A stretch of 56,630 nucleotides of DNA from contig JAQUPA010000002.1 of NCBI GenBank assembly GCA_028716825.1, positions 1-56,630 of the forward strand, given 5' to 3'. Origin of the DNA: Minisyncoccota bacterium (GTDB taxonomy: Bacteria; Patescibacteriota; Minisyncoccia; Minisyncoccales; GCA-002788555). Numbering within the stretch: the first letter of the stretch is position 1; each line of letters begins with the position of its first letter. The position numbers were made by a program, and so were the translations under genes. Positions 1 through 56,630 of this stretch are shown piece after piece. A model generated the notes under the pieces. It worked only from the letters and a program-made list of their open reading frames with translations, did not search any database and had not been told where the DNA came from.

Positions 1-92
1 ATTTTAAAGATGGAAAATTATCTGCAAACACAAAAAAAGGACATGCAAATAAAAAAACAAATATAAATATTATATATGTTTTTTTTATCATA

Positions 93-689
93 TTAAAATT
101 CATTTCTAATCTTATCTTTAATAACTTTTTCGCACTCTGCGTTATATTTTTTATAATTCTGACCAACTGAAGTACAGGAAAATATATAAACTTTTTTATT
201 TTTAGCAAAAGAAATATCAATAACTCTGCTTTTCTCAAGATAGATAGGTTTATCATTTTCGTCTGCGGCATAACTCATTTTATCAACAGTCTTTATTGTT
301 TCTTTGCCGTTTATTTCAGAAAACTTCAATTCTTTCTTCGAATAATCCCAATTTTGTGTTGCGAACTCTTTTATGTTAAGCCGTTGAGGATTAAGCTGGA
401 TATAAACTTCCATTACTACACCATCTTGTAATTCTGTATCTATAATCTGGTTTGGACCAAATTTTTGTATTTCTAAAACTTCATCTGAAACATATTTTTT
501 AACCTTCCATCCCTCTGGAACCTTCATTGAAATACCTTCTTTTCTGTTTATTACTAATTTTCCTTCAGGTGTATCTTTTATAACAATCATATTCTCTGGC
601 TGATTCTGCCACCACCAATAATATCCAATACCAGCAACGATAACTAATAATCCAACTATTATTAATATAATTACTAATTTCTTTTTCAT
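93..689 (-). CDS. hypothetical membrane-anchored protein
   Basis: ORF track; ATG at 689-687; single N-terminal hydrophobic helix (LVIILIIVGLLVIVAGIGYYWWW); no family recognised. Confidence 0.45.
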   Translation of the reverse strand: MKKKLVIILIIVGLLVIVAGIGYYWWWQNQPENMIVIKDTPEGKLVINRKEGISMKVPEGWKVKKYVSDEVLEIQKFGPNQIIDTELQDGVVMEVYIQLNPQRLNIKEFATQNWDYSKKELKFSEINGKETIKTVDKMSYAADENDKPIYLEKSRVIDISFAKNKKVYIFSCTSVGQNYKKYNAECEKVIKDKIRNEF

Positions 690-773
690 AATTTTATATT
701 TTTAATTTTTATTAATCCAATAATAAATTTTTCTATTTTAACATTATTAAATTTTATTTTCAAATTACACTAC

Positions 774-804
774 AAAAAAATCGGCTCGTTGGAGCCGATT
801 TTTT
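774..804 (-). terminator. intrinsic terminator after the receiver-domain gene (symmetrical, could act in both directions)
   Basis: 8-bp stem ATCGGCTC/GAGCCGAT (780-787/792-799), loop GTTG, flanked by an A7 run and a T6 run. Confidence 0.7.
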
Positions 805-820
805 GTGGTATTCTTTTTTA

Positions 821-1204
821 TTATTTTAGTTCTTCTCCGAGTTCTTTTCTTATAAGATTAACCAAGTCTTTTGTTGTAGTGCTGGCTTTTAAAACGTATC
901 TTGTATTATACTCTTGAGCAATTTTTCTCACTTCTGGCGTGTCGTAGTTTGAATAAAGAATAACTGGAATATCTTTTGTTTGTGGATCTGCTTTAAGTTT
1001 CCTTAGAGCGTCTGTTCCGTCCATATTAGCGTCTGGTAAAATAATATCAAGTAATATTAAGTCTGGCTTCTCCTCTTTTGCAATGGCAACGCCACTCTCT
1101 GCGTCTATAGAACGAGAAACTTCATAACCTTCTACTTTAAGCCGTTCGCCATACATTTCAGCAAGTACTTTCTCATCCTCTATCATTAATATTTTCTTTG
1201 CCAT
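821..1204 (-). CDS. single-domain response regulator (CheY-like receiver)
   Basis: MIEDE acidic pocket, phospho-acceptor context LILLDIILPD, conserved Lys (VLKAS); no output domain. Confidence 0.85.
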   Translation of the reverse strand: MAKKILMIEDEKVLAEMYGERLKVEGYEVSRSIDAESGVAIAKEEKPDLILLDIILPDANMDGTDALRKLKADPQTKDIPVILYSNYDTPEVRKIAQEYNTRYVLKASTTTKDLVNLIRKELGEELK

Positions 1205-1206
1205 AT

Positions 1207-1240
1207 AATTACTACGAATTTACTAATAATTACGAATATA
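1207..1240. repeat. inverted copy of the 18-mer found upstream of the GxxExxY gene
   Basis: TACGAATTTAC (1213-1223) + 7 nt + TACGAATATA (1231-1240). This equals the reverse complement of TATATTCGTAAATTCGTA, interrupted by a short insertion. Confidence 0.7.
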
Positions 1241-1263
1241 CTTATTATATTATAACAAAACCT

Positions 1264-1659
1264 TTATAAATTTAAAATACGTTTAAACTTTACGCCATTA
1301 TTTGTAAAATTGACCAAAAGCCCTAATTTTAATTTTCTCGCTTTTAAATATGCATAAACTTGTTCTATGTCTTTTCTTGAAAATCTATCCCCCTTTTTAA
1401 TTTCTAATATTATTTTATCTTCTATCAAAAAGTCAAGAAAATATCTGCCTATCTTTTCATCTAAATATTTTAAAGGCACCAAAACTTGCTCTTGAAAATT
1501 CAATTTTTCTTTTTTAAAAACTGCTGCAATAGCTCTCTGGTAATATTTTTCTTGGTAGCCAACGCCTAAATTGTTATATACTTCAAACATTATTCCAATA
1601 ATTCTATAGCTCAATTCTGGATAAATCAAATCTGTTTTTATTATCTTTGTCTTGTCCAT
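1264..1659 (-). CDS. GxxExxY family protein (family typically found inside 23S rRNA intervening sequences)
   Basis: motif GVGYQEKYY (GxGxxExxY); 131 aa; N-terminal LIYPELSYRIIG typical of the family as I remember it. Confidence 0.7.
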   Translation of the reverse strand: MDKTKIIKTDLIYPELSYRIIGIMFEVYNNLGVGYQEKYYQRAIAAVFKKEKLNFQEQVLVPLKYLDEKIGRYFLDFLIEDKIILEIKKGDRFSRKDIEQVYAYLKARKLKLGLLVNFTNNGVKFKRILNL

Positions 1660-1695
1660 TATATTCGTAAATTCGTATATATTCGTAAATTCGTA
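1660..1695. repeat. perfect 18-bp tandem duplication abutting the GxxExxY start codon
   Basis: TATATTCGTAAATTCGTA at 1660-1677 and again at 1678-1695; the ATG of 1264..1659 is at 1659-1657. Confidence 0.9.
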
Positions 1696-1702
1696 GGAAC
1701 TA

Positions 1703-3328
1703 TCAAAAATCTTTTAAAAATTTCTGCATTTTAGCTCCATTTATCGGCAATTCTACATAAAAGAGACTTCCCTTGCCTCTCCCTTCGCTCTTTGCCCAAA
1801 TTTTTCCTTTGTGCGCCTCAACTAATTTTTTGGCAACATAAAGCCCAACGCCAGAACCCTCAGGAAATAATCTTACGCCAGTTCCTCTCCTGTAAATTTT
1901 AAAAAGCTGACTCATATCTTTTTTGGAAATTCCCATACCAGTATCTGAAACAGTAATTAATATTCTTTTTTGTGTTCCGTTTTTTTCTTCAACTTTTACC
2001 TCAACATTACCATGGTCAGTATATTTAATTGCATTGTCAATTAAATTTAAAACAACTAATCTTATTTTTTGAGGGTCAATTGTAATTTTAGATAAATCCT
2101 TCTCGGGTTCTTTGTATATAAGTTTAAGTTTTTTCTTTGATGCCCTTACATAAAGTTCATCTACTATACTTTGGATAAGATCTTCAAGTTGGGTTTCTTT
2201 AAATTCAAACTCCATTCTTCCCATCTCAAGACGAGATATGTCCAAAAGCGAATTTACCAATCTTATAAGTCTTTCACTTGAATCATTAACTTTATCAAGC
2301 GTTACTCTTACTTTATCTGAAATATCTCCATAAATTCCCTCTTGTACCATTGCAACATATCCTTTAATCGCGGTTAAAGGAGTTCTTAGCTGGTGAGATG
2401 CAATTGACAAGAACTCGGTTTTTGCCTCGTCTAATCTTTTAAGTTCTTTATTGGCTGCTTCAAGTTGTTCTTTTAATTCTATCTCCCGCAAAACACTTCT
2501 TATTAATAGATATCCAAAGAAACAATAAAAAAGGAAAAGTCCGCTATTTAAAATTCTCATAGCCATACTTGGAGCAACAATAGCTTGGAATAATAAAATT
2601 AGTCCAATTAAGCCTACGAATAGTTCTGTCAAAACTACCCTAATTCCAAAAAGTTTTTTAGATATAATTGCAAAAGCCGTAAAACCAACAAAGAAAAGAG
2701 TAAAATATGGTCCAAACTGAGATGGTTCAAATGCTCCGAAAAATAAAGGAATTAAAAAATTTGTAAATGTAGCCAGAGTGCCTGCGACAATCAAGCCTAT
2801 TGCTAAATATTTTAACTGAAGTCTTTCTATTCCTTTTAAACGAATATATTTCCTTACTAATATTGCAAAAGCCATTATAATATAAGCGAGAAAATAAAGT
2901 GCAAATACAATAACAAAATTTCCGAAAACTAAATCTACTCCAACATTTTTTTTCATTGCTATATCTTTCACAATTAAGTCAGTAAATGTTAAAACAACAA
3001 CAAATAGAGCGGGTAATATTATCAATAATTTCTTTTTTAACGACATTTTTTTCTCTTGTCGAGGAAATATCATCGTAAAAATTAAGAGACCCAAAGCAAA
3101 AAGACCTGTAGTCGTAAAGGTTAATTTTGTTGCTATTAAAGTATGAGGATAGTTTTTTACGTGGTCCGCGGCAAAATTACTTATAATCCATGCAACAATA
3201 AAAAGAACCGTGAGAGCAAAAACCTGATTAACTCTCTTCTTTTTGTTTGTCCAAAAAACAATGAATGCTAAAACAAAGTTTATAATCAAAACTATAAAAA
3301 AAGTAGCCCAAATTAATATCTCAATCAT
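1703..3328 (-). CDS. sensor histidine kinase with a polytopic N-terminal membrane domain
   Basis: H-box SIASHQLRTPLT, N-box DNAIKYT, G-boxes DTGMGI and GSGVGLYV; about 270 aa of repeated hydrophobic helices at the N-terminus. Confidence 0.9.
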   Translation of the reverse strand: MIEILIWATFFIVLIINFVLAFIVFWTNKKKRVNQVFALTVLFIVAWIISNFAADHVKNYPHTLIATKLTFTTTGLFALGLLIFTMIFPRQEKKMSLKKKLLIILPALFVVVLTFTDLIVKDIAMKKNVGVDLVFGNFVIVFALYFLAYIIMAFAILVRKYIRLKGIERLQLKYLAIGLIVAGTLATFTNFLIPLFFGAFEPSQFGPYFTLFFVGFTAFAIISKKLFGIRVVLTELFVGLIGLILLFQAIVAPSMAMRILNSGLFLFYCFFGYLLIRSVLREIELKEQLEAANKELKRLDEAKTEFLSIASHQLRTPLTAIKGYVAMVQEGIYGDISDKVRVTLDKVNDSSERLIRLVNSLLDISRLEMGRMEFEFKETQLEDLIQSIVDELYVRASKKKLKLIYKEPEKDLSKITIDPQKIRLVVLNLIDNAIKYTDHGNVEVKVEEKNGTQKRILITVSDTGMGISKKDMSQLFKIYRRGTGVRLFPEGSGVGLYVAKKLVEAHKGKIWAKSEGRGKGSLFYVELPINGAKMQKFLKDF

Positions 3329-3361
3329 AAATAAATAGAATAATTATATTATTATATTCAA

Positions 3362-3404
3362 AACAAAAGCAAAATGCCAGGCTGCAATATAAGCCCGCCT
3401 GGCA
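3362..3404 (-). terminator. intrinsic terminator after the LuxI-like gene
   Basis: minus strand reads TGCCAGGC-14 nt-GCCTGGCA followed by TTTTGCTTTTGTTT. Confidence 0.7.
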
Positions 3405-3406
3405 TC

Positions 3407-4093
3407 TTACAAGGAACTGTTTAGGACTGCGTTTGCTTCCTCCACCACTTCTTCTTCAATGACATCGCCGTTGAGATACTCGTAAAGTGGGGGATTTTCC
3501 AGGAAAGCTGCATTGGCCTTATCGCGTGGAAGAACCACTGGAGCAGTCAAGCTGCCCATATAGTACTTCGGTTCCCCTATCTCCTCAAATGGGAAACCAA
3601 GAAAGCGAATAAGACCAAGAACAACAACATCAAGGCTTGCAAACCAATGAGTGATGTTCTTTTCGTACCAAGTCTCTCGGTAAAGCGCTCTGATCAAGGC
3701 AAGAGATATTGAATGCCTCGCGTACATAGAACGCTCTTCCATGTTCAACGCCTTAAAGACGTCGGAACATATCAATCGAGAGATTTCGCAAGATTTTTCC
3801 GCTTTAGGCGGAAAATAGCATTCCGGAAAATCCCTATAGATTGGCAGAGGCAAGTCTTTTGTTGGATAGATCGCCCTCACCATTCCTATAATTCCACTTT
3901 TCACCGGCAATCCATCTCTATAGGCGATGAAGGTCGAAGATCTTTCGGGAGAATCATATTCGTCCTGTTCTGAACGAAATGAGTAATTGTTGGCTAACCA
4001 CCCTAGCTTCCCCACATAGATCTCGTATCGAAGTCGATATGACGCATTTAGCTCCTTTCTCGTCTCTGCTTTTTTTACCACTAAGACAGACAT
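3407..4093 (-). CDS. LuxI-like / N-acyl amino acid synthase-like acyltransferase (GNAT-related fold)
   Basis: YRLRYEIYVGKLGW near the N-terminus, acidic EQDEYD and EISRL resemble the autoinducer-synthase / N-acyl amino acid synthase family. ATG preceded by GGGAGGTGA. About 47-53% GC in sampled lines. Confidence 0.45.
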   Translation of the reverse strand: MSVLVVKKAETRKELNASYRLRYEIYVGKLGWLANNYSFRSEQDEYDSPERSSTFIAYRDGLPVKSGIIGMVRAIYPTKDLPLPIYRDFPECYFPPKAEKSCEISRLICSDVFKALNMEERSMYARHSISLALIRALYRETWYEKNITHWFASLDVVVLGLIRFLGFPFEEIGEPKYYMGSLTAPVVLPRDKANAAFLENPPLYEYLNGDVIEEEVVEEANAVLNSSL

Positions 4094-4194
4094 TTAGTTT
4101 CACCTCCCTTCTGCAGTCCTCTTATTGTAACGTGCTTGTGTATCTTTATTAAAAATGACTGCAATACATTATAATATTACAATCAGATATTTAA

Positions 4195-4223
4195 ATTCTA
4201 TCATATTTTATTAATAATGTCAA
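4195..4223 (-). promoter_or_regulatory. sigma70-like promoter for the LuxI-like gene
   Basis: minus strand TTGACA (4223-4218), 17-nt spacer, TAGAAT (4200-4195); about 100-nt leader. Confidence 0.6.
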
Positions 4224-4226
4224 TTT

Positions 4227-4258
4227 AAAAAAGCGGGGTAGCACTTTCGCACTACCCC
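4227..4258 (-). terminator. intrinsic terminator overlapping the ThiF-like stop codon
   Basis: minus strand GGGGTAG..CTACCCC stem followed by GCTTTTTT. Confidence 0.7.
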
Positions 4259-5019
4259 ATGGGATCGAATTGAACAACGAACGGGAGCTCATGACCCTTT
4301 ACGGTCTTGATTACGACAGAAACCGTAAGGATTGAAGCTATCCAAGCCGCTATCACTGGCTGAGGATAATGCTCAATTTCCCCTTCAATCACCTGTCCGA
4401 GAACAGGCAGAAAGTAGGGATTAAGCTCTACCCTCTTTGCCATGTTGAACATCAACTCCCAAACAGAGATTTTCTCGAGTTCCTGTGGGATAATCCCCTG
4501 AGGGATACCCAAAAGGTTTTCGAATGTCTCTCCGTTCGGAGTCAGGCAGAAAAGAACTGATCCCCACCCGACATCAATCGGGTAAAGAAAGATCTTTTTC
4601 TGCCGACGGCAAGCCCTTGCAAGCTCCAAAGAGGCGGAGATTCCCGGATCCGGGTCGATACCATCGATTACTATGTCGCACTTAGCAACAAAATCAGTGG
4701 CGTTGTCCGGTTTGATAAAATCCGCCCAGGCCTCTACCCTCACATCAGGATTAATCCTGGAAAGGACGTCTATCAGGACAATTGCTTTTTCCTTCCCAAC
4801 GTCCTCCAGAAAGAAAGCCTGGTGATTTAGGTTCGCTACCTCGACTGTATCAGGGTCAGCCCAAACGAAGTTTTCCACCCCAAGTCGGCACAAAGCCTCT
4901 GCTACGAACGATCCCATTCCGCAGCCAGCAATACCGACAGTGAGTTCTCGCAAGCTCCTCTGTTCCTCCTCTGAAAGGAGGCCAGCATTGCGAGAAATGA
5001 GTTCCTTATAACGGAACAT
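4252..5019 (-). CDS. ThiF/MoeB/HesA-family E1-like adenylyltransferase (adenylation domain only)
   Basis: Rossmann GIAGCGMGSFVAEAL followed by ADPDTVEVANLNHQ (the usual NLxRQ Arg is His). 255 aa with no peptide-clamp, rhodanese or CxxC extension. ATG with GAAAGGAGG. Confidence 0.7.
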   Translation of the reverse strand: MFRYKELISRNAGLLSEEEQRSLRELTVGIAGCGMGSFVAEALCRLGVENFVWADPDTVEVANLNHQAFFLEDVGKEKAIVLIDVLSRINPDVRVEAWADFIKPDNATDFVAKCDIVIDGIDPDPGISASLELARACRRQKKIFLYPIDVGWGSVLFCLTPNGETFENLLGIPQGIIPQELEKISVWELMFNMAKRVELNPYFLPVLGQVIEGEIEHYPQPVIAAWIASILTVSVVIKTVKGHELPFVVQFDPMG

Positions 5020-5054
5020 TCTAATCGACCTCCTTTCTTCGTATATCGATTAGA
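5020..5054 (-). promoter_or_regulatory. hairpin enclosing the ThiF-like ribosome-binding site
   Basis: mRNA reads TCTAATCGA-TATACGAAGAAAGGAGG-TCGATTAGA-ATG. The 9-bp perfect stem is 5054-5046/5028-5020. The SD sits at the 3' edge of the loop and the stem arm fills the SD-ATG spacer. Confidence 0.5.
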
Positions 5055-5076
5055 TTTTTTAGGTTCTGTATTTTAT

Positions 5077-5105
5077 ATTATACACCGCTTAATTGAAAAA
5101 GTCAA
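5077..5105 (-). promoter_or_regulatory. sigma70-like promoter for the ThiF-like gene
   Basis: minus strand TTGACT (5105-5100), 17-nt spacer, TATAAT (5082-5077). Confidence 0.65.
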
Positions 5106-5133
5106 ACAAAAACGCAGGTTCCCCTGCGTTTTA
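5104..5133 (-). terminator. intrinsic terminator inside repeat copy A
   Basis: minus strand AAAACGCAGG-GGAA-CCTGCGT-TTTTGTTTG; 7-bp perfect stem. Confidence 0.75.
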
Positions 5134-5157
5134 GATTATTTTTTAAAAAGATTAATT

Positions 5158-5203
5158 AATCCCAAGTTCCTCTGCTACTTTTGGATTAAGTTCTGTTGTA
5201 ATT
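5158..5203 (-). pseudogene. orphan duplicate of the last 15 codons of the NUDIX gene
   Basis: 45/46 nt identical to 7933-7978, which encode ITTELNPKVAEELGI of 7930..8364; no upstream continuation of that reading frame. Confidence 0.8.
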
Positions 5204-5976
5204 TAAATTTTTATTTCCTTAAACAATTTTTTATGAACTTTAATCACTCGATATGACTCTTTTAAAAAATCTTCAAAATTATCATTCTTAGTAATTTTAT
5301 TATATAGGTCGGTAAAATACTTTGGAACGGTTTTACCGCCTATTTTTATTTTTCTGTATTCCGTATAAAAAACTGCTTTTTTCTTTAATAATTTCTGGAT
5401 GCGACTATCATTTAAAACTATGGGCGCAATAATTTCACTTAAATGCCATTCAATATAGGGAAATTCAAATTTTTCAGAATTCATTTTTGGATGCATATTT
5501 TTCCATTTTTCAAAATACAAAAAATGACAACATTCATGCATAATAATCTCCATCGCATCTTTGATATTTTTGTAATTAAAATATATAAAAAAACTCCAGT
5601 CGTTTAAAAAACGCGGGCAAATAGGATTAATAGATATCATTGCTTTAATTATGTCTCTGTTTAAGGGCCAAGTGATTTGTAAAATTTCTGAAAGTAAAAT
5701 AAAAAAATCTTTTTCAGTTTTTCGCCAATTTTTTTCATATCTAACCTTATTTTTATTTATTATTTTTTGATTCTCTTCTCTGGTTTCAAAAATATATCCT
5801 TTTAAAAATTTGACTTTTTCCTTCTCGTTTTTAAAAGAAAAAACTTCTTTGATCTTAGGATGCTTTTTAATTATATACTTATCCCACCCCCAATTATCTT
5901 GAATTAAAAAACTGTGCATCCAATCAACTTCTTTAAGTAATGTAATGTTTATAAATTTTACTTTTGGAGTAAACAT
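5203..5976 (-). CDS. hypothetical protein with an HExxH motif (possible zinc metallopeptidase)
   Basis: IIMHECCHFLYFEKW contains HExxH; about 18% GC in a sampled line. ATG at 5976-5974 immediately follows the T-tract of the rSAM terminator. No family recognised. Confidence 0.35.
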   Translation of the reverse strand: MFTPKVKFINITLLKEVDWMHSFLIQDNWGWDKYIIKKHPKIKEVFSFKNEKEKVKFLKGYIFETREENQKIINKNKVRYEKNWRKTEKDFFILLSEILQITWPLNRDIIKAMISINPICPRFLNDWSFFIYFNYKNIKDAMEIIMHECCHFLYFEKWKNMHPKMNSEKFEFPYIEWHLSEIIAPIVLNDSRIQKLLKKKAVFYTEYRKIKIGGKTVPKYFTDLYNKITKNDNFEDFLKESYRVIKVHKKLFKEIKI

Positions 5977-6025
5977 ATAAAAACCCTAATTCTGTCAAGA
6001 TTATACCATAAATAGAATTAGGGTT
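5977..6025 (-). terminator. intrinsic terminator after the radical SAM/SPASM gene
   Basis: 12-bp perfect stem AACCCTAATTCT/AGAATTAGGGTT (6025-6014/5993-5982), 20-nt loop, then TTTTAT running into the next ATG. Confidence 0.65.
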
Positions 6026-6034
6026 AAAAGGAAT

Positions 6035-7438
6035 TTAATTTTCTGTCGAAGGAAAGGATGTTTTGGGATCCATTTTTTCTATTAGATCCCGAATCAGAAA
6101 TTCGGCCGTCGCTTTAGCATGAACACAGAAAATATCGTCTACCTCCCAAATACTACCTTTACTTTTGTAGGCACTGTAGGGACAACCTCCTCCGCAGATA
6201 CTTAAAGCAATACAGTTATAGCACTGTTCCATAAAAAGTGGGGAACGGAATTTCCATTCTTCCCAAATAGGATGATTGAAGGGATCAAAGGTAATATCTG
6301 GGTGAATAAAATATTTTCTACTTCCGCAATATCCCTGACAGACTCCAACCATACCATCTGGAGCTATAACTATTTGCTCGCCACAACCGCCACAATCATT
6401 GTAATAAATGTAGCCTTCAACAAAAGCATTTACTTTTCGCATTATTCTGTCTTCATAAATCCCCTTTTCTCTAAAGAAACGGTAACACTTAATAATCTGT
6501 TTAGCAACCTTTTCGGCATATACTTTAGCATCTCCACGAATACCTTCTATGCCAATACTTTCTATCAAAATGTTAAAGCTTATCGAGGTTGCACCCAATT
6601 CATTTACAAACCACTTAGAAATCTCTTCCAATTGTTCTACATTGTATTGACTGATTGTACAACAAATCCCCGTATTAACTCCGTTTTTAACAAGAAGCTG
6701 ATAGCCCCTTATGGTATCATCAAAAGATCCATGGCCATCACGACGTCTACGACACTTATCATGAATTTCCTTGGGACCATCCAACGAAACTGCCACATTA
6801 ACATTTCCAAAGCTTCTAAGCGTTAAAGCAATTGTTTCGTTAATTAATGCACCATTTGTATTTATTGTGATAAAGGTAGTGGAAGGAAGGGTTTTTTTAC
6901 TTTTTAGGCTTTCAATATACCTGAGCATTCTTTCAACTACCTCGAAGTTTAGAAATGGTTCGCCTCCATAGAATATTATCTGAGGAGTCTCTACGGTACT
7001 GTTTTTACCTATTAATTTTGCGAATAAATCAATACCGAACTGGGCAGTTTTTGTCGACATCTTAGAAAATTGGTAGTTTTCTGGTATTGCACCCTCAATG
7101 AAGCAATAAATGCAGGCAAGATTGCAAACATCTGTCATGAGCAGATAAAGTATACCAATTTCCTTGTTTCTAAATTTCGTTTGAATCTTTGCGTATTCTT
7201 CAAGGTCAAGACGTCGATCTAATGGAAAAACAAGCTTGTGTCTTGTTAGTTCGCTAACAAGATTATCGTCTAAAGAGTTAATTTGATCATAAGAGATAAT
7301 CTTGTGTTTAGCCTGCCTAAAAAGCTTTGCCGTTTCTTTATCAACAATAACTACATCTAAAGTAAGTGCATTGTATAAAGCCGTCAGGTTATTGATTCCT
7401 TCTACAAAATGACAAAAATCAGAAATTCTTAAATTCAT
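6035..7438 (-). CDS. radical SAM / SPASM-domain peptide-modifying enzyme
   Basis: CNLACIYC (C105, C109, C112 = CxxxCxxC); C-terminal CGGCGEQ and CYNCIALSICGGGC (Cx2Cx5Cx3C) SPASM pattern. The approximately 95-aa N-terminal extension is the size of a RiPP recognition element. ATG preceded by AGGAGG. Confidence 0.9.
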   Translation of the reverse strand: MNLRISDFCHFVEGINNLTALYNALTLDVVIVDKETAKLFRQAKHKIISYDQINSLDDNLVSELTRHKLVFPLDRRLDLEEYAKIQTKFRNKEIGILYLLMTDVCNLACIYCFIEGAIPENYQFSKMSTKTAQFGIDLFAKLIGKNSTVETPQIIFYGGEPFLNFEVVERMLRYIESLKSKKTLPSTTFITINTNGALINETIALTLRSFGNVNVAVSLDGPKEIHDKCRRRRDGHGSFDDTIRGYQLLVKNGVNTGICCTISQYNVEQLEEISKWFVNELGATSISFNILIESIGIEGIRGDAKVYAEKVAKQIIKCYRFFREKGIYEDRIMRKVNAFVEGYIYYNDCGGCGEQIVIAPDGMVGVCQGYCGSRKYFIHPDITFDPFNHPIWEEWKFRSPLFMEQCYNCIALSICGGGCPYSAYKSKGSIWEVDDIFCVHAKATAEFLIRDLIEKMDPKTSFPSTEN

Positions 7439-7525
7439 TATTCAACCTCCTGTAATCGTTCTTGACACTCTATATTATAAAAATGGGGCAAGAAGAATTC
7501 TCTCTTACCCCTGTGGCACAGATCA

Positions 7526-7702
7526 TCAACTACTCCTCGTTCTGGTCTTTGTCCCAGGAGAATTCTCGCAGTAACACGTTCCTCCGCAGATTCCCCCGCA
7601 ACGCATCTGCATTCCATCCTTTACTTTGCCCCTGATAAGGGCAAACTGTTTCTCCGTCGGCACTAGAACCACAACGTTCTTCGGTTCCTTCTTGTTTTCC
7701 AC
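7526..7702 (-). CDS. candidate Cys-rich RiPP precursor peptide (58 aa, not in the ORF track)
   Basis: GTG at 7702-7700 with AGGAGG 10 nt upstream, TGA at 7528-7526. Translation: MENKKEPKNVVVLVPTEKQFALIRGKVKDGMQMRCGGICGGTCYCENSPGTKTRTRSS. Ends 87 nt upstream of the rSAM/SPASM gene. Confidence 0.55.
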   Translation of the reverse strand: MENKKEPKNVVVLVPTEKQFALIRGKVKDGMQMRCGGICGGTCYCENSPGTKTRTRSS

Positions 7703-7798
7703 GTTCTCTCACCCTCCTTTCGCCTTCTTTATGTTCCTTCGCTTCCTTTTCTCTTATTAAAATTTCAAGGTTCAAAAAACTACTCAAAAACTACTAAT

Positions 7799-7826
7799 AT
7801 TTTATAATAATCACCCAAATTGTCAA
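7799..7826 (-). promoter_or_regulatory. sigma70-like promoter for the precursor-rSAM unit
   Basis: minus strand TTGACA (7826-7821), 16-nt spacer, TAAAAT (7804-7799), followed by a purine-rich leader. Confidence 0.55.
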
Positions 7827-7878
7827 ATATTTGGACAAAACAAGTATCATTTCATCAATTCATTTTTTATTAAAAGTC

Positions 7879-7906
7879 AAACCAAAAGCACGGGATTCCC
7901 CCGCGC
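7879..7906 (-). terminator. intrinsic terminator of the NUDIX gene (inside repeat copy B)
   Basis: minus strand GCGCGGG-GGAAT-CCCGTGC-TTTTGGTTTG. One pair is G-U on the minus-strand RNA and would be an A-C mismatch on the plus strand. Confidence 0.7.
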
Positions 7907-7929
7907 TAAGCTATTTTAAAGGTAAAGTG

Positions 7930-8364
7930 TTAAATCCCAAGTTCCTCTGCTACTTTTGGATTAAGCTCTGTTGTAATTAAACTCTTTATGGCTTCTGGTT
8001 TAACCCATTTAATTTCCGCTACTTCATGCGCTTCTTTTGGATTTGCAATGGGTTTTTCATTGTTTAGGGTACAAAGGTGATAAATAATTATAACTGAAAT
8101 CTGGGGATGAAAAGAAAGGTCTATTTGCTTTGTTGAAGTAACATCATATCCAGTCTCTGCTAAGACTTCCCTTCTTACGGCTTCCTCTCTTTCTTCGTTT
8201 GAAAATTGTTTTCCGCCGGGGAAAGCCCATTCTAAAATTGCGCCATCTTTACCTTTCTCCGGCTTTTTTCTTCTTATCATTAAAACCTCTCCTTTTTTAT
8301 TTAAAACTACACCTAAATTTATAAGCTTATTTGATTCTATAACTTTATTAGATTTTTTAGGCAT
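7930..8364 (-). CDS. NUDIX hydrolase
   Basis: Nudix box GGKQFSNEEREEAVRREVLAETGY (Gx5Ex7REUxEExGU). Confidence 0.85.
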   Translation of the reverse strand: MPKKSNKVIESNKLINLGVVLNKKGEVLMIRRKKPEKGKDGAILEWAFPGGKQFSNEEREEAVRREVLAETGYDVTSTKQIDLSFHPQISVIIIYHLCTLNNEKPIANPKEAHEVAEIKWVKPEAIKSLITTELNPKVAEELGI

Positions 8365-8434
8365 GTTGTTATCTTAATTTACTTTTAATTTACATTATAA
8401 AGATCTATTGTCAATAAAATTTAAACAATGAGTA

Positions 8435-8463
8435 TTGACAAATTCTTATTTTTTTTGTAAAAA
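8435..8463 (+). promoter_or_regulatory. plus-strand sigma70-like promoter
   Basis: TTGACA (8435-8440), 17-nt spacer, TAAAAA (8458-8463); the only convincing plus-strand promoter I found in the window. Confidence 0.5.
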
Positions 8464-8464
8464 A

Positions 8465-8945
8465 TATGATTGTGGAAAAACCATAACGTTCAGCTCTTTG
8501 AAAGGAAGATAAAAGACCACCGCTCGCTTAACGAAAAAGAAATCTGTAAGGAACGCTACAGCAATTCTGATTTCTGCAACAATTGTGACAGAATCTATCC
8601 CAATAAAAGGAATATAGAAAGTGTTCAAGATTAAGAAAGGAGTGATGCGCAACGAAAGTAGATCCAGATCCAGAAAAAACCTGCAAAGAGAACCAACCCG
8701 GTAAGTGGAAAGAATGTGGTAAACTTTGGGTCTCAAACGGAAACCAAAAACAAGCCATACAAAAGCTTACAGAGAACTGTCCAACAAGCTGCCCCTGGCA
8801 CTTCAATAACTCACCTTACGCAGTAAACAGAACAATAACAGCAATGGTGGTTAATTCTCACCGGGGTTCCTTTGACTGGTCTGAATGACAATCTTCCGGG
8901 GTAACAAATAGGGCCTAGTGTAATACGCTAGGCCTTTCGTCTTTT
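8465..8945 (+). ncRNA. structured non-coding RNA of unassigned class (weak rnpB-like blocks)
   Basis: About 480 nt with no credible ORF and higher GC than its flanks. It has a promoter upstream and a terminator at 8910-8945 (stem GGCCTAG/CTAGGCC extended by G-U pairs valid only on the plus strand, then TTTCGTCTTTT). Hairpins at 8470-8486 and 8538-8575. Confidence 0.45.
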
Positions 8946-8958
8946 AACTTATAAACTG

Positions 8959-10989
8959 CTATTGCCTTACTTTCCACTGAGGGTTTTTTTCGAGATTCTT
9001 TATAATATTTTTTTGAACTTTATCAACTTCTTTTGAAGAAAGGGTCTTTTTTTCTGACTGATAAATTATATGAAAAGACAGGCTTTTGTTTTTTTCTTTT
9101 TGATTGATATCCTCTTGATAAATGTCAAAAACTTCAACGTTTCTTATAATTTCTCCTCCTGTAGAATAAATTTTCTGGATAATTTCTCCTGCCAGAACAT
9201 TCTCAGGAACAACAACGGAAATGTCTCTTATCGTTTCTGGATAGACTGAAGGTTTTTTATACTCATGCTCCCCTTCAATTAAGTCTAGAAGTGTTTTAAA
9301 GTTAATTTCAAAAGCAAAAACGGGTATTTTTATATTATAAAAACCAAGAATTTTTTTTGATACTTCTCCCAAAAATCCTATCTTTTTATTTCCAGTCTCG
9401 ATTTCAGCTGATTTACCTTTCTCCCAGAAAATATTTTTTTCTTTTGTGTGACCGTAGAAAACATCAACCATCCCAAGTTCTTCAAAAAAACTTTCAAGAA
9501 GCCCTTTAAGCTCGTAAAATTCGGTTTTGCCTGCGATAATACCAGCAAAAAATCTTTTTTCTTTTTCTTTAAAAATATTTCCAATTTCAAAAAATCTAAC
9601 ATCTTTAAATCTCTTCTGGTTTAAAGTCACTGCTTTTAAGAGATTACAAATTAAAGAAAACCTTAGATATTTAGTATTTGAACTAATAGGGTTACCAAGT
9701 TCTGTTAGTTTTAATTTTTTGTTTAATTTTTTGAAAAAATCTCCTTCGTTATCTGAAATAAAAGAATAATTATAGGTCTCTGTAAAACCAAGCCCTTTCA
9801 TTAGTGTTCTTATTTTTTTAACCCATAAAAGATCTAAATTCTTTGGTGGCAATGCCTTTTGTAAAATTGAAAAAGTGGATGGTATGTTCTCGTATCCAAA
9901 AATCCTTCCAACTTCTTCAATTAAATCTTCTGGAATGCAAATATCTCGCCTAAAAGTAGGAATTTTTAAAATTAAGACAGCTTCTGATTCTCGCTGAATT
10001 TCAAATCCTAAATCCTTAAATATCTTTACTACTTTATCTTTTGAAATTTTAATTCCCAAGAGACTTCTTAGATAATTAAGATCAATTTTTATAATATTTG
10101 GGAAAGTCTTTTTTGGATAAAAATCCAAGACGCCAGATTTAATATCTCCCCCTGCAATTTCTTTTATAAGGCCTGCGACTTTATCTATCGCTTCTCTAGC
10201 TAAATTAGGGTCAATATTTGCGGAAAAACGCATTGAAGCATCTGTTTGTAATTTAAGTTTCTTTGACGTTCTATAAATACTAACACCGTTAAAATTCGCA
10301 GACTCTAAAATTATTCTCTTTGTATTTTTTTTAATTTCTGCTTTTTTCCCGCCCTTAATGCCTGCGATTGCAATTGGATATTTTGCATCAGCAATCACCA
10401 AATTATCTTTATCAAGGGTATATTTCTTGTCTTCTAAGGTGGTAATTTTTTCGCCTCTTTTTGCCTTTCTTACAATAATTTCTTTTTTTTCTTTTTTACC
10501 AAAAAGCTTTTCATAATCAAAAGCATGAAGAGGCTGGCCCGTTTCTAACATAATATAATTTGCAGCATCTACTATATTATTTATCGACTGAACACCACAG
10601 CTTTCTATCTTTTGTTTTAACCATTTTGGGGATGGAGCAACTTTAACATTATCAATTATCCTTGCGCAGTATCTCTGGCAAAGATCTTTACTTTTTATTT
10701 CAATCTTTAAAATATCAGCTGTTTTAATTTTCTTTTCTTCGCTAAATTTATATTCTGGTGCTTTAAATTTATATCCTAAGATTGCAGAAATTTCTCTTGC
10801 AATTCCAATATGAGAAGAACAATCCGGCATTCTGTCTGGTAAAACATCGATATCTAAAATCCAATCATCGCTTTTTTTAATTAAATCTTCTACTTCTAAT
10901 GTATGCATCATTAAAAGATCTGCCAATTTCTCTGGATTGGGTAATTTTTTTTGAAAAAATAATTGTAACCAGTTATATGAAAATTTCAT
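8959..10989 (-). CDS. pheT: phenylalanine--tRNA ligase beta subunit
   Basis: MKFSYNWL N-terminus, B3/4 and B5 region, position immediately after pheS. Confidence 0.9.
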   Translation of the reverse strand: MKFSYNWLQLFFQKKLPNPEKLADLLMMHTLEVEDLIKKSDDWILDIDVLPDRMPDCSSHIGIAREISAILGYKFKAPEYKFSEEKKIKTADILKIEIKSKDLCQRYCARIIDNVKVAPSPKWLKQKIESCGVQSINNIVDAANYIMLETGQPLHAFDYEKLFGKKEKKEIIVRKAKRGEKITTLEDKKYTLDKDNLVIADAKYPIAIAGIKGGKKAEIKKNTKRIILESANFNGVSIYRTSKKLKLQTDASMRFSANIDPNLAREAIDKVAGLIKEIAGGDIKSGVLDFYPKKTFPNIIKIDLNYLRSLLGIKISKDKVVKIFKDLGFEIQRESEAVLILKIPTFRRDICIPEDLIEEVGRIFGYENIPSTFSILQKALPPKNLDLLWVKKIRTLMKGLGFTETYNYSFISDNEGDFFKKLNKKLKLTELGNPISSNTKYLRFSLICNLLKAVTLNQKRFKDVRFFEIGNIFKEKEKRFFAGIIAGKTEFYELKGLLESFFEELGMVDVFYGHTKEKNIFWEKGKSAEIETGNKKIGFLGEVSKKILGFYNIKIPVFAFEINFKTLLDLIEGEHEYKKPSVYPETIRDISVVVPENVLAGEIIQKIYSTGGEIIRNVEVFDIYQEDINQKEKNKSLSFHIIYQSEKKTLSSKEVDKVQKNIIKNLEKNPQWKVRQ

Positions 10990-10991
10990 AA

Positions 10992-11960
10992 TTAAAATTG
11001 ATTAAGAAAGCGAATATCGCTGCTGTAAAATAAACGTATATCGTCAATATTATATTTAATCATTGAAAGTCTATCTATGCCAAAACCAAATGCAAATCCC
11101 TGCCAATCTTTAGGGTTAAGTTTTGCGTTTTTAAGAACATTGGGATGTACCATACCAGCTCCTGCGCATTCAAGCCACTTTCCGTTTTCTCCCCTTATAT
11201 CAATCTCAAAACTTGGTTCTGTAAAAGGAAAAAATCCTGGCCTCATTCTGACATCAACTTTTCTTCCAAAAAATTCATTAAAAAAGTTTTGGATAACTGC
11301 TCTAAAATCAACAACAGAAGTTTCTTTTTCTATCATCAATCCCTCTAACTGATAAAACTGAACTTCATGAGATACATCAGTTGCTTCATTACGAAAAACC
11401 CTACCAGGAACAACAATCCTTAAAGGAGGATTATTTTTTTCCATATAGCGCACTTGGACTGGAGAGGTATGCGTTCTCATCAACCTCCTTTTTTCTTTGA
11501 GCCATAAAGTATCTTGTATATCTCTTGCGGGGTGATCTTTTGGGAAATTTAAAGCATCAAAGTTATAACATTCATTTTCAATCTCAGGCCCCTCAACAAC
11601 AGAAAATCCCATTCTTTCAAAAATATCTTCACACTTTTCTAAAACTTGGGATAAGGGATGAATATGACCTCTTTGTAATTTTTTACCTGGTAAAGAAATA
11701 TCAATAAATCTATCTTCTTTAAAAGAAATTTTCTTTTCAATTTGGACTTTCTTCTCTTTAAAGAATTTTTCAGTCTCTTCTTTGAGTTTGTTAATCTCCT
11801 GTCCTTTCTTTTTTCTTTCTGCCTGAGAAAGACTACCGATTTCTTTAAATAATTGGTTGATTTTACCTTTTTTTGCTAAATATTTAATACGAAGCTGCTC
11901 TAATTCTTTTAAAGAAAGAGCTTTTTCGATTTCACTTTTAATTTGTTTTTTTAAATCCAT
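10992..11960 (-). CDS. pheS: phenylalanine--tRNA ligase alpha subunit
   Basis: class II motifs FRNEATDVSHEVQFYQLEG and GFAFGFGIDRLSMI. Confidence 0.95.
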   Translation of the reverse strand: MDLKKQIKSEIEKALSLKELEQLRIKYLAKKGKINQLFKEIGSLSQAERKKKGQEINKLKEETEKFFKEKKVQIEKKISFKEDRFIDISLPGKKLQRGHIHPLSQVLEKCEDIFERMGFSVVEGPEIENECYNFDALNFPKDHPARDIQDTLWLKEKRRLMRTHTSPVQVRYMEKNNPPLRIVVPGRVFRNEATDVSHEVQFYQLEGLMIEKETSVVDFRAVIQNFFNEFFGRKVDVRMRPGFFPFTEPSFEIDIRGENGKWLECAGAGMVHPNVLKNAKLNPKDWQGFAFGFGIDRLSMIKYNIDDIRLFYSSDIRFLNQF

Positions 11961-12020
11961 AACAAAAATTAAGCTTATTTTTATAATAGTAACAAAAAAA
12001 CGAGAAATTGAAAATAGTAA

Positions 12021-12332
12021 TTACTTTCTTGGCATTGTGGATAATTCTATTATTTTTTCGATATTATCAGTCTTTACTGTCTTTATACGGTGATTCTTGT
12101 CGCATTTTTGACACTTATAATAAATTATATATTCTCCTGATCTTTTCTCTGCTGAAATTGGCTCCATTAAGCCTTTGCAATCGCATTTTCTATCTCCTGG
12201 ATTTATATCTAAATGCTTTGACCAAAGGCATCTTGGACAATGATCAGTATAGCCCGTTCCCTTAACAGAAAAACCACATTTTTCACAGATAAAATCCTCT
12301 TTTTTCTTTTGAAATATTTTTTGCTTCAACAT
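12021..12332 (-). CDS. RNHCP-domain zinc-ribbon protein
   Basis: CEKCGF...HCPRCLWSKH...CDCKG...YKCQKCDKNH; layout matches my memory of the RNHCP domain family. Confidence 0.55.
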   Translation of the reverse strand: MLKQKIFQKKKEDFICEKCGFSVKGTGYTDHCPRCLWSKHLDINPGDRKCDCKGLMEPISAEKRSGEYIIYYKCQKCDKNHRIKTVKTDNIEKIIELSTMPRK

Positions 12333-12347
12333 TTTCTATAATAAAAG

Positions 12348-12389
12348 AAAAAACAGGCCCGAGGCCCTTTTTTCTTATAAAAATTTTGT
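12348..12389. repeat. 42-bp perfect direct repeat, copy 1
   Basis: AAAAAACAGGCCCGAGGCCCTTTTTTCTTATAAAAATTTTGT, identical to 16612-16653. It contains a GGCC/GGCC hairpin flanked by A6/T6, plus the stop and last four codons (TKFL) of 12375..13439. Confidence 0.95.
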
Positions 12390-13439
12390 CTCATTGTTTA
12401 TAACTTTTATAAATAATTCCTCTTCCCAATTTTTTCTAAATATTATATTTTTACTAGGTATTATTTTATCTAAAAAAAGAATGTAATTTGAATGTTTAAT
12501 TGCTCTTTTCGATTTTGGAAACAAAGCAATTTTTATTGGTTTTCCTCCTCTTTTTTTTACTTTTCGTTCAAGATAGTCAAGTGTATTACTTGAATAAGAC
12601 CTATCGATGATTGAGATTTTTTTATTTCTTAAATCTTTTCTGAATAATTCCATTTCTTTTGTCATATCTAAACTTAAATGACACTCCCACAACATTATCT
12701 TCTTTTTTATTCCTATCTCCTCTATAAAACCAAGGGCATATTTCAATCCTGCCTTTGGTATAAAAATATAAATGTCGCTTTTCGGTAATGTCTTAAAAAA
12801 ACCAAAAATAGCAAACCTAGGAAAGTTAATTTTCCCAAAAATAGAATATTCTTTTTTGAGACGGGAATAAAAATCTTTTGTCTTAAAACAGCACCTTTTA
12901 ATTTCTTTATTTTTTATTTTAATTTCTCGTTCTTTTATTATAGCCTTTATTTTTTTTAATTCTTTTTTCCAATGATTTGTTTTTTTAATTTTATAATAAA
13001 TAAATTTGGGAATTTGATTTATTCTATTATCAGAACCAGCGATTCTAATTTCTAAGTTAGAATGTGGTCCTTCTAAATAAACAATTTCGAGATTCTTAAA
13101 TCTAGATGAAATGTCTTTTTTAAACGAATAATGAACTTTTTCAGAAGTGAAAAGTTTATGCAGAGTAAATATCTCTGCCAAATTTAAAGTTGGATTTATA
13201 TAATTTTCACTGAGATCACAAAGCACTACCTCTGGTGCACGTAAAATATACCTATATTTTCCGGGATAAAAAGACCATCCCTTGCTCAGTTTATCTGCAA
13301 GTTTATCTCTATCTGTAGTAATGTCTATAAAATTACTTTTAAAATGGGGCTTATTGTAAACAAGAATACCATTTTTTAATTCCTGAACTGGCTTAAGTGT
13401 ATTATAAGTTTCGTCTAATAAACCTTCTTTATCTATCAT
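12375..13439 (-). CDS. hypothetical protein, weak phosphoribosyltransferase-like C-terminus
   Basis: KKISIIDRSYSSNTLDYL loosely resembles a type I PRTase PRPP loop. ATGA start/stop overlap with 13436..14698. The last four codons lie in the 42-bp repeat. Confidence 0.35.
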   Translation of the reverse strand: MIDKEGLLDETYNTLKPVQELKNGILVYNKPHFKSNFIDITTDRDKLADKLSKGWSFYPGKYRYILRAPEVVLCDLSENYINPTLNLAEIFTLHKLFTSEKVHYSFKKDISSRFKNLEIVYLEGPHSNLEIRIAGSDNRINQIPKFIYYKIKKTNHWKKELKKIKAIIKEREIKIKNKEIKRCCFKTKDFYSRLKKEYSIFGKINFPRFAIFGFFKTLPKSDIYIFIPKAGLKYALGFIEEIGIKKKIMLWECHLSLDMTKEMELFRKDLRNKKISIIDRSYSSNTLDYLERKVKKRGGKPIKIALFPKSKRAIKHSNYILFLDKIIPSKNIIFRKNWEEELFIKVINNETKFL

Positions 13440-14698
13440 AAAAATTTATAAAATTCATTTGCTATGCTCGATCTTGAACTTAAGGTACAACAAAAAGGCT
13501 TAAATTTATAATTTTTATAGATGCTTACTAATTTTTCTGTGAAATCTAAAATTTTCTGAGGGGGCAATGGATTACGATTACCCCAAACTGAACCTGGTCT
13601 AGGAAAAAAAACAGTATAATCGGAAACAACACCCTTCTTTGCAAGGGTTTCTATCCCAGCTATTAAACCACTCAATGGTTCTGTGCCTAATACGAAATTC
13701 GTTCTTGTTCTTCCTTTCCCAAAAATATCGGCACTATATATCAAAGACTCTAACATTCTATCATAGCCATAAATTTTTTCTTTTCCCGGACAAACTTTTT
13801 TGAAAATTTTTTTATTGAAACATTCTAAATTAAAACAAATGTATTTAAACCCATAATCAAATACCTTTTCAATATATTCAAAATTAAGAGGGGGCATTAA
13901 ATTAAAATAACTATCAACCTTAGAAAATTCTATTTTATCTTTTATAGAATCAACTATATCAAAAATCATTTTCCATTCAAAATCTAAATCCGAAATGTTT
14001 CCAGAAATTATCGAAAAGTGAAAATGAGGTCCAATTTTATCCCTTAATAAAAGATCGACGCACTGAGAAATTCTCTTTAGCGTTTTATCTCTATAGTAAT
14101 ACCACCAATTTTTATAATCTCCGTTAAATTTATTTTTAATCTCAAAAACGTTTGGTTTAAACCCCTCAAAACCTAATCTTTTGGGATTTGCCCCACAAAA
14201 CTTACACTGTTCTCCAGATATCCAGTTTTCACAACCATCATAAGGTATTATAGAAATTCTATCTACGCCTACTACACTTACAAATTCATCTACGGGTATA
14301 CCATTAATCTTCTTTTTATTATATGGATATAGAGGAACTGCCTTAACAGAAACGGGCATTCTTTTGTCTGTTTTTTTGTCTAATATTAAGAATTTTTTAT
14401 TTTTGACGAGACAAATAAAAGGAGATTCTTTCCTAAAATACACCTTTACTATTGATTTTTGATTACCATCCTCTAAGATCAATTCATCCGGAATAAAATT
14501 TCTTTTATCTGTTTTGACAGATATAAAATGCCTATCAGAAACTTTAATTTTATTGGCTTTATATTTTAAGGAAAATTCAGGAAATCCTTCTTGAATCGAA
14601 GAAAAATCAAAATCAAGACCAAAAGTCAATAAGAGAAGTTTAGTGTTTAGAACAAAAGAGGAAGTAGGGTTTTTTAGATAATGTTCAAAAATTTTCAT
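13436..14698 (-). CDS. radical-SAM-like protein with a non-canonical Cx8Cx2C cluster motif
   Basis: DGCENWISGEQCKFCG. Later NLECFNKKIFKKVCPGK and TNFVLGTEP resemble LipA/BioB-type barrel strands. About 150-aa N-terminal extension. Confidence 0.45.
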   Translation of the reverse strand: MKIFEHYLKNPTSSFVLNTKLLLLTFGLDFDFSSIQEGFPEFSLKYKANKIKVSDRHFISVKTDKRNFIPDELILEDGNQKSIVKVYFRKESPFICLVKNKKFLILDKKTDKRMPVSVKAVPLYPYNKKKINGIPVDEFVSVVGVDRISIIPYDGCENWISGEQCKFCGANPKRLGFEGFKPNVFEIKNKFNGDYKNWWYYYRDKTLKRISQCVDLLLRDKIGPHFHFSIISGNISDLDFEWKMIFDIVDSIKDKIEFSKVDSYFNLMPPLNFEYIEKVFDYGFKYICFNLECFNKKIFKKVCPGKEKIYGYDRMLESLIYSADIFGKGRTRTNFVLGTEPLSGLIAGIETLAKKGVVSDYTVFFPRPGSVWGNRNPLPPQKILDFTEKLVSIYKNYKFKPFCCTLSSRSSIANEFYKFL

Positions 14699-14704
14699 TT
14701 TAGT

Positions 14705-15250
14705 CTATTTTTTTGAAAAAGATATGTTGGCCCTTTTCGTTTTTTTGTCTTCCCAATATTCATTCCATAAATCCCAATATGTATCATTTATTTTTTCCTT
14801 AAAATTTAATCCGAGTTTCTTAGAAATAATTTTAATTTTCTGGGGTGAACCTTCTATTTCTAAAAATGTTCCTATTTTTGGTAACTTGTCCATAACAACT
14901 TCACAACCTCCAATTAACCATTTTTCTCTGTATTTTTCCATTGTATTAACTTTAGTAAAACCAAGTTCTTTCAAAATAGTATTCATTTTTTCTATATCGA
15001 AAATTTCAAGTTCTATTTCCTCCCTTTCTTTAAAATGTTTATTTATAATTTTCTTTTTTAAGGTAATTGTATTTTTAAAACCTTTTCTAGTTCGCAAAAA
15101 TGTACCTTTTTTAGAAAGAAAGTCGTCTGGTTTTTCAAAACGAAATGTTCTTTCAAAAGCTTTTCCTAAATATTTTGTTTTCTCTTTTTGAAGAATTTTC
15201 CTAACCCCTGAAGGTTTTCTAATTTTGAATTTTACCTCAATTTCTTTCAT
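14705..15250 (-). CDS. CYTH-domain protein (triphosphate tunnel metalloenzyme; CyaB/ThTPase-like)
   Basis: N-terminal EIEVKFKI = ExExK signature; 181 aa. Confidence 0.65.
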   Translation of the reverse strand: MKEIEVKFKIRKPSGVRKILQKEKTKYLGKAFERTFRFEKPDDFLSKKGTFLRTRKGFKNTITLKKKIINKHFKEREEIELEIFDIEKMNTILKELGFTKVNTMEKYREKWLIGGCEVVMDKLPKIGTFLEIEGSPQKIKIISKKLGLNFKEKINDTYWDLWNEYWEDKKTKRANISFSKK

Positions 15251-15314
15251 ATAGTTTTTATTTTAAAAATATCAAAAATGAATTTAAAAGTCAATTTTTT
15301 ATTTTCTATAAAAT

Positions 15315-15346
15315 AGCCTCCAAGCCTTACTTAAGGCTTGGAGGCT
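15315..15346 (-). terminator. 15-bp perfect hairpin overlapping the GreA-like stop codon
   Basis: AGCCTCCAAGCCTTA / TAAGGCTTGGAGGCT, followed on the minus strand by ATTTTAT and then a TTGACT -35-like element upstream of the CYTH gene. Confidence 0.65.
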
Positions 15347-15872
15347 CAACCTCCTGAACGAAGGATCTTATATCGACAATTCGGACTCTTCTAGTCCTCC
15401 CTAAGGGAAGAATTATTTTTACTTCCTCGCCCCTCTTTTTTCCAATTAAAGGAGCAATAAGAGGAGCCTTGTAAGAAATAAATCCTTCTTCGCTTTTGCA
15501 ATGTGGGTTATGGACGGTATCAAAAGATCCAACTACTTTCCAACTTTCCTCTTTACCTTCTTCGTCACGTATTGTTACTTCGGTCCCTATCCACACGCTT
15601 TTGAAATCTATACCTCTTATTTCCTCTTCAATTATCGCAGGCGCATTTAGAGGACCAAGTATCTGATAATACCTCTTTCTTAGTTTTTCCTGGTCCTGAA
15701 GAGTATAATCCCAATGGGGATTATCATGCCAATACCCTCCTGTATCATATGCTTGACGTAATGCTCGAGGTATCTCCTTACTTAAGATATCCTCTATTCT
15801 TTTAAGCTCTTCTCGCATGAAGATATAAGTATCTCTTAAAAGATAGTTCTTCTCCTTAATCATTGTCTTCAC
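15327..15872 (-). CDS. divergent GreA/GreB-family protein
   Basis: N-terminal coiled-coil-like region, then C-terminal FISYKAPLIAPLIGKKRGEEVKI resembling the GreA/B C-terminal domain. Starts 6 nt after the kinase-like gene. Confidence 0.5.
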   Translation of the reverse strand: MKTMIKEKNYLLRDTYIFMREELKRIEDILSKEIPRALRQAYDTGGYWHDNPHWDYTLQDQEKLRKRYYQILGPLNAPAIIEEEIRGIDFKSVWIGTEVTIRDEEGKEESWKVVGSFDTVHNPHCKSEEGFISYKAPLIAPLIGKKRGEEVKIILPLGRTRRVRIVDIRSFVQEVEPPSLK

Positions 15873-15878
15873 CCTTCC

Positions 15879-16433
15879 TTATAAACTAATTTCTTGCATT
15901 ATTCTGTTTAAAGATTGTTCAGGTTCTTCATTGCTTGTATCTATAAAGATATACCCGCCTTTCTCTTGAAAATAGTCTATGTATTTCTGCCGGAAAAAGC
16001 TATCTTCTTTTATTGTGTCGTATTTTGTTTTTTTCCCTCTATTCTCTATTCTTTCTTTTCTCTCTGGTTCGTTCGAGGTAAAAAGGAAAAAAGAAATATC
16101 TGGTTTCTCGATTAAAAACGAACCTAAAAATTCGTCTTTTATTTCTAATCCTAAGATCTTATGAATCGCGAGAGTTGAATCAATATATCTATCACATATT
16201 ATAATATGTGAATCCCTAATACTTTTTATTTGATCAGAAACAAAGACATTGCCCATTAAATAATAAAGAAATCTCACCCGAAGACTTGCCTCCTCGTCCA
16301 TAAATGATCTAAGTTCTCCTATTCTGAAAATAGAAGGGGGATTGACCACATACTTTGCTTTTAGTTCAGAAGCAAGCATCTTCGCTAAAGTCGTTTTTCC
16401 TCCACCATCAATACCTTCAAAAAGTATAAACAT
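15879..16433 (-). CDS. dTMP-kinase-like P-loop nucleotide kinase
   Basis: FILFEGIDGGGKTT P-loop and DRYIDST (DRY) motif. I prefer the ATG at 16433-16431 (GAAAGGAGG 8 nt upstream) over the track's TTG at 16463. Confidence 0.7.
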   Translation of the reverse strand: MFILFEGIDGGGKTTLAKMLASELKAKYVVNPPSIFRIGELRSFMDEEASLRVRFLYYLMGNVFVSDQIKSIRDSHIIICDRYIDSTLAIHKILGLEIKDEFLGSFLIEKPDISFFLFTSNEPERKERIENRGKKTKYDTIKEDSFFRQKYIDYFQEKGGYIFIDTSNEEPEQSLNRIMQEISL

Positions 16434-16611
16434 TGCACAACCTCCTTTCTCCGTTTCTGGCAAAAACGTATATTAATTCATCGGATTATTTTTTTAAATT
16501 ACTATCACCATTTTTGATAAATGATTAACTATTTTTTTTATATAATAAAAAATAATTACCGTCAATAAAGTAATCTATATTAAAAAATCTTGCCATCCCT
16601 TTTTATTCTTT

Positions 16612-16653
16612 AAAAAACAGGCCCGAGGCCCTTTTTTCTTATAAAAATTTTGT
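16612..16653. repeat. 42-bp perfect direct repeat, copy 2
   Basis: identical to 12348-12389; here it is the genuine 3' end (TKFL + stop) and downstream hairpin of the HD gene. Confidence 0.95.
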
Positions 16654-17247
16654 TTTGGGGGCGTATTTTTTATTTAATTCAACCCACCATTTATCAGTAT
16701 CAATTTCTTTTAACTTTTGGCCAAGTTTTTTTGCTGTGTCGGTTTTAAATCTTTCAAGAGTGAATTCAAGCCATTTTTCTGCTTTTTTATTGCCAAGTTC
16801 AAAACACTCTTTTTCAGTTAGCATTTCAGCTAGAATATCAGCGTCTTTTGTAACTTTTGCTTCTTTTGTCTCTCCTTTAAAATATTCTTTAAATAAATCT
16901 TTAAAATTAAAATCCTGAATATTGTGGTCTTCTGCAATTTCTTCAATGATTTTTAAATCATTGGAAGGAGAACTATAATATCTGTTTATAAGGTTGTGCT
17001 CGCCCGAGCGAGCCTCTATCAAATCATGAATAATCGCCATTTTTATAACCTTGTCTATGTCTACCTTTTCTTTCTTAGCTAAAATCCACGCAAAAATAAT
17101 AGTATAAAAACTATGTTCTGCAACATTTTCTTTAATAGGCCCTTTTAAATAATTATAAGAAGCACGAGGAATATATTTTAAAATTCGCGCCTCTAAAATA
17201 AGATTAACAAGATCTTCAATACAATCCTTTTTCTCTCCTTTGAACAT
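16639..17247 (-). CDS. HD-domain phosphohydrolase (YfbR-like 5'-deoxynucleotidase family)
   Basis: AEHSF ... IIHDLIEARSGE. The track start (TTG at 17277) overlaps the upstream gene; the ATG at 17247-17245 lies 11 nt after that gene's stop. Confidence 0.65.
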   Translation of the reverse strand: MFKGEKKDCIEDLVNLILEARILKYIPRASYNYLKGPIKENVAEHSFYTIIFAWILAKKEKVDIDKVIKMAIIHDLIEARSGEHNLINRYYSSPSNDLKIIEEIAEDHNIQDFNFKDLFKEYFKGETKEAKVTKDADILAEMLTEKECFELGNKKAEKWLEFTLERFKTDTAKKLGQKLKEIDTDKWWVELNKKYAPKTKFL

Positions 17248-17258
17248 ATAAATGAATT

Positions 17259-17954
17259 TTAAGGAATACAGATACAACCTACAAGTTTTCTACTGCCGTC
17301 ATATTCTGAAAGCGTACCACCTGAATAACCCAAGTCATTACTGCAATATCTTTGACATCCAGAAATACAGTAGAGTAAATTTTTCTGGTTAGATAAATCT
17401 TCATGATTACACATAGGTTGATGTGCTATTATCGTGCTTATAGGCACAACCTTCCATTCACTTCCATTTGTGCTTTTTATTTCTCCGTTTGCATGTATTG
17501 TACTAAGCCTGCTTAATCCAGTTGGATCTACTTTATAGTAAGAATTGTTTGTATCATAAAAAAGCTGAGAGTTTACGGCTCCACCAATAAGAGCACTGCC
17601 ATCAATTCCAATATTGTTTGACCATTGAAAAATAGCAGAATTTCCCAAGCGACTTGAGCTAGTCCATAGAGGTATACGATTTGAAGTTCCACTTCCTGTA
17701 ACTGAACCCGTAGGCCAACTTGTTATACAATTTCCCCTAAGACAAACCCTATTTGTTGCACTTAGAGTGGGTGAACTTACCTCTCCATTAACATTCAAAT
17801 TTCTTTTGAATATATAGTTGCCATTTGCAAATGAACCTGGCTCTACCTCGTCCGCAGAATGAAAAACGCCTTCTCTTGCAGCATAGACATACACACCGGC
17901 CAAACAAAGAACAAAAATGATAACGGAAAGAAAAATTATTTTATATTTTGGCAT
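17259..17954 (-). CDS. hypothetical secreted/anchored protein with a Cys-rich C-terminus
   Basis: N-terminal signal-anchor IIFLSVIIFVLCLAGVYVYA; C-terminal CISGCQRYC...GCICIP. Confidence 0.4.
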   Translation of the reverse strand: MPKYKIIFLSVIIFVLCLAGVYVYAAREGVFHSADEVEPGSFANGNYIFKRNLNVNGEVSSPTLSATNRVCLRGNCITSWPTGSVTGSGTSNRIPLWTSSSRLGNSAIFQWSNNIGIDGSALIGGAVNSQLFYDTNNSYYKVDPTGLSRLSTIHANGEIKSTNGSEWKVVPISTIIAHQPMCNHEDLSNQKNLLYCISGCQRYCSNDLGYSGGTLSEYDGSRKLVGCICIP

Positions 17955-17964
17955 ATTTTTTTTC

Positions 17965-18942
17965 TTATATCACACCGACCTTTTTTTTGGCTTTATTTAA
18001 TGTCTTTTGCGCCTCTCTTAAAGCTGCTGTTTTTCCTTCTTCTAAAACTTTTTTTATATAGTTTTCGTTTTTATCAAGTTTTTTCTTCTTGTCTCTTATT
18101 TTAGCTAAAAATTTATTTATATTTTTCGCTAAAATTTCTTTTGACTCTTGATAAGAAATACCGCCTTCTTTATATCTTTTTCTGATTTTTTCTAATTCAC
18201 TTTTTGGGCTAAATAATTTATGAAAATAAAAAACATTACAATTTTCAGGATTCTTTGGCTCCTCGGGCCGCTTTGAATCTGTAACTATTTTCATTATTTT
18301 TTCTTTCGTTTCTTCTTCTGAATCAAAAAGACCAATCACATTATTATAACTCTTGGACATCTTTCTACCATCCAACCCTTTAATTACTGCAACATCTTGT
18401 TTAACCATTATTTCTGGAATTTTAAATGTTTTTCCGTAAATATTATTAAATCTTTTAGCTGTTTCCTGAGCCATTTCAACGTGTTGTTTCTGGTCCTTCC
18501 CAACAGGCACAATATCTGAATTATATATTAAAATATCTGCTGCCATCAAAACCGGATAATCAAAAAGGCCCATATTCACTGACTTTCCCTTCGCAACTGC
18601 ATCTTTATATGCGTGTGCACGTTTTAGTAGCGCCATTGGCAAAATACAATTAAAAATCCAGCAAAGCTCTGTAACCTGCGGAACATCGGATTGTTTAAAT
18701 AAATGAACTTTCTTTGGATCAAGTCCCGCAGCAAGATACGCCTTTACAATTTCTAAACTATCTTTCTTAATTTTCTTAGGATCTTTTACCTGGTTTAAGG
18801 CATGATAGTCGGCTATAAAAATAAAACTTTCATAGTTTTTCTGAAATTCCAAAAACTGCATCATTGCGCCAAAATAATTTCCGATATGAAGATCACCAGT
18901 TGGCTTAATTCCCGATAATAATCTTTTTTTTGTCTTATGCAT
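17965..18942 (-). CDS. trpS: tryptophan--tRNA ligase
   Basis: GIKPTGDLHIGNYFGA (HIGH region) and KMSKS. Confidence 0.95.
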   Translation of the reverse strand: MHKTKKRLLSGIKPTGDLHIGNYFGAMMQFLEFQKNYESFIFIADYHALNQVKDPKKIKKDSLEIVKAYLAAGLDPKKVHLFKQSDVPQVTELCWIFNCILPMALLKRAHAYKDAVAKGKSVNMGLFDYPVLMAADILIYNSDIVPVGKDQKQHVEMAQETAKRFNNIYGKTFKIPEIMVKQDVAVIKGLDGRKMSKSYNNVIGLFDSEEETKEKIMKIVTDSKRPEEPKNPENCNVFYFHKLFSPKSELEKIRKRYKEGGISYQESKEILAKNINKFLAKIRDKKKKLDKNENYIKKVLEEGKTAALREAQKTLNKAKKKVGVI

Positions 18943-19002
18943 TTATGTGTTTTTAAAACGGATTAAAATCCGGCAAATCTAAAATGAGATTCTAGGACAA
19001 TT

Positions 19003-20058
19003 TTATTTAGAATTTCTTCTAAAAAGAGGTTTTACTCTTCTCTCTATAAAATAATCTGAATAATTTTCTTTTACAAGAGCAATAATAATGGCTGTTAAAG
19101 GAATAGAAAGTATTGCTCCTAAAACACCAAATACTTTACCGGCAATAAATAAGACGACTATAACTAAAATAGGGTGCAAATCCACTCTTCTTCTCATTAC
19201 AAAAGGAACAATTAGAAAGTTTTCAAGCTGTTGAACTATTATAAAAACCAAAGCTGCCCATAACGCCATAGGAACGCCACCCTGAACAAGCGCCAAAAAC
19301 GAACCAATAACTCCAGCCAAAACAGGACCTAACATCGGAATAACCTCAAGCACCGCTGCCAAAACCGCTAGTACCAAAGCATATTTAACACCAACCAAAG
19401 AAAGACCAATATAAACTAATAATCCAACTATTGTTCCTAAGATAAAATAGCTATAAAGCCAACGACCAGCTATATTCTCTGCCCTTTTCCATCCTTTTAA
19501 AATTTTATCTTCTAATCTCTTATTACCAGAAGCGATAAGTCCTGAAATTCTTTCTGCGGTTTTCTTCTCCACAGCAAAATAGAAAGAAATTATGACAACA
19601 AATATCAAGTTAAATAATCCTCCGAAAAATCCAGAAAGAACGCCTGCTGCAGCAGTAAGACCTTGAGATAAACCCTGGATAAAACCTGATAAAGAATTTT
19701 TAATACCCTCCAACAACCCTACGCCTCCTATTGCTTTGTCTAATTTTGAAATTAAATCAACAAAGTTTTCTGAAATTTGAGGAGAGGAAGTAAAGAAATT
19801 TTGAACTTCCGTGATAAGTGGCGGAAAGATTATTGCAAGAATTAAGCTAATAAAAATTAAAAATAAGATAAATATCAATACACCGGATAATGCTCTTGGA
19901 AATTTCTTTTTTTCTAAAAAATCAATCCCGGGCCTAAGAGCGGAAGCAATTACAAAAGCGAATACAAAATAAGCGACAATATCACGCAAAAAATACAAAA
20001 GCCAAATTGTCAATAAAACCGCTAAAACTTTAAGAGTGGCAGAAATAACTTTATCCAT
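19003..20058 (-). CDS. AI-2E family transporter (PerM/UPF0118-like permease)
   Basis: polytopic membrane protein with the typical length and C-terminal IPMLGP-containing region. Confidence 0.75.
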   Translation of the reverse strand: MDKVISATLKVLAVLLTIWLLYFLRDIVAYFVFAFVIASALRPGIDFLEKKKFPRALSGVLIFILFLIFISLILAIIFPPLITEVQNFFTSSPQISENFVDLISKLDKAIGGVGLLEGIKNSLSGFIQGLSQGLTAAAGVLSGFFGGLFNLIFVVIISFYFAVEKKTAERISGLIASGNKRLEDKILKGWKRAENIAGRWLYSYFILGTIVGLLVYIGLSLVGVKYALVLAVLAAVLEVIPMLGPVLAGVIGSFLALVQGGVPMALWAALVFIIVQQLENFLIVPFVMRRRVDLHPILVIVVLFIAGKVFGVLGAILSIPLTAIIIALVKENYSDYFIERRVKPLFRRNSK

Positions 20059-20106
20059 AAAAATTTGATATTATTAATTTTAACAAAATTTGGATAAAAA
20101 AATCAA

Positions 20107-21363
20107 CTAAAGTGTGAAATTTTGTATTTTTTTCTTTTTGGGGGAAATTACAGCTAAATTTAACCTACTTGGTGTAAAAATATATTTTGCAACATTAAGA
20201 ATATCTCTCTTATTTACTTTATCAATTGCTCTAATTTTTTCTTCCGGACTTATAATATTTCTTTCCAAAAGGGCCTGACTTGCATAAAAAGAAGCTATAT
20301 TGTCGCTTTCCTCCAAAGAAAGCCCGAATAAACCCTTTATGTATTCTTTTGCCATTTTTATTTCTTTTTCTGTCAAATTTCCTTTTTTTATTTTTTTATA
20401 CTCTTGTGTTATTAAAAAAGTTGCCTTTTCAATATTTTTATGGTCGATGCCAGCGTATGTTACTAAATAACCCGTGTCAGGATTTAATTCTACGCTCGTA
20501 TGAATATAATAAGCAAGACCCCTTTTTTCTCTAAGTTCCTGAAACATGCGAGAGGACATGTTACCACCAAGAATAACTGATAAAACCTGAAGAGCAAAAC
20601 GTCTTTTATCAAAAATATTAAAGGCGCGAACACCAAGAGCAAGATGTGTTTGTTTGGTATTCTTCTTAAAAAATAATTTCCTTGGACTTGTTTGAAATTC
20701 TCTTACAGATTTTTTCTTTTTTTGAGTTTTTTGACTTATATCTGAAAAACAATCCCCAATCATAGATAATGTTTTTTTATTGTCAATCTTGCCCGCAACA
20801 CAAACAACTGTATTTTGACTAACATAATAGTTTTTTATGTAATTTAAAAAATCTTCTCTTTGTATTTTTAAAACATTTTTTCTCTCTCCTGTTATTTTCC
20901 ATCCTGCTGGCTGATCGCCATATAAAAGCTCCTCCCACACCCACTCAATATAATGCATAGGAGTATCTTCAAACATTTTAATTTCTTCTATAATTACTCC
21001 CCTTTCTTTATTAATTTCTTCGTCTGGAAGCGTTGAGTTTAAAAATATATCCGAAACCAAATCAAGGGCTAAATTAAAATGGGAATAATCTACTTTTACA
21101 AAATATCCCGTATAATCTTTGGAAGTAAATGCATTTATAATCCCGCCGACACCATCAATTTCTTTTGAAACATCAAGAGCACTTTTTCTTTTTTTTGTTC
21201 CCTTAAAATACATATGCTCCAAGAAATGAGATATACCGTTTTCTTTTTTTGTTTCGTATTTTGTGCCAGCTTTTACCAAAATTAAAACAGTTACACTATG
21301 TGTGTTTTTCATTGGACAAGTAATTATTTTCAATCCATTCTTTAAAACTGTTTTTTTAAACAT
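20107..21363 (-). CDS. M16-family zinc peptidase
   Basis: inverted zinc motif HFLEH in GISHFLEHMYFKGT. Confidence 0.9.
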   Translation of the reverse strand: MFKKTVLKNGLKIITCPMKNTHSVTVLILVKAGTKYETKKENGISHFLEHMYFKGTKKRKSALDVSKEIDGVGGIINAFTSKDYTGYFVKVDYSHFNLALDLVSDIFLNSTLPDEEINKERGVIIEEIKMFEDTPMHYIEWVWEELLYGDQPAGWKITGERKNVLKIQREDFLNYIKNYYVSQNTVVCVAGKIDNKKTLSMIGDCFSDISQKTQKKKKSVREFQTSPRKLFFKKNTKQTHLALGVRAFNIFDKRRFALQVLSVILGGNMSSRMFQELREKRGLAYYIHTSVELNPDTGYLVTYAGIDHKNIEKATFLITQEYKKIKKGNLTEKEIKMAKEYIKGLFGLSLEESDNIASFYASQALLERNIISPEEKIRAIDKVNKRDILNVAKYIFTPSRLNLAVISPKKKKIQNFTL

Positions 21364-22730
21364 TATTTCGCTATCTCTTTTTGCAAATAACTAACAAGGT
21401 CTGAATTTTTTATTCTTTTTTGCTTCATGGTATCGCGGTCCCGAAGAGTTACTGCATCGTCTTTTAGGGTATCAAAATCAATAGTCAAACAATACGGCGT
21501 CCCTGCTTCGTCCTGTCTTCTATATCTTCTTCCTATTGTTCCTCCCTCATCATACTGTGCTGAAAAATAAATCTTAAGGGATTTAAAAACATCCTTTGCC
21601 TTCTTTACTAATTTTGGCTTATTTTTAACAAGGGGCAAAATCGCTACCCTTATTGGAGATAAATTTTTATTTAATCTTAAAATAATTTCTTCTTCTTTTG
21701 CTGACTTTGTAGTTTTTGTCCTGCCACCTTTTACTTCTTCAAAACCATCACATAAAAACGCAAAAAGAGATCTTTCAACCCCGACCGAAGTCTCGATTAT
21801 ATAAGGAAAATATTTCTCTTTGGTTTTTTCGTCAAAATATTTAAGATCTTCTCCTGAATTTTTGGAATGATTAGATAAGTCCCAGTCGCCTCTGTTATGA
21901 ATCCCTTCAATTTCCCTCCAACCAAAAGGAAATTTATATTCAAGATCAAATTGCTGCCTTGCGTAATGAGATCTTTCTTCTTTTGGAACTTCAATAAATC
22001 TTAAATTTTCTTTTTTCATTCCAAGTCCCAAATACCATTTGAATCTTTCTTTCTTCCAGTAATCAAAATATTTTTCCGATGCTTTTGGATTGCAGATCCA
22101 CTGCATCTCCATTTGCTCAATTCCTCTTATTCTGTAAATAAAATTTCCTGGCGTAATTTCATTCCTGAAAGCTTTCCCAATTTGGGCCATGCCAAAAGGA
22201 ATTTTTAGTCTCGTTGAGTTTAAAATATTCAAAAAATTGACATATATCCCTTGGCACGTTTCTGCCCTTAAATAGGTTGTTGCTGCTTCATTCTCAACTG
22301 GTCCTATAAAGGTTTTCATCATTAAATTGAACTTTCTTGGTTCTGTAAATTCATGTTTTCCGCCACCAGGACAATTCCAAAATTTATCGCTTTCTTTGTT
22401 TGTTCCAAAAACTGGTACTTGATCTTCCCTAAATCTTTGATTGCATTTTTTACACTCAACCAATTCATCAGCAAATCCTGCAGTTAAGTGCCCTGAGGCC
22501 TGCCAAACTTTTGGAGACATTAAAATTGCAGCGTCTAATCCCACAATATTTTCATGATTTTTCGTCATCTCGTCCCACCAGGATTTTTTAATATTATTTT
22601 TCAATTCAACCCCTAACGGTCCAAAATCATAACAAGAACCAAATCCTCCATAAATTTCAGATGATTGAAAAACAAAACCTCGGCGCTTTGCAAGAGATAT
22701 AATTTTAGATAATTTAGACATTTTACTCAA
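21363..22730 (-). CDS. glyQS: glycine--tRNA ligase (homodimeric type)
   Basis: RRGFVFQSSEIYGG N-terminus, class II motifs, C-terminal anticodon-binding region. Confidence 0.9.
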   Translation of the reverse strand: MSKMSKLSKIISLAKRRGFVFQSSEIYGGFGSCYDFGPLGVELKNNIKKSWWDEMTKNHENIVGLDAAILMSPKVWQASGHLTAGFADELVECKKCNQRFREDQVPVFGTNKESDKFWNCPGGGKHEFTEPRKFNLMMKTFIGPVENEAATTYLRAETCQGIYVNFLNILNSTRLKIPFGMAQIGKAFRNEITPGNFIYRIRGIEQMEMQWICNPKASEKYFDYWKKERFKWYLGLGMKKENLRFIEVPKEERSHYARQQFDLEYKFPFGWREIEGIHNRGDWDLSNHSKNSGEDLKYFDEKTKEKYFPYIIETSVGVERSLFAFLCDGFEEVKGGRTKTTKSAKEEEIILRLNKNLSPIRVAILPLVKNKPKLVKKAKDVFKSLKIYFSAQYDEGGTIGRRYRRQDEAGTPYCLTIDFDTLKDDAVTLRDRDTMKQKRIKNSDLVSYLQKEIAK

Positions 22731-24399
22731 CAGAATCTGTGCTTAAAGATGGAGATAAATTCTCAAAAGTCTGACCCGTCCAACTATCTTTTCCTGAAAA
22801 TTTAGAACCAGTAATTAAATCTTGAGGTAGTTTTTTTGGTTTAATTTTAATCTGGAAAGCGAAATCTCTTGAATAATTATAACTCATAGTTCCCAGGGTT
22901 AAAGTTACTCTTTTTGTCTTTTTGTCATAAGAAAATCTTGCACCAGGAGCATAAACTTTTCCAGTCCAGGTTACATTTTCTCCTAAAGTGCCTGTAATTT
23001 TTGTATTCTGTAGGTTATTGCCCCTGTTTTTTGCTTTCCAGTGAATAACTAGTGTTGTCTCTTTATTTTCTGCTATCGGGAAATTTCCTCCAGTAGCTAC
23101 CTTACCCCTTAATCTTGATGGTAAATGATAATATGCATACTGATAAAAAGAAGACTGAGAGCTAATTTTTGTTCTTTGTTGTTTCTTTACTTTGTTAATT
23201 TTTATTTTTTCTATAATTGAGGCATTAGAAGCTAAAATTCCTTTTTTTACGTCAACGCTAAATCCAACATTACCTTCATCATAAGGTCCTAAATATAAAA
23301 GTTCGGGAATATTTTCTGAAGAAAATATAACTTTATTACCACTTACCTGACCACCTTGACATTTTAAAGTTGAAAAATCAATAAAATCACTTTCGAGTTC
23401 AACTGTTAAGCTCAGATCACGGTAAATTTCTTCACCCGCATTTTTAAAAGTAACTATATAGGATAATTTTTCTCCAGGAACAGGAAAATAATTTGCTTGT
23501 CCATTAATTTTTCGAAAAACTTCTATTGTAGAAGAGATAATTTTTACCGACGACTCTTTAAGTGCCAAAGGAATAAATTCATAAAGTTCTTCATCAAATT
23601 TTCCAATCTCGGCTTTAAACATTTTCTCATCGTCTACCTCACCACTTAGTTTTCCTTTTATTTCCACTTTTTGTCCTTCTCCTTCGTTTAATGTGCCTAC
23701 ATCAAAAATTATCTTACTTTGAGAAGTTTCTTCTCCCTCGGCAGCATTCTCAGGCCTTTCATTATCGGTGATACCAGAAGTTCTTATGAAACCATTGGGT
23801 AAAGATAATTTAACCTGAACATTTTCAAGGGGCGAAGAAAAACCAGATTGCCAAGAAAGAACAATAGTAAATTCCTGTCCTTTGTCTACTTTTTCTGGTA
23901 TTTTCATGTTAAATGTAACAAGAGAGTTTGTAATAATTGTAACTGCAGTGGTTTCGTTTTGAAATTCCGTAGAAAATCCTTTTGGATTATAAGTTAAAGA
24001 AGCTTTTGACTCTTTTTTTTCATTTTTTTTGCCAAAAACCACCCCCGAGAAATTTTCTGTCTTCTCTTGTTGGGGTAAAATGCTATCAATTTGAATTTCT
24101 TCTCTTTTTTTAATAGAACCTTCTTTGTCAAAAGTCCCGGATGGATACTCAAAATTAAGGTTTATATTTTGTATTTCAATATTGCTATTATTTTTAACAC
24201 TAATAATCCAGCTAATTTCCTCTCCACTTGAAGCTTCTTTTGGGGTATCAATTTTAACAACAACATTTTCTGTAGAAAAAGTGTTTCTAAAAAAGAAAAA
24301 ATAAATACCAGTGCCAAGAACAGCTAATATCAAAAATATTATAAAATATTTAACTTTCTTTGATTTCCAGTTTATATGAATATCGCGGTTAAGATTCAT
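22723..24399 (-). CDS. large membrane-anchored extracellular protein at the end of the pilus cluster
   Basis: N-terminal TM helix and a long beta-rich region. Start overlaps 24389..24661 and stop overlaps the glyQS start. Confidence 0.4.
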   Translation of the reverse strand: MNLNRDIHINWKSKKVKYFIIFLILAVLGTGIYFFFFRNTFSTENVVVKIDTPKEASSGEEISWIISVKNNSNIEIQNINLNFEYPSGTFDKEGSIKKREEIQIDSILPQQEKTENFSGVVFGKKNEKKESKASLTYNPKGFSTEFQNETTAVTIITNSLVTFNMKIPEKVDKGQEFTIVLSWQSGFSSPLENVQVKLSLPNGFIRTSGITDNERPENAAEGEETSQSKIIFDVGTLNEGEGQKVEIKGKLSGEVDDEKMFKAEIGKFDEELYEFIPLALKESSVKIISSTIEVFRKINGQANYFPVPGEKLSYIVTFKNAGEEIYRDLSLTVELESDFIDFSTLKCQGGQVSGNKVIFSSENIPELLYLGPYDEGNVGFSVDVKKGILASNASIIEKIKINKVKKQQRTKISSQSSFYQYAYYHLPSRLRGKVATGGNFPIAENKETTLVIHWKAKNRGNNLQNTKITGTLGENVTWTGKVYAPGARFSYDKKTKRVTLTLGTMSYNYSRDFAFQIKIKPKKLPQDLITGSKFSGKDSWTGQTFENLSPSLSTDSVE

Positions 24400-24661
24400 T
24401 TTCTTTAAATAGGTCTTTATATTTTTTCTGAAGACTTTGTTTATATTTTGACTCCCTTATTTGGATTTCTTTAATAAGCTTTTGCAATTTTGATTCATTA
24501 AAACCTGTATCTTTCGGCGCTTGAACCGGAGAGACAATTTTAGAATATATTGTCCAATAAAAAATAATAACAAATATTATAACAAATAAAAACATTGTAA
24601 GTAAAATTAAAGAATATCTCTTTGTTAAAAATGATAATAATTTTTTGGACTGTGGCTTCAT
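24389..24661 (-). CDS. small single-pass membrane protein
   Basis: ORF track; hydrophobic helix LILLTMFLFVIIFVIIFYWTI. Confidence 0.4.
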   Translation of the reverse strand: MKPQSKKLLSFLTKRYSLILLTMFLFVIIFVIIFYWTIYSKIVSPVQAPKDTGFNESKLQKLIKEIQIRESKYKQSLQKKYKDLFKENES

Positions 24662-24698
24662 TGTTAATTTTAGTTTCTTATTATTTATAAAATATAAA

Positions 24699-25316
24699 TT
24701 ACTTATTTAATTGTTTCTCCTGTTGCTGTTCTTCTTTTGGCTCTGTATAAACTCTTAATTCAAACTCGCCTTCTGCTATTTCTGTTTTTTCACACTTCCC
24801 TTCGCCCTGCTCTTGGCAAGAACCCGAAATTAACTTTGTAAGACTAACTTTCTGCAATTCCATTAATTGAAAATTGCCAAAAGGAGTATTTTCAATCGCA
24901 AAAAAGAAACGCAAAACGCCAGGGAAAACTCCTTCTAGTTTAAATTTTAAAAGATAAAAATTATTATTATTTGTTGGTTGAACAATTTCCTTAGCTTCAA
25001 TAGAAATATTATGTTTTCTTGCTACTGCTTCAAGGTTGGTTGCAAATTTTCCAACCCTTTCAAGCTCGTTTTCTCCTCTTTCGAAAAAAGAATTTTCAAT
25101 TTTTGCCATCTTTCCTTTCTGCTCTTTGAATTTTTCTTTCCTTTCCTCAAGGGTATTTATTTTTTCTCGAAAAGCAGAAAAATCTTCTTTTTCTTTAAAA
25201 TATTTATGCATTCCTAAGTTTAATCTTTTAAAAGCAAAGAAAATACCGACAATAATAAAGACAATAATTAAAATCCAGATAATAAAAATTAATTTTCTTT
25301 TCTTTGGCCCTGTCAT
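24699..25316 (-). CDS. PilO-like pilus assembly protein
   Basis: N-terminal TM helix, coiled coil, C-terminal domain; positioned after the pilM and pilN-like genes. Confidence 0.45.
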   Translation of the reverse strand: MTGPKKRKLIFIIWILIIVFIIVGIFFAFKRLNLGMHKYFKEKEDFSAFREKINTLEERKEKFKEQKGKMAKIENSFFERGENELERVGKFATNLEAVARKHNISIEAKEIVQPTNNNNFYLLKFKLEGVFPGVLRFFFAIENTPFGNFQLMELQKVSLTKLISGSCQEQGEGKCEKTEIAEGEFELRVYTEPKEEQQQEKQLNK

Positions 25317-25333
25317 GATTTAAATATAATTTA

Positions 25334-26005
25334 TTATTTTAGTTTAAAAGAAAATTCAAATTCTACCTCTTGCGCTTTTAAAATATTTTGCAAAGGAGAA
25401 ACCAAGGACATAAATTCTGACTGAGATCTAAGATTTTTCTCAAAAATAATAACTTGTTCTCTTTTTTTAGCAATTCCAGAAATTTTCACTTCGTAATATT
25501 GCTGCTGTTCCTGTTGTTGATTGTTCGTCTCTGTTGCCGTAGTTGTTGTTGGAGTGGGAGTAGTTTGGCTCTGAGTCTCTTCTGAAGAATCTCCTTCTGC
25601 TGCCGGAGAAGTAGCGGTTGTCTCTCCTTGTGTCTTCTTTTCAATGGTTAATTCTGTAAAGTAAATTCCGCTCGGTACCAAAGCAGATATCTTCTCAATT
25701 GTTGTTGAAAAATAAACTATGTCTTTTTGCGCACTATAAACTTTATCAATAAAATCATTCGATTTTAAAACTTGATCATCTAAGGCTATCATATCCTTAA
25801 TTAATTTGTCTTTTTTAATTTCTTCAAGGGATCTTTTTTGATCAGATGACAAAAATTTCAAAGAAAAATCAGCACTTAGAAGTAGAAAAAAAACAATAAG
25901 AAGGGCGAGAAAAAGCGATTTTAAAATACCAACACCAATTAAATATAGTCTTTCTTTTTCTATTTCTTCTTTTTGTTCTGTGGGAAGAAGATTAAAAGTT
26001 AACAT
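25334..26005 (-). CDS. PilN-like pilus assembly protein
   Basis: N-terminal FNLLP motif followed by a TM helix; Thr/Gln-rich linker. Confidence 0.55.
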   Translation of the reverse strand: MLTFNLLPTEQKEEIEKERLYLIGVGILKSLFLALLIVFFLLLSADFSLKFLSSDQKRSLEEIKKDKLIKDMIALDDQVLKSNDFIDKVYSAQKDIVYFSTTIEKISALVPSGIYFTELTIEKKTQGETTATSPAAEGDSSEETQSQTTPTPTTTTATETNNQQQEQQQYYEVKISGIAKKREQVIIFEKNLRSQSEFMSLVSPLQNILKAQEVEFEFSFKLK

Positions 26006-26009
26006 AGAT

Positions 26010-27257
26010 TCAAATTATTTCTGCCGTTGCTCCTCTTATAGCAAGACCCACAACTGTTGTGTATGATAAAAAATCACGCACCGAAGGGTTTTTAGTTATG
26101 TTTTTTGAAATAGAAATTTTTTCTGGAATATTTGCTATTTCCGTTGAAACATTTAATGAGGCGTGAATAAAATCAGTAAAACCTATTAATCTTGATTCTC
26201 CTCCACAAACTATGATTTTTTCAATTGAACCAACAGGAATTTCTTTCGTTTCCTTAAAATCTTTAAAATAATCAATATACTGTTTAATTTGCTCTGAAAG
26301 ATCGGTAAGGATCGGAACAAGAGCATTAAAAACTTTTTCTGCATCGACTTCATCTTCTTTTTCTCCTATTTTTTTCTCACCTTCAATTTTAGGAGTTTTA
26401 ACATCGGCAACTAGATTTGTTAGTGGAAAATTAATTTTAGAAAGTTTTATACCTTGTTTTTGAAGACCAGCAAGACCCACCTTTCTTTTTATCTTCTCCG
26501 CCCTATCAAGACTTACCCCTAAAGACTTAGATATTACTTCGACAAACTTCTGTCCTGATATATCAATGTGCGAAGTGAATAAGATCGTCTCTCCAGAAAA
26601 AAATGTAAGACCAGCGCCACACTTCCCTATGTCAAGAATGATTACCGGACGCTCTATATAACTTTTAATAAGACTTCTTACTGTTGCCATTGATTCAATC
26701 TCAAAAACTATTGGCTCAATGCCAGAATTTTTAAAAATAGAAAAATACGAGTTAATTACTTCTTTTGGCACAACCGATACACAAATTGGATGTGTCTCTT
26801 CTTGATTTTCTTTATTTTTCTCCTGTATTTTTTTTTGTTTTTTCTGGCTTTTTTCCTTTCCCTCAATGATTTGCCAATCAAAATAAACGTTCTGCATTTT
26901 TACAGGAAAGTTTGATTCAATTTGCCATTTTATTACATTTTCCATTTCTTCTTCTTTCATTCCTGGAATATTAATAACTTTTATAAAACTATTTTCTTCT
27001 GGCAATGAACAAATAGCTTTTTTTGTTTTAATCTTTGCCCCCAAGACACTATTTTTACATTCTTGAATTATTTTTATCAGCTCTTGTTCTTTGTCTTTAT
27101 TAATAATACCGTCGTTTATAAAGCCGGCTGGAATTTCTTTCTCGCCAAGACTTTTTAATACTAATTTAGATCCTTTCTTTTTTACTTGACCCATTTTAAC
27201 TGAACGATCAGATAGATCTATCCCAAACGCTTCAGTTTTTGGAAGAAATAATGGCAT
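26010..27257 (-). CDS. pilM: type IV pilus assembly ATPase-fold protein PilM
   Basis: actin-like fold motifs GIDLSDRSVKM, ILDIGKCGAGL, IIVCGGESRL. Confidence 0.8.
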   Translation of the reverse strand: MPLFLPKTEAFGIDLSDRSVKMGQVKKKGSKLVLKSLGEKEIPAGFINDGIINKDKEQELIKIIQECKNSVLGAKIKTKKAICSLPEENSFIKVINIPGMKEEEMENVIKWQIESNFPVKMQNVYFDWQIIEGKEKSQKKQKKIQEKNKENQEETHPICVSVVPKEVINSYFSIFKNSGIEPIVFEIESMATVRSLIKSYIERPVIILDIGKCGAGLTFFSGETILFTSHIDISGQKFVEVISKSLGVSLDRAEKIKRKVGLAGLQKQGIKLSKINFPLTNLVADVKTPKIEGEKKIGEKEDEVDAEKVFNALVPILTDLSEQIKQYIDYFKDFKETKEIPVGSIEKIIVCGGESRLIGFTDFIHASLNVSTEIANIPEKISISKNITKNPSVRDFLSYTTVVGLAIRGATAEII

Positions 27258-27328
27258 GATGGTAAATCAAAAATTAAAATTCGAAAAATGAAAGTTATTT
27301 AAGTATATCAAACAAAAACAACGTTTTC

Positions 27329-27376
27329 AAAACAAAATATAAAATTATTTCTAAAACAAAATATAAAATTACTTAT
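27329..27376. repeat. 24-bp tandem repeat in the intergenic region upstream of pilM
   Basis: AAAACAAAATATAAAATTATTTCT followed by AAAACAAAATATAAAATTACTTAT; a related 22-nt motif occurs at 24687-24710. Confidence 0.8.
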
Positions 27377-27399
27377 TTAAATTTATTGATTTTTCTTAT

Positions 27400-28737
27400 T
27401 TAATAAGTTTCTTCCCAGTGCTCAATTTGAACAATTGGAGAATATGTTGGATCGCCTATTGCTTCATTGATTAAATCATTATCTAATGTAATATTAAGTG
27501 CCTGCCAAACACTAACTAATGACATTTTTCTTGCCATCATGCCCCCAACAATATTAAAACTTGCCGGTAGACTAACTAGCGAAAGTTCATCATTAGCATA
27601 TAAAAGTCCGTTTATATTTATTGTTTCCAAAAAAAGTCCTGCCCCTATCTTTCTTTTTGTCATAAGTCCCGATGGCGTATCTGCTGGATGATTTATTGTT
27701 AATTGGCTATTTCCGCAACGCCAATTTAAAATATTTTTATACCAGCAACTCCTCTCGCCGATTGTAACATTGCCGTCAGCCACCAATGATCCGTTTACAG
27801 TAATTGTCTGACCGCCTCTTAACTCTATGGATCCCGTAACATAAGTCACAGCATTATTTAAAGTAAGGTTTTGATTATTCCACATAAGGTCTTCAAATTC
27901 TTCCGAGGTATAAACTGTCCCTAGGACCTGTGCTCTGCTTTTATAAGAAGCTGCGTCTGCCGAATCAAAATCAATCATCGGCATATCTATTTTTGATGGA
28001 GGGCGAGTAAATCCAGCGGCAAGACACGACGCCTCAGGATTGAAAATATTTTGAGCACACTGACCAGTTGATATAATTGTGCTTAACAAAGATTTATTAA
28101 TGTTGTTTGCTGCCGCAACTTTCCCTTCTTCTACATCTGTTGTTTCTGGATTATCATAAGCTCGAAGAGTGCTAACTAATTGAAGAATAATATTGTTGTT
28201 AGAAAACATATTTCCGTCATAAATATTCATATATCCTGCCATAAAACGAATAACTTCACTCGCACCCCCTGTAAATACAGCACTATTTTGTGTTGAACTT
28301 GGATTTAATGATTTAAATACTCTTGTTTTTACAACGCGCTGAACTGTATTACCATTAGGCAATAAAATTTCTGCTGTTGAGATTATATCACCCCTTGCAC
28401 ATTCAGAACTTTGAATAGTAACTGTATAAGAAGAATCTTGGGACAAAGTGTTTGTTCTTGTAAAGCTATCAGAAAAAGTTTCACAAGTCGCCGATTCTAC
28501 AAAATCATCTGCCCAAGCTTTATCTCCATCGCCAGTAGTTGTATCATACTGTAATTTCCAAATCGCCTCATTAATTCCAGCTTCTGCCAAATAATAAGCT
28601 TGTGATGCTTTTGAATGACTCTGGGAAATTCTCATCTCTGTTAAAACTAAATTTGAGAAATAAATAGCGACCATCAAAAGCAAAGAAACTGTAATTATAG
28701 CAAGCAAGGAAATAAAATTTTTTCTCTTTTTTTGCAT
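27400..28737 (-). CDS. PilX-like / minor-pilin-associated protein
   Basis: N-terminal hydrophobic helix then MRISQSHSKASQAYYLAEAGINEAI, as in PilX N-terminal domains. Confidence 0.5.
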   Translation of the reverse strand: MQKKRKNFISLLAIITVSLLLMVAIYFSNLVLTEMRISQSHSKASQAYYLAEAGINEAIWKLQYDTTTGDGDKAWADDFVESATCETFSDSFTRTNTLSQDSSYTVTIQSSECARGDIISTAEILLPNGNTVQRVVKTRVFKSLNPSSTQNSAVFTGGASEVIRFMAGYMNIYDGNMFSNNNIILQLVSTLRAYDNPETTDVEEGKVAAANNINKSLLSTIISTGQCAQNIFNPEASCLAAGFTRPPSKIDMPMIDFDSADAASYKSRAQVLGTVYTSEEFEDLMWNNQNLTLNNAVTYVTGSIELRGGQTITVNGSLVADGNVTIGERSCWYKNILNWRCGNSQLTINHPADTPSGLMTKRKIGAGLFLETININGLLYANDELSLVSLPASFNIVGGMMARKMSLVSVWQALNITLDNDLINEAIGDPTYSPIVQIEHWEETY

Positions 28738-28742
28738 AAATA

Positions 28743-29552
28743 TTATAAATTTCTTCCGTGAACTTTTGTAAAAAGATCCATGCTTTTATCACCTTTTGTA
28801 ATAGTCAAAGCAATATTTATAAGTGGATTTCCCCAAAATTCTAAACTTGTAATATATTCCCCGATTATCTCATCAATTAATATTTCTTCTACTAAAGTTT
28901 CTCCCGTGGGCGGAACTGCGTTCCAAGGAACATAATAAGTAGGGCTTGTATCGGAAAAATGGTAAATTAATACCTGCCTTCTTAAATTATTACTACCATC
29001 TTTAAAATAATAAATATAATAAAAGGAGCTATCTATTCTATAAATTGAAGTAGTAGTAGGTTGTATTTCCCATGCTCCTTTTACTGTTGCAACTTTCGAA
29101 GCACTATCATATTCAATAATTTCCTTTACTTGGCCTTCTCCAGTACCAGAAATAATTTTAATAAATGTTCCTTTGTAGTAATCATTTGTTTCGGAAGCCA
29201 AACCGTATAAAGTAATAGTATTTTCACTCACTGCTTGTGGATTTTGTTCTTCTGTTATTTGCGGAGCATGTCCGTCTTGAAATTTAATATTGTTTGGCGG
29301 ACTTAATTCTTCACTATCCCTTGTGTCAGGTAATACTGTTACTATTTCTTTTGCCTGGCGTAATTCCCTTGAAAGCCTTTCTAAAACTATTCTGCCGTTC
29401 TGTATAACCTCTCCCGCTTCTTCTCCTTTTCTGTAAGCTCGTTGATGTAATAAATATAAAGAATAAATGCTTAGCATAATGCCAGTTGCAACAGCTATTG
29501 CAACTACTGTCTCTGTGGCGGTAAAAGCTATATTTTTCTTTCTTTTTTTCAT
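28743..29552 (-). CDS. prepilin-type N-terminal domain protein (minor pilin-like)
   Basis: KKNIAFTATETVVAIAV: degenerate prepilin cleavage/methylation motif with Glu at +5. Confidence 0.55.
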   Translation of the reverse strand: MKKRKKNIAFTATETVVAIAVATGIMLSIYSLYLLHQRAYRKGEEAGEVIQNGRIVLERLSRELRQAKEIVTVLPDTRDSEELSPPNNIKFQDGHAPQITEEQNPQAVSENTITLYGLASETNDYYKGTFIKIISGTGEGQVKEIIEYDSASKVATVKGAWEIQPTTTSIYRIDSSFYYIYYFKDGSNNLRRQVLIYHFSDTSPTYYVPWNAVPPTGETLVEEILIDEIIGEYITSLEFWGNPLINIALTITKGDKSMDLFTKVHGRNL

Positions 29553-29557
29553 AAAAA

Positions 29558-29995
29558 TTATCTGTTTGTAATAATTGTACTCAAGACAATACTATCTTCT
29601 CCCACATCAAAAGACGCGTCCCAAAATAAAGTTACATTGATTTTCTTCATGTTTGTATCGCTGACAGATTCCTCAAAACCGGGAGGATTAACGTATGTTA
29701 TAGAAATATTTCTTCTAAAAGATGCATCTTCTGCAACGGGATTTTCTGTTTCCTCACAAGGAGGAATATTACCTGAACAATTTATTTCCTCATACGACAA
29801 AAGTGAAAGCTCTTCGATTTTTGCTTGCGCAAGTTCAACTGCCCTACTTCTCATTTCAGATGATCTTTCAACTTTTAAACTTAGAGGAAAAATCCTTGTT
29901 ACCGAAACAAAAGCTACGGTTATAATAAAAACAGCTAAAAGTGATTCTATCAATGTAAAAGAGTTTTTTTTAATTCCTGGAGATGATTTTTCCAT
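29558..29995 (-). CDS. type IV pilin-like protein
   Basis: KKNSFTLIESLLAVFII prepilin motif. Confidence 0.7.
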   Translation of the reverse strand: MEKSSPGIKKNSFTLIESLLAVFIITVAFVSVTRIFPLSLKVERSSEMRSRAVELAQAKIEELSLLSYEEINCSGNIPPCEETENPVAEDASFRRNISITYVNPPGFEESVSDTNMKKINVTLFWDASFDVGEDSIVLSTIITNR

Positions 29996-30004
29996 TTTTT
30001 TCTT

Positions 30005-30451
30005 TTATTGCATTTTTACAAAACCAGATGGCTTTATTTCGATTGTTTTTGTTTTTGATTCCAGGTTAATTAAAATCACGGTTCCCCGTTCCTCTACCGC
30101 CCCATAAGGATTAAACCTTACTCTTTCTAAAGTAAGGCCCTCTATGGATTGATAAGAAACTCCTTGCGGAAGGCTTGCTTCTTTTATGATGACTTCCTCT
30201 GCACCGTACCTTATTACTTGGTATTTTTTTTCAATCTGGCAAAATTTAATTCCGTGTTTTACTTGCTCCGAAACTGCAAGCTGCTGGGCATAACGAAGAT
30301 CTGTTACTATATCTCTTGCAATACCACTTAAATTCATTATTGGCTGATAGTTTTTTATAGCAACAACACTTATGCCGCTTATAATTCCAATAACAGAAAC
30401 AACGACTAATACCTCTACTAAGGTGAATGCTTTTTTGTATTTTTTTGCCAT
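30005..30451 (-). CDS. type IV pilin-like protein
   Basis: KKAFTLVEVLVVVSVIGII prepilin motif. Confidence 0.75.
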   Translation of the reverse strand: MAKKYKKAFTLVEVLVVVSVIGIISGISVVAIKNYQPIMNLSGIARDIVTDLRYAQQLAVSEQVKHGIKFCQIEKKYQVIRYGAEEVIIKEASLPQGVSYQSIEGLTLERVRFNPYGAVEERGTVILINLESKTKTIEIKPSGFVKMQ

Positions 30452-30465
30452 GTGGTATTTAAATC

Positions 30466-31674
30466 TTATAGCCTATTCATCATTGAATACATTGGGCCAA
30501 TAATTGAAATTGCAAAAACGGCTACTGCAATTCCGATTATAACCATAAGAACCGGTTCAATTATTGTTGATAAGTTTTTGGTAATTCTATCTAACTCAGT
30601 TTCATAAAAATCGGCAAGATCATTTAAAACTTCTCCCATATTTCCTGTCTCCTCTCCCACTTCTACCATCTGAATTAACAAGAAAGAAAAAAGATTTTCA
30701 TGACTTATAAGAGATTCTTTAAGTGTTCTCCCTTTTTGAATTTGATCTGCTACATCTCTTAACGCGTCTTTATATAATTTATTTGTAAGGGTAGTAGAGA
30801 GAATATTTAAGCTTTTTACAATAGGAACACCACTTTTTATTAAGGAACTTAAAGTTCGAGCAGTTCTTGCTGTGTTTAATTTTTTAAAAATCTGGCCAAC
30901 CACGGGAATCTTTAAAGACAATTTATCGAAAGCCAACTTTCCTTTTTTACTTTTTTTAACCCTTATAAATAAAAAAACGAGTAAAACTATTATTACTGGA
31001 ATTAAATACCAAAACTTAGCAAGATAGTCCCCAAAAGACAATATAATTTGGGTTATAACGGGCGTCTCAACTTCCATCTCTTCAAAAGTTTTAGAAAATT
31101 GCGGTAAAATAAAAATCATCATCCCGGTCCCTATAACTGCCATCAAGCATAGAAGAACTATGGGATACATCATGGCTCCCTTAACTTTGCTTATAACCTC
31201 CTGATCTTTTTTCATTTGTTCGGCAAGAGTTTCAAGGACGTCTTTTAAATTACCCGTCTCCTCTGCTACTCTTACCATATTGACATAAAGCTCACTAAAA
31301 ACTTGGGGATGCTTTTTAAGAGCTTCTGAAAATTGCTCTCCTCTAAGAACATCTTCTCTCATTTTTGATATTACTTCCTTAAATTTATCACTTTCCGCCT
31401 GATTGGCTAAAACATCTAAAGATTTATCAAAAGGAAAACCGGCCCCTATCATAACTGAGAGGTGCCGAGTAAATATCATTTTATCTGTAAGTTTTATCTT
31501 CCCACTTTTTAATTTGAATATTTTCCGCTTATTTTCTTTGTTACCATCTGTAGAAATTAAAATAAGATTTTTTTTCATTAATAATTTAGCAAGTTCCTCT
31601 TTGCTTTTTGCTTTCTCTGTCCCAAATACTGTTTCTCCATTCATTTCTTTTGCCTGATATTCATATATTGGCAT
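30466..31674 (-). CDS. pilC: type IV pilus platform protein PilC (GspF family)
   Basis: two T2SSF-type repeats, three TM segments, 402 aa. Confidence 0.9.
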   Translation of the reverse strand: MPIYEYQAKEMNGETVFGTEKAKSKEELAKLLMKKNLILISTDGNKENKRKIFKLKSGKIKLTDKMIFTRHLSVMIGAGFPFDKSLDVLANQAESDKFKEVISKMREDVLRGEQFSEALKKHPQVFSELYVNMVRVAEETGNLKDVLETLAEQMKKDQEVISKVKGAMMYPIVLLCLMAVIGTGMMIFILPQFSKTFEEMEVETPVITQIILSFGDYLAKFWYLIPVIIVLLVFLFIRVKKSKKGKLAFDKLSLKIPVVGQIFKKLNTARTARTLSSLIKSGVPIVKSLNILSTTLTNKLYKDALRDVADQIQKGRTLKESLISHENLFSFLLIQMVEVGEETGNMGEVLNDLADFYETELDRITKNLSTIIEPVLMVIIGIAVAVFAISIIGPMYSMMNRL

Positions 31675-31686
31675 ATATAAAAATAT

Positions 31687-33444
31687 TTATTTCTCTGTAG
31701 CAACTCTTAAAACCTCTTCAATGCTAGTTAATCTCCTTGCTGCTTTTACAAAACCATCCTCGAACATTGTTAACATTTTTTCCTTTTCTGCCTGTACTTG
31801 AATTTCGTCAGCCGATCTTTCTTTGATAATCAGTTCTTTAATGGCGTCGCTAACAGATAAAACTTCATAAATACCAACTCTTCCTTTATAGCCACCTTCT
31901 ACTCCTTTAGTTTTTTTTGGTCTTCCAAATTTAATATTTTCCCAACCCTGATCTTTCTTAATAATTTTTTCTTCTTTAAATATGTTTAAAATTTTTTCCA
32001 TATTATATTGCTTTGCAAGGCTCTGTATCTCTTCTTTTTTAAAATAATATTCTTCCATGTCAGAAGCAAGTTTCCTTACAAGCCTTTGAGCCACCACAAG
32101 TCTCAGGGTTGATGCCGCAAGAAATGGTTCAACTCCCATATCAATGAGTCTTGGTACTGCGCCCGCGGCAGTATTTGTGTGTAGGGTCGAAAGGACTAAG
32201 TGTCCTGTAAGGGCAGCGTTTATTGCAAGTTCTGCTGTTTCTTTGTCTCTAATTTCCCCTACCATAATAATATCTGGATCCTGTCTTACAAGAGACCTTA
32301 ATCCTGAAGCAAAAGTAAACCCAATTTCCGGTTTTACTTGGCTTTGATTTATCCGAGGCATTGTATATTCAATAGGATCCTCAACGGTAGAAATATTTAC
32401 CCCCGGGGTATTTAAAATATCCATTACGGAATAAAGAGTTGTTGTTTTCCCAGAACCCGTAGGCCCCGTTACTAGAATTAAACCATTAGGACGCTTAATA
32501 TTGACGTGAACGTCTTCTAGTAAATCTCCCCAAAACCCTAATTCTTCAAGGGTAAAAGCTTTTGAAGTTTCCGGCAACAATCTCATCACAATCTTTTCAC
32601 CATAAAAAGTAGGTAAAATAGAAACTCTAAAAGAAATTTTGTATTCTTCTGTCTCTATTTTGAAACGACCATCCTGAGGAAGACGATGTTCGTCTAATTT
32701 GAGAGAAGAAAGCACTTTAATTCTTGCTATAATACCAGGTTGCACTCTCTTTGGAAGCACCATGGCATCATGTAAAATACCATCAATTCTATACCTTACA
32801 ACTACCTCTTTCTCGCCGGGTTCTACATGAATATCAGATGCCCTTTGTAATATTGCGTGCTTTAAAAGCACGTCTACAATTTTTATAATAGGTAATTCTT
32901 CTGCTGCTTTTACAAGTTCATTTTTCTCTTCGGTCTTCTTGTCTTTATCATCTGAAACATGCTTTATTTCCGAAACTTTTTCTTTAATAATTGACCCGAA
33001 TTCAGACTCTAAACTTTCCTCATATTGTATTAGAGCATTTTTTATACTAGAAGGAGTTGTTAGACGAGGAAGAACTTTTAAGTTTGCTTTCTTTTTAATA
33101 AATTCAATTGTTTGCAAGTCTTCTGGATTCAACATCGCAACTTCAAGGTTTCTGTCCTCTTTTTTGTAAGATACAATGTTATGTTTCCTCGCAATTGGCT
33201 GAGGAATGATTTTAAGAACGCTTAAAGGAATTTTCTCTTTTTCAAGGTTTATAAAAGGAATACCCAAAATATATGCTTTTAAGTGAATTAAATCTTCTTC
33301 CTTAATTAATCCATCATGTATTAAAATATCTTCAATTTTTTTTCCTGTCTTTGTAGCTTTATTATCTGCTTTTTCAAGATCTTCTTTTTTTACCAACCCA
33401 GAGTCCAATATAAAAGCCTTTAATTGTTGTGGCTCAACTCTCAT
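31687..33444 (-). CDS. pilB: type IV pilus assembly ATPase PilB (GspE family)
   Basis: N-terminal GspE-N-like domain; Walker A GPTGSGKTTTLYS; Asp and His boxes. Confidence 0.95.
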   Translation of the reverse strand: MRVEPQQLKAFILDSGLVKKEDLEKADNKATKTGKKIEDILIHDGLIKEEDLIHLKAYILGIPFINLEKEKIPLSVLKIIPQPIARKHNIVSYKKEDRNLEVAMLNPEDLQTIEFIKKKANLKVLPRLTTPSSIKNALIQYEESLESEFGSIIKEKVSEIKHVSDDKDKKTEEKNELVKAAEELPIIKIVDVLLKHAILQRASDIHVEPGEKEVVVRYRIDGILHDAMVLPKRVQPGIIARIKVLSSLKLDEHRLPQDGRFKIETEEYKISFRVSILPTFYGEKIVMRLLPETSKAFTLEELGFWGDLLEDVHVNIKRPNGLILVTGPTGSGKTTTLYSVMDILNTPGVNISTVEDPIEYTMPRINQSQVKPEIGFTFASGLRSLVRQDPDIIMVGEIRDKETAELAINAALTGHLVLSTLHTNTAAGAVPRLIDMGVEPFLAASTLRLVVAQRLVRKLASDMEEYYFKKEEIQSLAKQYNMEKILNIFKEEKIIKKDQGWENIKFGRPKKTKGVEGGYKGRVGIYEVLSVSDAIKELIIKERSADEIQVQAEKEKMLTMFEDGFVKAARRLTSIEEVLRVATEK

Positions 33445-33459
33445 AAAAATTTATTTTTT

Positions 33460-33828
33460 TTAAGATTCTATATACTGTTTAACTTTTTCTGCTATATCTT
33501 TTAATTCATAATCTGACTTTACAAGATAGGTAGTCGCTCCAAGAGATAAACTTTTCTCTATGTCCTTTGGATTCTCAAGATTAGTTAGAACAATAATTGG
33601 AATTTTCTCTGTTTTTTTATCTTTCTTTAACTCTTCTAAAACCTCAAAACCATCTTTCTTGGGCAAAATAATATCAAGCAATATAAGATTGGGTTCTTCT
33701 GTTTTTGCCATATTTAAACCGATTTCTCCATCCAGAGCATGAATCACTTCATAACCTTCTTTTTTAAGAAACTCGCCTACTGATTTTTGAAGACTAAACT
33801 CATCTTCAATAAATAATATCTTTTTCAT
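33460..33828 (-). CDS. single-domain response regulator
   Basis: ILFIEDE, LILLDIILPKKDG, YLVKS. Confidence 0.85.
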   Translation of the reverse strand: MKKILFIEDEFSLQKSVGEFLKKEGYEVIHALDGEIGLNMAKTEEPNLILLDIILPKKDGFEVLEELKKDKKTEKIPIIVLTNLENPKDIEKSLSLGATTYLVKSDYELKDIAEKVKQYIES

Positions 33829-33920
33829 AAATTTTTGAGCTTAGCGAGAAAATTTAATGCGTTAGCTTCCTAAATTTTTTGAGCAACGCGATAAAAATTT
33901 AATGCGTAAACTCCATTTTT

Positions 33921-34844
33921 TCATTTTAAGGGTAATAAAAACCAAAAAGTACTACCCTCGTTTTCTTTTGATATAAAACCGACCTTTCCTTTAAGCTCGT
34001 TTATAATAGCTTTTACTATATAAAGACTCAGACCAAGCCCCTTTGTCTGATAACGAAAAATATTACTACTTCGAAAAAATTTATCAAAAATTTTTTTCTG
34101 TTCTTCTTCTGGAATTCCAACTCCTTTGTCTAAAACAGAAAATTTTACCATTTGTTTATCTTTTTCGAGAGAAATTTTTACAACATCACTTCCTTTACTG
34201 TACCCAACAGCGTTATCTAAAAGGTTTTCTATTACTTGCTCGACTGCTTGAGGATCTGTTATTATTTTGGGAACTTTTTTTGAAGAAAAATCAATCTTGA
34301 CATTACTATCTTTAATTAAAGGATTAAGTTTTTTAATAACTTTCTCCACAATTTCCTTTAAATCTACTTTCTCTCCTTTTGGAGACCATCTTTTTTGTTC
34401 AATCCTGGAAGCCGTTAACATATTATTTATTAATTTTAACATTCTTTCGTTTTGAGCCCGGATCATTTCAAAATGCTCCTTATCTTTCCCTACACAACCC
34501 TCGCTCATAGCTAAATCAATTGTCCATTTTAAGTTGGTAAGAGGCGTTTTTAATTCATGAGAAACTATATTCATAAATTCAGATTTTAATAAATTGGCCT
34601 CTGCTAAATTCTGAAAACTGTTTACTATAATGTAATTAAGAGCTAAAAGTATGACAGCGATTCCCATAATCACTAAAGACAATTGTTCTGGCTCTAAATA
34701 ACGATTACCAACATAATAGGCTATAAGAATTGCTGCCACTATAAAACATCCCAGCACAAAAAAGATAAAGGGGGGATATTCAAAAAGAGGTAAATTATAT
34801 TTTTTATAATCAGAAAATATATTTATTTTTTTAAAAAATACCAT
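33921..34844 (-). CDS. sensor histidine kinase
   Basis: two TM helices; H-box SHELKTPLT; DNAVGYS; DKGVGI; GLGLSLYI. Confidence 0.85.
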   Translation of the reverse strand: MVFFKKINIFSDYKKYNLPLFEYPPFIFFVLGCFIVAAILIAYYVGNRYLEPEQLSLVIMGIAVILLALNYIIVNSFQNLAEANLLKSEFMNIVSHELKTPLTNLKWTIDLAMSEGCVGKDKEHFEMIRAQNERMLKLINNMLTASRIEQKRWSPKGEKVDLKEIVEKVIKKLNPLIKDSNVKIDFSSKKVPKIITDPQAVEQVIENLLDNAVGYSKGSDVVKISLEKDKQMVKFSVLDKGVGIPEEEQKKIFDKFFRSSNIFRYQTKGLGLSLYIVKAIINELKGKVGFISKENEGSTFWFLLPLK

Positions 34845-34929
34845 ATTTGAGTTTTATAAATTTTAAATAAATAATTTATTTTTTACTAAGTCAGTCTTAT
34901 TTAAATTATATAATTATATAATAATAAAG

Positions 34930-35667
34930 TTAAATTACAAACACTTTTTCTTGAATAATATAATAGAGATAATACTTTGTAATTTTCTTTAATTCTTCTT
35001 TTTGATAATTGTTAATTTTAAGTTTTTCCAGAATATTTTCGTCTTTATGAATAATTAATCTTAATATCTTAATAATATCTCTTGATATTTCTTTACCTCT
35101 TTTCTCTTTATTTTGAATGTGTTCTGCGTCAATTAACCCCCCATCTTTTGCAGAGAAGAAAATCTTTCCTTCGTTTATTTTCTTTTCGCATTCAATACAA
35201 TAATAAAGCTCGGGTTCAAAACCCAAAAAGGAAAAAAGAACCCACTCAAAATATCTTACAAAAAGCCATTCACTTCCTGGTTTATTTTTTTTAATTTTTT
35301 TTAATGTCTCAAGAAGTAAATTCCAAATTTCTTCATCTTTCTCCTCTCCATTTACAAGTTTGTTTAAAATATCAGAAATATAAAGTGCCATCCTAAATAA
35401 TTTCGGATTTTCTTTTATTTCCGAAAAATCTTCTTTTAATATAGCATCAGTTACTATATTAAAGTTCTTACCTTTAACAAACTCAAGATTAATTAAGTTT
35501 AAAATCTGGAGACCTCCTTTTAATTTTGCTTGTGGTTTTCTAATTGCTTTTCCTAAAACCTCAATTTTGCCAAATTTTTTTGTGTATAAATAAAATAACT
35601 TATCATCTTCGCCCAGTTCTTTTTCGCCAATAACAACTGCTTTTGTCTTTATTGTTTCGTGAAGCAT
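34930..35667 (-). CDS. recO: DNA repair protein RecO
   Basis: OB-fold N-terminus and CIECEKK zinc motif. I prefer the ATG at 35667-35665 (2 nt after the ileS stop) over the track's TTG at 35694. Confidence 0.7.
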   Translation of the reverse strand: MLHETIKTKAVVIGEKELGEDDKLFYLYTKKFGKIEVLGKAIRKPQAKLKGGLQILNLINLEFVKGKNFNIVTDAILKEDFSEIKENPKLFRMALYISDILNKLVNGEEKDEEIWNLLLETLKKIKKNKPGSEWLFVRYFEWVLFSFLGFEPELYYCIECEKKINEGKIFFSAKDGGLIDAEHIQNKEKRGKEISRDIIKILRLIIHKDENILEKLKINNYQKEELKKITKYYLYYIIQEKVFVI

Positions 35668-35669
35668 AC

Positions 35670-38600
35670 CTATTTTTTCTTTATTCCGAGCCAAAGTTCT
35701 TCTCCTCTTTTAAATTTCTTTCTTGCTTTCTTCTGCATGTCTTCCCGAATTGACTTTCGAATATTTGTAATGTCTGTAAATCTACCTTTTTCGTCTCTTT
35801 CTACATAAAAAATCTTCCCCTTTACTTTTATTATTTCTTTAAGATAGGGTGGTTTTTCTTTCTCTAAAAGGTCTTTTGCTAATGTTTCTTCTTTTACAAA
35901 GTTTTTCTTTTTCTTTAATATATTCGAATTTTTTTCATCACCCTTATAATGAATCTCAATAACATTTTCCTTGCTAAGACCGCCCTTTTTCCTCATTTCC
36001 TGGATTGCTCTTGTAATCTCCCTCAAAAAACCTTCTTCTTTAAGCTCTTTTGTGATCTTTGTATCAAGTTTTAAGGATTTACCAAAAGTAACTTCTTTTA
36101 CGTTTAATTCTTCTTTAATTAAATCTGATAATTCTTTTTTTTCTGCTATTTCTTTATCATTTATTTGTAAATTATTTAGTGGCTGACGGACTTTCATCCC
36201 AGCTTCTTTCCTTTTTGAAAGGGCCAAAGTAACAATTTCTCGAACTTTGTTCATTTTTTCTTCTAGTTTTTTGTCGATTAAATTTTTGTCTACTTTTGGA
36301 TAATCAAATAAATGTACGGACTCCTCTGGTATATTTTTATTTTTCAAATCCAAGTAAATTTGTTCGCTTAAAAATGGTACCATCGGCGCCATAAGCTTTA
36401 TTAGGTTGAAAAGAACAAAATAAAGAGTCTCTGCTGCATCTTCTTTCTCTTTCTTATCTTTGGGCTTTTGAAATCTTTTTCTTGATCTCCTAATATACCA
36501 GAGAGATAAATCCTCAATAAAGAAATTTTCTATCAACATGCTTGCCTTTGTAGAGTCGTATTTCTCAAGATTTTTGTTCACTTCATCTATTAGTCCGTTA
36601 ATTTTTGATAGAATCCATTTGTCTAAGGCGTTTTTACCCTTAATATTATTTATATCTAAGTTGTTTATCTCCTCTTCTGAAATATATGTCTTGAAAAAAG
36701 TGTAGCTATTTAAAAGATTTAAAAGTTTTCTTTTTGTCTCTTCCGCGACGTGATACCCAAATCTAAGATTGTAAAAAGGATTTTGTTTTACATAAATCCA
36801 ACGCATCACGTCTGCTCCTATTTTGCCTATAGCGTCATCAAACCAAATTGCATTCCCTTTGGACTTGTGCATTTCTTCACCCTTTTCGTCCACCACGCTA
36901 GCATACCCAAATATTGTTTTGGTCGGAGGTTTTTCTTCCAAAACAGTACTCATTACAATAAGAGAATAAAACCAATTTTTAAATTGTCCCGGAAAAGATT
37001 CACAAATAAATTCAATCGGGAACCAATCTTCCCAATATTTTCTGTCAGAGAAATAATTTAAAGTAGAAAAGGGCACGATTCCTGCGTCCAGCCATGGATT
37101 ACCAACGTCAGCAATGCGCGAGACTACTTCTTCGCACTTTGAACATTTTATTTTTACTTTATCAATCCAAGGTTTGTGGGGAGATTTCCCTTTAAATTCT
37201 TCCCATCCTTCAATTGCTCTTTCTTTCAACTCTTCTCTTGATCCAATTATTTCAAAATTGCCACATTTTTTACACTCATAAATCGGCAAAGCCAACCCCC
37301 AATATCGATTTTTCTTACTGATCAACCAATCGTCCATGTTTTTTAGCCAATCTAATTCTCTTTCAAGCCCAAAAGAAGGAATCCATTTTATTTTCTTTGT
37401 TATGTCTATCAACTCATCTCTTAATTTCTCCATTGAAATATACCATTCGTCAGCTACTTTCCAAACTAATTCTTCTTTACAACGCCAACAAGCAGGATAT
37501 CTGTGTAAGTATGATTTTTTGTTGAAAAAATAATCTCCGAGTTTGTTTATTATTATCTCTGGTTGTTTTTTTGCGTTTTTCCCCGTAAATTCTCCCATCC
37601 CCTCAAGATAATCTGCATTATCTGCTATTGGAGAAATTATAGAAAGTTTTTCTTTCTTTCCAATTTTAAAGTCTTCCTGTCCTGCACCAGGGGCAATATG
37701 CAATAGACCAGTTCCCTCCTCATCATTCACGATATCCCTCACGTCTACAATTGAATGAAAAGTCTCTGGGTTTTCTTTCTGTGCGTTTTTTACTATTTCC
37801 AAATCATCAAATGGCCCTTTATATTTTAAATTTAATAATTCTTCAGCCTCTATTGTTTTTATATTCCCTAACGTCTTTCCTAAATCCTGCATAATCCAGG
37901 CCTCAAGAGATAGTGCCCCACCATTTTTTTGCACTTCCCTTACTGGTGGTTTTTTCTCTTCTCCGGACAATAAAAATACATATTTTTCTTTTGATTTTTT
38001 ATCTTCCCAAATACCATATGTATATTTACTATTAATACCAATTGCAACATTTGCTGGTATTGTCCATGGAGTTGTTGTCCATACCAAAAGATAAGTATTT
38101 TCCCATTCTTTATTTCCCTCATTTATTATAGGAAGTCTAAAAAATACTGAATCGTGAGTAATTTCTTTATAGTCTTCTGTAAGTATTTCGTGCTGTGAAA
38201 TTGCAGTTTCACACCTTGGACACCAAGCAACTGTATCGTGTCCTTTATAAATCCAACCCTTCTCATCACATTTTTTAAGAAAATTCCAAATGGCATAATT
38301 ATTTTCATCTGACATTGTATAATAGGAATTTCCCCAATCCATCCATTGACCTAATCTTATTGATTGTTCTGTTTGAATTTTTGAATACTTAAAAACTCTT
38401 TCTTTGCATTTTTCAACGAATTTTTCTACTCCGTAATTTTCAATATCTTTTTTATTCTTAAAACCGAGTTCTTTTTCAACCTCAACTTCAACCCACAAAC
38501 CCTGGCAATCAAAGCCATTCTGGAATCTTTCATCAAATCCCTGCATTGCTTTGTAACGCTGAAAAACATCTTTATATGTTCTTCCCCAAGCATGATGAAC

Positions 38601-38747
38601 TCCCATCGGATTATTTGCGGTTATCGGACCATCTAAAAAAGACCAACGTTCTTTGCCTTGGTTTTTGTTTCTTAATTTCTCAAAGATATTATTCTTTTTC
38701 CAAAATTTTAATATTTCTTCTTCTTTTTTTGCAAAGTCAAAATTCAT
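35670..38747 (-). CDS. ileS: isoleucine--tRNA ligase
   Basis: PMGVHHAWG (HIGH-like) and MHKSKGN (KMSKS); editing domain; 1025 aa. Confidence 0.95.
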   Translation of the reverse strand: MNFDFAKKEEEILKFWKKNNIFEKLRNKNQGKERWSFLDGPITANNPMGVHHAWGRTYKDVFQRYKAMQGFDERFQNGFDCQGLWVEVEVEKELGFKNKKDIENYGVEKFVEKCKERVFKYSKIQTEQSIRLGQWMDWGNSYYTMSDENNYAIWNFLKKCDEKGWIYKGHDTVAWCPRCETAISQHEILTEDYKEITHDSVFFRLPIINEGNKEWENTYLLVWTTTPWTIPANVAIGINSKYTYGIWEDKKSKEKYVFLLSGEEKKPPVREVQKNGGALSLEAWIMQDLGKTLGNIKTIEAEELLNLKYKGPFDDLEIVKNAQKENPETFHSIVDVRDIVNDEEGTGLLHIAPGAGQEDFKIGKKEKLSIISPIADNADYLEGMGEFTGKNAKKQPEIIINKLGDYFFNKKSYLHRYPACWRCKEELVWKVADEWYISMEKLRDELIDITKKIKWIPSFGLERELDWLKNMDDWLISKKNRYWGLALPIYECKKCGNFEIIGSREELKERAIEGWEEFKGKSPHKPWIDKVKIKCSKCEEVVSRIADVGNPWLDAGIVPFSTLNYFSDRKYWEDWFPIEFICESFPGQFKNWFYSLIVMSTVLEEKPPTKTIFGYASVVDEKGEEMHKSKGNAIWFDDAIGKIGADVMRWIYVKQNPFYNLRFGYHVAEETKRKLLNLLNSYTFFKTYISEEEINNLDINNIKGKNALDKWILSKINGLIDEVNKNLEKYDSTKASMLIENFFIEDLSLWYIRRSRKRFQKPKDKKEKEDAAETLYFVLFNLIKLMAPMVPFLSEQIYLDLKNKNIPEESVHLFDYPKVDKNLIDKKLEEKMNKVREIVTLALSKRKEAGMKVRQPLNNLQINDKEIAEKKELSDLIKEELNVKEVTFGKSLKLDTKITKELKEEGFLREITRAIQEMRKKGGLSKENVIEIHYKGDEKNSNILKKKKNFVKEETLAKDLLEKEKPPYLKEIIKVKGKIFYVERDEKGRFTDITNIRKSIREDMQKKARKKFKRGEELWLGIKKK

Positions 38748-38833
38748 ATTCTTTTTGTAGAACTTATTTAAACAATTTTATCAGAAATAGAAAGAATTTC
38801 AAAATAAAAAGCGGCTAAAAGCCGTTTAATTTA

Positions 38834-38919
38834 TGCCCGGGGTGGGAGTCGAACCCACACGGAGGGTGAACTCCACCGGATTTTAAGTCCGGACTGTCTA
38901 CCAATTCCAGCACCCGGGC
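38834..38919 (-). tRNA. tRNA-Leu (anticodon TAA)
   Basis: acceptor GCCCGGG/CCCGGGC, anticodon arm CCGGA-CTTAAAA-TCCGG, long variable arm, T-loop GGTTCGACTCC; no encoded CCA. Confidence 0.9.
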
Positions 38920-38923
38920 AGTG

Positions 38924-38994
38924 AGGCGCGGATCGGAATTGAACCGATGTACACGGTTTTGCAGACCGTTGCCTAACCACTCGGCCACCGCGCC
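38924..38994 (-). tRNA. tRNA-Cys (anticodon GCA)
   Basis: acceptor GGCGCGG/CCGCGCC, anticodon arm ACGGT-CTGCAAA-ACCGT, T-loop GGTTCAATTCC. Confidence 0.9.
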
Positions 38995-39010
38995 GCCCTA
39001 AAATAATACC

Positions 39011-40027
39011 TTATTTCTTTTGTTTTTTCAATTCGTTTTTAAGCAAATGCATAACTTCCTTTACTGTTCCTTTGGTAAAAAATCCAGCAGCTTCTTTGTG
39101 CCCTCCGCCGCCCCAAATTTCTGAAATTTTAGCAACGTCAATCTCACTTGAGGAACGAAGACTTACTTTTATTTTTTCTTTCTTCAATTTCACTAAAAAA
39201 ACATATACGTCGGCTTCTCCAACCCTTGCAAGAAAATCCGGAAAAACGGGTGGTTCTTGTAAGAAAAGTTCTGAGGGTTTTTTCTTTTTATATATTCTTT
39301 CTCTTAACTCTGAAAAATCTTCATATGAAATCCAAGAGTAAATTATATTTAATTTTTTATCCCATTTTGCCCGAGATAAAAATCTTTCAAGTACTTTTGA
39401 CTGAAGATAACTTATATGATGGTAACTTGAGGTAATTTTTTTAAGATTAGCTCCTTTTTTAATAAGATCTACTATTACTTCTTTTATATCTTCTCTTTCT
39501 GGCAGACGCGTAAATCCTACTGTATCAGTAAAGATACCAACAAGAAGGTAATTAGCAATTTCTTTATTAATTTTTATTCCGGCCATCTTTAAAAAATAAT
39601 ATATCATTTCACAGACCGAAGAGGCAGACGCACTTACAATTTTTATTTTCCCAGTTCTTTTTCCAGAAATATGGTGATCAATTGAAATAACTTTATTTTT
39701 ATCAATAGAAAAATTTGCGGGGATATCGATTCTTCTCTCGTCCGCATAATCCAAAGCTAATATTAAATCAAAATCATTCTTTTTTGGTTTCTTTTTTTTA
39801 ATATCTTTATATTCTGGTAAAAAATCAAGATATTTGGGAGGCTGTGAAGAAAAAATATATGTTTCTTTTCTTAAACTTTTTAAGTAGCTATTTAAAGAAA
39901 GAAGACCGCCTATTGCATCACCATCAGGAGCACGATGACCTAAAAGTAAAACTTTCTTTGCGTTTTTTATCTCTTTCTCTAATTTTTTAAATTGTTCTAT
40001 TATTTTTTTCTCCATTTTTAATGACAA
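39011..40027 (-). CDS. DHH-family phosphoesterase (NrnA-like)
   Basis: APDGDAIGG, IDHHISG, GGGGHKEAAGF. Confidence 0.85.
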   Translation of the reverse strand: MSLKMEKKIIEQFKKLEKEIKNAKKVLLLGHRAPDGDAIGGLLSLNSYLKSLRKETYIFSSQPPKYLDFLPEYKDIKKKKPKKNDFDLILALDYADERRIDIPANFSIDKNKVISIDHHISGKRTGKIKIVSASASSVCEMIYYFLKMAGIKINKEIANYLLVGIFTDTVGFTRLPEREDIKEVIVDLIKKGANLKKITSSYHHISYLQSKVLERFLSRAKWDKKLNIIYSWISYEDFSELRERIYKKKKPSELFLQEPPVFPDFLARVGEADVYVFLVKLKKEKIKVSLRSSSEIDVAKISEIWGGGGHKEAAGFFTKGTVKEVMHLLKNELKKQKK

Positions 40028-40341
40028 AATTTATCGATTTTATATAAATTTTTTGCGCCTGTATCAATTTCAAAAAAGAGTCTAGGCACGTACTTCATTT
40101 TTAATTTCTTATTGATTATTTTTTGAATATCGTAAATATTATTTTTAATTTGCGAGAGAACATACTTTTCTTTTGTCTCTGGTATAACGGTAAAAAAAAT
40201 TTTACTTTTTGAAAAATTAGGAGCTGTATCTGCTCTGGTTACTGTAACAATACAATTATTTTCAAAATCTATCTCTTTCAAAATTATTTTTGAGATTTCT
40301 TCTCGTAAAAGGTCATTAATCCTTTGAAGGCGAAAATTCAT
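40018..40341 (-). CDS. rbfA: ribosome-binding factor A
   Basis: RLQRINDLLREEISKIIL N-terminus; position after infB. Confidence 0.8.
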   Translation of the reverse strand: MNFRLQRINDLLREEISKIILKEIDFENNCIVTVTRADTAPNFSKSKIFFTVIPETKEKYVLSQIKNNIYDIQKIINKKLKMKYVPRLFFEIDTGAKNLYKIDKFCH

Positions 40342-40349
40342 ATAAAAAT

Positions 40350-41834
40350 TTAAGTTTCTATAATTTCAAAAACTAATAAGATATCATCTTCTTTTATTTT
40401 TGTTTTTCCTTCATAGGAAATGCCTATCTCTCTTGGTGATTTCGCTTTTTCTATTTTCTTTTTTTGTTCCTGAAGTTCTAATATTCTGCCTCCTTCTAAA
40501 ATTTCCTCGCCCCTTTTAATCTCAACTTCTGATTTCTTTACTTCCCCTTCGATAACTTTTCCGCCAATAATCTGCCTATATTTTTTTTCTCCTCTTTTTT
40601 GGGTCTTGAAAATAATAAGCGGTTTTATTTTGCCAAGATCAACTCTTTCTTTCTTTTTCTCACGCATATTTGCCATTTCTTTTCTTATGTTATCAATAAG
40701 ATCATATATTACTTCAAAAGTTAAAATTTTAACTTCTCTCTGGGATGCTTGCGTTTTTGCAACAGCATTAGGAAAAACTCTAAATCCGATAATTAAAGCA
40801 TTTTCATTATCTGCTAGCCTTATATCGGAATCTGTAATATCCCCTACTCCTGTGTTTAGAATTTTAATACCTATTTTATCCTGAATTAAATCATTTAAAA
40901 TCTTTGATAAAACCTCAACAGAACCCTTGCAGTCTCCCTTGATAATTGTTTTAAGATAATTATCAATATCTTCCTTCTCTTTAAAAGGAGGTATATCTTC
41001 CTCTGTTTTTTTCTCTAACAATTCTTTTTGGGCATCATCAACAGAACTTGAGAAATAAAAACTTTCACCAACGCCCGGAACATCTTTAAATCCAGTAACA
41101 ACAACTGCTTCGCCCGGGATCGCCTCCTTTCTGTCTTGTAATTTAAAATTTTTCATTGCTTTTATTTTTCCAAAAGTAGTTTCTGTTTTTATAACATCCC
41201 CTTCTTTTAATCTTCCTTCTTCTATTATTAGGGTGGCTTTCGGGCCACAGAAAGAATTAAGGTGGCTTTCTAAAACAAACCCTTTGGGTTTTTTATCTTC
41301 GTCTGATTTAATTTCAGAGACTTCAGTCAAAAGCCTTAAAACAGAAAGAAGATCTTTTATGCCTTTTTTGGTCTTTGCTGAAACTTCGACAATAGGAATA
41401 TCTCCTCCCCATTCCTCAATTAAAACACCTGTATTTTGCAACTCTCCTTTTGCTTTTTGAATATCAACATTTTCTTTATCAATCTTATTTAGAACAATCA
41501 CAGAAGGAATCTTTGCTTCTTTTATTGTATTAATTGCTTCCTTTGTTTGGGGCTTAACGCCTTCATCGGCCGCCACGACTAAAATTGCAATATCCGCAAC
41601 CTTTGCTCCGCGCGATCTCATTTCGGAGAAAGCTTCGTGTCCTGGTGTATCAATAAAAGTAATTTTTTGCCCCTCGTATTCTATCTCATAGGCACCAATA
41701 TGTTGAGTTATTCCTCCCGACTCTTTATTTGTTATTTTAAAATCATCTCTAATCGCTTCTAATAAAGAACTCTTGCCATGATCTATATGACCCAAAACAA
41801 CAATAACAGGAATTTTTTTTGTTCCTTTTTCCAT
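40350..41834 (-). CDS. infB: translation initiation factor IF-2 (short form lacking the N-terminal region)
   Basis: GHIDHGKSSLL, DTPGHEAF, NKIDK; 494 aa. Confidence 0.9.
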   Translation of the reverse strand: MEKGTKKIPVIVVLGHIDHGKSSLLEAIRDDFKITNKESGGITQHIGAYEIEYEGQKITFIDTPGHEAFSEMRSRGAKVADIAILVVAADEGVKPQTKEAINTIKEAKIPSVIVLNKIDKENVDIQKAKGELQNTGVLIEEWGGDIPIVEVSAKTKKGIKDLLSVLRLLTEVSEIKSDEDKKPKGFVLESHLNSFCGPKATLIIEEGRLKEGDVIKTETTFGKIKAMKNFKLQDRKEAIPGEAVVVTGFKDVPGVGESFYFSSSVDDAQKELLEKKTEEDIPPFKEKEDIDNYLKTIIKGDCKGSVEVLSKILNDLIQDKIGIKILNTGVGDITDSDIRLADNENALIIGFRVFPNAVAKTQASQREVKILTFEVIYDLIDNIRKEMANMREKKKERVDLGKIKPLIIFKTQKRGEKKYRQIIGGKVIEGEVKKSEVEIKRGEEILEGGRILELQEQKKKIEKAKSPREIGISYEGKTKIKEDDILLVFEIIET

Positions 41835-41849
41835 AAAAAATATCTTTTA

Positions 41850-42326
41850 CTATTTAAGGGCTTGCTTTATTGACTCTTCTTCTTCTTTTGAGAGAGAATA
41901 TTCTGATTCGCCATTTTTAATCGGCTTTGTATAAACTCTTGTTCCTTCTTTTGAATGCAAAGAAGAAATTACAATTCCATCATCTTTCTGATCAAGTAAG
42001 GTTATAGCAAAACTTTGATTACTCCCAATCTCCGAGAAAGGATTAAAACGAACAACGCCTATTTTTTGAATTGAGTGAAGCGCTGACTTATCAAGTTCTT
42101 TTATTCTATTTAATGCCTTGTGTATCTTCTCTTCTGTTCTTTTCTGGTTTTTAAAAAGTTCAGAAATAATTGACTCAAGACTTTCCGCTTTTTTGCCCCT
42201 AAAAAAGTTAGTTGTTCTTTCTTTTTCTTTTTTTAACCTCAACTCAAGAAAAATGTTCCACAAAAGAAAAATAAAGATTACTGCAATTAAAATAGTACCT
42301 GTATTCTTTTCAATAAATTCAATCAT
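41850..42326 (-). CDS. DUF4446-like membrane-anchored protein
   Basis: N-terminal TM helix, coiled coil, C-terminal VGVVRFNPFSEIGSNQSFAITLLD as I remember for DUF4446. Confidence 0.5.
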   Translation of the reverse strand: MIEFIEKNTGTILIAVIFIFLLWNIFLELRLKKEKERTTNFFRGKKAESLESIISELFKNQKRTEEKIHKALNRIKELDKSALHSIQKIGVVRFNPFSEIGSNQSFAITLLDQKDDGIVISSLHSKEGTRVYTKPIKNGESEYSLSKEEEESIKQALK

Positions 42327-42413
42327 ATTTTACGTTTTGGTAGTAAATATAAAGCACCTCCAACCTTTAAATTAAATTAAATTCTATTGTATTTTGAGAT
42401 ATATTGCAAGGTG

Positions 42414-42497
42414 CGGAGGGTGCAGGATTTGAACCTGCGTGGGGAAAACCCCACCGGTTTTCGAAACCGGCGCTTTAAACCGCTCAGCCAACCCTCC
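42414..42497 (-). tRNA. tRNA-Ser (anticodon CGA)
   Basis: acceptor GGAGGGT/ACCCTCC, anticodon arm CCGGT-TTCGAAA-ACCGG, long variable arm, T-loop GGTTCAAATCC. Confidence 0.9.
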
Positions 42498-42521
42498 TTA
42501 AATAATTATACCAAACCCTTT

Positions 42522-42969
42522 AAAACGAGAAAGAGGAGGCCCGTAGGTCTCCTCGTGTATGAGTTAATGTGCTTCTTTGGCCCTTATTCCAGTCTAGGGA
42601 CCTGGAGACGGCCAATATTTTGAAGCAGCTTGAAATCATCTCGAAATCGCAAGGAGAAATATTTCCTATTGGTTGGGCTCACCTTACCCTTCAATATTTT
42701 ATCTCCCTACAAAATCAAGTACTGTTAAGTCTATCTGACTATCTTATCCTTTGCCTCCTTTGCCGCATGATATGTTTTTACCTATTCTCTTGTTTCTTTC
42801 TGTGGGATGCCTTGTTTTTGCTATCAGCGATTTTATCACTACTTCAATTATGCAATGTGCTATTTTGATGATTTTTTCTATCCAGAAAAATCTGGATCCG
42901 GTCTTCTCTAGTCACCGGAAAAGAACGGTAAAAAATCATCTAGGAAGGGGTTTCTTTTCCTACCTTCCT
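42522..42969 (-). ncRNA. structured non-coding RNA of unknown class (about 450 nt)
   Basis: Own promoter and terminator (GAGGAG.CC-TACG-GG.CTCCTC then TTTCTCGTTTT at about 42554-42522). Nested helices: AGGAAGG/CCTTCCT (42969-42963/42948-42942), an 11-bp GATGATTTTTT/AAAAAATCATC (42940-42930/42877-42867) enclosing hairpins TCCGGT/ACCGGA and ATCCAGA/TCTGGAT. No ORF with a start codon and SD. Confidence 0.55.
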
Positions 42970-42975
42970 GTTAAA

Positions 42976-43004
42976 ATTATATCAAGATTTAAAATCTTAT
43001 GCAA
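42976..43004 (-). promoter_or_regulatory. near-consensus sigma70 promoter for the 42522..42969 RNA
   Basis: minus strand TTGCAT (43004-42999), 17-nt spacer, TATAAT (42981-42976); predicted start near 42969. Confidence 0.65.
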
Positions 43005-43029
43005 TAGAAAATAGCCATTCCTTGGCTAT
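43003..43029 (-). terminator. intrinsic terminator of 43112..44224
   Basis: minus strand ATAGCCA-AGGAA-TGGCTAT followed by TTTCTATT. Confidence 0.65.
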
Positions 43030-43111
43030 TATAATTTGCGAGATATTTTAAAAAATATTAAATAAAATAAATTTAATGAGAGTGTTTCAATGATGGCATT
43101 GAACAACTTTT

Positions 43112-44224
43112 CTATTTCCAAATAATAGTATCGTATTTCCTTAAAGATTTATTACCCGCTCTATCTATATATTGAACATAAACATATTTTTTGCCTTTTT
43201 TTGAATTACCACCATATCTAGAATTGTTTAAACGCCAAGAGTATCTTCTTTTATACCTCTTCCAACCTGTCCACCTCCTTGCATTATTAGAAAATCGCAT
43301 ATAACGAACACCACTCCCCTTGTCAGAAGCTTTAAGATAAAGAGTAGTCTTTGCTGATTTGGTATATTTCGCTCTATTATTAATTCTGATTAAACCGGTA
43401 GGAAACGTTTTATCGTAAACAATAGAATCGGAACTTACAGAGCAAATATTCCCATGGTTATCTTTAAATTGAATATAAACTCGTTTAGTTCCTTGTTTGG
43501 TATTCCCTCCATAAGTTGAACTTGCTAAGTTCCACCTATAACTTGTGCCATACTTTTTCCAACCCGTCCACTTTGATGCATTGTTGGAAAATCGCATATA
43601 TTTTGTTCCCGATACAGCATTAATTCCAAGAGTTACATTTGGAGAACGAGTATATTTTGCTCCACTATTAATTCTCACAGAACCAAAGTAAACAGAAATC
43701 GCTACATTATCAACATCAAAAAGGTCTTCTGAGTAAAAAATTAAAGATATATTTCTTCCCTTGTTTTTTGTAATGTCTATGTAACTTCTTGTGTACTCTA
43801 AATTATTATATTTAATCCCTCCATTTTCAGTAGTCTTTATTGCTAAAAGTACATCACTATCTGAATCAAAAATACCCATGGCTGCACCTTTTTTATAAGC
43901 ATTCCAATAAACGTAATCAAAAGAAAATAGTATTTTATAAATATTCTGAGGAAGGGTTATTCCTGTTTGAAATATACTATCGCCAGGACTAAGACTTGCT
44001 AACCAATTGCCAGAAGCAGCCCATGCGGTGTTTTTTTCTATTACCCACCCTTCACAATCTTCATAATCTCCCCAATCGCAACCCTCAAGCCAACCAACAC
44101 CAGGACCAGATTCAAAACCGCCATTTACTACACTCCAAGTAGCAGCTTTTACTATTTTTGGTCCAAAAAATAAAACTGCTAAAATTGTAATCACCAAAAA
44201 TGATTTTGAAAAATTTTTTTTCAT
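43112..44224 (-). CDS. secreted protein: N-terminal jelly-roll/CBM-like region plus two tandem ~95-aa repeats
   Basis: Signal peptide; NGGFESGPGVGW as in CBM-like domains. Repeats begin RINSGAKYTRSPNVTL... and RINNRAKYTKSAKTTL..., each with YMRFSNNA.(K/R)WTGWK.Y. Confidence 0.5.
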   Translation of the reverse strand: MKKNFSKSFLVITILAVLFFGPKIVKAATWSVVNGGFESGPGVGWLEGCDWGDYEDCEGWVIEKNTAWAASGNWLASLSPGDSIFQTGITLPQNIYKILFSFDYVYWNAYKKGAAMGIFDSDSDVLLAIKTTENGGIKYNNLEYTRSYIDITKNKGRNISLIFYSEDLFDVDNVAISVYFGSVRINSGAKYTRSPNVTLGINAVSGTKYMRFSNNASKWTGWKKYGTSYRWNLASSTYGGNTKQGTKRVYIQFKDNHGNICSVSSDSIVYDKTFPTGLIRINNRAKYTKSAKTTLYLKASDKGSGVRYMRFSNNARRWTGWKRYKRRYSWRLNNSRYGGNSKKGKKYVYVQYIDRAGNKSLRKYDTIIWK

Positions 44225-44354
44225 TTTTTTAGTATTTTTATATGTAAAAAAGTTTATTCTTTTATTTTGGCACTATTGTAAAAAAAGTCAATAGAAAAAG
44301 CCCAATTTTTTGAGCTTCTCTTTTGTCGTTAGTCTTACCTTATTTGTTTAACTG

Positions 44355-44427
44355 CGGCCCCACGGGGATTTGAACCCCGGTTACCAGGTTGAGAACCTGG
44401 CGTCCTAGGCCACTAGACGATAGGGCC
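44355..44427 (-). tRNA. tRNA-Glu (anticodon CTC)
   Basis: acceptor GGCCCTA/TGGGGCC, anticodon arm CCAGG-TTCTCAA-CCTGG, T-loop GGTTCAAATCC. Confidence 0.9.
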
Positions 44428-44443
44428 ATCACTGATAAATATA

Positions 44444-45049
44444 TTAACCCTTTTTAAGCGTCTTTACAAGTAAAAGACCCGCCAAAAAACCAATTAAATG
44501 AGCTCCTGTTGCAACGCCAGGTACAGGATAAAACACTTGGAACAAAATCCAAATCACTAAAAATACTACTGCGGGAACTGAAAAAAATAAAGGGAAAACA
44601 AATACCAGTAAAAAAGATTTTATTTTGTGCTTTGGAAATAAAATAAAATACCCACCAAGTATTCCTGAAATTGCGCCAGATGCCCCAACTATGGACAATA
44701 ACTTTTCTTGAGATAAAAAAACAAAAATAAATGAAGCAAAAAAACCACAAAGCAAATAAAACAAAAGATAACGAAAACGCCCCATAGCGGCTTCAAGATT
44801 ATTTCCAAAAACCCACAAAAACCACATATTCCCAATTAAGTGCAAAAACCCTGCATGTAGAAACATTGAAGTAAAAACAGTATAAAGTTCTTTTCCGAGA
44901 AGAATGTTTTGTGGAATTAATCCAAATTTATTAACGATAGCTTCAAGGTTATTAAAAGATAAAAAGAAAATTATTGTATTTAAAAAAATAAGCCCGATTG
45001 TAACAATCGAGGCTCTGCTCGGACGATACTCGTCATACAAAGGAATCAT
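44444..45049 (-). CDS. rhomboid-family intramembrane serine protease
   Basis: HAGFLHLIGNMWFLWVFG, catalytic GASGAISG, downstream His (GAHLIGF). Confidence 0.85.
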   Translation of the reverse strand: MIPLYDEYRPSRASIVTIGLIFLNTIIFFLSFNNLEAIVNKFGLIPQNILLGKELYTVFTSMFLHAGFLHLIGNMWFLWVFGNNLEAAMGRFRYLLFYLLCGFFASFIFVFLSQEKLLSIVGASGAISGILGGYFILFPKHKIKSFLLVFVFPLFFSVPAVVFLVIWILFQVFYPVPGVATGAHLIGFLAGLLLVKTLKKG

Positions 45050-45060
45050 AAAAACCTATT

Positions 45061-46245
45061 CTATTTCTTTTTAATTTCTTTTATGGCTCTATTAAGTTGA
45101 GGATCTTTCTTTTCGCTTACGTCTTTTTCTGTTATTTTAATTTTAATATCTGGCTCAATGCCTTTACCTTCAATAAACTTTCCAGATGGCAAAAGCCAAT
45201 GAGCTGTTGTTATTTTTAGGGCTGAACTATCACTTAAGTTAATAAGCTCCTGAACAGTGCCTTTGCCAAATGTCTTCTCTCCTATTAATATGGTTTTTTG
45301 ATTATTTTCTTTTATTGCGCCAGCCAAAATTTCAGAAGCCGAAGCGGACCCTTCATCGATTAGAATTATCATTTTAAACCTAGCAAAACTAGCGGGACCT
45401 TCAGATTTTATATTCTCTATCTTCCCTTGCCCAAAATCTTGCTTTAAAATTATTTTATTTCTTGGAACAAAAAATTCTCCAATATTTATTGCAGAGTCAA
45501 GAAATCCTCCAGGATTTCCTCTCAAATCAAGTATCATACTATCTGTGCCACTTTTTAAAACTTCTTCTACCGCCTTTTCAAATTCTGTATAAGTATTCTC
45601 GTAAAAATTAAAAATTTGCAAATAGGCAATATTTCCGTCAAGCATTTTGAAATTTAAAACTGGTATTTTAACTTTAGATCTTTTTATTTTGACATTAAAA
45701 GTTTTTTTACTTCTTTTAATCTTTAAATTAACAATTGTTCCTGCTTTGCCGCGAATTTTCATCACAGCCTGAACTAAAGTCATATCACTCGTATTTTTTC
45801 CGTCTATTTGTAAAATTTTATCATTTGCCATAATACCCGCCGCTTCTGCCGGAGTTCCTTTAAGTGGCGCAACAACAGTTAATTGATTATCTTTTATTGT
45901 AATTTCAGCACCAATACCTTCATAAGAGCCTGTTAATTCTTCTCCTAGTTGAGAATTCTCTTTTGGATTAAGAAAATCTGAATATGAGTCACCAAGACTA
46001 CCAACAATTCCATCTATTGCTCCATATATCATTTCCTGTTCTTTTTCTTCTGAATATCCATAGAACTTATTCCTAATCTGAGACCATGCTTCAAAAATCG
46101 TGCCATAACGAGCACCTTCAATTAATTCTACTTTCTGTGCTTGAAAATAATATCCGCCGATTAAAAAACCAATAAAAAATACCAGCACAAAAAGAATTAT
46201 ATTTTTTAATTTGGAGTTTTGTTTTATTTTAAGCATCGGTTTCAT
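45061..46245 (-). CDS. S41-family C-terminal processing peptidase
   Basis: PDZ region PAEAAGIMANDKILQIDG; DLRGNPGG; GSASASEILAGAI. Confidence 0.9.
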   Translation of the reverse strand: MKPMLKIKQNSKLKNIILFVLVFFIGFLIGGYYFQAQKVELIEGARYGTIFEAWSQIRNKFYGYSEEKEQEMIYGAIDGIVGSLGDSYSDFLNPKENSQLGEELTGSYEGIGAEITIKDNQLTVVAPLKGTPAEAAGIMANDKILQIDGKNTSDMTLVQAVMKIRGKAGTIVNLKIKRSKKTFNVKIKRSKVKIPVLNFKMLDGNIAYLQIFNFYENTYTEFEKAVEEVLKSGTDSMILDLRGNPGGFLDSAINIGEFFVPRNKIILKQDFGQGKIENIKSEGPASFARFKMIILIDEGSASASEILAGAIKENNQKTILIGEKTFGKGTVQELINLSDSSALKITTAHWLLPSGKFIEGKGIEPDIKIKITEKDVSEKKDPQLNRAIKEIKKK

Positions 46246-46251
46246 AAAAAT

Positions 46252-47241
46252 TTATTTTCCTACTTTAGTTATCTCTTCCTCTTCTTTGTTTTCTTTTTCT
46301 TCAGTTAAAGCTCCTTCTTTAAAAATATTCTTTGCAACTTTCTGTATTTCGGAAAAATCTCCGGCTTTTGGTAATAATATATAAGCACCTCCCGCTGATT
46401 GAGTAGAATAAAGATAATTAGTATTATCAAAAACAACTTGTTCCACCTCGGCAACGTCAAACTTAGAAGCATTCTTTACTAAATACTGAATTTGAGAACC
46501 ATTTAAGTCTGTTCTAATATTTTCTTCAATACTATTAAAGACATTCCAAATTTTATCTGGCCTTGTAAGCGTCTTTAAAGAAAAAGCTTTCTCCTCTAGT
46601 GCTAAAACCACTTTTTGTTGCCTTTCCATTCTTGCAAAATCAGAATCATATTTTCTCATACCCACATAACCCAAAACCTCACTACCATCTAAATAATTTT
46701 CTCCCGGTCTAATTTGAACTTCATGTCCATAAAAATTCTCATAAAACCATTTATCTTCATGAACAGTAATTCCTCCAACAGAATCAACTATTTCTTTTAA
46801 AGCGTCAACATCCACAACAATAACAAAATCAATATCAAGACCAATAACTTCTGATATTGCTTCTTTTGCCATTCTTATTCCTTCTTTAGGATCTCCCTTA
46901 CCATTAAATCCTGCTGCATAAGCAGAGTTTATTTTTTGACTTCCATTGCCCGGAATATCAATCCAAAGGTCTCTTGGAATAGAAACTATCGCAGCTTTGC
47001 CCGTTTCTTTTTCGTAAGAAAGAACCATTATACTGTCAGTTAAAATTCCTCCGCCGCTTGCTTTTTCACCCCTATTTCCAAGAATTAAAACGTCCCATCT
47101 TTTATCTTTGTTTGGATCAAAGAGAGATTCACCCGTACTTACGGTTGAAAAAGTATTAACTCCTTTAATTAAAATAACAGCAGCTACGCCAGCCACCAAA
47201 ATAATAAAAATTATAATTATTCTTTTTAAAATTTTTTCCAT
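46252..47241 (-). CDS. LytR-CpsA-Psr (LCP) family protein
   Basis: TDSIMVLSY and VSIPRDLWIDIPG. I prefer the ATG at 47241-47239 because the track start (47268) runs into tRNA-Lys. Confidence 0.85.
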   Translation of the reverse strand: MEKILKRIIIIFIILVAGVAAVILIKGVNTFSTVSTGESLFDPNKDKRWDVLILGNRGEKASGGGILTDSIMVLSYEKETGKAAIVSIPRDLWIDIPGNGSQKINSAYAAGFNGKGDPKEGIRMAKEAISEVIGLDIDFVIVVDVDALKEIVDSVGGITVHEDKWFYENFYGHEVQIRPGENYLDGSEVLGYVGMRKYDSDFARMERQQKVVLALEEKAFSLKTLTRPDKIWNVFNSIEENIRTDLNGSQIQYLVKNASKFDVAEVEQVVFDNTNYLYSTQSAGGAYILLPKAGDFSEIQKVAKNIFKEGALTEEKENKEEEEITKVGK

Positions 47242-47258
47242 AATTTTACTTAAAAATA

Positions 47259-47331
47259 TGCCCCGCACAGGACTCGAACCTGTAACTTACTGCTTAAAAG
47301 GCAGTTACTCTACCAATTGAGTTAGCGGGGC
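47259..47331 (-). tRNA. tRNA-Lys (anticodon TTT)
   Basis: acceptor GCCCCGC/GCGGGGC, anticodon arm ACTGC-CTTTTAA-GCAGT, T-loop GGTTCGAGTCC. Confidence 0.9.
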
Positions 47332-47410
47332 AAATTTTATAAAAAAGCTTTAAAGCCAAAACTAAACGTAATAATTTTACTTTAAAATATAAAAAAATCA
47401 ACACCCCTTG

Positions 47411-49132
47411 TTAATCTTTTGGAGGAATACCAAGATAATTAAAAAGATACTGATTTATCTCTTTAGCAACCGGGGCTAATGAATCAGAAGAAAATCTTGG
47501 ACCTCCTCTTGGTCCATCCATTTTTATCAATAAAATAAACTCTGATTTAAAAGCAGGGGCAAAGTTTATAAAAGACTGAATGGTACGCGAAGAATAACCG
47601 CTCTTTTGAATACCAAAATAAGAATAAGAAGCCTGAGCGGTTCCCGTCTTTCCCGCGATTAAATATCCTTTTACGGCCGCTTTTTTACCGTAGCCATTTT
47701 TTACAGCACTTACCATCATTGCAGATGTTCTGCTTGCAGATTCTGGAGAAATAACTTTTCTAACTTTTTTTGTTTTTATTTCTTCTACTTTTCCATTCTG
47801 ATGTATAATTTTTTTAACTATATGTGGCTTTACCATCTCTCCTTCGTTGGCAATCGCGCTAAAAGCCATAAGTATCTGGACAGGATTTGCAGTTATCCCT
47901 TGCCCAAAAGATGCATTTGCGCATTCTATTAATTTTGCATTTGAACGGGGGTGTAAAATATTCTCTATATCTCCAGCTTCTTCACCATAAAAATCTATGT
48001 TGGTTTTTTTACCAAAACCAAACTTCTTAACGTATTGAACAAACTTTGTCCTCCCAATTTTTTGCTGCATAAAAACTGCTCCTGTGTTTAAAGAAAATTC
48101 AATGACTTGAGTCATTGTTTTTGTGCCATGTGCTTTAAGGTCTGAATTTTTAATAGCAAAGCCCGATATTTTAAGCACTCCTTTGTCGACATATTTTGTA
48201 TCTGGAGTTACAACTTTCTCTTCAAGAGCTATTGATGCAGTAAGTGGTTTAAAAATTGATCCAGGTTCAAAAGGCAAAACAGCTGGGTTTTTAAAAACAC
48301 TAACATCTTTTTCTTTTTGATAATTATTGGGATCAAAATTAGGAGAAGAAGCCATCCCTAATATCTCTCCTGTTTTTGGAGACATAACTATAATTGTCGC
48401 ATTATCTGGTTTATATTTTTCAAAAAGCTCCTTTGCTTTATTTTCTAAAAAAAATTGTATATTAGAATCAATTGTAAGTATCAAATCACTCCCATCCACA
48501 GGATCTTTAACTTGATTTTGCACAGAAAATATTGGATCTTGATTTGCATCCACAACACCTCTCCTAAAACCATCTTTTCCGGCAAGTTGTTTCTCATGAT
48601 AACCCTCTATACCATATTGACCAACTTTCTTTTTGCCGGTCTGATCAAACCCATAAAAACCAATAAGACTTGAGGCAATCTCTCCCTGGGGATAAAATCT
48701 ATTAAAATATGGCTCTAAATGAACTCCTGGAATGTCTTCAATTTTTTCTGTTTTTGAAAGGGAAACTTTATTTTTAATAATTATCCAGGGATCATTGCTT
48801 TTTATTTTTGACGATAAAGATGATTCTGAAATACTAAGCGCTAAAGACAATTTAGAAATTAATTCCTGTCTATTTTTTATTTCTCTTGGAGCAACGGCAA
48901 CATTTGCAACTCCCTGATTTTCTGCGAGTAATGTTGCCTCGTCCGAGAAAAAAACCTTACCTCTCTTTGCGTATATTTTTTTCTCTTTAATATGTTGACT
49001 TTCTGCTAGGGTTTTATATTTTTTATAATCTTTCACCTGTAGATAGAATAAGCGGCCCAAGATGACCGCTCCTAATAAAATAAAAAAAGAAAATAAAAGG
49101 TATAAACGAAAATCCGAATGATCTTTCTTCAT
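47411..49132 (-). CDS. class B penicillin-binding protein (FtsI/PBP2-type transpeptidase)
   Basis: SxxK (GSIFKP), SxN (FSLNTG), KTG (GKTGTA); N-terminal anchor; position in the mraZ-rsmH cluster. Confidence 0.9.
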   Translation of the reverse strand: MKKDHSDFRLYLLFSFFILLGAVILGRLFYLQVKDYKKYKTLAESQHIKEKKIYAKRGKVFFSDEATLLAENQGVANVAVAPREIKNRQELISKLSLALSISESSLSSKIKSNDPWIIIKNKVSLSKTEKIEDIPGVHLEPYFNRFYPQGEIASSLIGFYGFDQTGKKKVGQYGIEGYHEKQLAGKDGFRRGVVDANQDPIFSVQNQVKDPVDGSDLILTIDSNIQFFLENKAKELFEKYKPDNATIIVMSPKTGEILGMASSPNFDPNNYQKEKDVSVFKNPAVLPFEPGSIFKPLTASIALEEKVVTPDTKYVDKGVLKISGFAIKNSDLKAHGTKTMTQVIEFSLNTGAVFMQQKIGRTKFVQYVKKFGFGKKTNIDFYGEEAGDIENILHPRSNAKLIECANASFGQGITANPVQILMAFSAIANEGEMVKPHIVKKIIHQNGKVEEIKTKKVRKVISPESASRTSAMMVSAVKNGYGKKAAVKGYLIAGKTGTAQASYSYFGIQKSGYSSRTIQSFINFAPAFKSEFILLIKMDGPRGGPRFSSDSLAPVAKEINQYLFNYLGIPPKD

Positions 49133-49174
49133 TATTATTTTAAAATTAGTTATTTAGTAATAAATTATTTAAAG

Positions 49175-49564
49175 CTATTTTTCAAGAGAAAGGCTGCCGA
49201 CTTCAGAAAGTTTAACAAACCTTACGTTTTTTGCTTCTACTAATTTTAATTTATCCGCTGCTGCCTTTATTCTTTTTATTGAGGCATTTTCAATGATTTC
49301 GGATTCAAGAGCCTGAGTTTTTGTCTCTACCTCTGTTGATTTTTCCACAATTTTTCTTAGGTTAAAATTCGCCTCAACTAATTGTAAATTTAAATAGAGA
49401 TAAAAAATCATTGTTCCTAAAAATAAGATACATAGAAATAAAGATATTCGAAAAACTTTCTTATTTGGAACAACAACTGCAGTTCTTGTAGAAGAACTCC
49501 CGTTCTTCTGGTGTTTGTTTATCGGACGGCTGATAACAGATACGGTTGATAATGCTTGGGGCAT
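49175..49564 (-). CDS. FtsL-like single-pass membrane protein
   Basis: TM helix followed by a coiled coil; position between rsmH and the PBP gene. Confidence 0.4.
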   Translation of the reverse strand: MPQALSTVSVISRPINKHQKNGSSSTRTAVVVPNKKVFRISLFLCILFLGTMIFYLYLNLQLVEANFNLRKIVEKSTEVETKTQALESEIIENASIKRIKAAADKLKLVEAKNVRFVKLSEVGSLSLEK

Positions 49565-49571
49565 AATTTTA

Positions 49572-50462
49572 TTATTTTTTAATGCAAGCTCTTAATTTAG
49601 CGCTTCGTGATTTTGGATTTTTGTTTATTTCTTCACTTGTCGCTTTTATTGATTTTTTCGTTAAAATTTCAACTTTCTTTTCTCCCTTTAAAAAATTTTT
49701 TACGATTCTGTCTTCAAGAGAATGAAAAGAAATGATAACTATTTTACCGCCTGGTTTTAAAATTTCCACTGCTTGCGGTAAGGTTTTTTTTATGTTTTCA
49801 AGCTCACTATTTACCTTTATTCTTAATGCTTGGAAGGTTCTTGTAGCGGGATGAATTTTTTCTTTGGCCTTTCCTGGTTTTACTTCTTCGATAATCCTTA
49901 CAAGCTCTGTTGTTTTTAAAATTGGCTTTTTCTTCCTTTCTTCAATTATTTTTTCCGCAATTTTTCTTGAATATCTCTCTTCTCCGTAAATCCTTAAAAT
50001 CTTTTCTATATCTTCTTTCTGCCATTTATTTACTATATCCATTGCAGTTATTCCCCTCTTCTCATATCTCATGTCTAAAAGTTCATCTCTTAAAAAAGAA
50101 AATCCTCTCTCTGATTTTTCTATATGCCAGGAAGAAAAACCTAGATCAAAAAGTACGCCAGATATCCTTCGATTCAACTCAGGACAAGTTTTATCTACAA
50201 TCTTTTTTAAATTTTTAAAGTTATCATTTACTAAAACTAATCTTTTTTCAAACTGCTCTAATCTTTTTCTTGTCTTTTCTAATAATTCTTTGTCCAGCTC
50301 TATGCCCAATATTTTTCCTTTTGGTAGTGTCTTTTTTAAAATTTCAAAGCTGTGCCCTCCTCCGTCAAAAGTCGCATCTATAAAATTTTCATTGGGCTTT
50401 GGACTTAAATATTTAATAACTTCTTTTTTAAGGACGGACTCATGTAAGCTATTATTTACCAT
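49572..50462 (-). CDS. rsmH: 16S rRNA (cytosine1402-N4)-methyltransferase
   Basis: HESVLKKEV and DATFDGGGHS; position after mraZ. Confidence 0.95.
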   Translation of the reverse strand: MVNNSLHESVLKKEVIKYLSPKPNENFIDATFDGGGHSFEILKKTLPKGKILGIELDKELLEKTRKRLEQFEKRLVLVNDNFKNLKKIVDKTCPELNRRISGVLFDLGFSSWHIEKSERGFSFLRDELLDMRYEKRGITAMDIVNKWQKEDIEKILRIYGEERYSRKIAEKIIEERKKKPILKTTELVRIIEEVKPGKAKEKIHPATRTFQALRIKVNSELENIKKTLPQAVEILKPGGKIVIISFHSLEDRIVKNFLKGEKKVEILTKKSIKATSEEINKNPKSRSAKLRACIKK

Positions 50463-50482
50463 TAGTCATTTACTGTTTATTA

Positions 50483-50917
50483 TTAAAGCCCCCCTATCTC
50501 AGATAACCTTTCTGCCATATTTCCAACTTCCTTTTCTGATTTTTGCTGATACTGTTTCCACCTAGTTTCATCCCAAAGTTCTATATGATTATAAAGACCA
50601 ACAATTACTACTTTCTTTTTTAGGCTTGCGTATTTTTTAAGATAATCGGGAATTAAAATCCTGCCAAGATTATCAATCGAAGTTTCCATCGCACCCGACA
50701 GCATTGTTCGTTGAAATCCCCTTGCGTCTGCCTGGCCTAAAGGAAGTTTTCCTAATTTCTCTGCAAGCTTTTCCCATTCTTTTGGTGAATACAAAAATAA
50801 ACATCCATCAAGCCCTCTTGTCACAATCGCTTTTTTTCCAAGTTCACGTCTGAATTTAGACGGGATTGATAATCTCTTTTTCTCATCTATTAAATATTTG
50901 TATTCACCGATAAACAT
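50483..50917 (-). CDS. mraZ: transcriptional regulator MraZ
   Basis: MFIGEYKYLIDEKKRLSIPSKFR and the second SpoVT/AbrB-like repeat. Confidence 0.95.
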   Translation of the reverse strand: MFIGEYKYLIDEKKRLSIPSKFRRELGKKAIVTRGLDGCLFLYSPKEWEKLAEKLGKLPLGQADARGFQRTMLSGAMETSIDNLGRILIPDYLKKYASLKKKVVIVGLYNHIELWDETRWKQYQQKSEKEVGNMAERLSEIGGL

Positions 50918-50960
50918 AAACTATCTTAGGTTAATTATCCCCAAATATTAGTAGTTTTCC

Positions 50961-51021
50961 CCACCTTTTTCCACTAAAAACCACTTTAATTACATTTTAT
51001 TCCACTTGAAAATTTTGTCAA
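50961..51021 (-). promoter_or_regulatory. mraZ promoter with an array of GTGG boxes (candidate MraZ operator)
   Basis: minus strand TTGACA (51021-51016), 16-nt spacer, TAAAAT (50999-50994). GTGG boxes at 51005-51002, 50984-50981, 50974-50971 and 50964-50961; the last three are spaced exactly 10 nt apart. Confidence 0.6.
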
Positions 51022-51104
51022 GGGCTTTTTGATAAAAAATAAAAACCGCGTCCATTACAGACGCAGTCCGATTCATCTTTTATAAAAAAGTTAATAAAAG
51101 ATTA

Positions 51105-52328
51105 CTATCTTATCGGTGGTAAAACTTTTTCAATATCCCCAATCTCTTTTCTTATATAATTTTGTATTTTTTCAATTAGATCGAGATCTTCTATTAAATC
51201 ATTAACTAACTTTTGTCTTTCTTCTTTCTCTTTTTCCGTAATATGGTCTTTTGTAATATCCATATCTTTTAAAGCTTTCATTTCTCTACTAACTTCTTCT
51301 TTTAAAAGTCCAAAACCATCAATAACACTATCGTTGGCTTCTTTTATTTCTTTTAACAAATTCATTCTCTTTTTTGCACGTTTTTGTAAATTATAGAGAA
51401 AATAAGTAAGAAGAATAAAAAGGGTAATGGACAAAAATAAAATTATGCTTCCGTAAATTATTTCTTCTCTTATAAATTTTCCCAAAACAACAACACCTCC
51501 TCTTTCTAGGGTTAGTGTTATTTTTTTTGACGGTGCAGAAATCTCTCCCTTTTCGTTTTTTGCTTTTGCATAAATATGATATTTACCGGGTCGCAAAAAC
51601 CTGTTATGAACATAAGACCAGGTATTATCTGAATCAACTTTTATTGTCGCTATAATTGGTTCTACCCCTTCTTTTTCTATATATAAAATTATGGTTAATT
51701 TTGAATCTGCTTTTCCTTCAACAAAAAAAACTTCTGTTGAACTTAATTTTTCGGGATATGTAGTTATTTGAGGAGCTTGAACCCTCTTTATTTCTGTTTT
51801 CTTTTTAGTAGGAATAGGCACTTTTTCTTTATTTAAATTATATTCTGCTCCTTCAAGGTCTCTTAAAATATCTGTACCCTTAGCGTCGTTTGCCAAAACA
51901 GAACCTTCCTGAAAATCAAGATTAACTTTGCCAGTTGATTTTGCCCTGAAAGAAATTTCTAAAATCTCTCCGGAATTACCAGAAAATCCTGGGGCTGGCA
52001 AGCCCCCGCCGAAACTTATATTTCCTTCGTAATTTGAAAAATGAGTTGAAGAATCCCATAAAGAGAAAATAGAATTACCCCTTTCAATGTCTAAAATTTC
52101 TAATTTTTCTTTCGGAAAATTAATTATTCCCCTTGCAGAGTTTATTCTATAACCTCCTGTATTTACTTTTATTTTTACTTTAAATACTTGCTCTTCTTTG
52201 TAAACACCGGTAGCAGGATCAATATATAAAGTTGCTGCTTTTGGTTGAGCAAGAATAGTTTTTACGTCAAAAAACAAAATACACGTAGCTATCGTAATGA
52301 TTATTAAAAATATTTTTTTGTTCCTCAT
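51105..52328 (-). CDS. cohesin-like domain membrane protein with a cytoplasmic coiled-coil tail (paralog 3)
   Basis: Signal peptide; ATLYIDPATG...ANDAKGTD block paralogous to the two upstream genes; TM helix near aa 290-310; charged helical C-terminus. Confidence 0.55.
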   Translation of the reverse strand: MRNKKIFLIIITIATCILFFDVKTILAQPKAATLYIDPATGVYKEEQVFKVKIKVNTGGYRINSARGIINFPKEKLEILDIERGNSIFSLWDSSTHFSNYEGNISFGGGLPAPGFSGNSGEILEISFRAKSTGKVNLDFQEGSVLANDAKGTDILRDLEGAEYNLNKEKVPIPTKKKTEIKRVQAPQITTYPEKLSSTEVFFVEGKADSKLTIILYIEKEGVEPIIATIKVDSDNTWSYVHNRFLRPGKYHIYAKAKNEKGEISAPSKKITLTLERGGVVVLGKFIREEIIYGSIILFLSITLFILLTYFLYNLQKRAKKRMNLLKEIKEANDSVIDGFGLLKEEVSREMKALKDMDITKDHITEKEKEERQKLVNDLIEDLDLIEKIQNYIRKEIGDIEKVLPPIR

Positions 52329-52336
52329 GTTGTTTT

Positions 52337-53713
52337 TTATCTTTGCTCTTTGCTTAAATATCTTGATCTAAGTTTTTCCAGTTCTTCAAATTTCTCTTGA
52401 ATCTTTTCTCTCGTTGCAACATTTTCGCTAAGTTTTTTATCTAAACTCAAAAGTTCATTATCAATAATCTCTTTCATATTGCCTAATCCTTCCTTCACAC
52501 GTTTTTCTTCTTCTTTATCTTTCTTTCTGCCTAAGTAAATTAAGAAAATAATTATGCCTGATATAATTATCAAAAGAAGTAATAAAAGATACCAAGGAAT
52601 TAAAACTCCCCTTATTGAAATACCCCTACTCCCCATAAAAGATATCCATGGCGAGACAATTTCTATTTTGATTTTTCCATCCTTCCAATTACCCGCTTTA
52701 TCAAAAGCCCTTACAATAACTTGGTAGGTGCCTTTTTCTAGTTTTGGAAGCTGGTATGGACTAATTTGTTCTGAGAAAGGATATATTTCTTGCTCGCCAG
52801 GCTTGCTAAGATTTATTATCTTTACCTCATAATAATCAACTCCGGAATGAACATCTGTCGTTAAAAAAGAAATAACTGGCCGAGGACTTGAAGTTCTTGG
52901 TGTATCACATTGAATTTCAAAATCGGCTGGCGATTGATTATCTATTCTCAAAAGAAAAGTAGTAACACCTCCCCAATTACCAGCTTTTTTTGATTTTATG
53001 TGAAAATACCAAAAACCACTCTCAATGTTTTCATAATAAGTAGAATTTTTAATGCCTTCGGAAACATTATCAGGAATAGTTGTTGGTTCACGCGTCAAAA
53101 CATAACTATAATCTGTAACACCAGTATCTTCTTTCCACAAAATAATTGGATTATTGTCTCTATACCATTTTTCTTGATCTGGGTGAGTTGTGGAATAAAC
53201 AAAGGGTCCTTTTGGTGGAGGAATTTTAATCGTGTACTTTCCCCCCACTGTTGAAATCGGAAGCTCTGTCCCCTTTCCATCATTTAAAAGAATTTTTGAA
53301 GATCCACTAAAATAAAGATTAGCTTCTCCTGGTGACTTTGCTCTAAACTTTACTTTAAAGATAAGACCAGAAGAAGTTTTAATTCCAGGGTTTGGTATAC
53401 CTCCCCTTAAAGAAAGAGTACCATCAATATTGGAATAATCAGGAGGTGAAGTCCATATTTGGATTATTGATTTTCCTGAAAATGGTTCAACAATTTGAAT
53501 TTTATCCTGAGGAAATCTTAAATCAACCTGAATAGCGTTTATGTATTGGTTTTTGGTATCTAATATTATATCAACATCAAAAGTGCTACCAACAAAAGTA
53601 GTTTTAGTCTTTGGAGAAAAATTTAAAACCGCACCTTGTGCGTTAACCGAAGACACAGAAATAAAAATAATAAAAATTAATAACGAAAAAAATAATATGA
53701 ATTTCCTTTTCAT
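52337..53713 (-). CDS. cohesin-like domain membrane protein with a cytoplasmic coiled-coil tail (paralog 2)
   Basis: Signal peptide; AVLNFSP...LLNDGKGTE block; TTDVHSGVDYYEV and AFDKAGNW Ig-like segment; TM helix; C-terminal coiled coil. Confidence 0.55.
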   Translation of the reverse strand: MKRKFILFFSLLIFIIFISVSSVNAQGAVLNFSPKTKTTFVGSTFDVDIILDTKNQYINAIQVDLRFPQDKIQIVEPFSGKSIIQIWTSPPDYSNIDGTLSLRGGIPNPGIKTSSGLIFKVKFRAKSPGEANLYFSGSSKILLNDGKGTELPISTVGGKYTIKIPPPKGPFVYSTTHPDQEKWYRDNNPIILWKEDTGVTDYSYVLTREPTTIPDNVSEGIKNSTYYENIESGFWYFHIKSKKAGNWGGVTTFLLRIDNQSPADFEIQCDTPRTSSPRPVISFLTTDVHSGVDYYEVKIINLSKPGEQEIYPFSEQISPYQLPKLEKGTYQVIVRAFDKAGNWKDGKIKIEIVSPWISFMGSRGISIRGVLIPWYLLLLLLIIISGIIIFLIYLGRKKDKEEEKRVKEGLGNMKEIIDNELLSLDKKLSENVATREKIQEKFEELEKLRSRYLSKEQR

Positions 53714-53785
53714 ATTTTCATATTAAAATTGGTATAATTTTTGATTTTATAAATTATAACACAAGTTTTAAAATAGAGATAAAAA

Positions 53786-54697
53786 TTAGTTCCTTTTTCG
53801 TCTTTTTTTTACTATCAAAAAAATTACACCAGAAAAAATAATTAACAAAATTAATATTACTAAATAATAAGCTTTATTTTGTGGATTCAATTTTTCTATT
53901 CTTTCATTGCCCGCTTTATCCACTGCTTTTACCATAATTTCGCTTTTCAAGGACTGATCCTTTAATAAATAAGGACTTTCTGTTCTTACCCACTCAGAAA
54001 CTTTATTATTTTTTTTATCTAAAGGCACTTCTAATACTTCATAATAATCAATACCCGTTTCTTTGTCTGTAGTTGCAAAAGAAATAAAATACTGATTATC
54101 AAAAACAAAAGAATCTTTTGATAATTTAATTTTAAAGGGTTGGGGCGGGGTCTTATCTTCTTTAAGTAATTTTTCCCATTCGTCTCCCGTGGCTTTATCC
54201 CCTGTAGTATTAATTAAAGCGGATTTTGTTTCTAATTTTGTTTCTGTACCTTTTCCGTCATTTAAAAGAACCCTCGCATTGTTGTCTATTTTAATTTCCC
54301 CTTTTCCCTTTTTTAAAACTCTAAAAACGATTGAAATAATCTTTCCATCTTTTCCTTTATAGCCATCTGGTTTACCCCCAGAAAAAGAAATAATTCCTTT
54401 TGTCGCTGATGGCTGATTGGTCCACAATTCTAAAATAGAATTTCCTGTACTTATTTCTTTAACTTCAAGTAAATCAACGGAATAGCTAATCTTTGCCTCA
54501 ATTGCATTAATTGTTTCGTTTTGAGTATCTAAAATTAAGTTCTCAATAAAGGTATCTCCTTTTGCGTAATTACTCTCTGCGGGTTCAAAATATAAATTTG
54601 CCGCATTGGTAAAATAGAAAAATAAAAATAAAAAACTGAAGGTAAAAATACTAAGTAATGATTTTTTAATTTTAAATTGTAATTTTGATTTTTGCAT
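53786..54697 (-). CDS. cohesin-like domain membrane protein (paralog 1)
   Basis: Signal peptide; ANLYFEPAES...LLNDGKGTE block; TTDKETGIDYYEV and AVDKAGNE; C-terminal TM helix then KKRRKRN. Confidence 0.55.
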   Translation of the reverse strand: MQKSKLQFKIKKSLLSIFTFSFLFLFFYFTNAANLYFEPAESNYAKGDTFIENLILDTQNETINAIEAKISYSVDLLEVKEISTGNSILELWTNQPSATKGIISFSGGKPDGYKGKDGKIISIVFRVLKKGKGEIKIDNNARVLLNDGKGTETKLETKSALINTTGDKATGDEWEKLLKEDKTPPQPFKIKLSKDSFVFDNQYFISFATTDKETGIDYYEVLEVPLDKKNNKVSEWVRTESPYLLKDQSLKSEIMVKAVDKAGNERIEKLNPQNKAYYLVILILLIIFSGVIFLIVKKRRKRN

Positions 54698-54720
54698 TTT
54701 GATTTTTAATTTTTTTTAAA

Positions 54721-56031
54721 CTATTCTGTCCAATAATACATCATTATACTAAAGTCAATAAGATCTACCGTATCTGAATCATTTATATTCGCACAATTAT
54801 TAATTGGATTTCTTTGCCCCCAAAAGTAAAGAAGTATTGAAAAGTCAATAATGTTAATTTCTCCATCAAGGTTTAAATCAGCCCCTTTACACTCTCTTTC
54901 AGAAATCGCAAAAATATCAAAACTTAACTCCTTGCTAAAATCACTATATTCACCAAGTGGCGATAAAGCCCTTGCTATTAAATTATAAGTTCCTTTCCCA
55001 AAATTATCTGTATTAAGGCTATAAGACCATCTTCCGTTTATGCCTGCCTTTATTGTAAATAATTTATTCCCTGGAGATAAAAATGTAGTCACAGTGCTTG
55101 AAGGATAGGTTGTTCCGGATATTGTAATATTTTCTCCTTTATAAACTTGATTTGTTGAAAGAGAAATTGTTGGAGATAAAAAAACTCCAGAAACCGTGGT
55201 CGAAGTGCCTGCAGCAAGATTAAGTGTATAAAAAATAGTTCTTGTATCTCTTCCTTTCGAATCTTTTCCATAAATTCCAAAAACGGAAATACCAGGTGAC
55301 ACAGCTGTTATTTTCTTTGAAAAAGATCCATTAGTTAAAATTTGCGTTGTCCCAACAATAGCACCTCCTCTTAAAATTGTGACAAATGCACCTGGAGAAC
55401 CCTTGCCCTTAAAAATAATTTCTGCAGTAGTTGGTTGAGCAATTACTGTTGCTGTAATACTTATACCAGATAAAATATCAAACCTTGACCTTGCAAAATC
55501 AACATCGGCAGTACAAGAAGAATTAGAATATGTATAAATTCTCGTAGCAAAAGATCCACTTGATGAGGGATTTTTAATTCCAGAAAGAACCAAAGAAATG
55601 TTTGCGCCAGGTGCCTCTCCTGCTATATTTGTTAATTTTAAAGTGCCGTTTGTTGCAGTATCTAATGTCCAGTTGCCAGAAGTAAAGCCCGTAAAAGTTC
55701 CTTTTGAAGCGCTCGTAGTTTGCATTCCTGTTGGCGTTGTACAACTGCCCGTTGAGCTTGTACAAGATTTAATTATAATACAACGCAAAACGTCGGGCGA
55801 GGAACCTTCCCACTGATAATTATAAGTTACATTACTCATTGAAGGTCTTGAGTCAGAAATAGTTGTTGATTGATTAGTAAGTTGTGCTGCGATTATTTTT
55901 GGAGAAAAAAATATAAAGAAAAAAAGAATAAAAAAACAGCTCACAAGAAAAATCCAAAATTTTTTAGAAATTATTTTTCTATTTTTGAATCTTCCTGGTG
56001 AGCTGTTTTTTAAATTTAAAAAGTAATACAT
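54721..56031 (-). CDS. Thr/Ser-rich secreted protein with a C-terminal dockerin-like module
   Basis: C-terminus DLNLDGEINIIDFSILLYFW ... NINDSDTVDLIDFSIMMYYW = two calcium-binding dockerin-type repeats. Confidence 0.6.
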   Translation of the reverse strand: MYYFLNLKNSSPGRFKNRKIISKKFWIFLVSCFFILFFFIFFSPKIIAAQLTNQSTTISDSRPSMSNVTYNYQWEGSSPDVLRCIIIKSCTSSTGSCTTPTGMQTTSASKGTFTGFTSGNWTLDTATNGTLKLTNIAGEAPGANISLVLSGIKNPSSSGSFATRIYTYSNSSCTADVDFARSRFDILSGISITATVIAQPTTAEIIFKGKGSPGAFVTILRGGAIVGTTQILTNGSFSKKITAVSPGISVFGIYGKDSKGRDTRTIFYTLNLAAGTSTTVSGVFLSPTISLSTNQVYKGENITISGTTYPSSTVTTFLSPGNKLFTIKAGINGRWSYSLNTDNFGKGTYNLIARALSPLGEYSDFSKELSFDIFAISERECKGADLNLDGEINIIDFSILLYFWGQRNPINNCANINDSDTVDLIDFSIMMYYWTE

Positions 56032-56076
56032 CCATTTAAATAAATGTAAAAAGGAATAAATTTCTTTTTAGAAAAT

Positions 56077-56630
56077 TTATACTACTTTTTTCGGCGGCTC
56101 TTGTCCCCCTTCTTTTTCTTTTAATACTTGATTTGCTTTTTTGATTTTTTTGTTTGTCCTAGCAATAATCCAAACAACAATAATCAAAACTATTAAAGCA
56201 GGAAGAGCAATTTGCCAAGGAAAAGCCCAAAAATCAACTGAAGCCGTCAAGGGGGTATTCTGAGAACCATAGCTTCCAGAAAGCGTTGCTCGGTACCTTA
56301 TTCCCCAAAGCCACTGATTTTTCAACTGGGTCTCTACTTTCCTGACAGCGCCTGGCAAAACATTCTTTTGTGGAACGTTAACTTTCGCAACTTCATTTCC
56401 AAAAATATCAGTAACTGTAATGACGCCCGTTGGTTTTTCATGCACCGTACCCTCATTTAACAAACGAAGAACTAAAGGTACAGGCCCTCGGCTAATAAAG
56501 CCGGGAACTGAAAAATCTTTTACCTGAACATCTTCTTCTATCGGACCCGAAACAGAAACTAAAAGTAAAGAACCTATTTTTGGATTAATGGTTGCTCCAC
56601 TTTGCTTTGGTCCCGTAACACCAGTAACGC
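56077..56630 (-). CDS. surface protein with a C-terminal membrane anchor, 5'-truncated by the window edge
   Basis: The reading frame stays open from the track's TTG (56463) to base 56630. C-terminal WAFPWQIALPALIVLIIVVWII anchor followed by basic residues. Confidence 0.5.
   Translation of the reverse strand, partial: VTGVTGPKQSGATINPKIGSLLLVSVSGPIEEDVQVKDFSVPGFISRGPVPLVLRLLNEGTVHEKPTGVITVTDIFGNEVAKVNVPQKNVLPGAVRKVETQLKNQWLWGIRYRATLSGSYGSQNTPLTASVDFWAFPWQIALPALIVLIIVVWIIARTNKKIKKANQVLKEKEGGQEPPKKVV

Follow-up and report, generated by a model that had tools for sequence, protein, structure and literature searches.

A cassette of three biosynthetic genes has been inserted behind a NUDIX hydrolase gene in the genome of a Minisyncoccota bacterium, between two direct copies of the 3′ end of that gene. 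A small circular DNA with a homologous arm seems to have integrated by one crossover in the core of this repeat, probably through RecA. The locus is one more case of a known class of integrase-free gene insertion, and it has some bearing on the mechanism.

Geometry of the direct repeat

Sequence reading, repeat finding and self-BLAST of the window (the whole stretch analysed, 56.6 kb, equal to contig C2) identified positions 5097–5214 as a direct repeat of 7872–7989 at an offset of exactly 2775 bp. This match (79% over 124 columns, E 9e-19) is the top self-match of the window. The core and the GTTTGACTTTT element share the offset, and both copies are co-linear without a net indel. The features of the locus are listed by position in the window, with the strand given for genes and signals.

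3407–4093, minus strand: FeeM/LuxI-like acyltransferase (domain search; syntenic with the related contig L057)
4252–5019, minus strand: ThiF/E1-like adenylyltransferase, right-hand flank of the insertion site (PF00899, E 1.5e-30; directly after NUDIX in L057)
5077–5105, minus strand: ThiF promoter (promoter scan; equivalent TTGACT..TATAAT before ThiF of L057); the repeat end falls between −35 and −10
5097–5214: repeat copy A, a dead NUDIX 3′ fragment in which a stop context of native type is followed by terminator T_A and by the ThiF −35 box; strains differ here through substitutions and a 1-nt indel
5109–5132, minus strand: T_A, formerly the NUDIX terminator, now ending the HExxH transcript (terminator scan; −15.3 kcal/mol, z −3.6)
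5158–5203: core of copy A, 45/46 identical to 7933–7978
5203–5976, minus strand: HExxH protein, 257 aa, uncharacterised family, stop at the edge of copy A (240 homologues, often directly after an rSAM gene)
6035–7438, minus strand: radical SAM/SPASM peptide maturase, 467 aa (PF04055, E 2e-18)
7485–7511, minus strand: hairpin with T-run in the precursor/maturase gap, an attenuator-type terminator (terminator scan)
7526–7702, minus strand: Cys-rich RiPP precursor, 58 aa (..GMQMRCGGICGGTCYC..), GTG start behind AGGAGG (homologous precursors in relatives)
7799–7826, minus strand: promoter-like site TTGACA-16-TAAAAT before the precursor gene (consensus match only, 11/12)
7872–7989: repeat copy B, the last ~19 NUDIX codons with TAA stop, then terminator T_B and the vestige of a −35 box; no difference among the window, L162 and L160, which are independent assemblies
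7887–7907, minus strand: T_B, terminator of NUDIX (terminator scan; −15.7 kcal/mol, z −2.0)
7930–8364, minus strand: NUDIX hydrolase, 144 aa, the target gene, 3′ end in copy B (PF00293, E 5e-18)
7933–7978: core of copy B, 45/46 identical to 5158–5203

The preliminary description had placed a direct repeat with such a core around the HExxH/rSAM/precursor block, and both the repeat and the constant offset of its core were borne out. Copy B is, as had been proposed, the true end of the NUDIX gene and includes the final 15 codons of its ORF with the TAA; the duplicated part of the gene end, present twice, comprises its last ~50–120 bases. Copy A was rightly taken for a dead fragment: it is decaying and differs strain by strain, and the HExxH ORF indeed stops at its edge (5203–5205, at the border of core A and in the NUDIX frame). 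The diverged terminators each still fold, and both were found by the terminator scan. The AAAAGTCAAAC element reported at the repeat end is real and could be refined to the −35 box of the ThiF promoter (TTGACT-17-TATAAT, 5105–5077). Copy B also holds a TTGACT −35 box of a ThiF-type promoter, without a matching −10, and thus the arm is derived from a NUDIX-terminator-promoter locus. T_B appears to have come in together with the cassette.

A search of the whole genome (647,599 bp) returned only these two copies of the repeat. According to this, the repeat is no dispersed element, an objection that had been raised from the start.

Repeats bracket other blocks as well. A second block in the window is bracketed by an unrelated 42-bp repeat, several more were seen in the source genome and in related loci, and the bracketing repeats of other loci are of quite different lengths and sequences.

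Genes of the cassette

The repeat encloses a promoter, a conserved Cys-rich precursor, an attenuator hairpin, an rSAM/SPASM maturase and the HExxH protein; precursor, rSAM and HExxH are the only genes of the ~2.66-kb insert. Precursor homologues with the same GMQMRCG junction precede the orthologous rSAM gene in L059, L155, L156, L158, L060 and L160. With its radical SAM domain (PF04055) and a conserved Cys-rich precursor directly upstream, as at these six other loci, the insert is a generic rSAM/SPASM RiPP cassette. The top NCBIfam match of the maturase is TIGR04136 (FibroRumin maturase) with 268.7 bits against a cut-off of 400; the maturase is related to this equivalog and is not a member of it.

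No match to the HExxH protein was found in Pfam, NCBIfam or the PDB, and its AF2 model (pLDDT 72) gave no fold match in Foldseek. A tblastn search suggested NUDIX homology back to HExxH residue 109. This extension is not real and was rejected, since the tail ..FLKESYRVIK..KKLFK is conserved in the HExxH family and the ..KKLFK C-terminus is thus native to it. At most the last 3–4 codons of HExxH could derive from NUDIX, and these too may be native, given family members with ..EIKK or ..EILK at the end. A search for rSAM and HExxH relatives in viral contigs found none, and an Rfam search of positions 8350–8990 gave no match at E up to 1.

The same cassette type (precursor-rSAM-HExxH; rSAM 54–70% identical) occurs elsewhere in unrelated contexts, and thus the cassette moves as a unit. 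Beside the cassette homologues of L058, L059 and L155–L159 no NUDIX-like arm was found; NUDIX genes near some cassette homologues belong to other subfamilies. Orthologues of the target NUDIX gene itself are present in relatives and metagenomes (58–97% identity).

Empty site and related assemblies

A check of relatives for an empty site had been called for in the preliminary description, and one is present in the metagenome contig L057. There the order is NUDIX (72% aa identity), 138 nt, ThiF (57%), FeeM (64%), HK (63%) and RR (71%), with a single NUDIX end, no cassette and no internal direct repeat. In the window 132 nt separate the stop of copy A from the ThiF start. Judged by this gene order, L057 is the empty site. 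With only 72% protein identity in NUDIX it is not of the same species, and loss of the cassette in the lineage of this fairly distant relative is formally possible. Among 300 genomes of the order four ThiF orthologues were matched; none of the four adjoins NUDIX, and all four are linked to HK-RR.

In a relative without the cassette (L051/L052, NUDIX 97.6% nt identity) the functional NUDIX gene has an A-type end (GIT*), and the next 26 nt match copy A of L049 without a difference. The B-type end was found solely alongside the cassette. The junction NUDIX-T_B-precursor recurs in the independent assemblies L160, L162 and L163, and the junction of HExxH, copy A and downstream sequence in L161, L049, L050 and L173. 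Since both junctions are present in independent assemblies of close relatives, the structure is no assembly artefact. L173 (SRR22315504) had also been considered as a near-identical empty site and was dropped, because its contig begins within the core and is uninformative on that point.

A likeness of two terminator-promoter modules by chance or convergence, with no insertion at all, has virtually no probability left. The mild enrichment of TTGACTTTT in the window (8 copies vs 3 expected) would be in its favour, but a coding sequence is matched at 45/46 in a non-coding place, and the self-BLAST match together with the empty site of L057 already refutes it.

Mosaic identity of the two copies

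Copies A and B differ at 1 of 46 positions in the core, against about 40–58% difference between T_A and T_B in the adjoining terminator segment (20 of 51 positions with gaps, 26 of 45 without); the Fisher p of this contrast is about 4e-6. The core of copy A departs from B at 1, 3 and 4 sites in three strains, with no site common to them. As all core differences from B are strain-specific, the core was identical in the common ancestor of these strains, when T_A and T_B were already far apart. From these sequence comparisons the repeat is a recombination joint between two alleles of the NUDIX end and not a target that was copied and then drifted, because no core change is shared, the terminator parts differ so strongly and the A-type end is functional in a cassette-free relative. 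A crossover inside the core fits the mosaic identity, and the differences between the copies suggest that the incoming DNA brought its own version of the target.

In a plain target duplication, the copies would have been identical once, the terminators would have diverged afterwards, and the core would have been retained, or made uniform again through gene conversion templated by the functional copy. The layout agrees with the published criteria of such a class (PMC2853133), as does the co-linearity of the copies, and terminator hairpins evolve fast here (T_A differs by ~16% between the window and L049). We nevertheless regard this explanation as decidedly improbable. The core of copy A drifts freely and differently in each strain and is thus neither selected nor converted, a neutral core without a shared change beside a segment of such divergence is incompatible with one common age, and the A-type end is the working NUDIX end in L051. 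Gene conversion (concerted evolution) of the cores, which was considered because copy A of L049 matches the NUDIX end of L051, was rejected since copies A and B differ at three core positions within one strain (L160/L161).

Replacement by a linear fragment through homology-facilitated illegitimate recombination, possibly in two steps, is an unlikely but credible alternative to circle capture. A donor fragment with a NUDIX allele (whole or partial) of B-type end, T_B and the cassette would have replaced the 5′ part of the resident NUDIX gene by one homologous crossover in or upstream of NUDIX and one illegitimate join of the HExxH stop to resident NUDIX codon ~128 at a TTTAA microhomology, and copy A would be the leftover of the resident gene. 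Indeed, NUDIX and cassette travel together: the unit of both, 99.7% identical, follows CYTH in L162/L163 and PheT in the window and L160, the breakpoint falls at NUDIX codon ~5, and identity to the SRR28640815 strain rises from ~90% to 97–99% exactly at NUDIX. Furthermore, the HExxH stop overlaps the first bases of NUDIX-derived sequence, and the genome encodes a ComEC-type channel. However, the donor and resident alleles would have to match across the 46-nt core, including synonymous sites, and yet differ by ~40–58% right downstream, which requires an earlier joint at the NUDIX stop codon and thus an extra event.

Proposed capture of a small circle by a single crossover

No recombinase or transposase gene is present in the insert or in the window, which agrees with the preliminary description. 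Whole-genome family searches gave a single tyrosine recombinase, on contig C3, and two large serine recombinases, one each on C4 and C14; no Y1 transposase was found in the genome. By site-specific integration, the cassette would be, or derive from, a small non-autonomous element with the NUDIX 3′ end in its attP, joined to attB within the core by one of these recombinases. We consider this improbable. In its favour, attL/attR sites classically show diverged arms around an identical core, the insertion lies at the 3′ end of a gene that is restored, and a weak imperfect dyad (AATCCAAAAGT..ACTTGGGATT) was noted in the core by eye alone. Against this, no recombinase lies within or beside the insert, the single tyrosine recombinase is most simply the Xer enzyme of the chromosome, and long identical cores are not shared by serine integrase att sites. 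Cassette homologues elsewhere lack a NUDIX-like arm, and the unrelated repeats of the second block and of other loci argue against a sequence-specific enzyme. The locus had been proposed to be the scar either of site-specific integration or of single-crossover capture of a circle. The insertion scar stands, with its empty site, unique repeat and fit to a crossover in the core; no evidence points to a dedicated integrase, and homologous capture of the Campbell type fits better.

For capture of a circle the ancestral order would have been NUDIX, terminator, promoter, ThiF, FeeM, HK and RR, with the ~2.66-kb block and its own promoter being added between NUDIX and ThiF. Entry would have required one reciprocal crossover within the ~46–49 bp identical in the chromosomal NUDIX 3′ end and an incoming NUDIX-3′-like arm. 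A circle of ~2.8 kb is the most fitting picture of the incoming DNA: the cassette plus one arm of ~120 bp, on which a NUDIX end would have been followed by a diverged terminator of its own and a −35 box. It might have looped out of a related genome with this layout, or a fragment from outside might have been taken up and closed by end-joining; the scheme starts from a ready-made first molecule of cassette plus arm. Integration would be of the Campbell type and most likely RecA-dependent; RecA and a ComEC-type channel are both encoded elsewhere in the genome. In copy B the host NUDIX gene would then run into the stop context and T_B of the donor. In copy A the donor's HExxH junction would run into sequence native to the host, namely the stop context, T_A and the ThiF promoter. 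The NUDIX gene is intact, HExxH stops at the edge of copy A and uses the old NUDIX terminator, and copy A is decaying. The sequences show the insertion relative to an empty site, both joints, the mosaic identity and this decay, and we infer the circular intermediate, the dependence on RecA and the entry by DNA uptake.

Several points count against this scheme. A donor locus that combines a B-type NUDIX end with T_B and lacks copy A was not found, the 46–49 bp of identity are near the lower limit of efficient RecA recombination, and the cassette homologues elsewhere are without the arm. In addition, the tyrosine recombinase on C3 and the large serine recombinases on C4 and C14 could act in trans.

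Implications

To our knowledge, no mechanism has been demonstrated for long target duplication since it was described for restriction-modification genes, and movement without a mobility enzyme is a standing question. The usual near-identical repeats do not allow a copied target to be told from an incoming homologous arm. Here the copies are different alleles joined at an identical core, and the dead copy decays independently in three strains. This joint, the independent decay and the A-type working end in a cassette-free relative favour recombination with a donor-borne arm.

As a tentative and rather doubtful generalisation, long target duplication in ultra-small, naturally transformable bacteria might be no duplication but a general integrase-free traffic of cassettes, in which RecA loops out circles, free DNA passes between related cells and re-entry occurs at ~40–50 bp shared with the arm. 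If so, the mosaic repeat would be the first sequence-level footprint that separates donor arm from recipient target, and the second bracketed block of the window as well as the repeat-bracketed blocks in the genome and related loci would be products of the same traffic. Patescibacteria have small genomes and are thought to depend on DNA uptake. In this ultra-small member of the group a peptide-natural-product cassette behaves as a portable unit, and the NUDIX-to-HK interval is marked as a strain-variable hotspot.

Comparison with known systems

As in rSAM/SPASM thioether RiPP systems (SCIFF/ranthipeptide, FibroRumin TIGR04136), a short Cys-rich precursor lies directly upstream of the maturase with an attenuator hairpin between them, and the top family matches are peptide maturases. 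Unlike there, all equivalog models score below their cut-offs, and the partner is an uncharacterised HExxH protein.

Integrative elements that target 3′ ends (of tRNA, tmRNA or protein genes, with a replacement 3′ end in attP) likewise leave a duplicated 3′ end, a gene restored by the element and the native end displaced to the far side, and an identical core with non-identical arms is common to attL/attR elements and this locus. These elements carry the integrase within or beside them, whereas neither the insert nor the window encodes one and the insert consists of only 2.66 kb with three biosynthetic genes.

In Campbell-type integration and homology-facilitated illegitimate recombination, one short homologous arm anchors foreign DNA, the arm is duplicated and hybrid copies flank the insert, as here. 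These routes are known from laboratory constructs and from transformation of Acinetobacter and Streptococcus, whereas here the route is deduced from sequence and the identity spans 46–49 bp. The illegitimate variant was reportedly described in naturally transformable bacteria by de Vries and Wackernagel in 2002.

The layout itself has already been named insertion with long target duplication (Nobusato et al. 2000, Gene 259:99; Furuta, Abe & Kobayashi 2010, NAR 38:2428, PMC2853133). The criteria of the 2010 survey were repeats >30 bp, an insert <20 kb without integrase, transposase or phage genes, a repeat unique in the genome, an empty-site genome, repeats that are copies of the target, and restriction-modification (RM) cargo (PMC2853133). 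The present repeat measures 118 bp in all with its 46-bp core at 45/46, the ~2.66-kb insert is free of mobility genes, two copies exist in the ~648-kb genome, and L057, of a different species or genus, has a single copy and is homologous at both flanks. The cargo is a RiPP-type cassette, RM cargo being a criterion of the survey (criterion i) and no mechanistic requirement; a double-strand break made by the cargo is thus unavailable as a trigger. The two repeats are not both copies of the resident target, only the core being shared and the native-type end being of A type. Published repeats are nearly identical throughout (44/46, 417/423 and similar; PMC2853133), whereas those described here are mosaic, with 98% identity in the core and ~40–60% in the terminator part. 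As in the published cases, the repeat spans the stop codon so that the target gene stays intact, and the host has DNA-uptake genes. The locus has the layout of a long target duplication but does not look like a simple duplication.

Gene order and the repeated NUDIX end

Over its first 17 kb, the window has genes on the minus strand only. The genome of 648 kb (34 contigs, 33% GC) has protein matches naming Patescibacteria/Parcubacteria MAGs. The features around the NUDIX gene are listed from PheS onwards.

Features of the NUDIX locus
11960-10992, minus strand: PheS
10989-8959, minus strand: PheT, after PheS in the direction of transcription
8365-8958: ORF-poor stretch of ~590 bp between PheT and NUDIX
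8364-7930, minus strand: NUDIX (PF00293)
7907-7887, minus strand: terminator of NUDIX (T_B)
7826-7799, minus strand: promoter-like site before the Cys-rich ORF
7702-7526, minus strand: 58-aa Cys-rich ORF (precursor) with a good Shine-Dalgarno sequence
7511-7485, minus strand: hairpin and T-run between the precursor and the radical SAM gene
7438-6035, minus strand: radical SAM (rSAM)/SPASM enzyme, top NCBIfam match FibroRumin peptide maturase
5976-5203, minus strand: 257-aa HExxH protein, stop codon 5203-5205
5097-5214: copy A, a NUDIX fragment 3' of the HExxH gene
5132-5109, minus strand: terminator T_A
5105-5077, minus strand: TTGACT-17-TATAAT promoter (ThiF)
5019-4252, minus strand: ThiF
4093-3407, minus strand: FeeM/LuxI-like acyltransferase
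minus strand, in this order downstream of the FeeM/LuxI-like gene: 7TM histidine kinase (HK), PD-(D/E)XK protein, response regulator (RR)

In a self-BLAST of the window, 5097-5214 (copy A) versus 7872-7989 (copy B) scored highest, with 79% identity over 124 columns (E 9e-19). The near-identical core reported in the preliminary description was confirmed at 45 of 46 positions, and copy B is indeed the true NUDIX end. Copy A lies outside any gene, save for the HExxH stop codon at its edge, and the terminators of both copies fold. The repeat is not a dispersed one, as the whole genome contains these two copies and no others. The GTTTGACTTTT element is present in both copies at the identical offset of 2775 bp; what had been described as a AAAAGTCAAAC element is repeated as stated, with its identity now corrected to the -35 box of the ThiF promoter. 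An extension of the homology further into the HExxH gene was rejected, because the tail ..KKLFK is native to the HExxH family.

An assembly artefact was likewise rejected, since both junctions recur in independent assemblies of other samples, namely the NUDIX-T_B-precursor junction in the related contigs L160, L162 and L163 and the HExxH-copy A-downstream junction in L161, L049, L050 and L173.

The stretch 8365-8958 forms a unit on the plus strand that has a promoter-like site of its own, a terminator (8910-8936), a GC content of 0.40 and a strong AT skew, and for which Rfam gave no match at E up to 1. It is missing in close relatives, where the order is PheT-16 nt-NUDIX (L160) or CYTH-NUDIX (L162/L163). 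PheS and PheT, adjacent in the window, are ~450 bp apart in L160 (5588-6037).

Precursor, maturase and HExxH protein

The inserted cassette comprises the Cys-rich precursor, the rSAM/SPASM enzyme and the HExxH protein. The enzyme reaches 268.7 bits with the FibroRumin peptide maturase model of NCBIfam, below the cut-off of 400. Homologues of the precursor, which share the ..GMQMRCG.. junction and likewise have a Cys-rich core, are located 5' of orthologous rSAM genes at six other loci, and owing to this conservation the 58-aa ORF is considered a real precursor gene.

The HExxH family comprises at least 240 proteins of 250-257 aa (loci L104-L154 among them), mostly from Patescibacteria, with MAGs of Aenigmatarchaeota and Bacilli contributing a few. 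An rSAM/SPASM gene often immediately precedes the HExxH gene. No match to the family was obtained in Pfam, NCBIfam or PDB, and an AlphaFold model (pLDDT 72) gave no fold match. Judged from motif and gene context, the protein may act as a leader peptidase.

Empty site and probable gain of the cassette

The preliminary description read the repeats as an insertion scar and suggested a search for an empty site. Such a site was found in L057 (JGI 3300038466; NUDIX-ThiF-FeeM-HK-RR), which belongs to a species different from that of the window. Its NUDIX orthologue (72% aa identity) lies 138 nt before ThiF (57%), with FeeM (64%), HK (63%) and RR (71%) next in order; in the window, 132 nt separate the copy A stop codon from the start of ThiF. 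L057 has one NUDIX end only, and both the cassette and an internal direct repeat are absent from it, which supports the scar interpretation.

In the window and L057 alike, ThiF and FeeM have a GC content of 0.44-0.49 versus 0.33, which argues that the pair predates the separation of the two lineages and that the cassette would have arrived afterwards. At the NUDIX-ThiF locus the cassette occurs only in close relatives of the window, and elsewhere precursor-rSAM-HExxH cassettes of this type (rSAM 54-70% identical) occupy unrelated contexts. A gain in the lineage of the window appears to be the simpler reading.

Divergence of the two copies

In an alignment of the strains' copies, the window, L162 and L160 share an invariant copy B. 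Copy A departs from copy B by one substitution in the window, by CCA>GTG in L161 and by four substitutions close to the core's 3' end in the cassette-bearing relative L049; among strains, its left edge also varies by a 1-nt indel. This variation by strain indicates that copy A is neutral and that copy B is not converting it. None of the core positions differs from copy B in all three A copies (three strains), from which it follows that the common ancestor of these strains had identical cores. The terminator segment next to the core differs in all strains, at 20 of 51 columns of a gapped alignment or 26 of 45 positions of an ungapped one (core versus terminator segment, Fisher p about 4e-6). 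A single common age for core and flank is thereby excluded; a true duplication in place with later divergence of the copies is regarded as quite improbable.

The stop context is ..GI(N/T)-TAA-T.. in the A type versus ..GI-TAA-CAC.. in copy B. The cassette-free close relatives L051/L052 (NUDIX 97.6% identical at the nt level, downstream gene set different) have a functional NUDIX gene with the A-type end and 26 nt identical to copy A of L049, and thus the A type functions as a NUDIX end on a chromosome. A B-type end followed by T_B was found only together with the cassette. In copy B a ThiF-type promoter survives as its TTGACT box alone, the -10 box being absent. This points to a homologous NUDIX-terminator-promoter locus as the origin of the arm accompanying the cassette. 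No donor locus for the B-type arm was found.

A strain-variable interval and apparent exchange of larger segments

Between NUDIX and the kinase gene lies a strain-variable hotspot. It contains the cassette and ThiF-FeeM in the window, the cassette and a FeeM-like gene without ThiF in L049, and an unrelated 252-aa gene with PvlArgDC in L051/L052, where the sensor half of the kinase also differs. The kinase half of the histidine kinase is 90% identical at the nt level between L051 (3257-4826) and the window (1703-3328), with 63% aa identity overall; a mosaic breakpoint is therefore located inside the gene.

Identity between the window and the SRR28640815 strain (L160/L161) is ~90% across PheS/PheT and 97-99% from NUDIX codon ~5 to the window end (1-8349), a segment spanning NUDIX, cassette, ThiF, FeeM, HK, PDDEXK and RR. 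In L162/L163, CYTH precedes the same NUDIX gene and cassette (99.7%). A larger segment beginning at the NUDIX 5' end thus appears to have been exchanged between backgrounds. This swap of NUDIX together with the following genes is the main support for replacement by a linear fragment with one illegitimate join, an explanation we consider rather unlikely.

A ThiF-like E1 and a FeeM/LuxI-like acyltransferase are linked to a 7TM histidine kinase/response regulator in the window (821-5019) and in L057 (6565-10217), and ThiF-HK-RR linkage was also observed in another four genomes from the order (G122, G127, G137, G043). The set may represent a signalling module.

Other blocks between direct repeats

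A perfect 42-bp direct repeat (12348-12389/16612-16653), unrelated in sequence to the NUDIX repeat, brackets a second block (12390-16611) with the genes Tmk-GreA-CYTH-420aa-354aa. It consists of the last four codons (TKFL*), stop and terminator of the upstream 212-aa HD gene, and the last gene of the block (354-aa) ends inside it (..NNETKFL* in the window versus ..NNEIY* in L046). The close relative L160 shows HD-CYTH-103aa-PheS, without Tmk-GreA and the 420-aa and 354-aa genes.

Related Patescibacteria loci bearing the HExxH gene or the cassette have gene blocks flanked by direct repeats, 80-190 nt long and 86-93% identical. The window's own genome has further direct repeats of terminator/promoter modules (34-68 nt, 91-100% identical, 0.9-2.3 kb apart), which bracket one or two genes each.

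Direct repeats in related loci and in the window's own genome
L044: 1286-1454/4467-4652
L043: 2296-2392/5174-5271
L156: 2007-2307/8184-8418
L046: 1-78/4820-4901, promoter and 5'-UTR hairpin module
own genome, short repeats: C14 10793/11717; C13 5491/7762; C7 23671/25234

Mechanism of insertion

Repeat-bracketed blocks are also present in related loci and on other contigs of the genome, with repeats that vary in length and sequence, and this variety argues for a homology-driven process rather than a sequence-specific enzyme. The insert encodes no recombinase genes, and the earlier statement that integrase and transposase are absent from the window holds: the one tyrosine recombinase (contig C3) and the two large serine recombinases (C4, C14) of the genome are all encoded outside it, and no Y1 transposase was found in the genome. 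A site-specific recombinase acting in trans is improbable in view of repeats that vary in length and sequence among the bracketed blocks. RecA and a ComEC-type uptake channel are encoded in the genome.

We lean slightly towards a RecA-dependent capture of the Campbell type. Taken together, the comparisons of the copies describe a reciprocal joint within a 46-49-bp identical stretch between two homologous, diverged sequences, copy B combining host-left with donor-right and copy A donor-left with host-right sequence. Integration of a circle with a homologous arm by a single crossover would give such hybrid copies.

Comparison with insertions with long target duplication

Insertion with long target duplication was reportedly first described by Nobusato et al. 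in 2000. The class is defined by repeats >30 bp, an insert <20 kb and no mobility genes (Furuta, Abe & Kobayashi, PMC2853133), and furthermore by the absence of the repeat from the rest of the genome and by an empty site in another genome. The repeats often cover a stop or start codon, whereby the target survives, and most cases were found in naturally competent species (PMC2853133). In most of these respects the layout of the NUDIX locus is alike. The observed repeat structure is confirmed, and its reading as an insertion scar, another case of this known class, is supported. The mosaic repeats are informative for the mechanism. The locus departs from the described cases in two ways: its cargo is a RiPP-type cassette where theirs are restriction-modification genes, and its repeats are mosaic where theirs are near-identical and, because of this, are not both copies of the target.

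What the first reader, a model, noticed from the sequence alone, without database searches (positions are those of the whole stretch)
6035..7826. Unlisted 58-codon Cys-rich ORF in front of a radical SAM/SPASM enzyme: candidate thioether-type RiPP cassette
The ORF track offers only an 85-aa, TTG-initiated, K/E/R-rich ORF here (7530..7787). A different minus-strand frame runs from GTG (7702) to TGA (7526). It encodes MENKKEPKNVVVLVPTEKQFALIRGKVKDGMQMRCGGICGGTCYCENSPGTKTRTRSS. AGGAGG lies 10 nt upstream of the GTG, and a TTGACA-16-TAAAAT promoter sits at 7826-7799, ahead of a purine-rich leader. Four Cys are packed into an 11-residue core (CGGICGGTCYC) after a leader-like stretch of about 34 aa. 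A radical SAM enzyme starts 87 nt downstream. It has CxxxCxxC, a full SPASM Cys pattern and an RRE-sized N-terminal extension, and the unit closes with a 12-bp-stem terminator. This is the standard layout of sacti-/ranthipeptide (SCIFF-like) systems. It is unexpected in a reduced, CPR-like backbone. The unit is self-contained (own promoter and terminator), and sampled lines range from about 32% to 53% GC, highest over the precursor, against about 25-30% in the backbone.
Basis: partly seen in the sequence, partly recalled or inferred. Interest (0 to 1): 0.8.

Follow-up and report, generated by a model that had tools for sequence, protein, structure and literature searches.

The report
Cysteine-rich peptide with radical SAM maturase
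The small unlisted gene is real: it encodes the precursor of a modified peptide, sits in front of its radical SAM tailoring enzyme and a likely zinc protease, and belongs to a large, uncharacterised family that is common, not rare, in ultra-small (CPR) bacteria.

Summary
The 58-codon GTG ORF (7526..7702, minus strand) is the coding frame. It is open, with third-position-biased substitutions, in five related loci. The listed 85-aa frame carries 3 stops in each of the four relatives.

The enzyme 87 nt downstream is a radical SAM/SPASM maturase with CX3CX2C, eight invariant C-terminal Cys fitting the SPASM pattern, and a predicted N-terminal peptide-recognition (RRE-like) domain. Its best solved-structure matches are TigE and CteB.

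Almost every related enzyme locus I fetched that has flanking DNA (34-70% identity) carries an adjacent Cys-rich ORF. These share a leader motif, roughly (V/I)VPxxxDFxx(I/L)(K/R)G...G(M)xMRC. A strong hairpin follows the precursor stop codon in most loci checked.

A third conserved gene, 5203..5976, encodes an HExxH...E protein with no Pfam family. It accompanies the enzyme in 61 of 83 loci and is probably the leader protease. A 7TM histidine kinase recurs nearby.

The family is typical of Patescibacteria rather than unexpected there, and the unit is not self-contained.

The closest named system is the in-silico FibroRumin system, but both components score below its cut-offs. The crosslink chemistry, probably thioether, is inferred and not shown.

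The parts
7799..7826 (-). Sigma-70-like promoter, TTGACA-16-TAAAAT
   Evidence: It matches 11 of 12 consensus positions. The -35 box is identical and the -10 is TAGAAT in sister strain L109. A terminator-like hairpin of the upstream NUDIX gene lies just before it, at 7907..7887.
7703..7798 (-). 5' leader, purine-rich in its 3' half, with the AGGAGG ribosome-binding site at 7713..7718
   Evidence: Read directly from the sequence. It has no significant structure (z +0.28) and no Rfam match even at E<=1.
7526..7702 (-). Precursor peptide gene, 58 aa. Leader: ..VVLVPTEKQFALIRGKVKDGMQMR. Core: CGGICGGTCYC. C-terminal tail: ENSPGTKTRTRSS.
   Evidence: ORF listed. Homologues are P0121/L001, L002, L022 and L109. 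Supporting tests: codon-position bias, frame test, family-wide leader alignment and leader HMM at E 7.6e-11.
7476..7511 (-). Terminator-like hairpin plus U-run between precursor and enzyme, a probable attenuator that sets the peptide:enzyme ratio
   Evidence: Called by the terminator scan: 10 pairs followed by ATTTTTAT. A strong stem directly after the precursor stop codon occurs in most of 33 related loci, although the sequences differ.
6035..7438 (-). Radical SAM/SPASM peptide maturase, 467 aa, with an N-terminal RRE-like domain (about residues 1-90). Its own AGGAGG lies at 7446..7451.
   Evidence: Pfam Radical_SAM 1.7e-18. NCBIfam best hit is TIGR04136 at 268.7 bits, then PapB, CefB, nif11 and SCIFF maturases. 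Invariant Cys listed. PDB profile hits are CteB and TigE. The AF2 model has pLDDT 86 and beta-beta-beta-alpha-alpha-alpha at residues 9-66. Foldseek top hits are TigE 1.5e-21 and CteB 2.1e-20 over the full length.
5982..6025 (-). 12-bp-stem hairpin between the enzyme and the next gene
   Evidence: dG -15.3 kcal/mol, z -2.98. The loop is 20 nt and contains a TATAAT-like hexamer. The U-run abuts the ATG at 5976, so this is not the end of the unit.
5203..5976 (-). Conserved third component, 257 aa: an HExxH...E zincin-like protein with no Pfam family, the probable leader or tail peptidase
   Evidence: Adjacent to the enzyme in 61 of 83 loci, 42 of them directly downstream on the same strand. H147 and E148 are invariant in 44/44 sequences, H151 in 36/44 and E181 in 44/44. 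The AF2 model has pLDDT 86. Foldseek finds no significant hit, but the top of the list is gluzincin peptidases: M61, M1, M32, selecase, IrrE. There are 657 representatives in the 1.84-billion-protein library. No Pfam hit.
4252..5019 (-). ThiF-family E1-like adenylyltransferase, 49-50% GC. Possible accessory gene, linkage unproven.
   Evidence: Pfam ThiF 1.5e-30. GC. Not found in the other family loci. Present in the sister strain.
3407..4093 (-). FeeM / autoinducer-synthase-like GNAT acyltransferase, 43-46% GC. Possible accessory gene.
   Evidence: Pfam FeeM 5e-05 and TIGR03694 1.4e-18, both below their cut-offs. A FeeM-like gene occupies the same position in L002, between the zincin-like gene and the kinase.
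1703..3328 (-). 7TM-type histidine kinase, with a response regulator at 821..1204. Recurrent neighbour of the module.
   Evidence: Pfam HisKA_7TM, HisKA and HATPase_c, and Response_reg for 821..1204. A homologous kinase lies within a few genes of the module in 9 of 34 non-redundant loci that have at least 4 kb of flank, often directly adjacent.

Best explanation
This is a three-gene RiPP module of a large family specific to CPR (candidate phyla radiation) bacteria.

1. Transcription (inferred). It starts at the promoter at 7826..7799. The 58-aa precursor is translated from the GTG at 7702. A hairpin with a U-run after its stop codon lets only part of the transcripts continue into the enzyme gene.

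2. Recognition (inferred from homology). The N-terminal RRE-like domain of the radical SAM/SPASM enzyme binds the conserved leader (VVLVPTEKQFALIRGKV..GMQMR).

3. Chemistry (inferred from homology). The CX3CX2C cluster cleaves SAM. The resulting 5'-deoxyadenosyl radical abstracts a hydrogen from an acceptor residue. A core Cys thiolate, positioned by the SPASM auxiliary clusters, closes a thioether. With four Cys (CGGICGGTCYC), up to four crosslinks are possible. Whether the sulfur bonds to C-alpha (sacti-type) or to C-beta/C-gamma (ranthi-type) cannot be told from sequence.

4. Processing (inferred). The downstream HExxH...E protein then removes the leader, possibly next to the conserved MR|C junction, and perhaps the conserved C-terminal ..TR tail.

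5. Role (weakest step). No exporter is encoded. The variable cores and the recurrent 7TM histidine kinase neighbour suggest a signalling or interaction peptide rather than a cofactor.
For: - Precursor reality and family.
- Enzyme class: radical SAM motif and eight invariant C-terminal Cys fitting the SPASM pattern. NCBIfam ranks RiPP maturases first: FibroRumin at 269 bits, then PapB, CefB, nif11 and SCIFF at about 135 bits.
- Solved relatives: PDB profile hits are CteB (thioether) at 3e-32 and TigE at 8e-28, the latter covering the N-terminal domain. Both are used as RRE reference structures in PMC12710340.
- Predicted fold: beta3-alpha3 N-terminal domain and full-length Foldseek matches to TigE, CteB, SuiB and anSME.
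- Target residue: Cys is the only residue class common to all cores, which carry 3 to 16 Cys. That points to Cys as the modified residue.
- Attenuator: the hairpin is conserved in position across most related loci checked.
- Zincin-like partner.
- Kinase recurrence.
Against: - No chemistry is shown. The second-best structural and sequence relative, TigE, makes cyclopropylglycine rather than thioethers (PMC10878394), so similarity alone does not fix the reaction.
- The enzyme scores below the trusted cut-off of every named NCBIfam maturase family.
- The Pfam SPASM model is not matched at E 0.01.
- The peptidase role of the 257-aa protein rests on a motif and on non-significant Foldseek hits (best E 0.16).
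- The closest relatives of that protein (about 70% identity) sit next to a different radical SAM enzyme (24% identity), next to a decayed one, or next to none. It is therefore not strictly dedicated to this enzyme.
- No transporter or immunity gene is present.
Confidence: 0.7

Rival explanations
1. The pair is a real RiPP precursor and maturase, but the enzyme does not make thioethers. It could install C-C crosslinks, cyclopropyl groups, epimerisation or Cys oxidation (formylglycine-like). The Cys would then serve as metal or disulfide ligands of the product.
For: TigE (cyclopropyl synthase, PMC10878394) is as close as CteB in sequence and fold. anSME, DynA and the cyclophane synthases YhhB/AmcB also score. 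An Ile in CGGIC is conserved in all four members of the subclade.
Against: Cores across the family share only Cys. Aromatic and branched residues are not conserved. The nearest named relatives (FibroRumin, PapB, CefB, nif11 maturase, SCIFF maturase) all pair with Cys-rich targets, and where characterised (PapB, CteB) they form Cys thioethers (established knowledge).
Confidence: 0.2
2. The peptide is a scaffold for a small redox cofactor or metallophore, as in PQQ or mycofactocin. The enzyme would crosslink a few conserved residues, and the zincin-like protein would excise a small molecule.
For: The gene set has the same logic as PqqA/E/F and MftA/C/E: a peptide, an RRE-bearing radical SAM/SPASM enzyme and a peptidase, with no exporter. 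The C-terminal ..(T)R tail is conserved.
Against: Cofactor precursors keep their reacting residues fixed. Here core length (6 to more than 50 residues) and Cys number (3-16) vary widely even between close enzymes. Some loci carry several enzymes.
Confidence: 0.07
3. The 58-aa ORF is a chance reading frame and the enzyme acts on something else.
For: Gene callers missed it or chose another frame: the window's own ORF track, and the Logan call in L109.
Against: Frame conservation, third-position bias, the position-specific leader motif and its adjacency to the enzyme in dozens of loci all argue against chance.
Confidence: 0.02

Closest known systems
FibroRumin system (NCBIfam TIGR04136 maturase and TIGR04135 Cys-rich target). 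Defined in silico; to my knowledge not characterised.
   Same: Best-scoring family for the enzyme, at 268.7 bits (E 9e-80) and aligned end to end, residues 6-453 against model positions 2-454 of 458. The only precursor model that gives any signal with peptides of this family, at E 0.03-6. Same logic: a small Cys-rich peptide next to an RRE-bearing radical SAM/SPASM enzyme.
   Different: The enzyme is below the 400-bit cut-off. The window peptide gives no hit, and its relatives reach at most 14 bits against a cut-off of 45. The leader motif is distinct, the host range is CPR, and there is a conserved zincin-like third gene.
SCIFF / ranthipeptide systems (CteA-CteB, PDB 5WGG; PapA-PapB)
   Same: Radical SAM/SPASM enzyme with an N-terminal RRE, a Cys-rich core, and no dedicated exporter in the cluster. 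CteB is the best PDB sequence match, and CteB is a top-2 Foldseek match. SCIFF ranthipeptides have been linked to quorum sensing (Chen et al. 2020, cited in PMC12016038).
   Different: The SCIFF maturase model scores 132 against a cut-off of 425, and PapB scores 138 against 340. No precursor-model hit was obtained. The window core has 4 Cys, not 6. The leader is different. SCIFF clusters lack the HExxH partner.
TigE / TvgB cyclopropylglycine synthases (PDB 8VPO)
   Same: Top Foldseek hit (1.5e-21, TM 0.67-0.70) and a full-length profile alignment that includes the N-terminal domain.
   Different: Their substrates are repeat peptides (TIGSVS / TVGG type) modified on Ile or Val. The substrate here is Cys-rich and non-repetitive.
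CPR graspetide gene clusters (Makarova et al. 2022, PMC8939145)
   Same: The RiPP clusters described for CPR bacteria in that paper. Some of those loci also carry a SPASM radical SAM enzyme, a UbiE-like methyltransferase and zincin peptidases. UbiE-like methyltransferases also recur in the loci studied here.
   Different: Those clusters are built around an ATP-grasp ligase and T/S-D/E cores. No ATP-grasp gene was found in the window (Pfam scans of its neighbours), and none was evident by eye among the larger neighbouring ORFs of seven related loci, which were not HMM-scanned.

Membership tests
Radical SAM superfamily (PF04055) | CX3CX2C motif for the SAM-binding [4Fe-4S] cluster, plus an HMM match | tested here: met
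   C105-x3-C109-x2-C112 is invariant in 27 homologues. PF04055 scores 67.8 bits against a cut-off of 29.5.
SPASM subfamily of radical SAM enzymes | C-terminal 7-Cys motif: CX9-15GX4C, a gap, CX2CX5CX3C, a gap, then C | tested here: met
   C352..G362xxxxC367, C406xxC409x5C415x3C419 and C438 are all invariant. Full-length alignments to SPASM enzymes CteB, TigE and anSME. Caveat: Pfam PF13186 did not reach E 0.01.
RRE-dependent RiPP maturases | N-terminal PqqD-like winged-helix domain: three beta-strands followed by three helices | tested here: met
   The AF2 model shows E9-13, E18-23, E28-33, H34-41, H50-54 and H58-66 at pLDDT about 90. The profile alignment to TigE covers residues 4-97. This is a prediction only; leader binding was not tested.
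FibroRumin system | Maturase at or above the TIGR04136 trusted cut-off (400 bits) | tested here: not met
   268.7 bits.
FibroRumin system | Target peptide at or above the TIGR04135 cut-off (45 bits) | tested here: not met
   The window peptide gives no hit at E<=10. Family peptides reach at most 14.2 bits.
SCIFF / ranthipeptide (TIGR03974 maturase; six-Cys-in-45 peptide) | Maturase at or above 425 bits, and a precursor with six Cys in about 45 residues matching the SCIFF model | tested here: not met
   The maturase scores 132.3 bits. The peptide has 4 Cys and no NCBIfam hit.
PapB-type ranthipeptide maturase (NF047865) | Score at or above 340 bits | tested here: not met
   137.7 bits.
Sactipeptides / ranthipeptides (chemical classes) | Cys sulfur linked to C-alpha (sacti) or to C-beta/C-gamma (ranthi) of an acceptor residue | not testable with these tools
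   Requires MS/MS and NMR of the modified peptide.
Gluzincin metallopeptidases (for the 257-aa partner) | HExxH on a helix, plus a downstream Glu on the next helix as the third zinc ligand | tested here: inconclusive
   H147, E148 and E181 are invariant and H151 is kept in 36 of 44 sequences. Both motifs lie on predicted helices, H138-161 and H175-188, which follow strands E109-115 and E128-132. Foldseek's best hits are M61, M1, M32, selecase and IrrE, but at E>=0.16. No Pfam match.

The most novel reading that the evidence does not exclude
The module is the producer half of a peptide signalling circuit that is widespread in CPR bacteria. The crosslinked Cys-rich peptide would be trimmed by the new zincin-like protein. 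In this subclade it might be further modified by the FeeM-like acyltransferase and the ThiF enzyme. It would be released and sensed by the co-localised 7TM histidine kinase and response regulator. That would give ultra-small episymbiotic bacteria a quorum- or host-sensing system of their own. The enzyme may also install a crosslink type not yet described.
Probability: 0.15. Interest if true: 0.8.

Novelty: new variant of a known kind. Interest (0 to 1): 0.55.

Why it matters
CPR/Patescibacteria have very small genomes and are usually reported to have few or no biosynthetic clusters. One survey states that its Patescibacteria MAGs contained none (PMC11613949).

This work shows a peptide-modification module conserved across many CPR lineages, including Komeili-, Falkow- and Azambacteria and WWE3.
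- Its precursors are routinely missed or mis-framed by gene callers.
- It has a recognisable leader motif that could be used for mining.
- It has an undescribed HExxH partner family with 657 representatives in the 1.84-billion-protein library.
- It has a repeated histidine-kinase neighbour.

If the product is a signal or an interaction factor, it would give an experimental handle on how these unculturable symbionts communicate. The enzyme clade is also a candidate source of new radical SAM chemistry.

Tried and rejected
The metagenome scan with an alignment was the productive one.
- **Family models on peptides.** Pfam and NCBIfam gave no hit for the window peptide. Related peptides gave only weak TIGR04135 signals.
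- **Foldseek on the 257-aa model** gave no significant match. Pfam on fused or distant relatives gave nothing useful, apart from one protein with an extra Peptidase_MA_2 domain.
- **Rfam** on 7400..9000 at E<=1 found nothing. The 5' leader is unstructured, so no riboswitch is indicated.
- **Literature.** Searches for FibroRumin, for CPR/Patescibacteria with ranthipeptide, radical SAM or SPASM, and for HisKA_7TM found no description of this family. The library searched is limited to open-access PMC and bioRxiv.
- **Graspetide cluster** was considered and rejected. No ATP-grasp gene was evident in the window's Pfam-scanned neighbours or, by eye only, among the larger neighbours of related loci.
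- **'Recent foreign insertion of a self-contained unit'** was considered and rejected. A sister strain has the same locus, and the downstream gene is a family partner. The locus does look mosaic. The zincin-like gene has backbone-like GC (25%), and its nearest relatives pair with a different radical SAM enzyme.
- **Exact-sequence cluster look-up** gave no organism names.
Full report
**What is in the sequence.**
- AGGAGG lies at 7713..7718, 10 nt before the GTG.
- TTGACA-16-TAAAAT lies at 7826..7799 and matches 11 of 12 consensus positions.
- The next gene starts 87 nt after the peptide stop codon, with its own AGGAGG 7 nt upstream. It encodes a 467-aa protein (6035..7438).
- GC content is 45% over the peptide and 35-39% over the enzyme, against about 23-33% in most flanking windows.
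- The upstream neighbour is a NUDIX gene that ends in a terminator-like hairpin at 7907..7887. The promoter therefore opens a new transcription unit.

**Which frame is coding.**
- One called homologue of the peptide exists in the 5.8-billion-protein collection: P0121, whose core MQMRCGGICGGTCYC is identical. It lies in front of a fragment of a 77%-identical enzyme.
- Uncalled homologues lie in front of the 70%- and 69%-identical enzymes in L002 and L022.
- A 98%-identical sister strain (L109) has the same locus.
- In all four relatives the 58-aa frame is open, while the 85-aa frame offered by the ORF track has three stops.
- In L109 a 1-nt indel upstream of the GTG shifts the 85-aa frame. One of the two substitutions inside the ORF is synonymous only in the 58-aa frame.
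- Window vs L001 differences fall 9/5/24 on codon positions 1/2/3, with 19 synonymous and 11 non-synonymous codon changes.
- The gene caller behind L109 picked the wrong frame, which shows why such genes go unlisted.
- The start codon is the least certain element. In-frame GTGs 10 and 13 codons further in would give 48- or 45-aa products.

**The enzyme.**
- Pfam finds Radical_SAM at 1.7e-18.
- NCBIfam ranks the FibroRumin maturase TIGR04136 first, at 268.7 bits and aligned end to end. PapB, CefB, the nif11-peptide maturase and the SCIFF maturase follow at about 132-138 bits. Every one is below its family cut-off.
- C105/C109/C112 (CX3CX2C) is invariant in 27 homologues. So are eight C-terminal Cys that fit the SPASM pattern: C349/C352..GxxxxC367, C406xxC409x5C415x3C419, C438. 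Pfam's SPASM model itself does not reach E 0.01.
- A family profile hits the solved structures CteB (5WGG, 3.4e-32), TigE (8VPO, 7.6e-28, including N-terminal residues 4-97) and anSME. 8VPO is the cyclopropyl synthase TigE (PMC10878394; PDB title). Both 5WGG and 8VPO serve as RRE reference structures in PMC12710340.
- The AlphaFold model (pLDDT 86) has three strands and then three helices within residues 9-66. Foldseek aligns the whole model to TigE (1.5e-21), CteB (2.1e-20), anSME, SuiB, ChlB and SkfB.
- The architecture of RRE, radical SAM domain and SPASM domain is therefore supported. The specific reaction is not determined.

**A family, not a one-off.**
- The enzyme has 1752 hits at E<=0.001. 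Those that carry a source name naming an organism are Patescibacteria, Komeilibacteria, Falkowbacteria, WWE3 and Azambacteria.
- I fetched 80 metagenomic loci with enzymes 34-69% identical.
- Nearly every locus with upstream DNA has a small Cys-rich ORF on the same strand just before the enzyme. In the loci that seemed to lack one, the ORF lies just after the enzyme.
- The peptides share a leader: two or three hydrophobic residues, then P, three variable residues, (D/Q)F, two variable residues, (I/L/V), (K/R/L), G, and often G(M/I/V)x(M/L)R immediately before the first Cys. The cores have 3 to 16 Cys, commonly CSCTACSSCRCTPC. Many end in a hydrophobic-(T)-R tail.
- A profile of the leaders hits 62 of 82 family loci. 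It hits exactly one segment of the 56.6-kb window and nothing in the unrelated loci, out of 21,793 segments. The profile was built from these same sequences, so its specificity is the informative part, not its sensitivity.
- The window peptide belongs to a low-Cys subclade (window, L109, L001, L002, L022) with the core CGGIC(G/S)GTC(Y/H)C..RTR(S/D).

**Conserved non-coding feature.** The terminator scan calls a 10-pair hairpin plus ATTTTTAT at 7511..7485, between the peptide and the enzyme. Folding the same interval in 33 related loci gives a strong G+C-rich stem directly after the precursor stop codon in most of them, often followed by a U-run, although the sequences differ. This is the arrangement commonly described for RiPP operons, where an attenuator keeps precursor mRNA in excess over enzyme mRNA. 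That reading rests on general knowledge and was not tested here.

**The unit is not self-contained.**
- Clustering all neighbouring ORFs of 83 loci shows one further family, about 250 aa, in 61 loci. It lies 42 times directly downstream on the same strand and 15 times upstream on the same strand. Most of the loci that lack it are truncated.
- The window member is 5203..5976. It starts 5 nt after the '12-bp terminator' at 5982..6025, which is a real stem with a 20-nt loop.
- The family has no Pfam or NCBIfam model and 657 representatives in the 1.84-billion-protein library.
- H147 and E148 (HExxH), E181, W177 and Y204 are invariant or nearly so.
- In the AlphaFold model (pLDDT 86), HExxH and E181 lie on consecutive long helices that follow two short strands.
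- Foldseek finds nothing significant, but its best hits are gluzincin peptidases: M61, M1, M32, selecase and IrrE/PprI.
- I read it as a new zincin-like peptidase that removes the leader and/or the tail. This is an inference.

**Mosaic locus.**
- The zincin-like gene has backbone GC of 25%.
- It has many relatives at 60-73% identity, more than the enzyme has.
- Those relatives sit next to a different radical SAM/SPASM enzyme (432 aa, 24% identical to the window's) preceded by a different Gly/Cys-rich candidate peptide. Others sit next to a decayed SPASM fragment just downstream of a NUDIX gene, or next to no radical SAM gene at all.
- This suggests that precursor-enzyme pairs are exchanged in front of a resident partner gene. 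It fits the compositional step but was not tested further.

**Further neighbours.**
- Downstream in the window lie a ThiF-family gene and a FeeM/autoinducer-synthase-like GNAT (43-50% GC, the strongest anomaly). After them come a 7TM histidine kinase, a PD-(D/E)XK protein and a response regulator.
- L002, the closest long relative, has the order precursor, enzyme, zincin-like gene, methyltransferase, FeeM-like gene, kinase.
- A homologous kinase lies within a few genes of the module, often adjacent, in 9 of 34 non-redundant loci with at least 4 kb of flank.
- No transporter or immunity gene recurs.
- The kinase association is suggestive, but I could not measure it against a genome-wide background.

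**Mechanism.**
- Shown: the genes, motifs, family conservation and predicted folds.
- Inferred: leader binding by the RRE; radical H-abstraction and Cys-thioether formation, by analogy with CteB and PapB and because Cys is the only shared core feature; leader removal by the HExxH protein; attenuation at the hairpin.
- Open: the linkage type, the number of crosslinks, export and biological role.
- Against thioethers: TigE-like chemistry is equally close by sequence and fold.
- Against a cofactor role: the cores vary widely.

**Comparison and novelty.**
- The nearest named system is FibroRumin (TIGR04135/TIGR04136), an in-silico family. Both components fall below its cut-offs.
- The SCIFF and PapB ranthipeptide systems work alike, but their membership tests fail.
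- Makarova et al. 2022 described graspetide clusters in CPR, some with SPASM enzymes, UbiE-like methyltransferases and zincins. [quoted passage not shown] Those clusters are ATP-grasp-centred, and I found no ATP-grasp here (by eye only).
- I found no paper on this radical SAM and Cys-rich peptide family in the searchable library.
- I therefore rate it a new variant of a known kind. It is a real and widespread but uncharacterised radical SAM RiPP family with its own leader and partner protein. It is not an anomaly of this genome.

Noticed in passing
window 8365..8958: A 594-nt stretch between PheT and the NUDIX gene has no convincing ORF, 34-42% GC and strong AT skew. It has no Rfam match at E<=1. 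It is absent from the 98%-identical sister strain, where PheT and NUDIX are 15 nt apart, so it is a strain-specific insertion of unknown nature.
   Followed up: partly
window 3407..5019: The ThiF-family gene and the FeeM/autoinducer-synthase-like acyltransferase reach 43-50% GC against about 23-33% in most flanking windows. This is the strongest compositional anomaly near the finding. The pair is also present in the sister strain (L110). A FeeM-like gene holds the same position in L002, but ThiF does not recur elsewhere.
   Followed up: partly
window 1..56630: Nearly all ORFs of 90 aa or more lie on the minus strand. The few plus-strand ones almost all overlap longer minus-strand ORFs. All five tRNA genes are also on the minus strand, so the whole 56.6-kb window appears to be transcribed in one direction.
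   Followed up: no
L104 4417..5943; L106 4893..6765; L101 6001..6765: The closest relatives of the 257-aa HExxH protein (about 70% identity) pair with a different radical SAM/SPASM enzyme. That enzyme is 432 aa and is preceded by the candidate peptide ..MGRPCCGGSCIGGNCKAV... Other relatives sit next to a decayed 93-121-aa SPASM fragment after a NUDIX gene, or next to no radical SAM gene. This hints at cassette exchange and decay at this locus type.
   Followed up: partly
L109 10644..10826: The public gene call in the sister strain uses the wrong frame (VRERGKQEG..., 60 aa) over the precursor. Precursors of this family are therefore mostly absent or mis-framed in protein databases. Only one homologue was found among 5.8 billion proteins.
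   Followed up: yes
L109 7505..7954: The sister strain carries a roughly 450-nt insert between PheS and PheT. By eye only (no profile search was run), it appears to encode a four-helix-bundle (23S rRNA intervening-sequence-type) protein. In the window these two genes are 2 nt apart.
   Followed up: no
L025, L028; L060, L063-L068, L073: Some related loci hold two or three radical SAM genes of the family. In others the precursor, with 11-16 Cys, lies downstream of the enzyme instead of upstream.
   Followed up: partly
window 1703..3328 and 821..1204; L002, L025, L028, L060, L066, L076, L082, L099: A HisKA_7TM-type histidine kinase, sometimes with a response regulator, lies adjacent to or within a few genes of the peptide module in 9 of 34 non-redundant loci with at least 4 kb of flank.
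   Followed up: partly

Follow-up and report, generated by a model that had tools for sequence, protein, structure and literature searches.

A horizontally mobile gene cassette built around a variant radical-SAM enzyme and a PRT-fold protein in Patescibacteria, DPANN archaea and gut Firmicutes

The locus reported here recalls two described systems, the pairs of prokaryotic viperin with a kinase and the Ophion system, which consists of a radical-SAM (rSAM) enzyme, a PHP protein and a PRTase. According to the accessible part of a preprint, Ophion is a validated defence system against jumbo phages, and its blocking of these phages requires both the rSAM and the PRTase (10.1101/2025.09.30.679545). 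Our locus is analogous to the first in combining an rSAM with a nucleotide kinase and, as far as Ophion is described in that text, to the second in combining an rSAM with a PRT-fold protein, but it is a member of neither.

The window, that is, the whole stretch of DNA analysed, comprises 56,630 nt of a Minisyncoccota bacterium (GCA_028716825.1, contig JAQUPA010000002.1, positions 1 to 56,630, forward strand), whose 98%-complete genome is 647.6 kb long. The seven products of the region 12021 to 17247 were found where the original prediction had put them, all on the minus strand, and all seven domain calls passed profile or fold searches, including those that it had considered weak (PRTase-like, rSAM-like and GreA-like). 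The features of the region are as follows.

12021 to 12332, minus strand: RNHCP zinc-ribbon protein (PF12647, E 8.6e-27)
12348 to 12389, no strand: direct repeat copy 1, 42 nt, including the 3' end of the PRT-fold gene (four codons plus stop) and a terminator hairpin
12375 to 13439, minus strand: PRT-fold protein, 354 aa, its start overlapping the rSAM stop by 4 nt
13436 to 14698, minus strand: variant radical-SAM enzyme, 420 aa (NF045502 'variant_rSAM', 192.5 bits; cut-off 125)
14705 to 15250, minus strand: CYTH / triphosphate-tunnel enzyme of 181 aa whose N terminus carries an E-x-E-x-K motif (PF01928, E 4.5e-15)
15266 to 15294, minus strand: promoter-like site upstream of CYTH (TTGACT, 17 nt, TG, TATTTT), a consensus match only
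15315 to 15346, minus strand: strong terminator-like hairpin of 14 pairs, 3' of the Gre gene
15327 to 15872, minus strand: Gre-like factor, 181 aa, coiled-coil tip W-H-D-N (PF01272, E 2.4e-14)
15879 to 16463, minus strand: divergent thymidylate-kinase-like (TMK-like) NMP kinase, 194 aa (PF02223, E 2.7e-19)
16464 to 16611, minus strand: A+T-rich spacer of 148 nt inside the repeats, upstream of the kinase gene, with a presumed promoter
16612 to 16653, no strand: direct repeat copy 2, also 42 nt and matching copy 1 at 100% identity, including the 3' end of the HD gene (four codons plus stop) and a terminator hairpin
16639 to 17277, minus strand: HD_3 / YfbR-like phosphohydrolase (PF13023, E 1.8e-21; PF12917, E 1.8e-10)

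A repeat-bracketed block had been proposed for this region, and its repeats are indeed perfect, whereas the HD and RNHCP genes lie outside them and exactly five genes are enclosed. The cassette proper therefore consists of the TMK-like kinase, the Gre-like factor, the CYTH enzyme, the variant rSAM and the PRT-fold protein, in this order, and in the window it is set among aminoacyl-tRNA synthetase genes. The CYTH, rSAM and PRT-fold genes form a single operon, in which the PRT-fold gene is translationally coupled to the rSAM gene. The hairpin at 15315 to 15346 is predicted to divide the TMK-Gre unit from the CYTH-rSAM-PRT unit; no Rfam element was found in the spacer.

A search of the whole genome with the 26-nt core of the repeat returned just two sites, both at the cassette ends, and its reversed control gave no match in the same genome. 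Contigs of four other runs contained no excised or empty-site form, and this set carries no information here. Cassette-spanning repeats were present in 14 of the 59 loci with flanks, representing seven further lineages, and were unrelated in sequence to the repeat of the window; at L052 a 49-nt perfect repeat encloses CYTH-rSAM-PRT alone, and at L005 the repeat-bracketed unit includes an NDP kinase. Serine recombinases flank the Firmicutes arrays, and no recombinase gene lies within the repeat-bracketed unit of the window. Searches of 60 related genomes recovered the cassette rSAM in none of them. These data indicate a discrete cassette that spreads horizontally and has a patchy distribution.

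The linkage census comprised 107 loci (26 from genome contigs, 80 from metagenomes and the window). Grouping by rSAM identity at 80% gave 59 clusters, and the 40 clusters with at least 6 neighbours were counted. Linkage of the homologs proved to be conserved elsewhere, as the original prediction required: a PRT-fold partner lay beside the rSAM in 38 of the 40 clusters, and the rSAM was accompanied by CYTH in 27, an NMP kinase in 23, NUDIX in 16 and a Gre-like factor in 15, while a TFIIS-type zinc ribbon took the place of Gre in 4 (one doubtful) and any of NUDIX, MazG or HD was found in 21. The hosts are tiny-genome Patescibacteria and DPANN archaea together with gut Firmicutes, and the linkage of the rSAM with the PRT-fold protein and CYTH spans three phylum-level groups. 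Other gene orders included Gre-rSAM-PRT-CYTH, TMK-CYTH-rSAM-PRT-TFIIS-ribbon and rSAM-PRT-CYTH-TMK, the last with an oppositely oriented Gre gene, and this variation in order and orientation indicates that the linkage is more than inherited synteny. The invariant core is the variant rSAM plus the PRT-fold protein, with CYTH as the usual third member.

Of the seven-gene nucleotide neighbourhood first envisaged, the five-gene core was retained, whereas two genes were not members. RNHCP adjoined the cassette in 1 of the 59 clusters and was present in 5 of 40 cassette-less relatives, three of which carry copies 57-62% identical in other contexts; it is a lineage gene unrelated to the cassette. The HD protein occurred near the cassette in just 3 of the 40 informative clusters, and its gene was not conserved in 5 same-family genomes, so that HD, beyond the repeats, is no more than an accessory with loose linkage. 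It could be argued that unrelated housekeeping nucleotide genes merely happen to adjoin in a dense genome, with the window genes all on one strand, and that the repeat, which contains a terminator hairpin, is a duplicated terminator. Such a chance neighbourhood is highly improbable: it is refuted for the five-gene core by the linkage across phylum-level groups, by a repeat that occurs only twice in the genome, precisely at the cassette ends, and has counterparts of unrelated sequence in seven other lineages, and by the fusions and the cassette-specific Gre clade described below. Only RNHCP, and perhaps HD, can still be explained in this way.

The match of the rSAM to PF04055 is weak (E 0.0058), and neither a family match for its N-terminal domain of ~140 aa nor a solved structure related to it by sequence was found. 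In alignments of 19 and of 34 homologs, C156, C165 and C168 (Cx8Cx2C) were invariant, as were C303 (CPGK) and C404 (C..SSRSS). Fusions among relatives join the rSAM to NUDIX, to a LeuRS-editing-like piece plus NUDIX and, in P0067 (1266 aa) and P0071 (1141 aa), to PRTase-CE plus a long C-terminal region. Among the accessory domains listed for type III-A retrons, PRTase-CE families are the most frequent in several clades (table text of PMC13712802). The PRT-fold protein of the window has no Pfam match of its own; its AF2 model (pLDDT 90.8) suggests a type I phosphoribosyltransferase fold for residues ~172-323, the C-terminal half, with the loop motif D-x-x-Y-S-G-x-T. The best Foldseek matches of the model were OPRT, PRPP synthetase and HPRT, and it could be superposed on HGXPRT 4z1o with Z 9.9 and an rmsd of 3.3 over 116 residues.

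The Gre-like factor misses the GreA equivalog models (55 bits vs 139). The tip W-H-D-[N/E] was present in 19 of 21 distinct cassette-linked Gre proteins, the remaining 2 having W-[M/K]-E-D, and in none of 31 non-cassette Gre proteins (2 from elsewhere in the genome of the window and 29 from cassette-less relatives); with four weaker Gre matches in relatives, which are also without it, the total is 0 of 35. In the phylogenetic tree, all 21 cassette-linked proteins fell on one side of a branch (UFboot 94, SH-aLRT 89) that was present in 96% of bootstrap trees. The cassette-linked Gre proteins thus form a clade of their own, a cassette-specific subfamily. This paralogue is the Patescibacteria version; DPANN archaea, like some close relatives of the window, have a TFIIS/TFS-type zinc ribbon with the loop [W/Y]-[G/A]-D-E-D. 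The order at the Nanohalarchaeota locus L006 is TFS-like, TMK-like, NUDIX, rSAM, PRT and kinase-like, and at the Nanoarchaeota locus L004 a TFS/RPB9-like ribbon lies two genes upstream. Firmicutes cassettes carry neither factor.

Transcription can be controlled by ppGpp with DksA, and Sulfolobus has an inhibitory TFS paralogue. On these models, the rSAM, PRT-fold and CYTH proteins might make a modified or cyclic nucleotide as a second messenger, with the Gre/TFS-like factor as its secondary-channel co-receptor, and the signal would reprogram or shut off host transcription. The CYTH enzyme scores 74 bits with the class IV adenylate cyclase model TIGR00318, over the cut-off of 57.95; however, among solved structures it comes closest to the TTM Saci_0718 (7ns8, E 1.3e-10), which is of triphosphatase type and not a cyclase. 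The Gre tip is remodelled and not merely lost, several of the Gre-family NCBIfam models touched by the factor are named 'nucleoside diphosphate kinase regulator', a structural neighbour of the PRT-fold model was solved with bound ppGpp (5vog, Z 7.0), and NUDIX, MazG and HD could degrade a signal. Nevertheless, the cassette is without a sensor or receiver domain, the Firmicutes cassettes would be without the co-receptor, and an rSAM step is unusual in messenger synthesis. We consider this alarmone scenario quite unlikely.

The TMK-like kinase bears on the roles in both metabolism and defence. It scores under the TIGR00041 cut-off (71.9 bits vs 83.25) and matches the PADLOC models PDC-M51B (E 5.8e-22) and VakA (E 3.4e-17). 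It is also the sole PF02223 / Tmk-like match of its genome (69.8 bits, compared with 81.9-182.7 bits for the best Tmk match in each relative), so a metabolic role fits as well as a defence role. Across lineages, the kinase is of TMK, CMK or GMK type and once an NDP kinase, and the NTP or NDP pyrophosphatase partner is NUDIX, MazG or HD. Other neighbours are of salvage type: an IU-nucleoside hydrolase (L088), an adenosine deaminase (L124), and dCMP-deaminase-like (L013), nucleoside deoxyribosyltransferase-like (L079 group) and thymidylate-synthase-like (L009) proteins, as well as the NDK at L005.

The rSAM, PRT-fold, CYTH and Gre-like proteins match no PADLOC model. The flanks of 15 Firmicutes loci, whose 112 proteins gave few PADLOC matches, mostly generic HTH, helicase or ABC-type, do not indicate a clear defence island. 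The cassette was not found in IMG/VR, yet a terminase is a neighbour at L069, so the context is mixed. In the Firmicutes group L016/L106, a second rSAM in the array matches PADLOC pVip (E 7.8e-44), with NF038283 as its best NCBIfam match (144-146 bits, below the cut-off of 180); this viperin-like neighbour is limited to one 80% cluster. HMM-based 'pVip' labels in Patescibacteria were rejected, the proteins being SPASM maturases. L020 and L025 have a guanylate kinase, a second CYTH and a MoaA-like rSAM ahead of the cassette. The viperin-plus-kinase analogy drawn originally has gained support from the VakA/PDC-M51B matches, the viperin-like rSAM and, as far as the preprint describes it, Ophion.

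By analogy with these systems, we tentatively favour, at somewhat less than an even chance, a mobile conflict-type system whose product, a modified NTP, acts at RNA polymerase; the substrate, the product, the polymerase target and the defence role are what we infer. The kinase and cellular NDK would supply a nucleoside triphosphate, the PRT-fold partner might hold the phosphoribosyl moiety while rSAM radical chemistry changes the sugar or base, and CYTH and the pyrophosphatases could process or limit the triphosphate product. The product may target RNA polymerase, for example as a transcription-halting nucleotide against invading genetic elements, and the Gre/TFS-like factor, of RNA-polymerase secondary-channel type, would excise the analogue to rescue the host polymerase or mediate the nucleotide effect.

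A radical-SAM queuine lyase functions in queuosine salvage in Clostridia, and the cassette could likewise be an accessory module of nucleotide salvage or repair. The PRT-fold protein would then convert a scavenged, possibly modified base to a nucleotide or exchange bases, the rSAM would remove or rearrange the modification, the kinase would phosphorylate the NMP, and CYTH, NUDIX, MazG and HD would sanitise by-products. The tiny-genome and gut hosts, the salvage-type neighbours, the sole Tmk-like gene and the position among aminoacyl-tRNA synthetase genes are consistent with this scenario, but it leaves the dedicated Gre clade and TFIIS-type ribbons, the fusion to PRTase-CE with its long C-terminal region and the viperin-like and MoaA-like companion rSAMs unexplained, and the 60 relatives without the rSAM are of like lifestyle. 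It seems rather unlikely. If the cassette is such a module, it would be of advantage to ultra-small symbionts and gut anaerobes that depend on scavenged nucleosides.

All seven products that the original prediction had named between 12021 and 17247 were found at the locus by profile or fold matches. The window is rich in A+T (GC about 0.27-0.39 near the block) and belongs to a genome of 647,599 bp in 34 contigs that is 98% complete. All genes near the block are on the minus strand, and it is flanked by pheS/pheT (8959-11960) and trpS (17965-18942).

Genes of the block and their profile matches
16639-17277, minus strand: HD_3/YfbR-like protein (PF13023, E 1.8e-21)
15879-16463, minus strand: thymidylate-kinase-like protein (PF02223, E 2.7e-19)
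15327-15872, minus strand: Gre-like factor (PF01272, E 2.4e-14)
14705-15250, minus strand: CYTH protein (PF01928, E 4.5e-15; TIGR00318 above cut-off)
13436-14698, minus strand: radical SAM protein (PF04055, E 0.0058; NF045502 'variant_rSAM', 192.5 bits against 125)
12375-13439, minus strand: PRT-like protein (no Pfam match; assigned by fold)
12021-12332, minus strand: RNHCP protein (PF12647, E 8.6e-27)

A perfect 42-nt direct repeat has its copies at 12348-12389 and 16612-16653. In each copy, the final four codons and stop of a gene are followed by a short G+C hairpin and a T-run; the HD and PRT-fold proteins both end in T-K-F-L, encoded within the repeat copies. No further occurrence of the repeat core was found in the genome, and a reversed control gave 0 matches. 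The repeats enclose a unit of 4264 bp with just five genes, the thymidylate-kinase-like (TMK), Gre-like, CYTH, radical SAM (rSAM) and PRT-fold genes, which we call the cassette, and the HD and RNHCP genes lie outside it. Within the unit, a strong terminator-like hairpin is present 3' of the Gre gene (15315-15346) and a promoter-like site 5' of the CYTH gene (15266-15294); the CYTH and rSAM genes are separated by 6 nt, and the rSAM and PRT genes overlap by 4 nt. A riboswitch or other known RNA element was considered and rejected, the matches being sub-threshold and located on the terminator hairpin. Other genes of the surroundings include one for a canonical radical-SAM protein of 467 aa, 5 kb from the cassette (6035-7438, minus strand; PF04055 E 1.7e-18, Fer4_12), and one for a MutT-like NUDIX hydrolase about 4 kb off, beyond pheST (7930-8364, minus strand; PF00293 E 5.2e-18), which is outside the repeats although NUDIX is a frequent cassette neighbour in other loci. 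At 17259-17954 (minus strand) lies a gene whose 3' end overlaps the HD start by 19 nt; its 231-aa product has a hydrophobic N-terminal segment and matched no family.

To examine the linkage of these genes elsewhere, we used 26 loci with rSAM homologues from species-representative genomes and 80 from metagenomes (90 found, 80 kept), in which ORFs were called anew and neighbours were labelled by HMMs seeded from Pfam-checked members. Grouping at 80% rSAM identity gave 59 clusters, 40 of which had at least 6 neighbours. Records with related cassettes were titled Patescibacteria, Paceibacterota and Saccharibacteria, among others. The original prediction had treated the rSAM and PRT-like genes as parts of one neighbourhood, and the linkage of their homologues is indeed kept: the PRT-fold protein was encoded within 4 genes of the rSAM in 38 of the 40 clusters. 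Within the same distance, CYTH was found in 27 clusters, an NMP kinase in 23, NUDIX in 16, Gre in 15, a TFIIS-type ribbon in 4 (one of them, in locus L115, a doubtful 67-aa fragment), a nucleoside deoxyribosyltransferase-like protein in 4, HD in 3, MazG in 2 and RNHCP in 1, which is the window itself. The kinase type follows the lineage, being TMK-like in Patescibacteria and archaea and CMP kinase, Cytidylate_kin2, guanylate kinase or AAA_28 in Firmicutes; locus L005 carries an NDP kinase. Gene order and orientation vary among the patescibacterial loci, indicating that the linkage is not merely inherited synteny. Among the closest relatives of the window's cassette, with rSAM proteins 63-68% identical, L054-L058 read TMK-Gre-CYTH-rSAM-PRT followed by a 109-aa protein, while L049 and L050 read TMK-CYTH-rSAM-PRT followed by a TFIIS-type ribbon.

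Some loci carried further features. The conserved 109-aa protein follows the PRT gene in L054 (5927-6256) and also in L046, L055-L057 and L119; it is inside the repeats in the closest relatives and missing from the window, and it had no match in Pfam, NCBIfam or PADLOC. In L097 (4852-5820), a 322-aa fusion of a Ham1 (ITPase)-like segment and a CYTH domain is encoded downstream of rSAM-PRT-CYTH-TMK-Gre. In L069 (1538-3650), an rSAM homologue without a PRT-fold partner is followed by a 183-aa protein and then a Terminase_6C-like protein, and this may be a prophage context.

The two genes outside the repeats behaved differently. RNHCP was present in 5 of 40 relatives without the cassette, and its copies in three same-family genomes, 57-62% identical to that of the window, stood in other contexts; RNHCP is not part of the cassette. 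The HD protein was not conserved in 5 same-family genomes, one of which gave weak partial matches of 27-32% identity, and the HD proteins beside other cassettes belong to different subfamilies. In one same-family genome without the cassette (G005:C5:9870-11134; loci L034, L035, L142), a Gre paralogue of the P-E-D-L-N-P type lies directly upstream of a 429-aa ORF weakly similar to the window's HD protein. The explanation that the neighbourhood arose by chance survives solely for RNHCP and HD and is otherwise very improbable.

The distribution of the cassette is patchy. A search of 60 related genomes, of which 7 belong to the same family, 53 to the same order and 47 are at least 90% complete, found the rSAM in none of them, and no shared synteny upstream of PheS was available in 4 same-family genomes to define a pre-insertion site. 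Of the 59 loci that had 800 nt or more on each side, 14 carried direct repeats spanning the cassette.

Cassette-spanning direct repeats in other loci (length, identity)
L052: 49 nt, 100%, around CYTH-rSAM-PRT alone
L054 (and L055): 69 nt, 97%
L056, L057: 95 nt, 80%
L049, L050: 32-47 nt
L005: 74 nt, 84%
L012, L090: 45 nt, 93-96%, around a nine-gene array
L104, L106, L109, L110, L123: 123 nt, 85-86%, at serine-recombinase genes

The repeat sequences (32-123 nt) are unrelated between lineages, and most loci contain 0-2 other repeats. Serine recombinases were found in Firmicutes loci only, and the patescibacterial units have no recombinase gene inside; the window's repeat-bracketed unit likewise lacks one, and no tRNA gene was found within 5000-25000. 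The repeats could have arisen by single-crossover integration of a circle carrying a copy of the target, or they could be attachment sites that are served in trans. A circular element threaded by the assembly through the shared 42-mer would look alike, and this would also imply a mobile unit. In the contigs of 4 runs (X2, X3, X6 and X7), which were short, of low depth and broken at the repeats, no excision product or empty site (a 4264-nt skip) was found; the joints seen there had sides of 20-41 nt, and none fits the repeat spacing. Taken together, we consider it very likely that rSAM, PRT-fold protein and CYTH form a conserved mobile cassette with kinase and Gre/TFS partners. A phage-borne hypermodification pathway was rejected, because no relative was found in 2.9 million IMG/VR contigs. 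In tblastn searches, 50,697 phage records gave one distant match (24% identity), and three distant megaplasmid matches were obtained, of which the Agrobacterium one lies in an rSAM-rSAM-NUDIX array and the Rahnella context was uninformative. The Agrobacterium array, on a megaplasmid of A. pusense (L179; NZ_CP123353.1, 47030-50900), encodes a 750-aa rSAM, the distant NF045502-type variant rSAM (24% identity) and a NUDIX protein, with a restriction endonuclease nearby.

The rSAM protein passes the NF045502 model while falling short of PF04055 (17.3 bits against 29.5), and on this profile match it is assigned to the radical SAM superfamily. Its cysteines are spaced Cx8Cx2C rather than in the canonical Cx3Cx2C, with an aromatic residue before the last cysteine; alignments of 19 and of 34 sequences show no substitution at C156, C165, F167 or C168, and C303 and C404 are likewise invariant. 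The protein is rare: a word-index search of 5.8 billion clustered proteins returned 59 matches, from Patescibacteria, Nanoarchaeota and Clostridia, and the family profile retrieved 174 proteins at E <= 1e-30 and 1020 at E <= 1e-10 from 1.84 billion representatives. The wider relatives that were checked, of about 385-430 aa, scored 158-305 bits with NF045502 and 53-130 bits with TIGR04043 (the MSMEG_0568 family of rSAM proteins). The window's rSAM belongs to the former and is far below the cut-off of the latter (32.7 against 303.7 bits), and its subgroup is a divergent branch of NF045502, the only one among those examined in which PRT-fold and CYTH partners were seen. We know of no function assigned to either family. 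Profile searches found no related solved structure, and the ESM Atlas held no model of the protein.

A canonical PRPP-binding loop has two acidic residues followed by a turn of the T/S-G-x-T type. In the PRT-like protein the candidate loop reads D279-x-x-Y282-S-G284-x-T286, in which D279, Y282 and T286 are invariant and one acidic residue is kept. PF00156 was touched by 5 of 18 members of the family (best E 2.6e-4), without reaching the cut-off, and the window's protein had no match; the family profile (A2) matched 1vdm in the PDB at E 0.0013. A model built from the 18-sequence alignment had a mean pLDDT of 90.8, and its residues from about 172 to 323 superpose on type I phosphoribosyltransferases (4z1o, Z 9.9). 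All 13 chains at Z >= 8 were phosphoribosyltransferases or PRPP synthetases, and the top Foldseek matches were phosphoribosyltransferases. The modelled structure thus identifies a type I phosphoribosyltransferase fold. The N-terminal half gave a match resembling a kinase N-lobe (Z about 6), which is within the noise range, and the ESM Atlas model of this protein was poor (pLDDT 0.42, TM 0.40).

Pairing of the rSAM with phosphoribosyltransferase-like domains was also seen in fusions. Two family members, P0067 (1266 aa) and P0071 (1141 aa), carry PRTase-CE after the rSAM (E 3.4e-17 and 8.5e-16), and then a C-terminal region of about 450 residues without a family match; each could be a single-protein form of the system. 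According to table text in PMC13712802, PRTase-CE families are the accessory domain found most often in several type III-A retron clades. Because none of the 18 PRT-fold partners matches PRTase-CE (PF24390) and an hhalign comparison of A2 with P0067 was not significant, these fusions point to a recurrent pairing of rSAM and PRT rather than to shared PRT ancestry. Other fusions join the rSAM to NUDIX: in the Firmicutes locus L009 it is fused to the N-terminus, whereas in L020, P0055 and P0058 a LeuRS-editing-like piece of about 60 residues plus NUDIX is fused to the C-terminus. The same LeuRS-editing-like and NUDIX combination is elsewhere a separate protein of about 290 aa encoded after CYTH (Firmicutes).

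The CYTH protein scores 56.4 bits with PF01928 against a cut-off of 23.2, and its residues 3-7 read E-I-E-V-K, an ExExK motif, which places it by sequence in the CYTH/triphosphate tunnel metalloenzyme family. It also exceeds the cut-off of the class IV adenylate cyclase (CyaB) model TIGR00318 (74 against 57.95 bits), and the nearest solved chain is the TTM Saci_0718. The kinase passes PF02223 (70 against 27 bits) and misses the dTMP kinase equivalog level of TIGR00041 (71.9 against 83.25 bits), and its score is the lowest full-length one among 26 genomes. It is the sole PF02223 match in this 98%-complete genome (69.8 bits), and the best match per genome in the 22 relatives that have one is 81.9-182.7 bits. 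A canonical tmk may lie in an assembly gap, or its role may have been taken over by the cassette kinase. Replacement of ribonucleotide reductase was rejected, because the genome has a class III NrdD (669 bits); no class I or II large subunit was found in it.

The Gre-like factor is one of three Gre-family proteins encoded in the window's genome. The known proteins nearest to it in kind are the secondary-channel factors GreA/GreB, Gfh1, Rnk and DksA and, in archaea, TFS with its inhibitory paralogue. It has the overall length of a Gre factor and a GreA_GreB C-terminal domain that passes PF01272 (53.5 against 26.9 bits), but does not reach the GreA equivalog level (TIGR01462, 55 against 139 bits). 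We compared 21 distinct cassette-linked Gre proteins of at least 150 aa with 31 Gre proteins from outside the cassette, 2 of them encoded elsewhere in the window's genome and 29 in relatives. The tip is W-H-D-[N/E] in 19 of the 21 (G-G-Y-W-H-D-N-P-H-W in the window) and W-[M/K]-E-D in 2, while the others are mainly of two types, G-D-L-x-E-N-x-E-Y, as in GreA of relatives, and P-E-D-L-N-P-x-Y. The tryptophan motif was absent from all 31, and likewise from four weaker Gre matches of relatives. In the maximum-likelihood tree the 21 fell on one side of a branch with UFboot 94, SH-aLRT 89 and presence in 96% of bootstrap trees, support that lies below the 'starred' level of the tree tool. The tree groups the cassette-linked Gre proteins in a separate clade. 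Insensitive word-index searches for this subfamily returned 3 and 11 proteins.

Where Gre is absent, its place can be filled by a two-ribbon TFIIS/RPB9-type protein. The gene for it directly follows PRT in L049-L051, and in L004 and L006, which are archaeal, it lies two or three genes upstream. A [W/Y]-[G/A]-D-E-D loop is common to all five of these proteins, which thus keep an acidic D-E-D. The acidic tip of Gre factors and the acidic loop of TFS/TFIIS both reach the active site of RNA polymerase via the secondary channel. That one cassette is accompanied by two unrelated folds of the secondary-channel type is the strongest hint at what it targets. An alarmone system, in which the Gre-like factor would be a co-receptor, would also make use of such a factor, but we consider this reading improbable.

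Viperins are about 260-350 aa long, carry a CxxxCxxC motif and make ddhNTPs. As the original prediction had stated, the cassette's rSAM is not viperin-like in motif or length (Cx8Cx2C, 420 aa). It had no PADLOC match to the pVip models at E <= 0.1, and NF038283 and TIGR04278 were absent from its NCBIfam matches. The likeness to viperin-plus-kinase pairs drawn in that prediction held in part: an NMP kinase is encoded within 4 genes in 23 of 40 clusters, but the rSAM is outside the pVip models. The cassette resembles pVips with kinases in this pairing and in its patchy mobile distribution, and the window's kinase and the Firmicutes CMP kinase match PADLOC VakA. It differs from them in an extra N-terminal domain of about 140 aa on the rSAM, in its obligate PRT-fold and CYTH partners and in a dedicated Gre/TFS-like factor. 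Viperin labels for rSAM proteins in L048, L061, L074 and L119 were rejected, since these are SPASM or other rSAM enzymes.

Other rSAM proteins accompany the cassette in some Firmicutes. The array of L016, L104-L110 and L123 reads recombinase, CYTH (282 aa), rSAM (268 aa), LysR, variant rSAM, PRT, CYTH, LeuRS-like NUDIX and recombinase fragment. Its 268-aa rSAM (L016/L106 group) matches PADLOC pVip at E 7.8e-44, and its best NCBIfam model is the viperin model NF038283 (144-146 bits, below the cut-off of 180). In L104, L106, L109, L110 and L123 (about 3300-12000 in L106) the array is bounded by a serine recombinase gene and a 135-aa recombinase fragment, and a UvrD/GajB-like helicase is encoded just downstream. 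A MoaA-like rSAM with its own CYTH takes the corresponding place in L020 and L025; a guanylate kinase is present there as well, and these genes precede the cassette. The occurrence of viperin-like and MoaA-like rSAM proteins beside CYTH suggests that CYTH repeatedly pairs with rSAM enzymes of the type that acts on NTPs. In the MoaA/MoaC pathway an rSAM acts on GTP and is followed by an enzyme handling the triphosphate. The order of an rSAM and then a triphosphate-processing enzyme would be comparable in the cassette by analogy alone; its rSAM is not homologous to MoaA, nor is CYTH to MoaC.

Like the cassette, Ophion brings together an rSAM, a phosphoesterase and a PRTase; the available part of a preprint describes it as three genes, OpnA (rSAM), OpnB (PHP) and OpnC (PRTase), in Gammaproteobacteria (bioRxiv 10.1101/2025.09.30.679545). 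According to that part, Ophion protects at least 10^6-fold against jumbo phages, defence requires the rSAM as well as the PRTase, and the authors propose transcription-halting nucleotides (10.1101/2025.09.30.679545). OpnC is placed there in one clade with the PRTases of type III retrons, ShosTA and PsyrTA (10.1101/2025.09.30.679545), and the PRTase-CE reported for type III-A retron accessories is the domain fused to the cassette's rSAM family in P0067 and P0071. The two systems are set apart, going by that description, by an rSAM that is related to viperin in Ophion and belongs to NF045502 in the cassette, by a middle enzyme that is PHP rather than CYTH, and by a Gre/TFS factor, which the available part does not report for Ophion. 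No PHP domain was found among the cassette neighbours scanned.

The original prediction had raised a conflict-related function and had suggested a check for enrichment near defence islands. The Firmicutes flanks showed no clear island, and 112 neighbours at 15 loci gave few and mostly generic PADLOC matches. We also counted against a defence reading, first, that the core cassette proteins had no PADLOC match, second, that salvage-type neighbours are frequent at cassette loci, and third, that the window's cassette sits among housekeeping genes. The salvage-type neighbours and the surroundings of the window's cassette would suit an accessory salvage or repair module, an explanation that we regard as rather doubtful. 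The gene set could not be mapped onto a described pathway, as had been said before, and our literature search found no description of this cassette. We would place the set among rSAM-based nucleotide-modifying systems, and what is unusual about it is the dedicated secondary-channel factor and the spread across domains.

Under the mechanism that we propose, NMP kinase and NDP kinase would supply an NTP, the variant rSAM would modify it while the PRT-fold partner held the phosphoribosyl part, and CYTH, together with NUDIX, MazG or HD, would process the triphosphate product or cap its level. The product would act at RNA polymerase, and the Gre/TFS-like factor would protect or modulate the polymerase of the host. 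As a whole this mechanism is plausible, although we place it somewhat short of probable. A broader reading, which is tentative and on balance unlikely, is that the cassette is a new nucleotide-based conflict system, in which a non-viperin rSAM and a PRT-fold protein would make a nucleotide directed at RNA polymerase, and which would carry its own secondary-channel factor and move between Patescibacteria, DPANN archaea and Firmicutes as a module flanked by repeats and lacking its own recombinase. In such a conflict system bacteria would use a Gre paralogue as the factor and archaea a TFS/TFIIS-type ribbon, and the factor would either cleave the analogue from host transcripts, conferring self-immunity, or be the co-receptor of the nucleotide on the polymerase.

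Viperin rSAM enzymes that turn NTPs into polymerase poisons are a route common to animal and bacterial immunity. Ophion, as far as the available part of its description goes, is a second working design, combining rSAM and PRTase; the cassette would be a third, resting on another rSAM family, whose cluster motif is unusual, and its product could be a new natural nucleotide analogue. Its hosts include the least-studied Patescibacteria and DPANN as well as culturable Firmicutes (Lacrimispora, Paenibacillus), which makes the proposal testable. A repeat-flanked unit without a recombinase also bears on the way in which gene cassettes travel in ultra-small genomes. The Gre/TFS-like factor is the most unusual feature, and it points to how producers of transcription-blocking nucleotides may guard or control their own polymerase.

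Follow-up and report, generated by a model that had tools for sequence, protein, structure and literature searches.

The HD–RNHCP locus and its cargo

Within the stretch of DNA analysed here (the window, 56.6 kb), five genes, all on the minus strand, lie between an HD phosphohydrolase gene and an RNHCP-domain gene and are bracketed by a perfect direct repeat. The repeat, AAAAAACAGGCCCGAGGCCCTTTTTTCTTATAAAAATTTTGT, is found at 12348–12389 and 16612–16653; the two copies are 42/42 identical at a spacing of 4264 bp, and such a match arose in 0/100 shuffles. The genes are, in the order in which they are read, Tmk-like kinase, GreA-like, CYTH, variant radical-SAM and orf354. The features of the locus are as follows.

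12021..12332, minus strand: RNHCP-domain gene, the downstream neighbour, which directly follows HD in empty alleles
12348..12389, no strand: left repeat copy; read on the minus strand, TKFL codons and TAA for orf354, then terminator hairpin and T-tract
12375..13439, minus strand: orf354, conserved, with a predicted phosphoribosyltransferase-like C-terminal domain; last 4 codons and stop derived from the repeat
12390..16611, minus strand: unique portion of the insert, 4,222 bp, missing from L001 (blastn)
13436..14698, minus strand: variant radical-SAM protein (NCBIfam NF045502 variant_rSAM, E 1e-56, 192.5 bits, cut-off 125)
14705..15250, minus strand: CYTH / class IV adenylate cyclase-like protein (PF01928, E 4.5e-15; TIGR00318, 74 bits, cut-off 57.95)
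15315..15346, minus strand: terminator-like hairpin (14-bp stem) where the GreA-like gene ends
15327..15872, minus strand: GreA/GreB-like protein (PF01272, E 2.4e-14)
15879..16463, minus strand: Tmk-like P-loop nucleotide kinase (PF02223, E 2.7e-19)
16464..16611, minus strand: AT-rich leader of 148 bp, from the right repeat to the kinase gene
16612..16653, no strand: right repeat copy; native last four codons (TKFL), stop and terminator of the HD gene
16639..17277, minus strand: HD_3/YfbR-like phosphohydrolase gene (Pfam), whose 3' end is duplicated

The repeat consists of 15 bp of the HD 3' end (the TKFL codons and the stop) plus the terminator hairpin, and it ends exactly at the last T of the terminator. 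Because the 42-bp target is duplicated on both sides, the HD gene is intact and orf354 gains the same four codons, stop and terminator. A sequence-only reading of this DNA had described a perfect 42-bp pair 4264 bp apart, with the natural HD gene end and its hairpin as the right copy, a left copy donating TKFL and a stop to an unrelated ORF at 12375–13439, and five genes between them. All of this is borne out; the coordinates were exact and the pair is unique in the window, where no third copy was found with up to 3 mismatches tolerated. Outside the window, with up to 8 mismatches tolerated, the 42-mer is found in the 414 kb examined only as a single copy in a related metagenome contig (L001), and its GC core (up to 2 mismatches) has no further copy there, that of L001 aside. 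With two copies in the window and one in L001, it is not, within the sequence examined, the common dispersed terminator repeat that the same reading had been wary of. No tRNA was found at the insertion site.

The cargo is a conserved, uncharacterised, nucleotide-centred cluster of five genes. The kinase scores 71.9 bits against TIGR00041, under the cut-off of 83.25, and was the only cargo protein matched by PADLOC (PDC-M51B and VakA); the GreA-like protein scores under the equivalog cut-offs of GreA, GreB and Rnk. A Pfam search with orf354 gave no match. Its AlphaFold2 model (mean pLDDT 89.8) has Foldseek matches to OPRT/HGXPRT over ~100 aa (E 6e-4), and orf354, a conserved and uncharacterised protein, is probably PRTase-like at its C-terminus. 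Its homologues fall into 36 clusters, all of ~350 aa, with native C-termini 1–5 residues past a conserved FIKxVNNE. These proteins stop 1–5 residues beyond the position at which the repeat starts in the window, and the joint therefore lies within the native 3' end of the gene. The hairpin at the end of the GreA-like gene appears to divide the cassette into two units, Tmk-GreA and CYTH-rSAM-orf354; the latter is found without Tmk and GreA at other loci, in agreement with such a split. The leader has no relative in any comparison locus.

The base composition of the block is less unusual than had been supposed. The GC contents of 13–20% and ~37% claimed for 12375–15250 and 15327–16433 compare with measured values of 27.2% and 35.8%, respectively, the figure of 13% being the lowest value among individual 60-nt lines. 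Across the window the mean is 32.2% (SD 3.2% per kb), so that both halves of the block are only ~1–1.5 SD away from it and the contrast in both directions is far weaker than claimed.

Empty, partial and occupied alleles

The metagenome contig L001, ~99.5% identical to the window, carries orf231-HD-RNHCP-pheS with a single 42-mer. In blastn, positions 1–1386 of L001 correspond to 17997–16612 of the window and positions 1345–2586 to 12389–11148; the two alignments overlap by exactly 42 bp, and the single 42-mer aligns with both window copies. Because L001 is empty and has one copy, the 4,264 bp form a strain-level presence/absence polymorphism, of which the window holds the occupied allele and in which 42 bp of target are duplicated. 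These two alleles fit either an insertion in the window lineage or a deletion in L001, and the direction is not readable from them. The L001 flanks are 99.06% and 99.84% identical to the window. Their mismatches differ in number (2 vs 13, Fisher p = 0.009), which is poor evidence for a recombination breakpoint because the difference is mostly a cluster of 10 mismatches in orf231. The HD gene in L001 was called as 202 aa, with its start at 17247.

Three further contigs cover the site. L002, from a second sample, has the same block with the same orf354/repeat junction; it is a Logan contig and ends inside the repeat. In L035, a 29-kb contig with a backbone ~91% identical to the window (~9% diverged), the sole cassette gene at the site is CYTH, 87% identical in nucleotides to that of the window, and there are no repeats. 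The site is empty in L036, a more distant relative, where HD is followed by RNHCP with a homologous terminator between. The site is thus seen in three states: empty (L001, L036), CYTH only (L035) and five genes (window, L002). The empty site that the sequence-only reading had proposed to look for, HD directly before RNHCP with one 42-mer, is therefore present in L001 and, in a diverged version, in L036.

The CYTH gene at the L035 site, without repeats, implies that the cassette has been at this locus for longer than the perfect duplication has existed. About 4 differences between the repeat copies would be expected since the ~9% split from L035, and none is seen; the duplication would accordingly be younger than the residence of the cassette, and it is unlikely that the 42/42 repeat is as old as that split.

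Related cassettes, mobility functions and known systems

The same gene order is found in other candidate-phyla-radiation (CPR) contigs, always at unrelated sites, and the core pair of the cassette is also found at other sites in DPANN-type (Nanoarchaeota) archaeal genomes. At least five cassette contexts are bracketed by direct repeats (49 bp, 100%; 69 bp, 97%; 32 bp, 94%; 119 bp, 80%; 95 bp, 80%). These repeats, of 32–119 bp, are made of local sequence and are mutually unrelated. Other instances have no bracketing repeats (L038, L040, L011, L020, L024), and the boundaries of the cassette vary between instances, that of the window cutting into orf354. The repeats at L018/L025 and L021/L027 are weak evidence of target duplication because they belong to multi-copy, promoter-bearing intergenic families. 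L009 has the layout A-B-A'-cassette-B: its repeat corresponds to the final 16 codons of a convergent murA, after which the 3' end of the upstream gene appears again as a copy of 87% identity, with an AAAT microhomology at the joint. This relic and its joint mean that a diverged relative supplied the donor DNA from that very locus and that it was joined illegitimately on one side. Unlike at L009, no donor-flank relic was found in the 148-bp leader of the window.

A second block in the window, at 5.1–8.0 kb, is bracketed by copies of the 3' end of a NUDIX gene.

5158..5214, no strand: left repeat copy, a remnant of the NUDIX 3' end, with the last three codons and stop of orf257 at its inner edge
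7933..7989, no strand: right repeat copy, the native 3' end of the NUDIX gene (7930–8364)

The copies match over 57 bp at 93% ungapped, or over ~125 bp including the terminator with gaps. The layout shared by the two blocks, pointed out in the sequence-only reading, is confirmed, as the NUDIX 3' end does recur past the block, and the view of the five-gene block as accessory DNA, inserted between duplicate copies of a gene 3' end plus terminator, is supported. The recurrent capture mechanism suggested there stands in part: the architecture recurs, in the NUDIX block and, with different repeats, in other genomes, but nothing points to a dedicated mechanism, repeat lengths, repeat sequences and boundaries being variable and several cassettes having no repeats.

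A Pfam integrase or transposase domain was found neither in the five block genes nor in the minus-strand ORFs of at least 110 aa of the window, and an NCBIfam scan of the five block genes gave no integrase, transposase or prophage gene, in line with the earlier remark that the block has no recombinase. There is no replication gene in the block and no restriction or modification gene in the cargo. Terminal inverted repeats are absent, the sole inverted match of the ends being the palindromic terminator inside the repeat, and reading the 42-mer and its flanks by eye gave no integron GTTRRRY core. The cassette itself carries neither a recombinase nor defined ends. The window also encodes type IV pilus genes and RecO.

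Several known kinds of element were considered and set aside. A DNA transposon or insertion sequence was rejected on the lack of terminal inverted repeats and transposase and on the 42-bp length of the duplication, and an integron cassette on the lack of the GTTRRRY core and of a Pfam integrase domain in the window ORFs scanned. Islands and prophages of the integrase type that sit at gene 3' ends are similar in that their repeats hold the target 3' end, the gene is regenerated and a precise empty site exists; the window block differs in having no integrase, shared att sequence, fixed ends or tRNA target. With no adjacent tyrosine or serine recombinase and no common att core across insertions, it was not classed as a site-specific integrative element.

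The event belongs instead to a kind already known, 'insertion with long target duplication' (Nobusato et al. 2000, Gene 259:99; Furuta, Abe & Kobayashi 2010, NAR, PMC2853133). Judged by the features used by Furuta et al., a close relative whose flanks align on either side (L001) lacks the insert, the repeat is longer than 30 bp (42 bp) and single in the empty genome (L001), the insert is shorter than 20 kb (4,222 bp) and has no integrase, transposase or prophage genes, and the repeat is neither a tRNA-derived att nor dispersed (414 kb and IMG/VR searched); the restriction and modification cargo of their screen is lacking. The published cases were gathered by looking around restriction-modification genes, DNA breakage by which was the suggested cause, and most come from naturally competent species; one of them, in Haemophilus influenzae, has a 46-bp repeat overlapping 15 bp of a gene 3' end (PMC2853133). 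Likewise, repeat length and sequence vary from case to case, mobility genes are absent, and the bias towards competent species has a counterpart in the type IV pilus genes of the window. The window differs in its Patescibacteria-type host and in its last cargo gene, which is fused to the duplicated end and borrows its stop codon and terminator. As the cargo is not of the restriction-modification kind, the idea that DNA breaks made by the cargo are required is weakened. [quoted passage not shown] The present locus is a clean case: the repeat is perfect, the empty site is exact, mobility genes are lacking, and a sister lineage retains a decayed remnant.

Two further systems are similar in part. 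The minimal mobile elements of Neisseria, reportedly described by Saunders & Snyder in 2002 and Snyder et al. in 2007, are said to be strain-variable cassettes between two conserved genes, exchanged by transformation and flanking homology. The HD–RNHCP site, with gene content varying between the same two conserved genes in three states among relatives, no mobility genes and plausible DNA uptake, is likened to them by gene content; they are not defined by flanking target duplications. For exchange by transformation and recombination in the flanking genes, the pilus genes and RecO of the window would be indirect evidence. Homology-facilitated illegitimate recombination, reportedly seen in natural transformation (de Vries & Wackernagel, 2002), combines a homologous anchor with a microhomology joint, a scheme that the L009 structure (AAAT) and the orf354 joint match; it usually deletes recipient DNA, whereas here the outcome would be a duplication.

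Origin of the insertion

On balance, though by no great measure, we favour an origin of the recombinase-free insertion and its 42-bp duplication in the illegitimate and homologous recombination of the host, with an occupied allele as donor and no dedicated capture machine. Host recombination or repair would have used DNA of an occupied allele at this locus, making one illegitimate joint, from codon 350 of orf354 to a point 15 bp before the HD stop, and one homologous exchange in or beside the HD 3' end and terminator. This could have been achieved by a looped-out circle re-integrating in Campbell style, by homology-facilitated illegitimate recombination following DNA uptake, or by a tandem duplication resolved against the empty allele. 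A route of tandem duplication plus recombination is discussed in PMC3457768. A replicative template switch or a filled-in staggered break would give an equal product. The sequences examined showed neither a donor molecule nor a circular or tandem junction. A single crossover inside 42 bp is inefficient, which counts against the proposed origin. Once formed, the perfect repeats would permit precise loss, giving the L001 state, and re-acquisition by short-homology recombination, and selection may retain only those joints that give both genes a stop codon and terminator. The relic and microhomology of L009 likewise point to ordinary illegitimate and homologous recombination between occupied and empty alleles. 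CPR bacteria carry few classical mobile elements, and the locus shows one way in which their gene content turns over. The core pair common to DPANN-type archaea is a lead for functional work.

Perfect direct repeats that regenerate a gene 3' end are the classical signature of site-specific integration, and together with the precise empty site they could mean that the 42 bp are the attL/attR core of a non-autonomous integrative element, a circle integrated at the HD 3' end by a recombinase encoded elsewhere, after the model of integrase-less satellite islands. The search for a recombinase spans 56.6 kb of the genome; in the block and the window ORFs scanned it gave no Pfam integrase domain. Homologous cassettes have unrelated repeats of 32–119 bp or none, so that one recombinase and one att site cannot explain them all. 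Their boundaries vary, here cutting orf354, and CYTH is present at the same site in L035 without repeats. IMG/VR contains neither the 42-mer nor relatives of orf354, the phage collection gave no match to orf354, and the plasmid matches of the radical-SAM protein are distant relatives only. We regard such an element as distinctly unlikely.

The L035 CYTH gene bears also on another history, in which the cassette is an old, vertically inherited resident, the left repeat an ectopic copy of the HD end made by gene conversion or slippage between two similar terminators, and L001 a later deletion between the repeats; the duplication would then not stem from any insertion. Presence at the same site in a ~9% diverged relative argues for old residence, the perfect repeat suggests youth, and one boundary of the repeat falls where the terminator T-tract ends. 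Conversion, however, requires prior similarity between the ends, and none is demonstrable; L036 and the conspecific L001 are both empty with the same HD-terminator-RNHCP arrangement, which is more simply taken to be the ancestral target; and the donor-flank relic of L009 is not explained by conversion. This history seems to us improbable. Much more so is an assembly artefact, in which a 4.26-kb circle sharing the 42-mer was threaded into the chromosomal path at shared k-mers. A loop at a shared 42-mer would assemble to the same picture, and the L002 contig does end inside the repeat, but a k = 31 assembly is expected to break at a 42-bp repeat regardless of the biology. The block has no replication gene, the 29-kb L035 contig independently puts CYTH between HD and RNHCP, and a 42-bp identity between circle and chromosome would need the same explanation anyway.

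A further proposal, of low probability, is a recurrent, recombinase-free and terminator-associated capture of cassettes in these small-genome bacteria, for example by template switching during replication or repair at intrinsic terminators. The last codons and terminator of the upstream gene would be copied onto the far end of the incoming block, and each captured block would automatically gain a stop codon and terminator. On the side of such copying, both blocks in the window share the same polarity, and the 42-bp repeat ends at the last T of the terminator, while the repeat at L013 starts at a terminator T-tract.

The repeat and the genes it brackets

The 42-bp direct repeat described from the sequence alone, AAAAAACAGGCCCGAGGCCCTTTTTTCTTATAAAAATTTTGT, is present as claimed, with two identical copies spaced 4264 bp apart; only the accompanying GC figures need correcting. 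On the minus strand, which carries nearly all of the window's genes, the repeat reads ACA AAA TTT TTA TAA (T K F L stop) and then GAAAAAAGGGCCTCGGGCCTGTTTTTT, a terminator-like hairpin and T-tract detected at both copies; the hairpin fold has an energy of −14 kcal/mol (z = −2.1). Listed in transcriptional order, the elements are trpS, orf231, HD, repeat, a 148-bp leader, the five-gene cassette, repeat, RNHCP, pheS and pheT. The features concerned are as follows.

16639–17277, minus: HD_3/YfbR-like gene (HD)
16612–16653: right repeat copy, the native end of HD
15879–16463, minus: Tmk-like kinase, first cassette gene, after the 148-bp leader
15327–15872, minus: GreA/GreB-like protein, second cassette gene
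15315–15346: hairpin with a 14-bp stem, between the GreA/GreB-like gene and CYTH
14705–15250, minus: CYTH/class IV cyclase-like protein, third cassette gene
13436–14698, minus: variant radical-SAM protein (rSAM; NCBIfam NF045502, E 1e-56)
12375–13439, minus: orf354, an unrelated 354-aa ORF and last cassette gene
12348–12389: left repeat copy, ending orf354

No third copy is found in the window with 3 mismatches allowed, and shuffled windows give zero matches. Comparison of the 56.6 kb with itself by blastn yields only three other significant repeats: a 57-bp pair (5158–5214 and 7933–7989), one at 43.2–43.6 kb internal to a single gene, and the palindromic hairpin at 15315–15346. The sequence-only reading would have fallen had the 42-mer been a common dispersed terminator. 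This is rejected: apart from the two window sites, a scan of 414 kb for the 42-mer (≤8 mismatches) or its GC core finds a single copy, in L001, a near-identical metagenome contig, and the 42-mer is absent from IMG/VR.

The cassette is less unusual in composition than had been proposed. The GC content of 12375–15250, put at 13–20%, is measured as 27.2%, the value of 13% being the minimum of single 60-nt lines only; that of 15327–16433 is 35.8%. With a window mean of 32.2% (SD 3.2% per kb), strong compositional foreignness of the block is rejected. The genes may form a putative nucleotide-directed pathway combining a kinase, a triphosphate-tunnel enzyme, a phosphoribosyltransferase-like protein and a radical-SAM protein. 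The AlphaFold2 model of orf354, which has no Pfam domain, is confident (mean pLDDT 89.8), and its C-terminal ~100 residues match phosphoribosyltransferases and PRPP synthetases (best E 6e-4). A known anti-phage system is rejected since the PADLOC match is limited to the kinase (models VakA and PDC-M51B); none of the remaining four cassette proteins matches a defence model. A structured RNA within the block or leader is likewise rejected, the sole Rfam match being the hairpin at the GreA end, below threshold. A sequence search of the PDB with the radical-SAM protein gave nothing useful, and a literature search on the cargo combination nothing relevant. Elsewhere the window carries a typical cellular backbone (ileS, infB, mraZ/mraW, a PBP, two-component systems, RecO and the type IV pilus genes PilB/C/M/N). 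Among its scanned ORFs, none carries a Pfam integrase or transposase domain.

Alleles at the HD–RNHCP site

The empty site predicted by the sequence-only reading, with HD followed directly by RNHCP, exists in L001, and the interpretation of the block as an accessory insertion was right. This ENA contig of 2,586 bp, retrieved by an exact-protein look-up with RNHCP (look-ups with HD (212 aa), CYTH, orf231 and NUDIX gave no match), carries orf231, HD, RNHCP and pheS consecutively. By blastn its positions 1–1386 align to window 17997–16612 at 99.06% and its positions 1345–2586 to window 12389–11148 at 99.84%. The stretch covered by both alignments is exactly the 42-mer, and the window therefore differs from its conspecific by 4,264 bp, made up of one copy of the repeat and 4,222 unique bases. 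The block is also present in a second sample: a Logan contig (L002) contains CYTH–rSAM–orf354 at 99.96% with the same orf354/repeat junction and breaks off within the repeat, where k = 31 predicts a break.

More distant relatives carrying HD extend the comparison. In L036 (HD 85% identical at the protein level) the site is also empty, and the gap between HD and RNHCP holds a homologous terminator, AAAAAACAGGCCAAAGGCC...CTATAAAAATTTTGT. L035 (HD 92% at the protein level; backbone 90.6–91% at the nucleotide level) is arranged HD–CYTH–RNHCP, the other four cassette genes being missing; its CYTH is 87% identical to that of the window in nucleotides, and its site has neither a direct repeat nor a GC hairpin after HD. 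In L037 (HD 67% identical) the neighbours differ. There are therefore at least three allelic states at this site: empty, CYTH-only and five-gene. Since CYTH stands at the site in L035, the cassette has been resident, at least in part, since before the ~9% split. The repeat, identical at 42/42 positions where ~4 differences would otherwise be expected, is unlikely to be that old, and thus the duplication appears younger than the residence of the cassette.

A recombination breakpoint was also sought in the divergence of the flanks. The signal is suggestive (p = 0.009) but is driven by a locally hypervariable stretch of orf231 (17658–17910), an ORF without a domain match; 10 of the 13 HD-side mismatches between the window and L001 cluster in its N-terminal half. 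As a possible relic of a donor flank the 148-bp leader gave alignments no better than shuffles, and the same holds for its comparison with the HD–CYTH spacer of L035.

The cassette and its repeats in other genomes

In genome and metagenome collections 32 loci were detected, and orf354 has ~36 homologue clusters, all of ~350 aa; the source of the homologues and related loci is Patescibacteria-type metagenome assemblies. The order Tmk–GreA–CYTH–rSAM–orf354 is found in L013/L014 and L021/L027, Tmk–CYTH–rSAM–orf354 in L008/L012, and CYTH–rSAM–orf354 in L009/L010, L020, L022, L024 and L025. The rSAM–orf354 core occurs further in Saccharibacteria (twice), a Nanoarchaeota assembly and an uncultured archaeon (L003, L004, L005 and L006; 33–39% protein identity), and the pair is thus common to small-genome bacteria and archaea. 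None of these loci has HD, RNHCP or pheS beside the cassette. In L040 (7216–11196) a fragmented cassette lies within a fatty-acid/acetyl-CoA carboxylase (acc) operon, and in L038 (8706–11068) the radical-SAM/orf354 pair adjoins tgt and queA. The cluster is absent from phage and IMG/VR collections; together with the recurring gene orders, this indicates a coherent cargo at many chromosomal sites. A phage or plasmid vehicle is disfavoured, as orf354 finds neither a phage match nor an IMG/VR relative, and plasmid matches are limited to distant radical-SAM relatives, 19–24% identical.

Several of these copies, too, are bracketed by direct repeats, whose sequences are unrelated.

Direct repeats at cassette copies and neighbouring blocks in related loci
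Locus; position; length; identity
L009 (L010 alike, but cut by the contig end); cassette; 49 bp; 100%
L013/L014; cassette; 69 bp; 97%
L008/L012; cassette; 32 bp; 94%
L018; cassette; 119 bp; 80%
L021/L027; cassette; 95 bp; 80%
L015; neighbouring block, 1943–2022 / 4915–4993; 80 bp; 95%
L026; neighbouring block, 1307–1404 / 3535–3633; 99 bp; 90%
L025; neighbouring block, 3402–3553 / 5707–5855; 152 bp; 81%

No bracketing repeats are found at L011, L020, L024, L038, L040 or the distant loci. The repeats of L018/L025 and L021/L027 belong to multi-copy, promoter-bearing intergenic families and are weak evidence of target duplication; those of the neighbouring blocks in L015, L026 and L025 contain promoter or leader sequence.

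The most informative of the bracketed cassettes is L009. Its repeat consists of the last 16 codons and stop of a convergent murA, and its left copy lies immediately next to the stop of an upstream oxidoreductase gene. Just beyond the left copy come 38 bp that repeat the 3' end of the oxidoreductase gene at 87% identity (encoding EKPSFEELILKS*, the native end being EKPTFEELVLKS*), and AAAT is common to both sides of the joint. The resulting architecture is A–B–A'–cassette–B. The incoming DNA thus carried the same-locus flank of a diverged relative, its joining being illegitimate on one side.

In the window the joint can be placed on orf354 itself. Homologues of this protein end 1–5 residues past a conserved FIKxVNNE, and the repeat-derived TKFL directly follows its final E, so the joint lies inside the last few native codons.

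Proposed route of insertion and the second accessory block

A transposon is rejected, the block having neither terminal inverted repeats nor a transposase, and so is a tRNA-targeted island, the window's five tRNAs all lying at 38–47 kb. Both a transposase and a single site-specific recombinase are disfavoured by the lack of inverted ends, recombinase and tRNA target, by the variation in repeat length, repeat sequence and cassette boundaries, and by the several copies that lack repeats. The layout fits the 'insertion with long target duplication' of Furuta et al. 2010 (PMC2853133), which requires an insert of <20 kb, a duplication of >30 bp and no mobile-element genes, and includes 46-bp repeats in H. 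influenzae, one overlapping 15 bp of a gene 3' end. That class was described mostly in naturally competent species, its mechanism being left open by the authors; a route by tandem duplication plus homologous recombination is discussed in PMC3457768.

We favour one illegitimate joint, which here would link orf354 codon 350 to HD codon −4, combined with one homologous exchange between occupied and empty alleles, because of the relic in L009, a joint placed within orf354, a cassette long resident at the locus and a repeat that is perfect and young. The same product would arise from a staggered break with fill-in or from a replicative template switch, both inseparable here from the illegitimate joint with homologous exchange. 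The polymorphism, the duplication, the lack of mobility genes and the recurring architecture are established directly, while the pathway, the direction of the event and any later excision or re-integration via the repeats are what we infer for the site. Selection for intact genes probably explains why the surviving joints lie at gene ends and terminators.

The second accessory block of the window, at 5.1–8.0 kb, has a similar layout.

7930–8364: NUDIX gene, upstream of the block
6035–7438: radical-SAM gene, after NUDIX and small ORFs
5203–5976: orf257, last gene of the block
4252–5019: ThiF gene, after the second copy of the NUDIX 3' end

Its repeat (~125 bp with gaps) comprises the last ~16 NUDIX codons, a diverged terminator hairpin and GTTTGACTTTT. 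The polarity is that of the 42-mer, an upstream gene end and terminator being copied to the far end of the block, and again the last block gene reads into the copied end: the inner edge of the repeat holds the final three codons of orf257 and its stop. The 'recurrent capture mechanism' proposed earlier is better seen as several occurrences of a known, recombinase-free class of rearrangement, here with non-restriction-modification cargo in a CPR-type genome. NUDIX and the following block (5294–8346; small ORFs, radical-SAM gene, orf257) are 97.7% identical to L035, against ~90.6–91% for the backbone, which suggests a recent exchange between two species-level lineages.

Other irregularities were observed in the window. 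Two further indels separate it from L035, namely 8347–8964 (618 bp with 41% GC, small ORFs and a terminator, against 30 bp in L035) and the pheT–pheS gap, where L035 has 446 extra bp (locus 12648–13097); no long direct repeat is found at either. Within a 370-aa ORF without a Pfam match, a 142-nt unit is repeated at 43162–43600 (spacing 297 nt, 70% identical). A gene for a 131-aa PD-(D/E)XK_3 nuclease (1264–1659, minus) is bracketed by 37-nt inverted repeats (1205–1241 and 1667–1703; 84% complementary, rich in ACGAATTTAC-like motifs), and 1205–1703 may be a small selfish insert. The region 3407–5019 (45% GC against the 32% mean) has genes for a FeeM-like N-acyl amino acid synthase and a protein of the ThiF family; taken with the radical-SAM gene and small ORFs next to it, this region resembles an acquired cluster for peptide modification. 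Relatives of the radical-SAM gene 6035–7438, and ThiF-like genes, adjoin the cassette elsewhere (L013 6518–7273, L015 2327–3475, L026 434–3440 and L027 14194–14715); given these neighbours, the two accessory blocks of the window may be functionally or historically linked.
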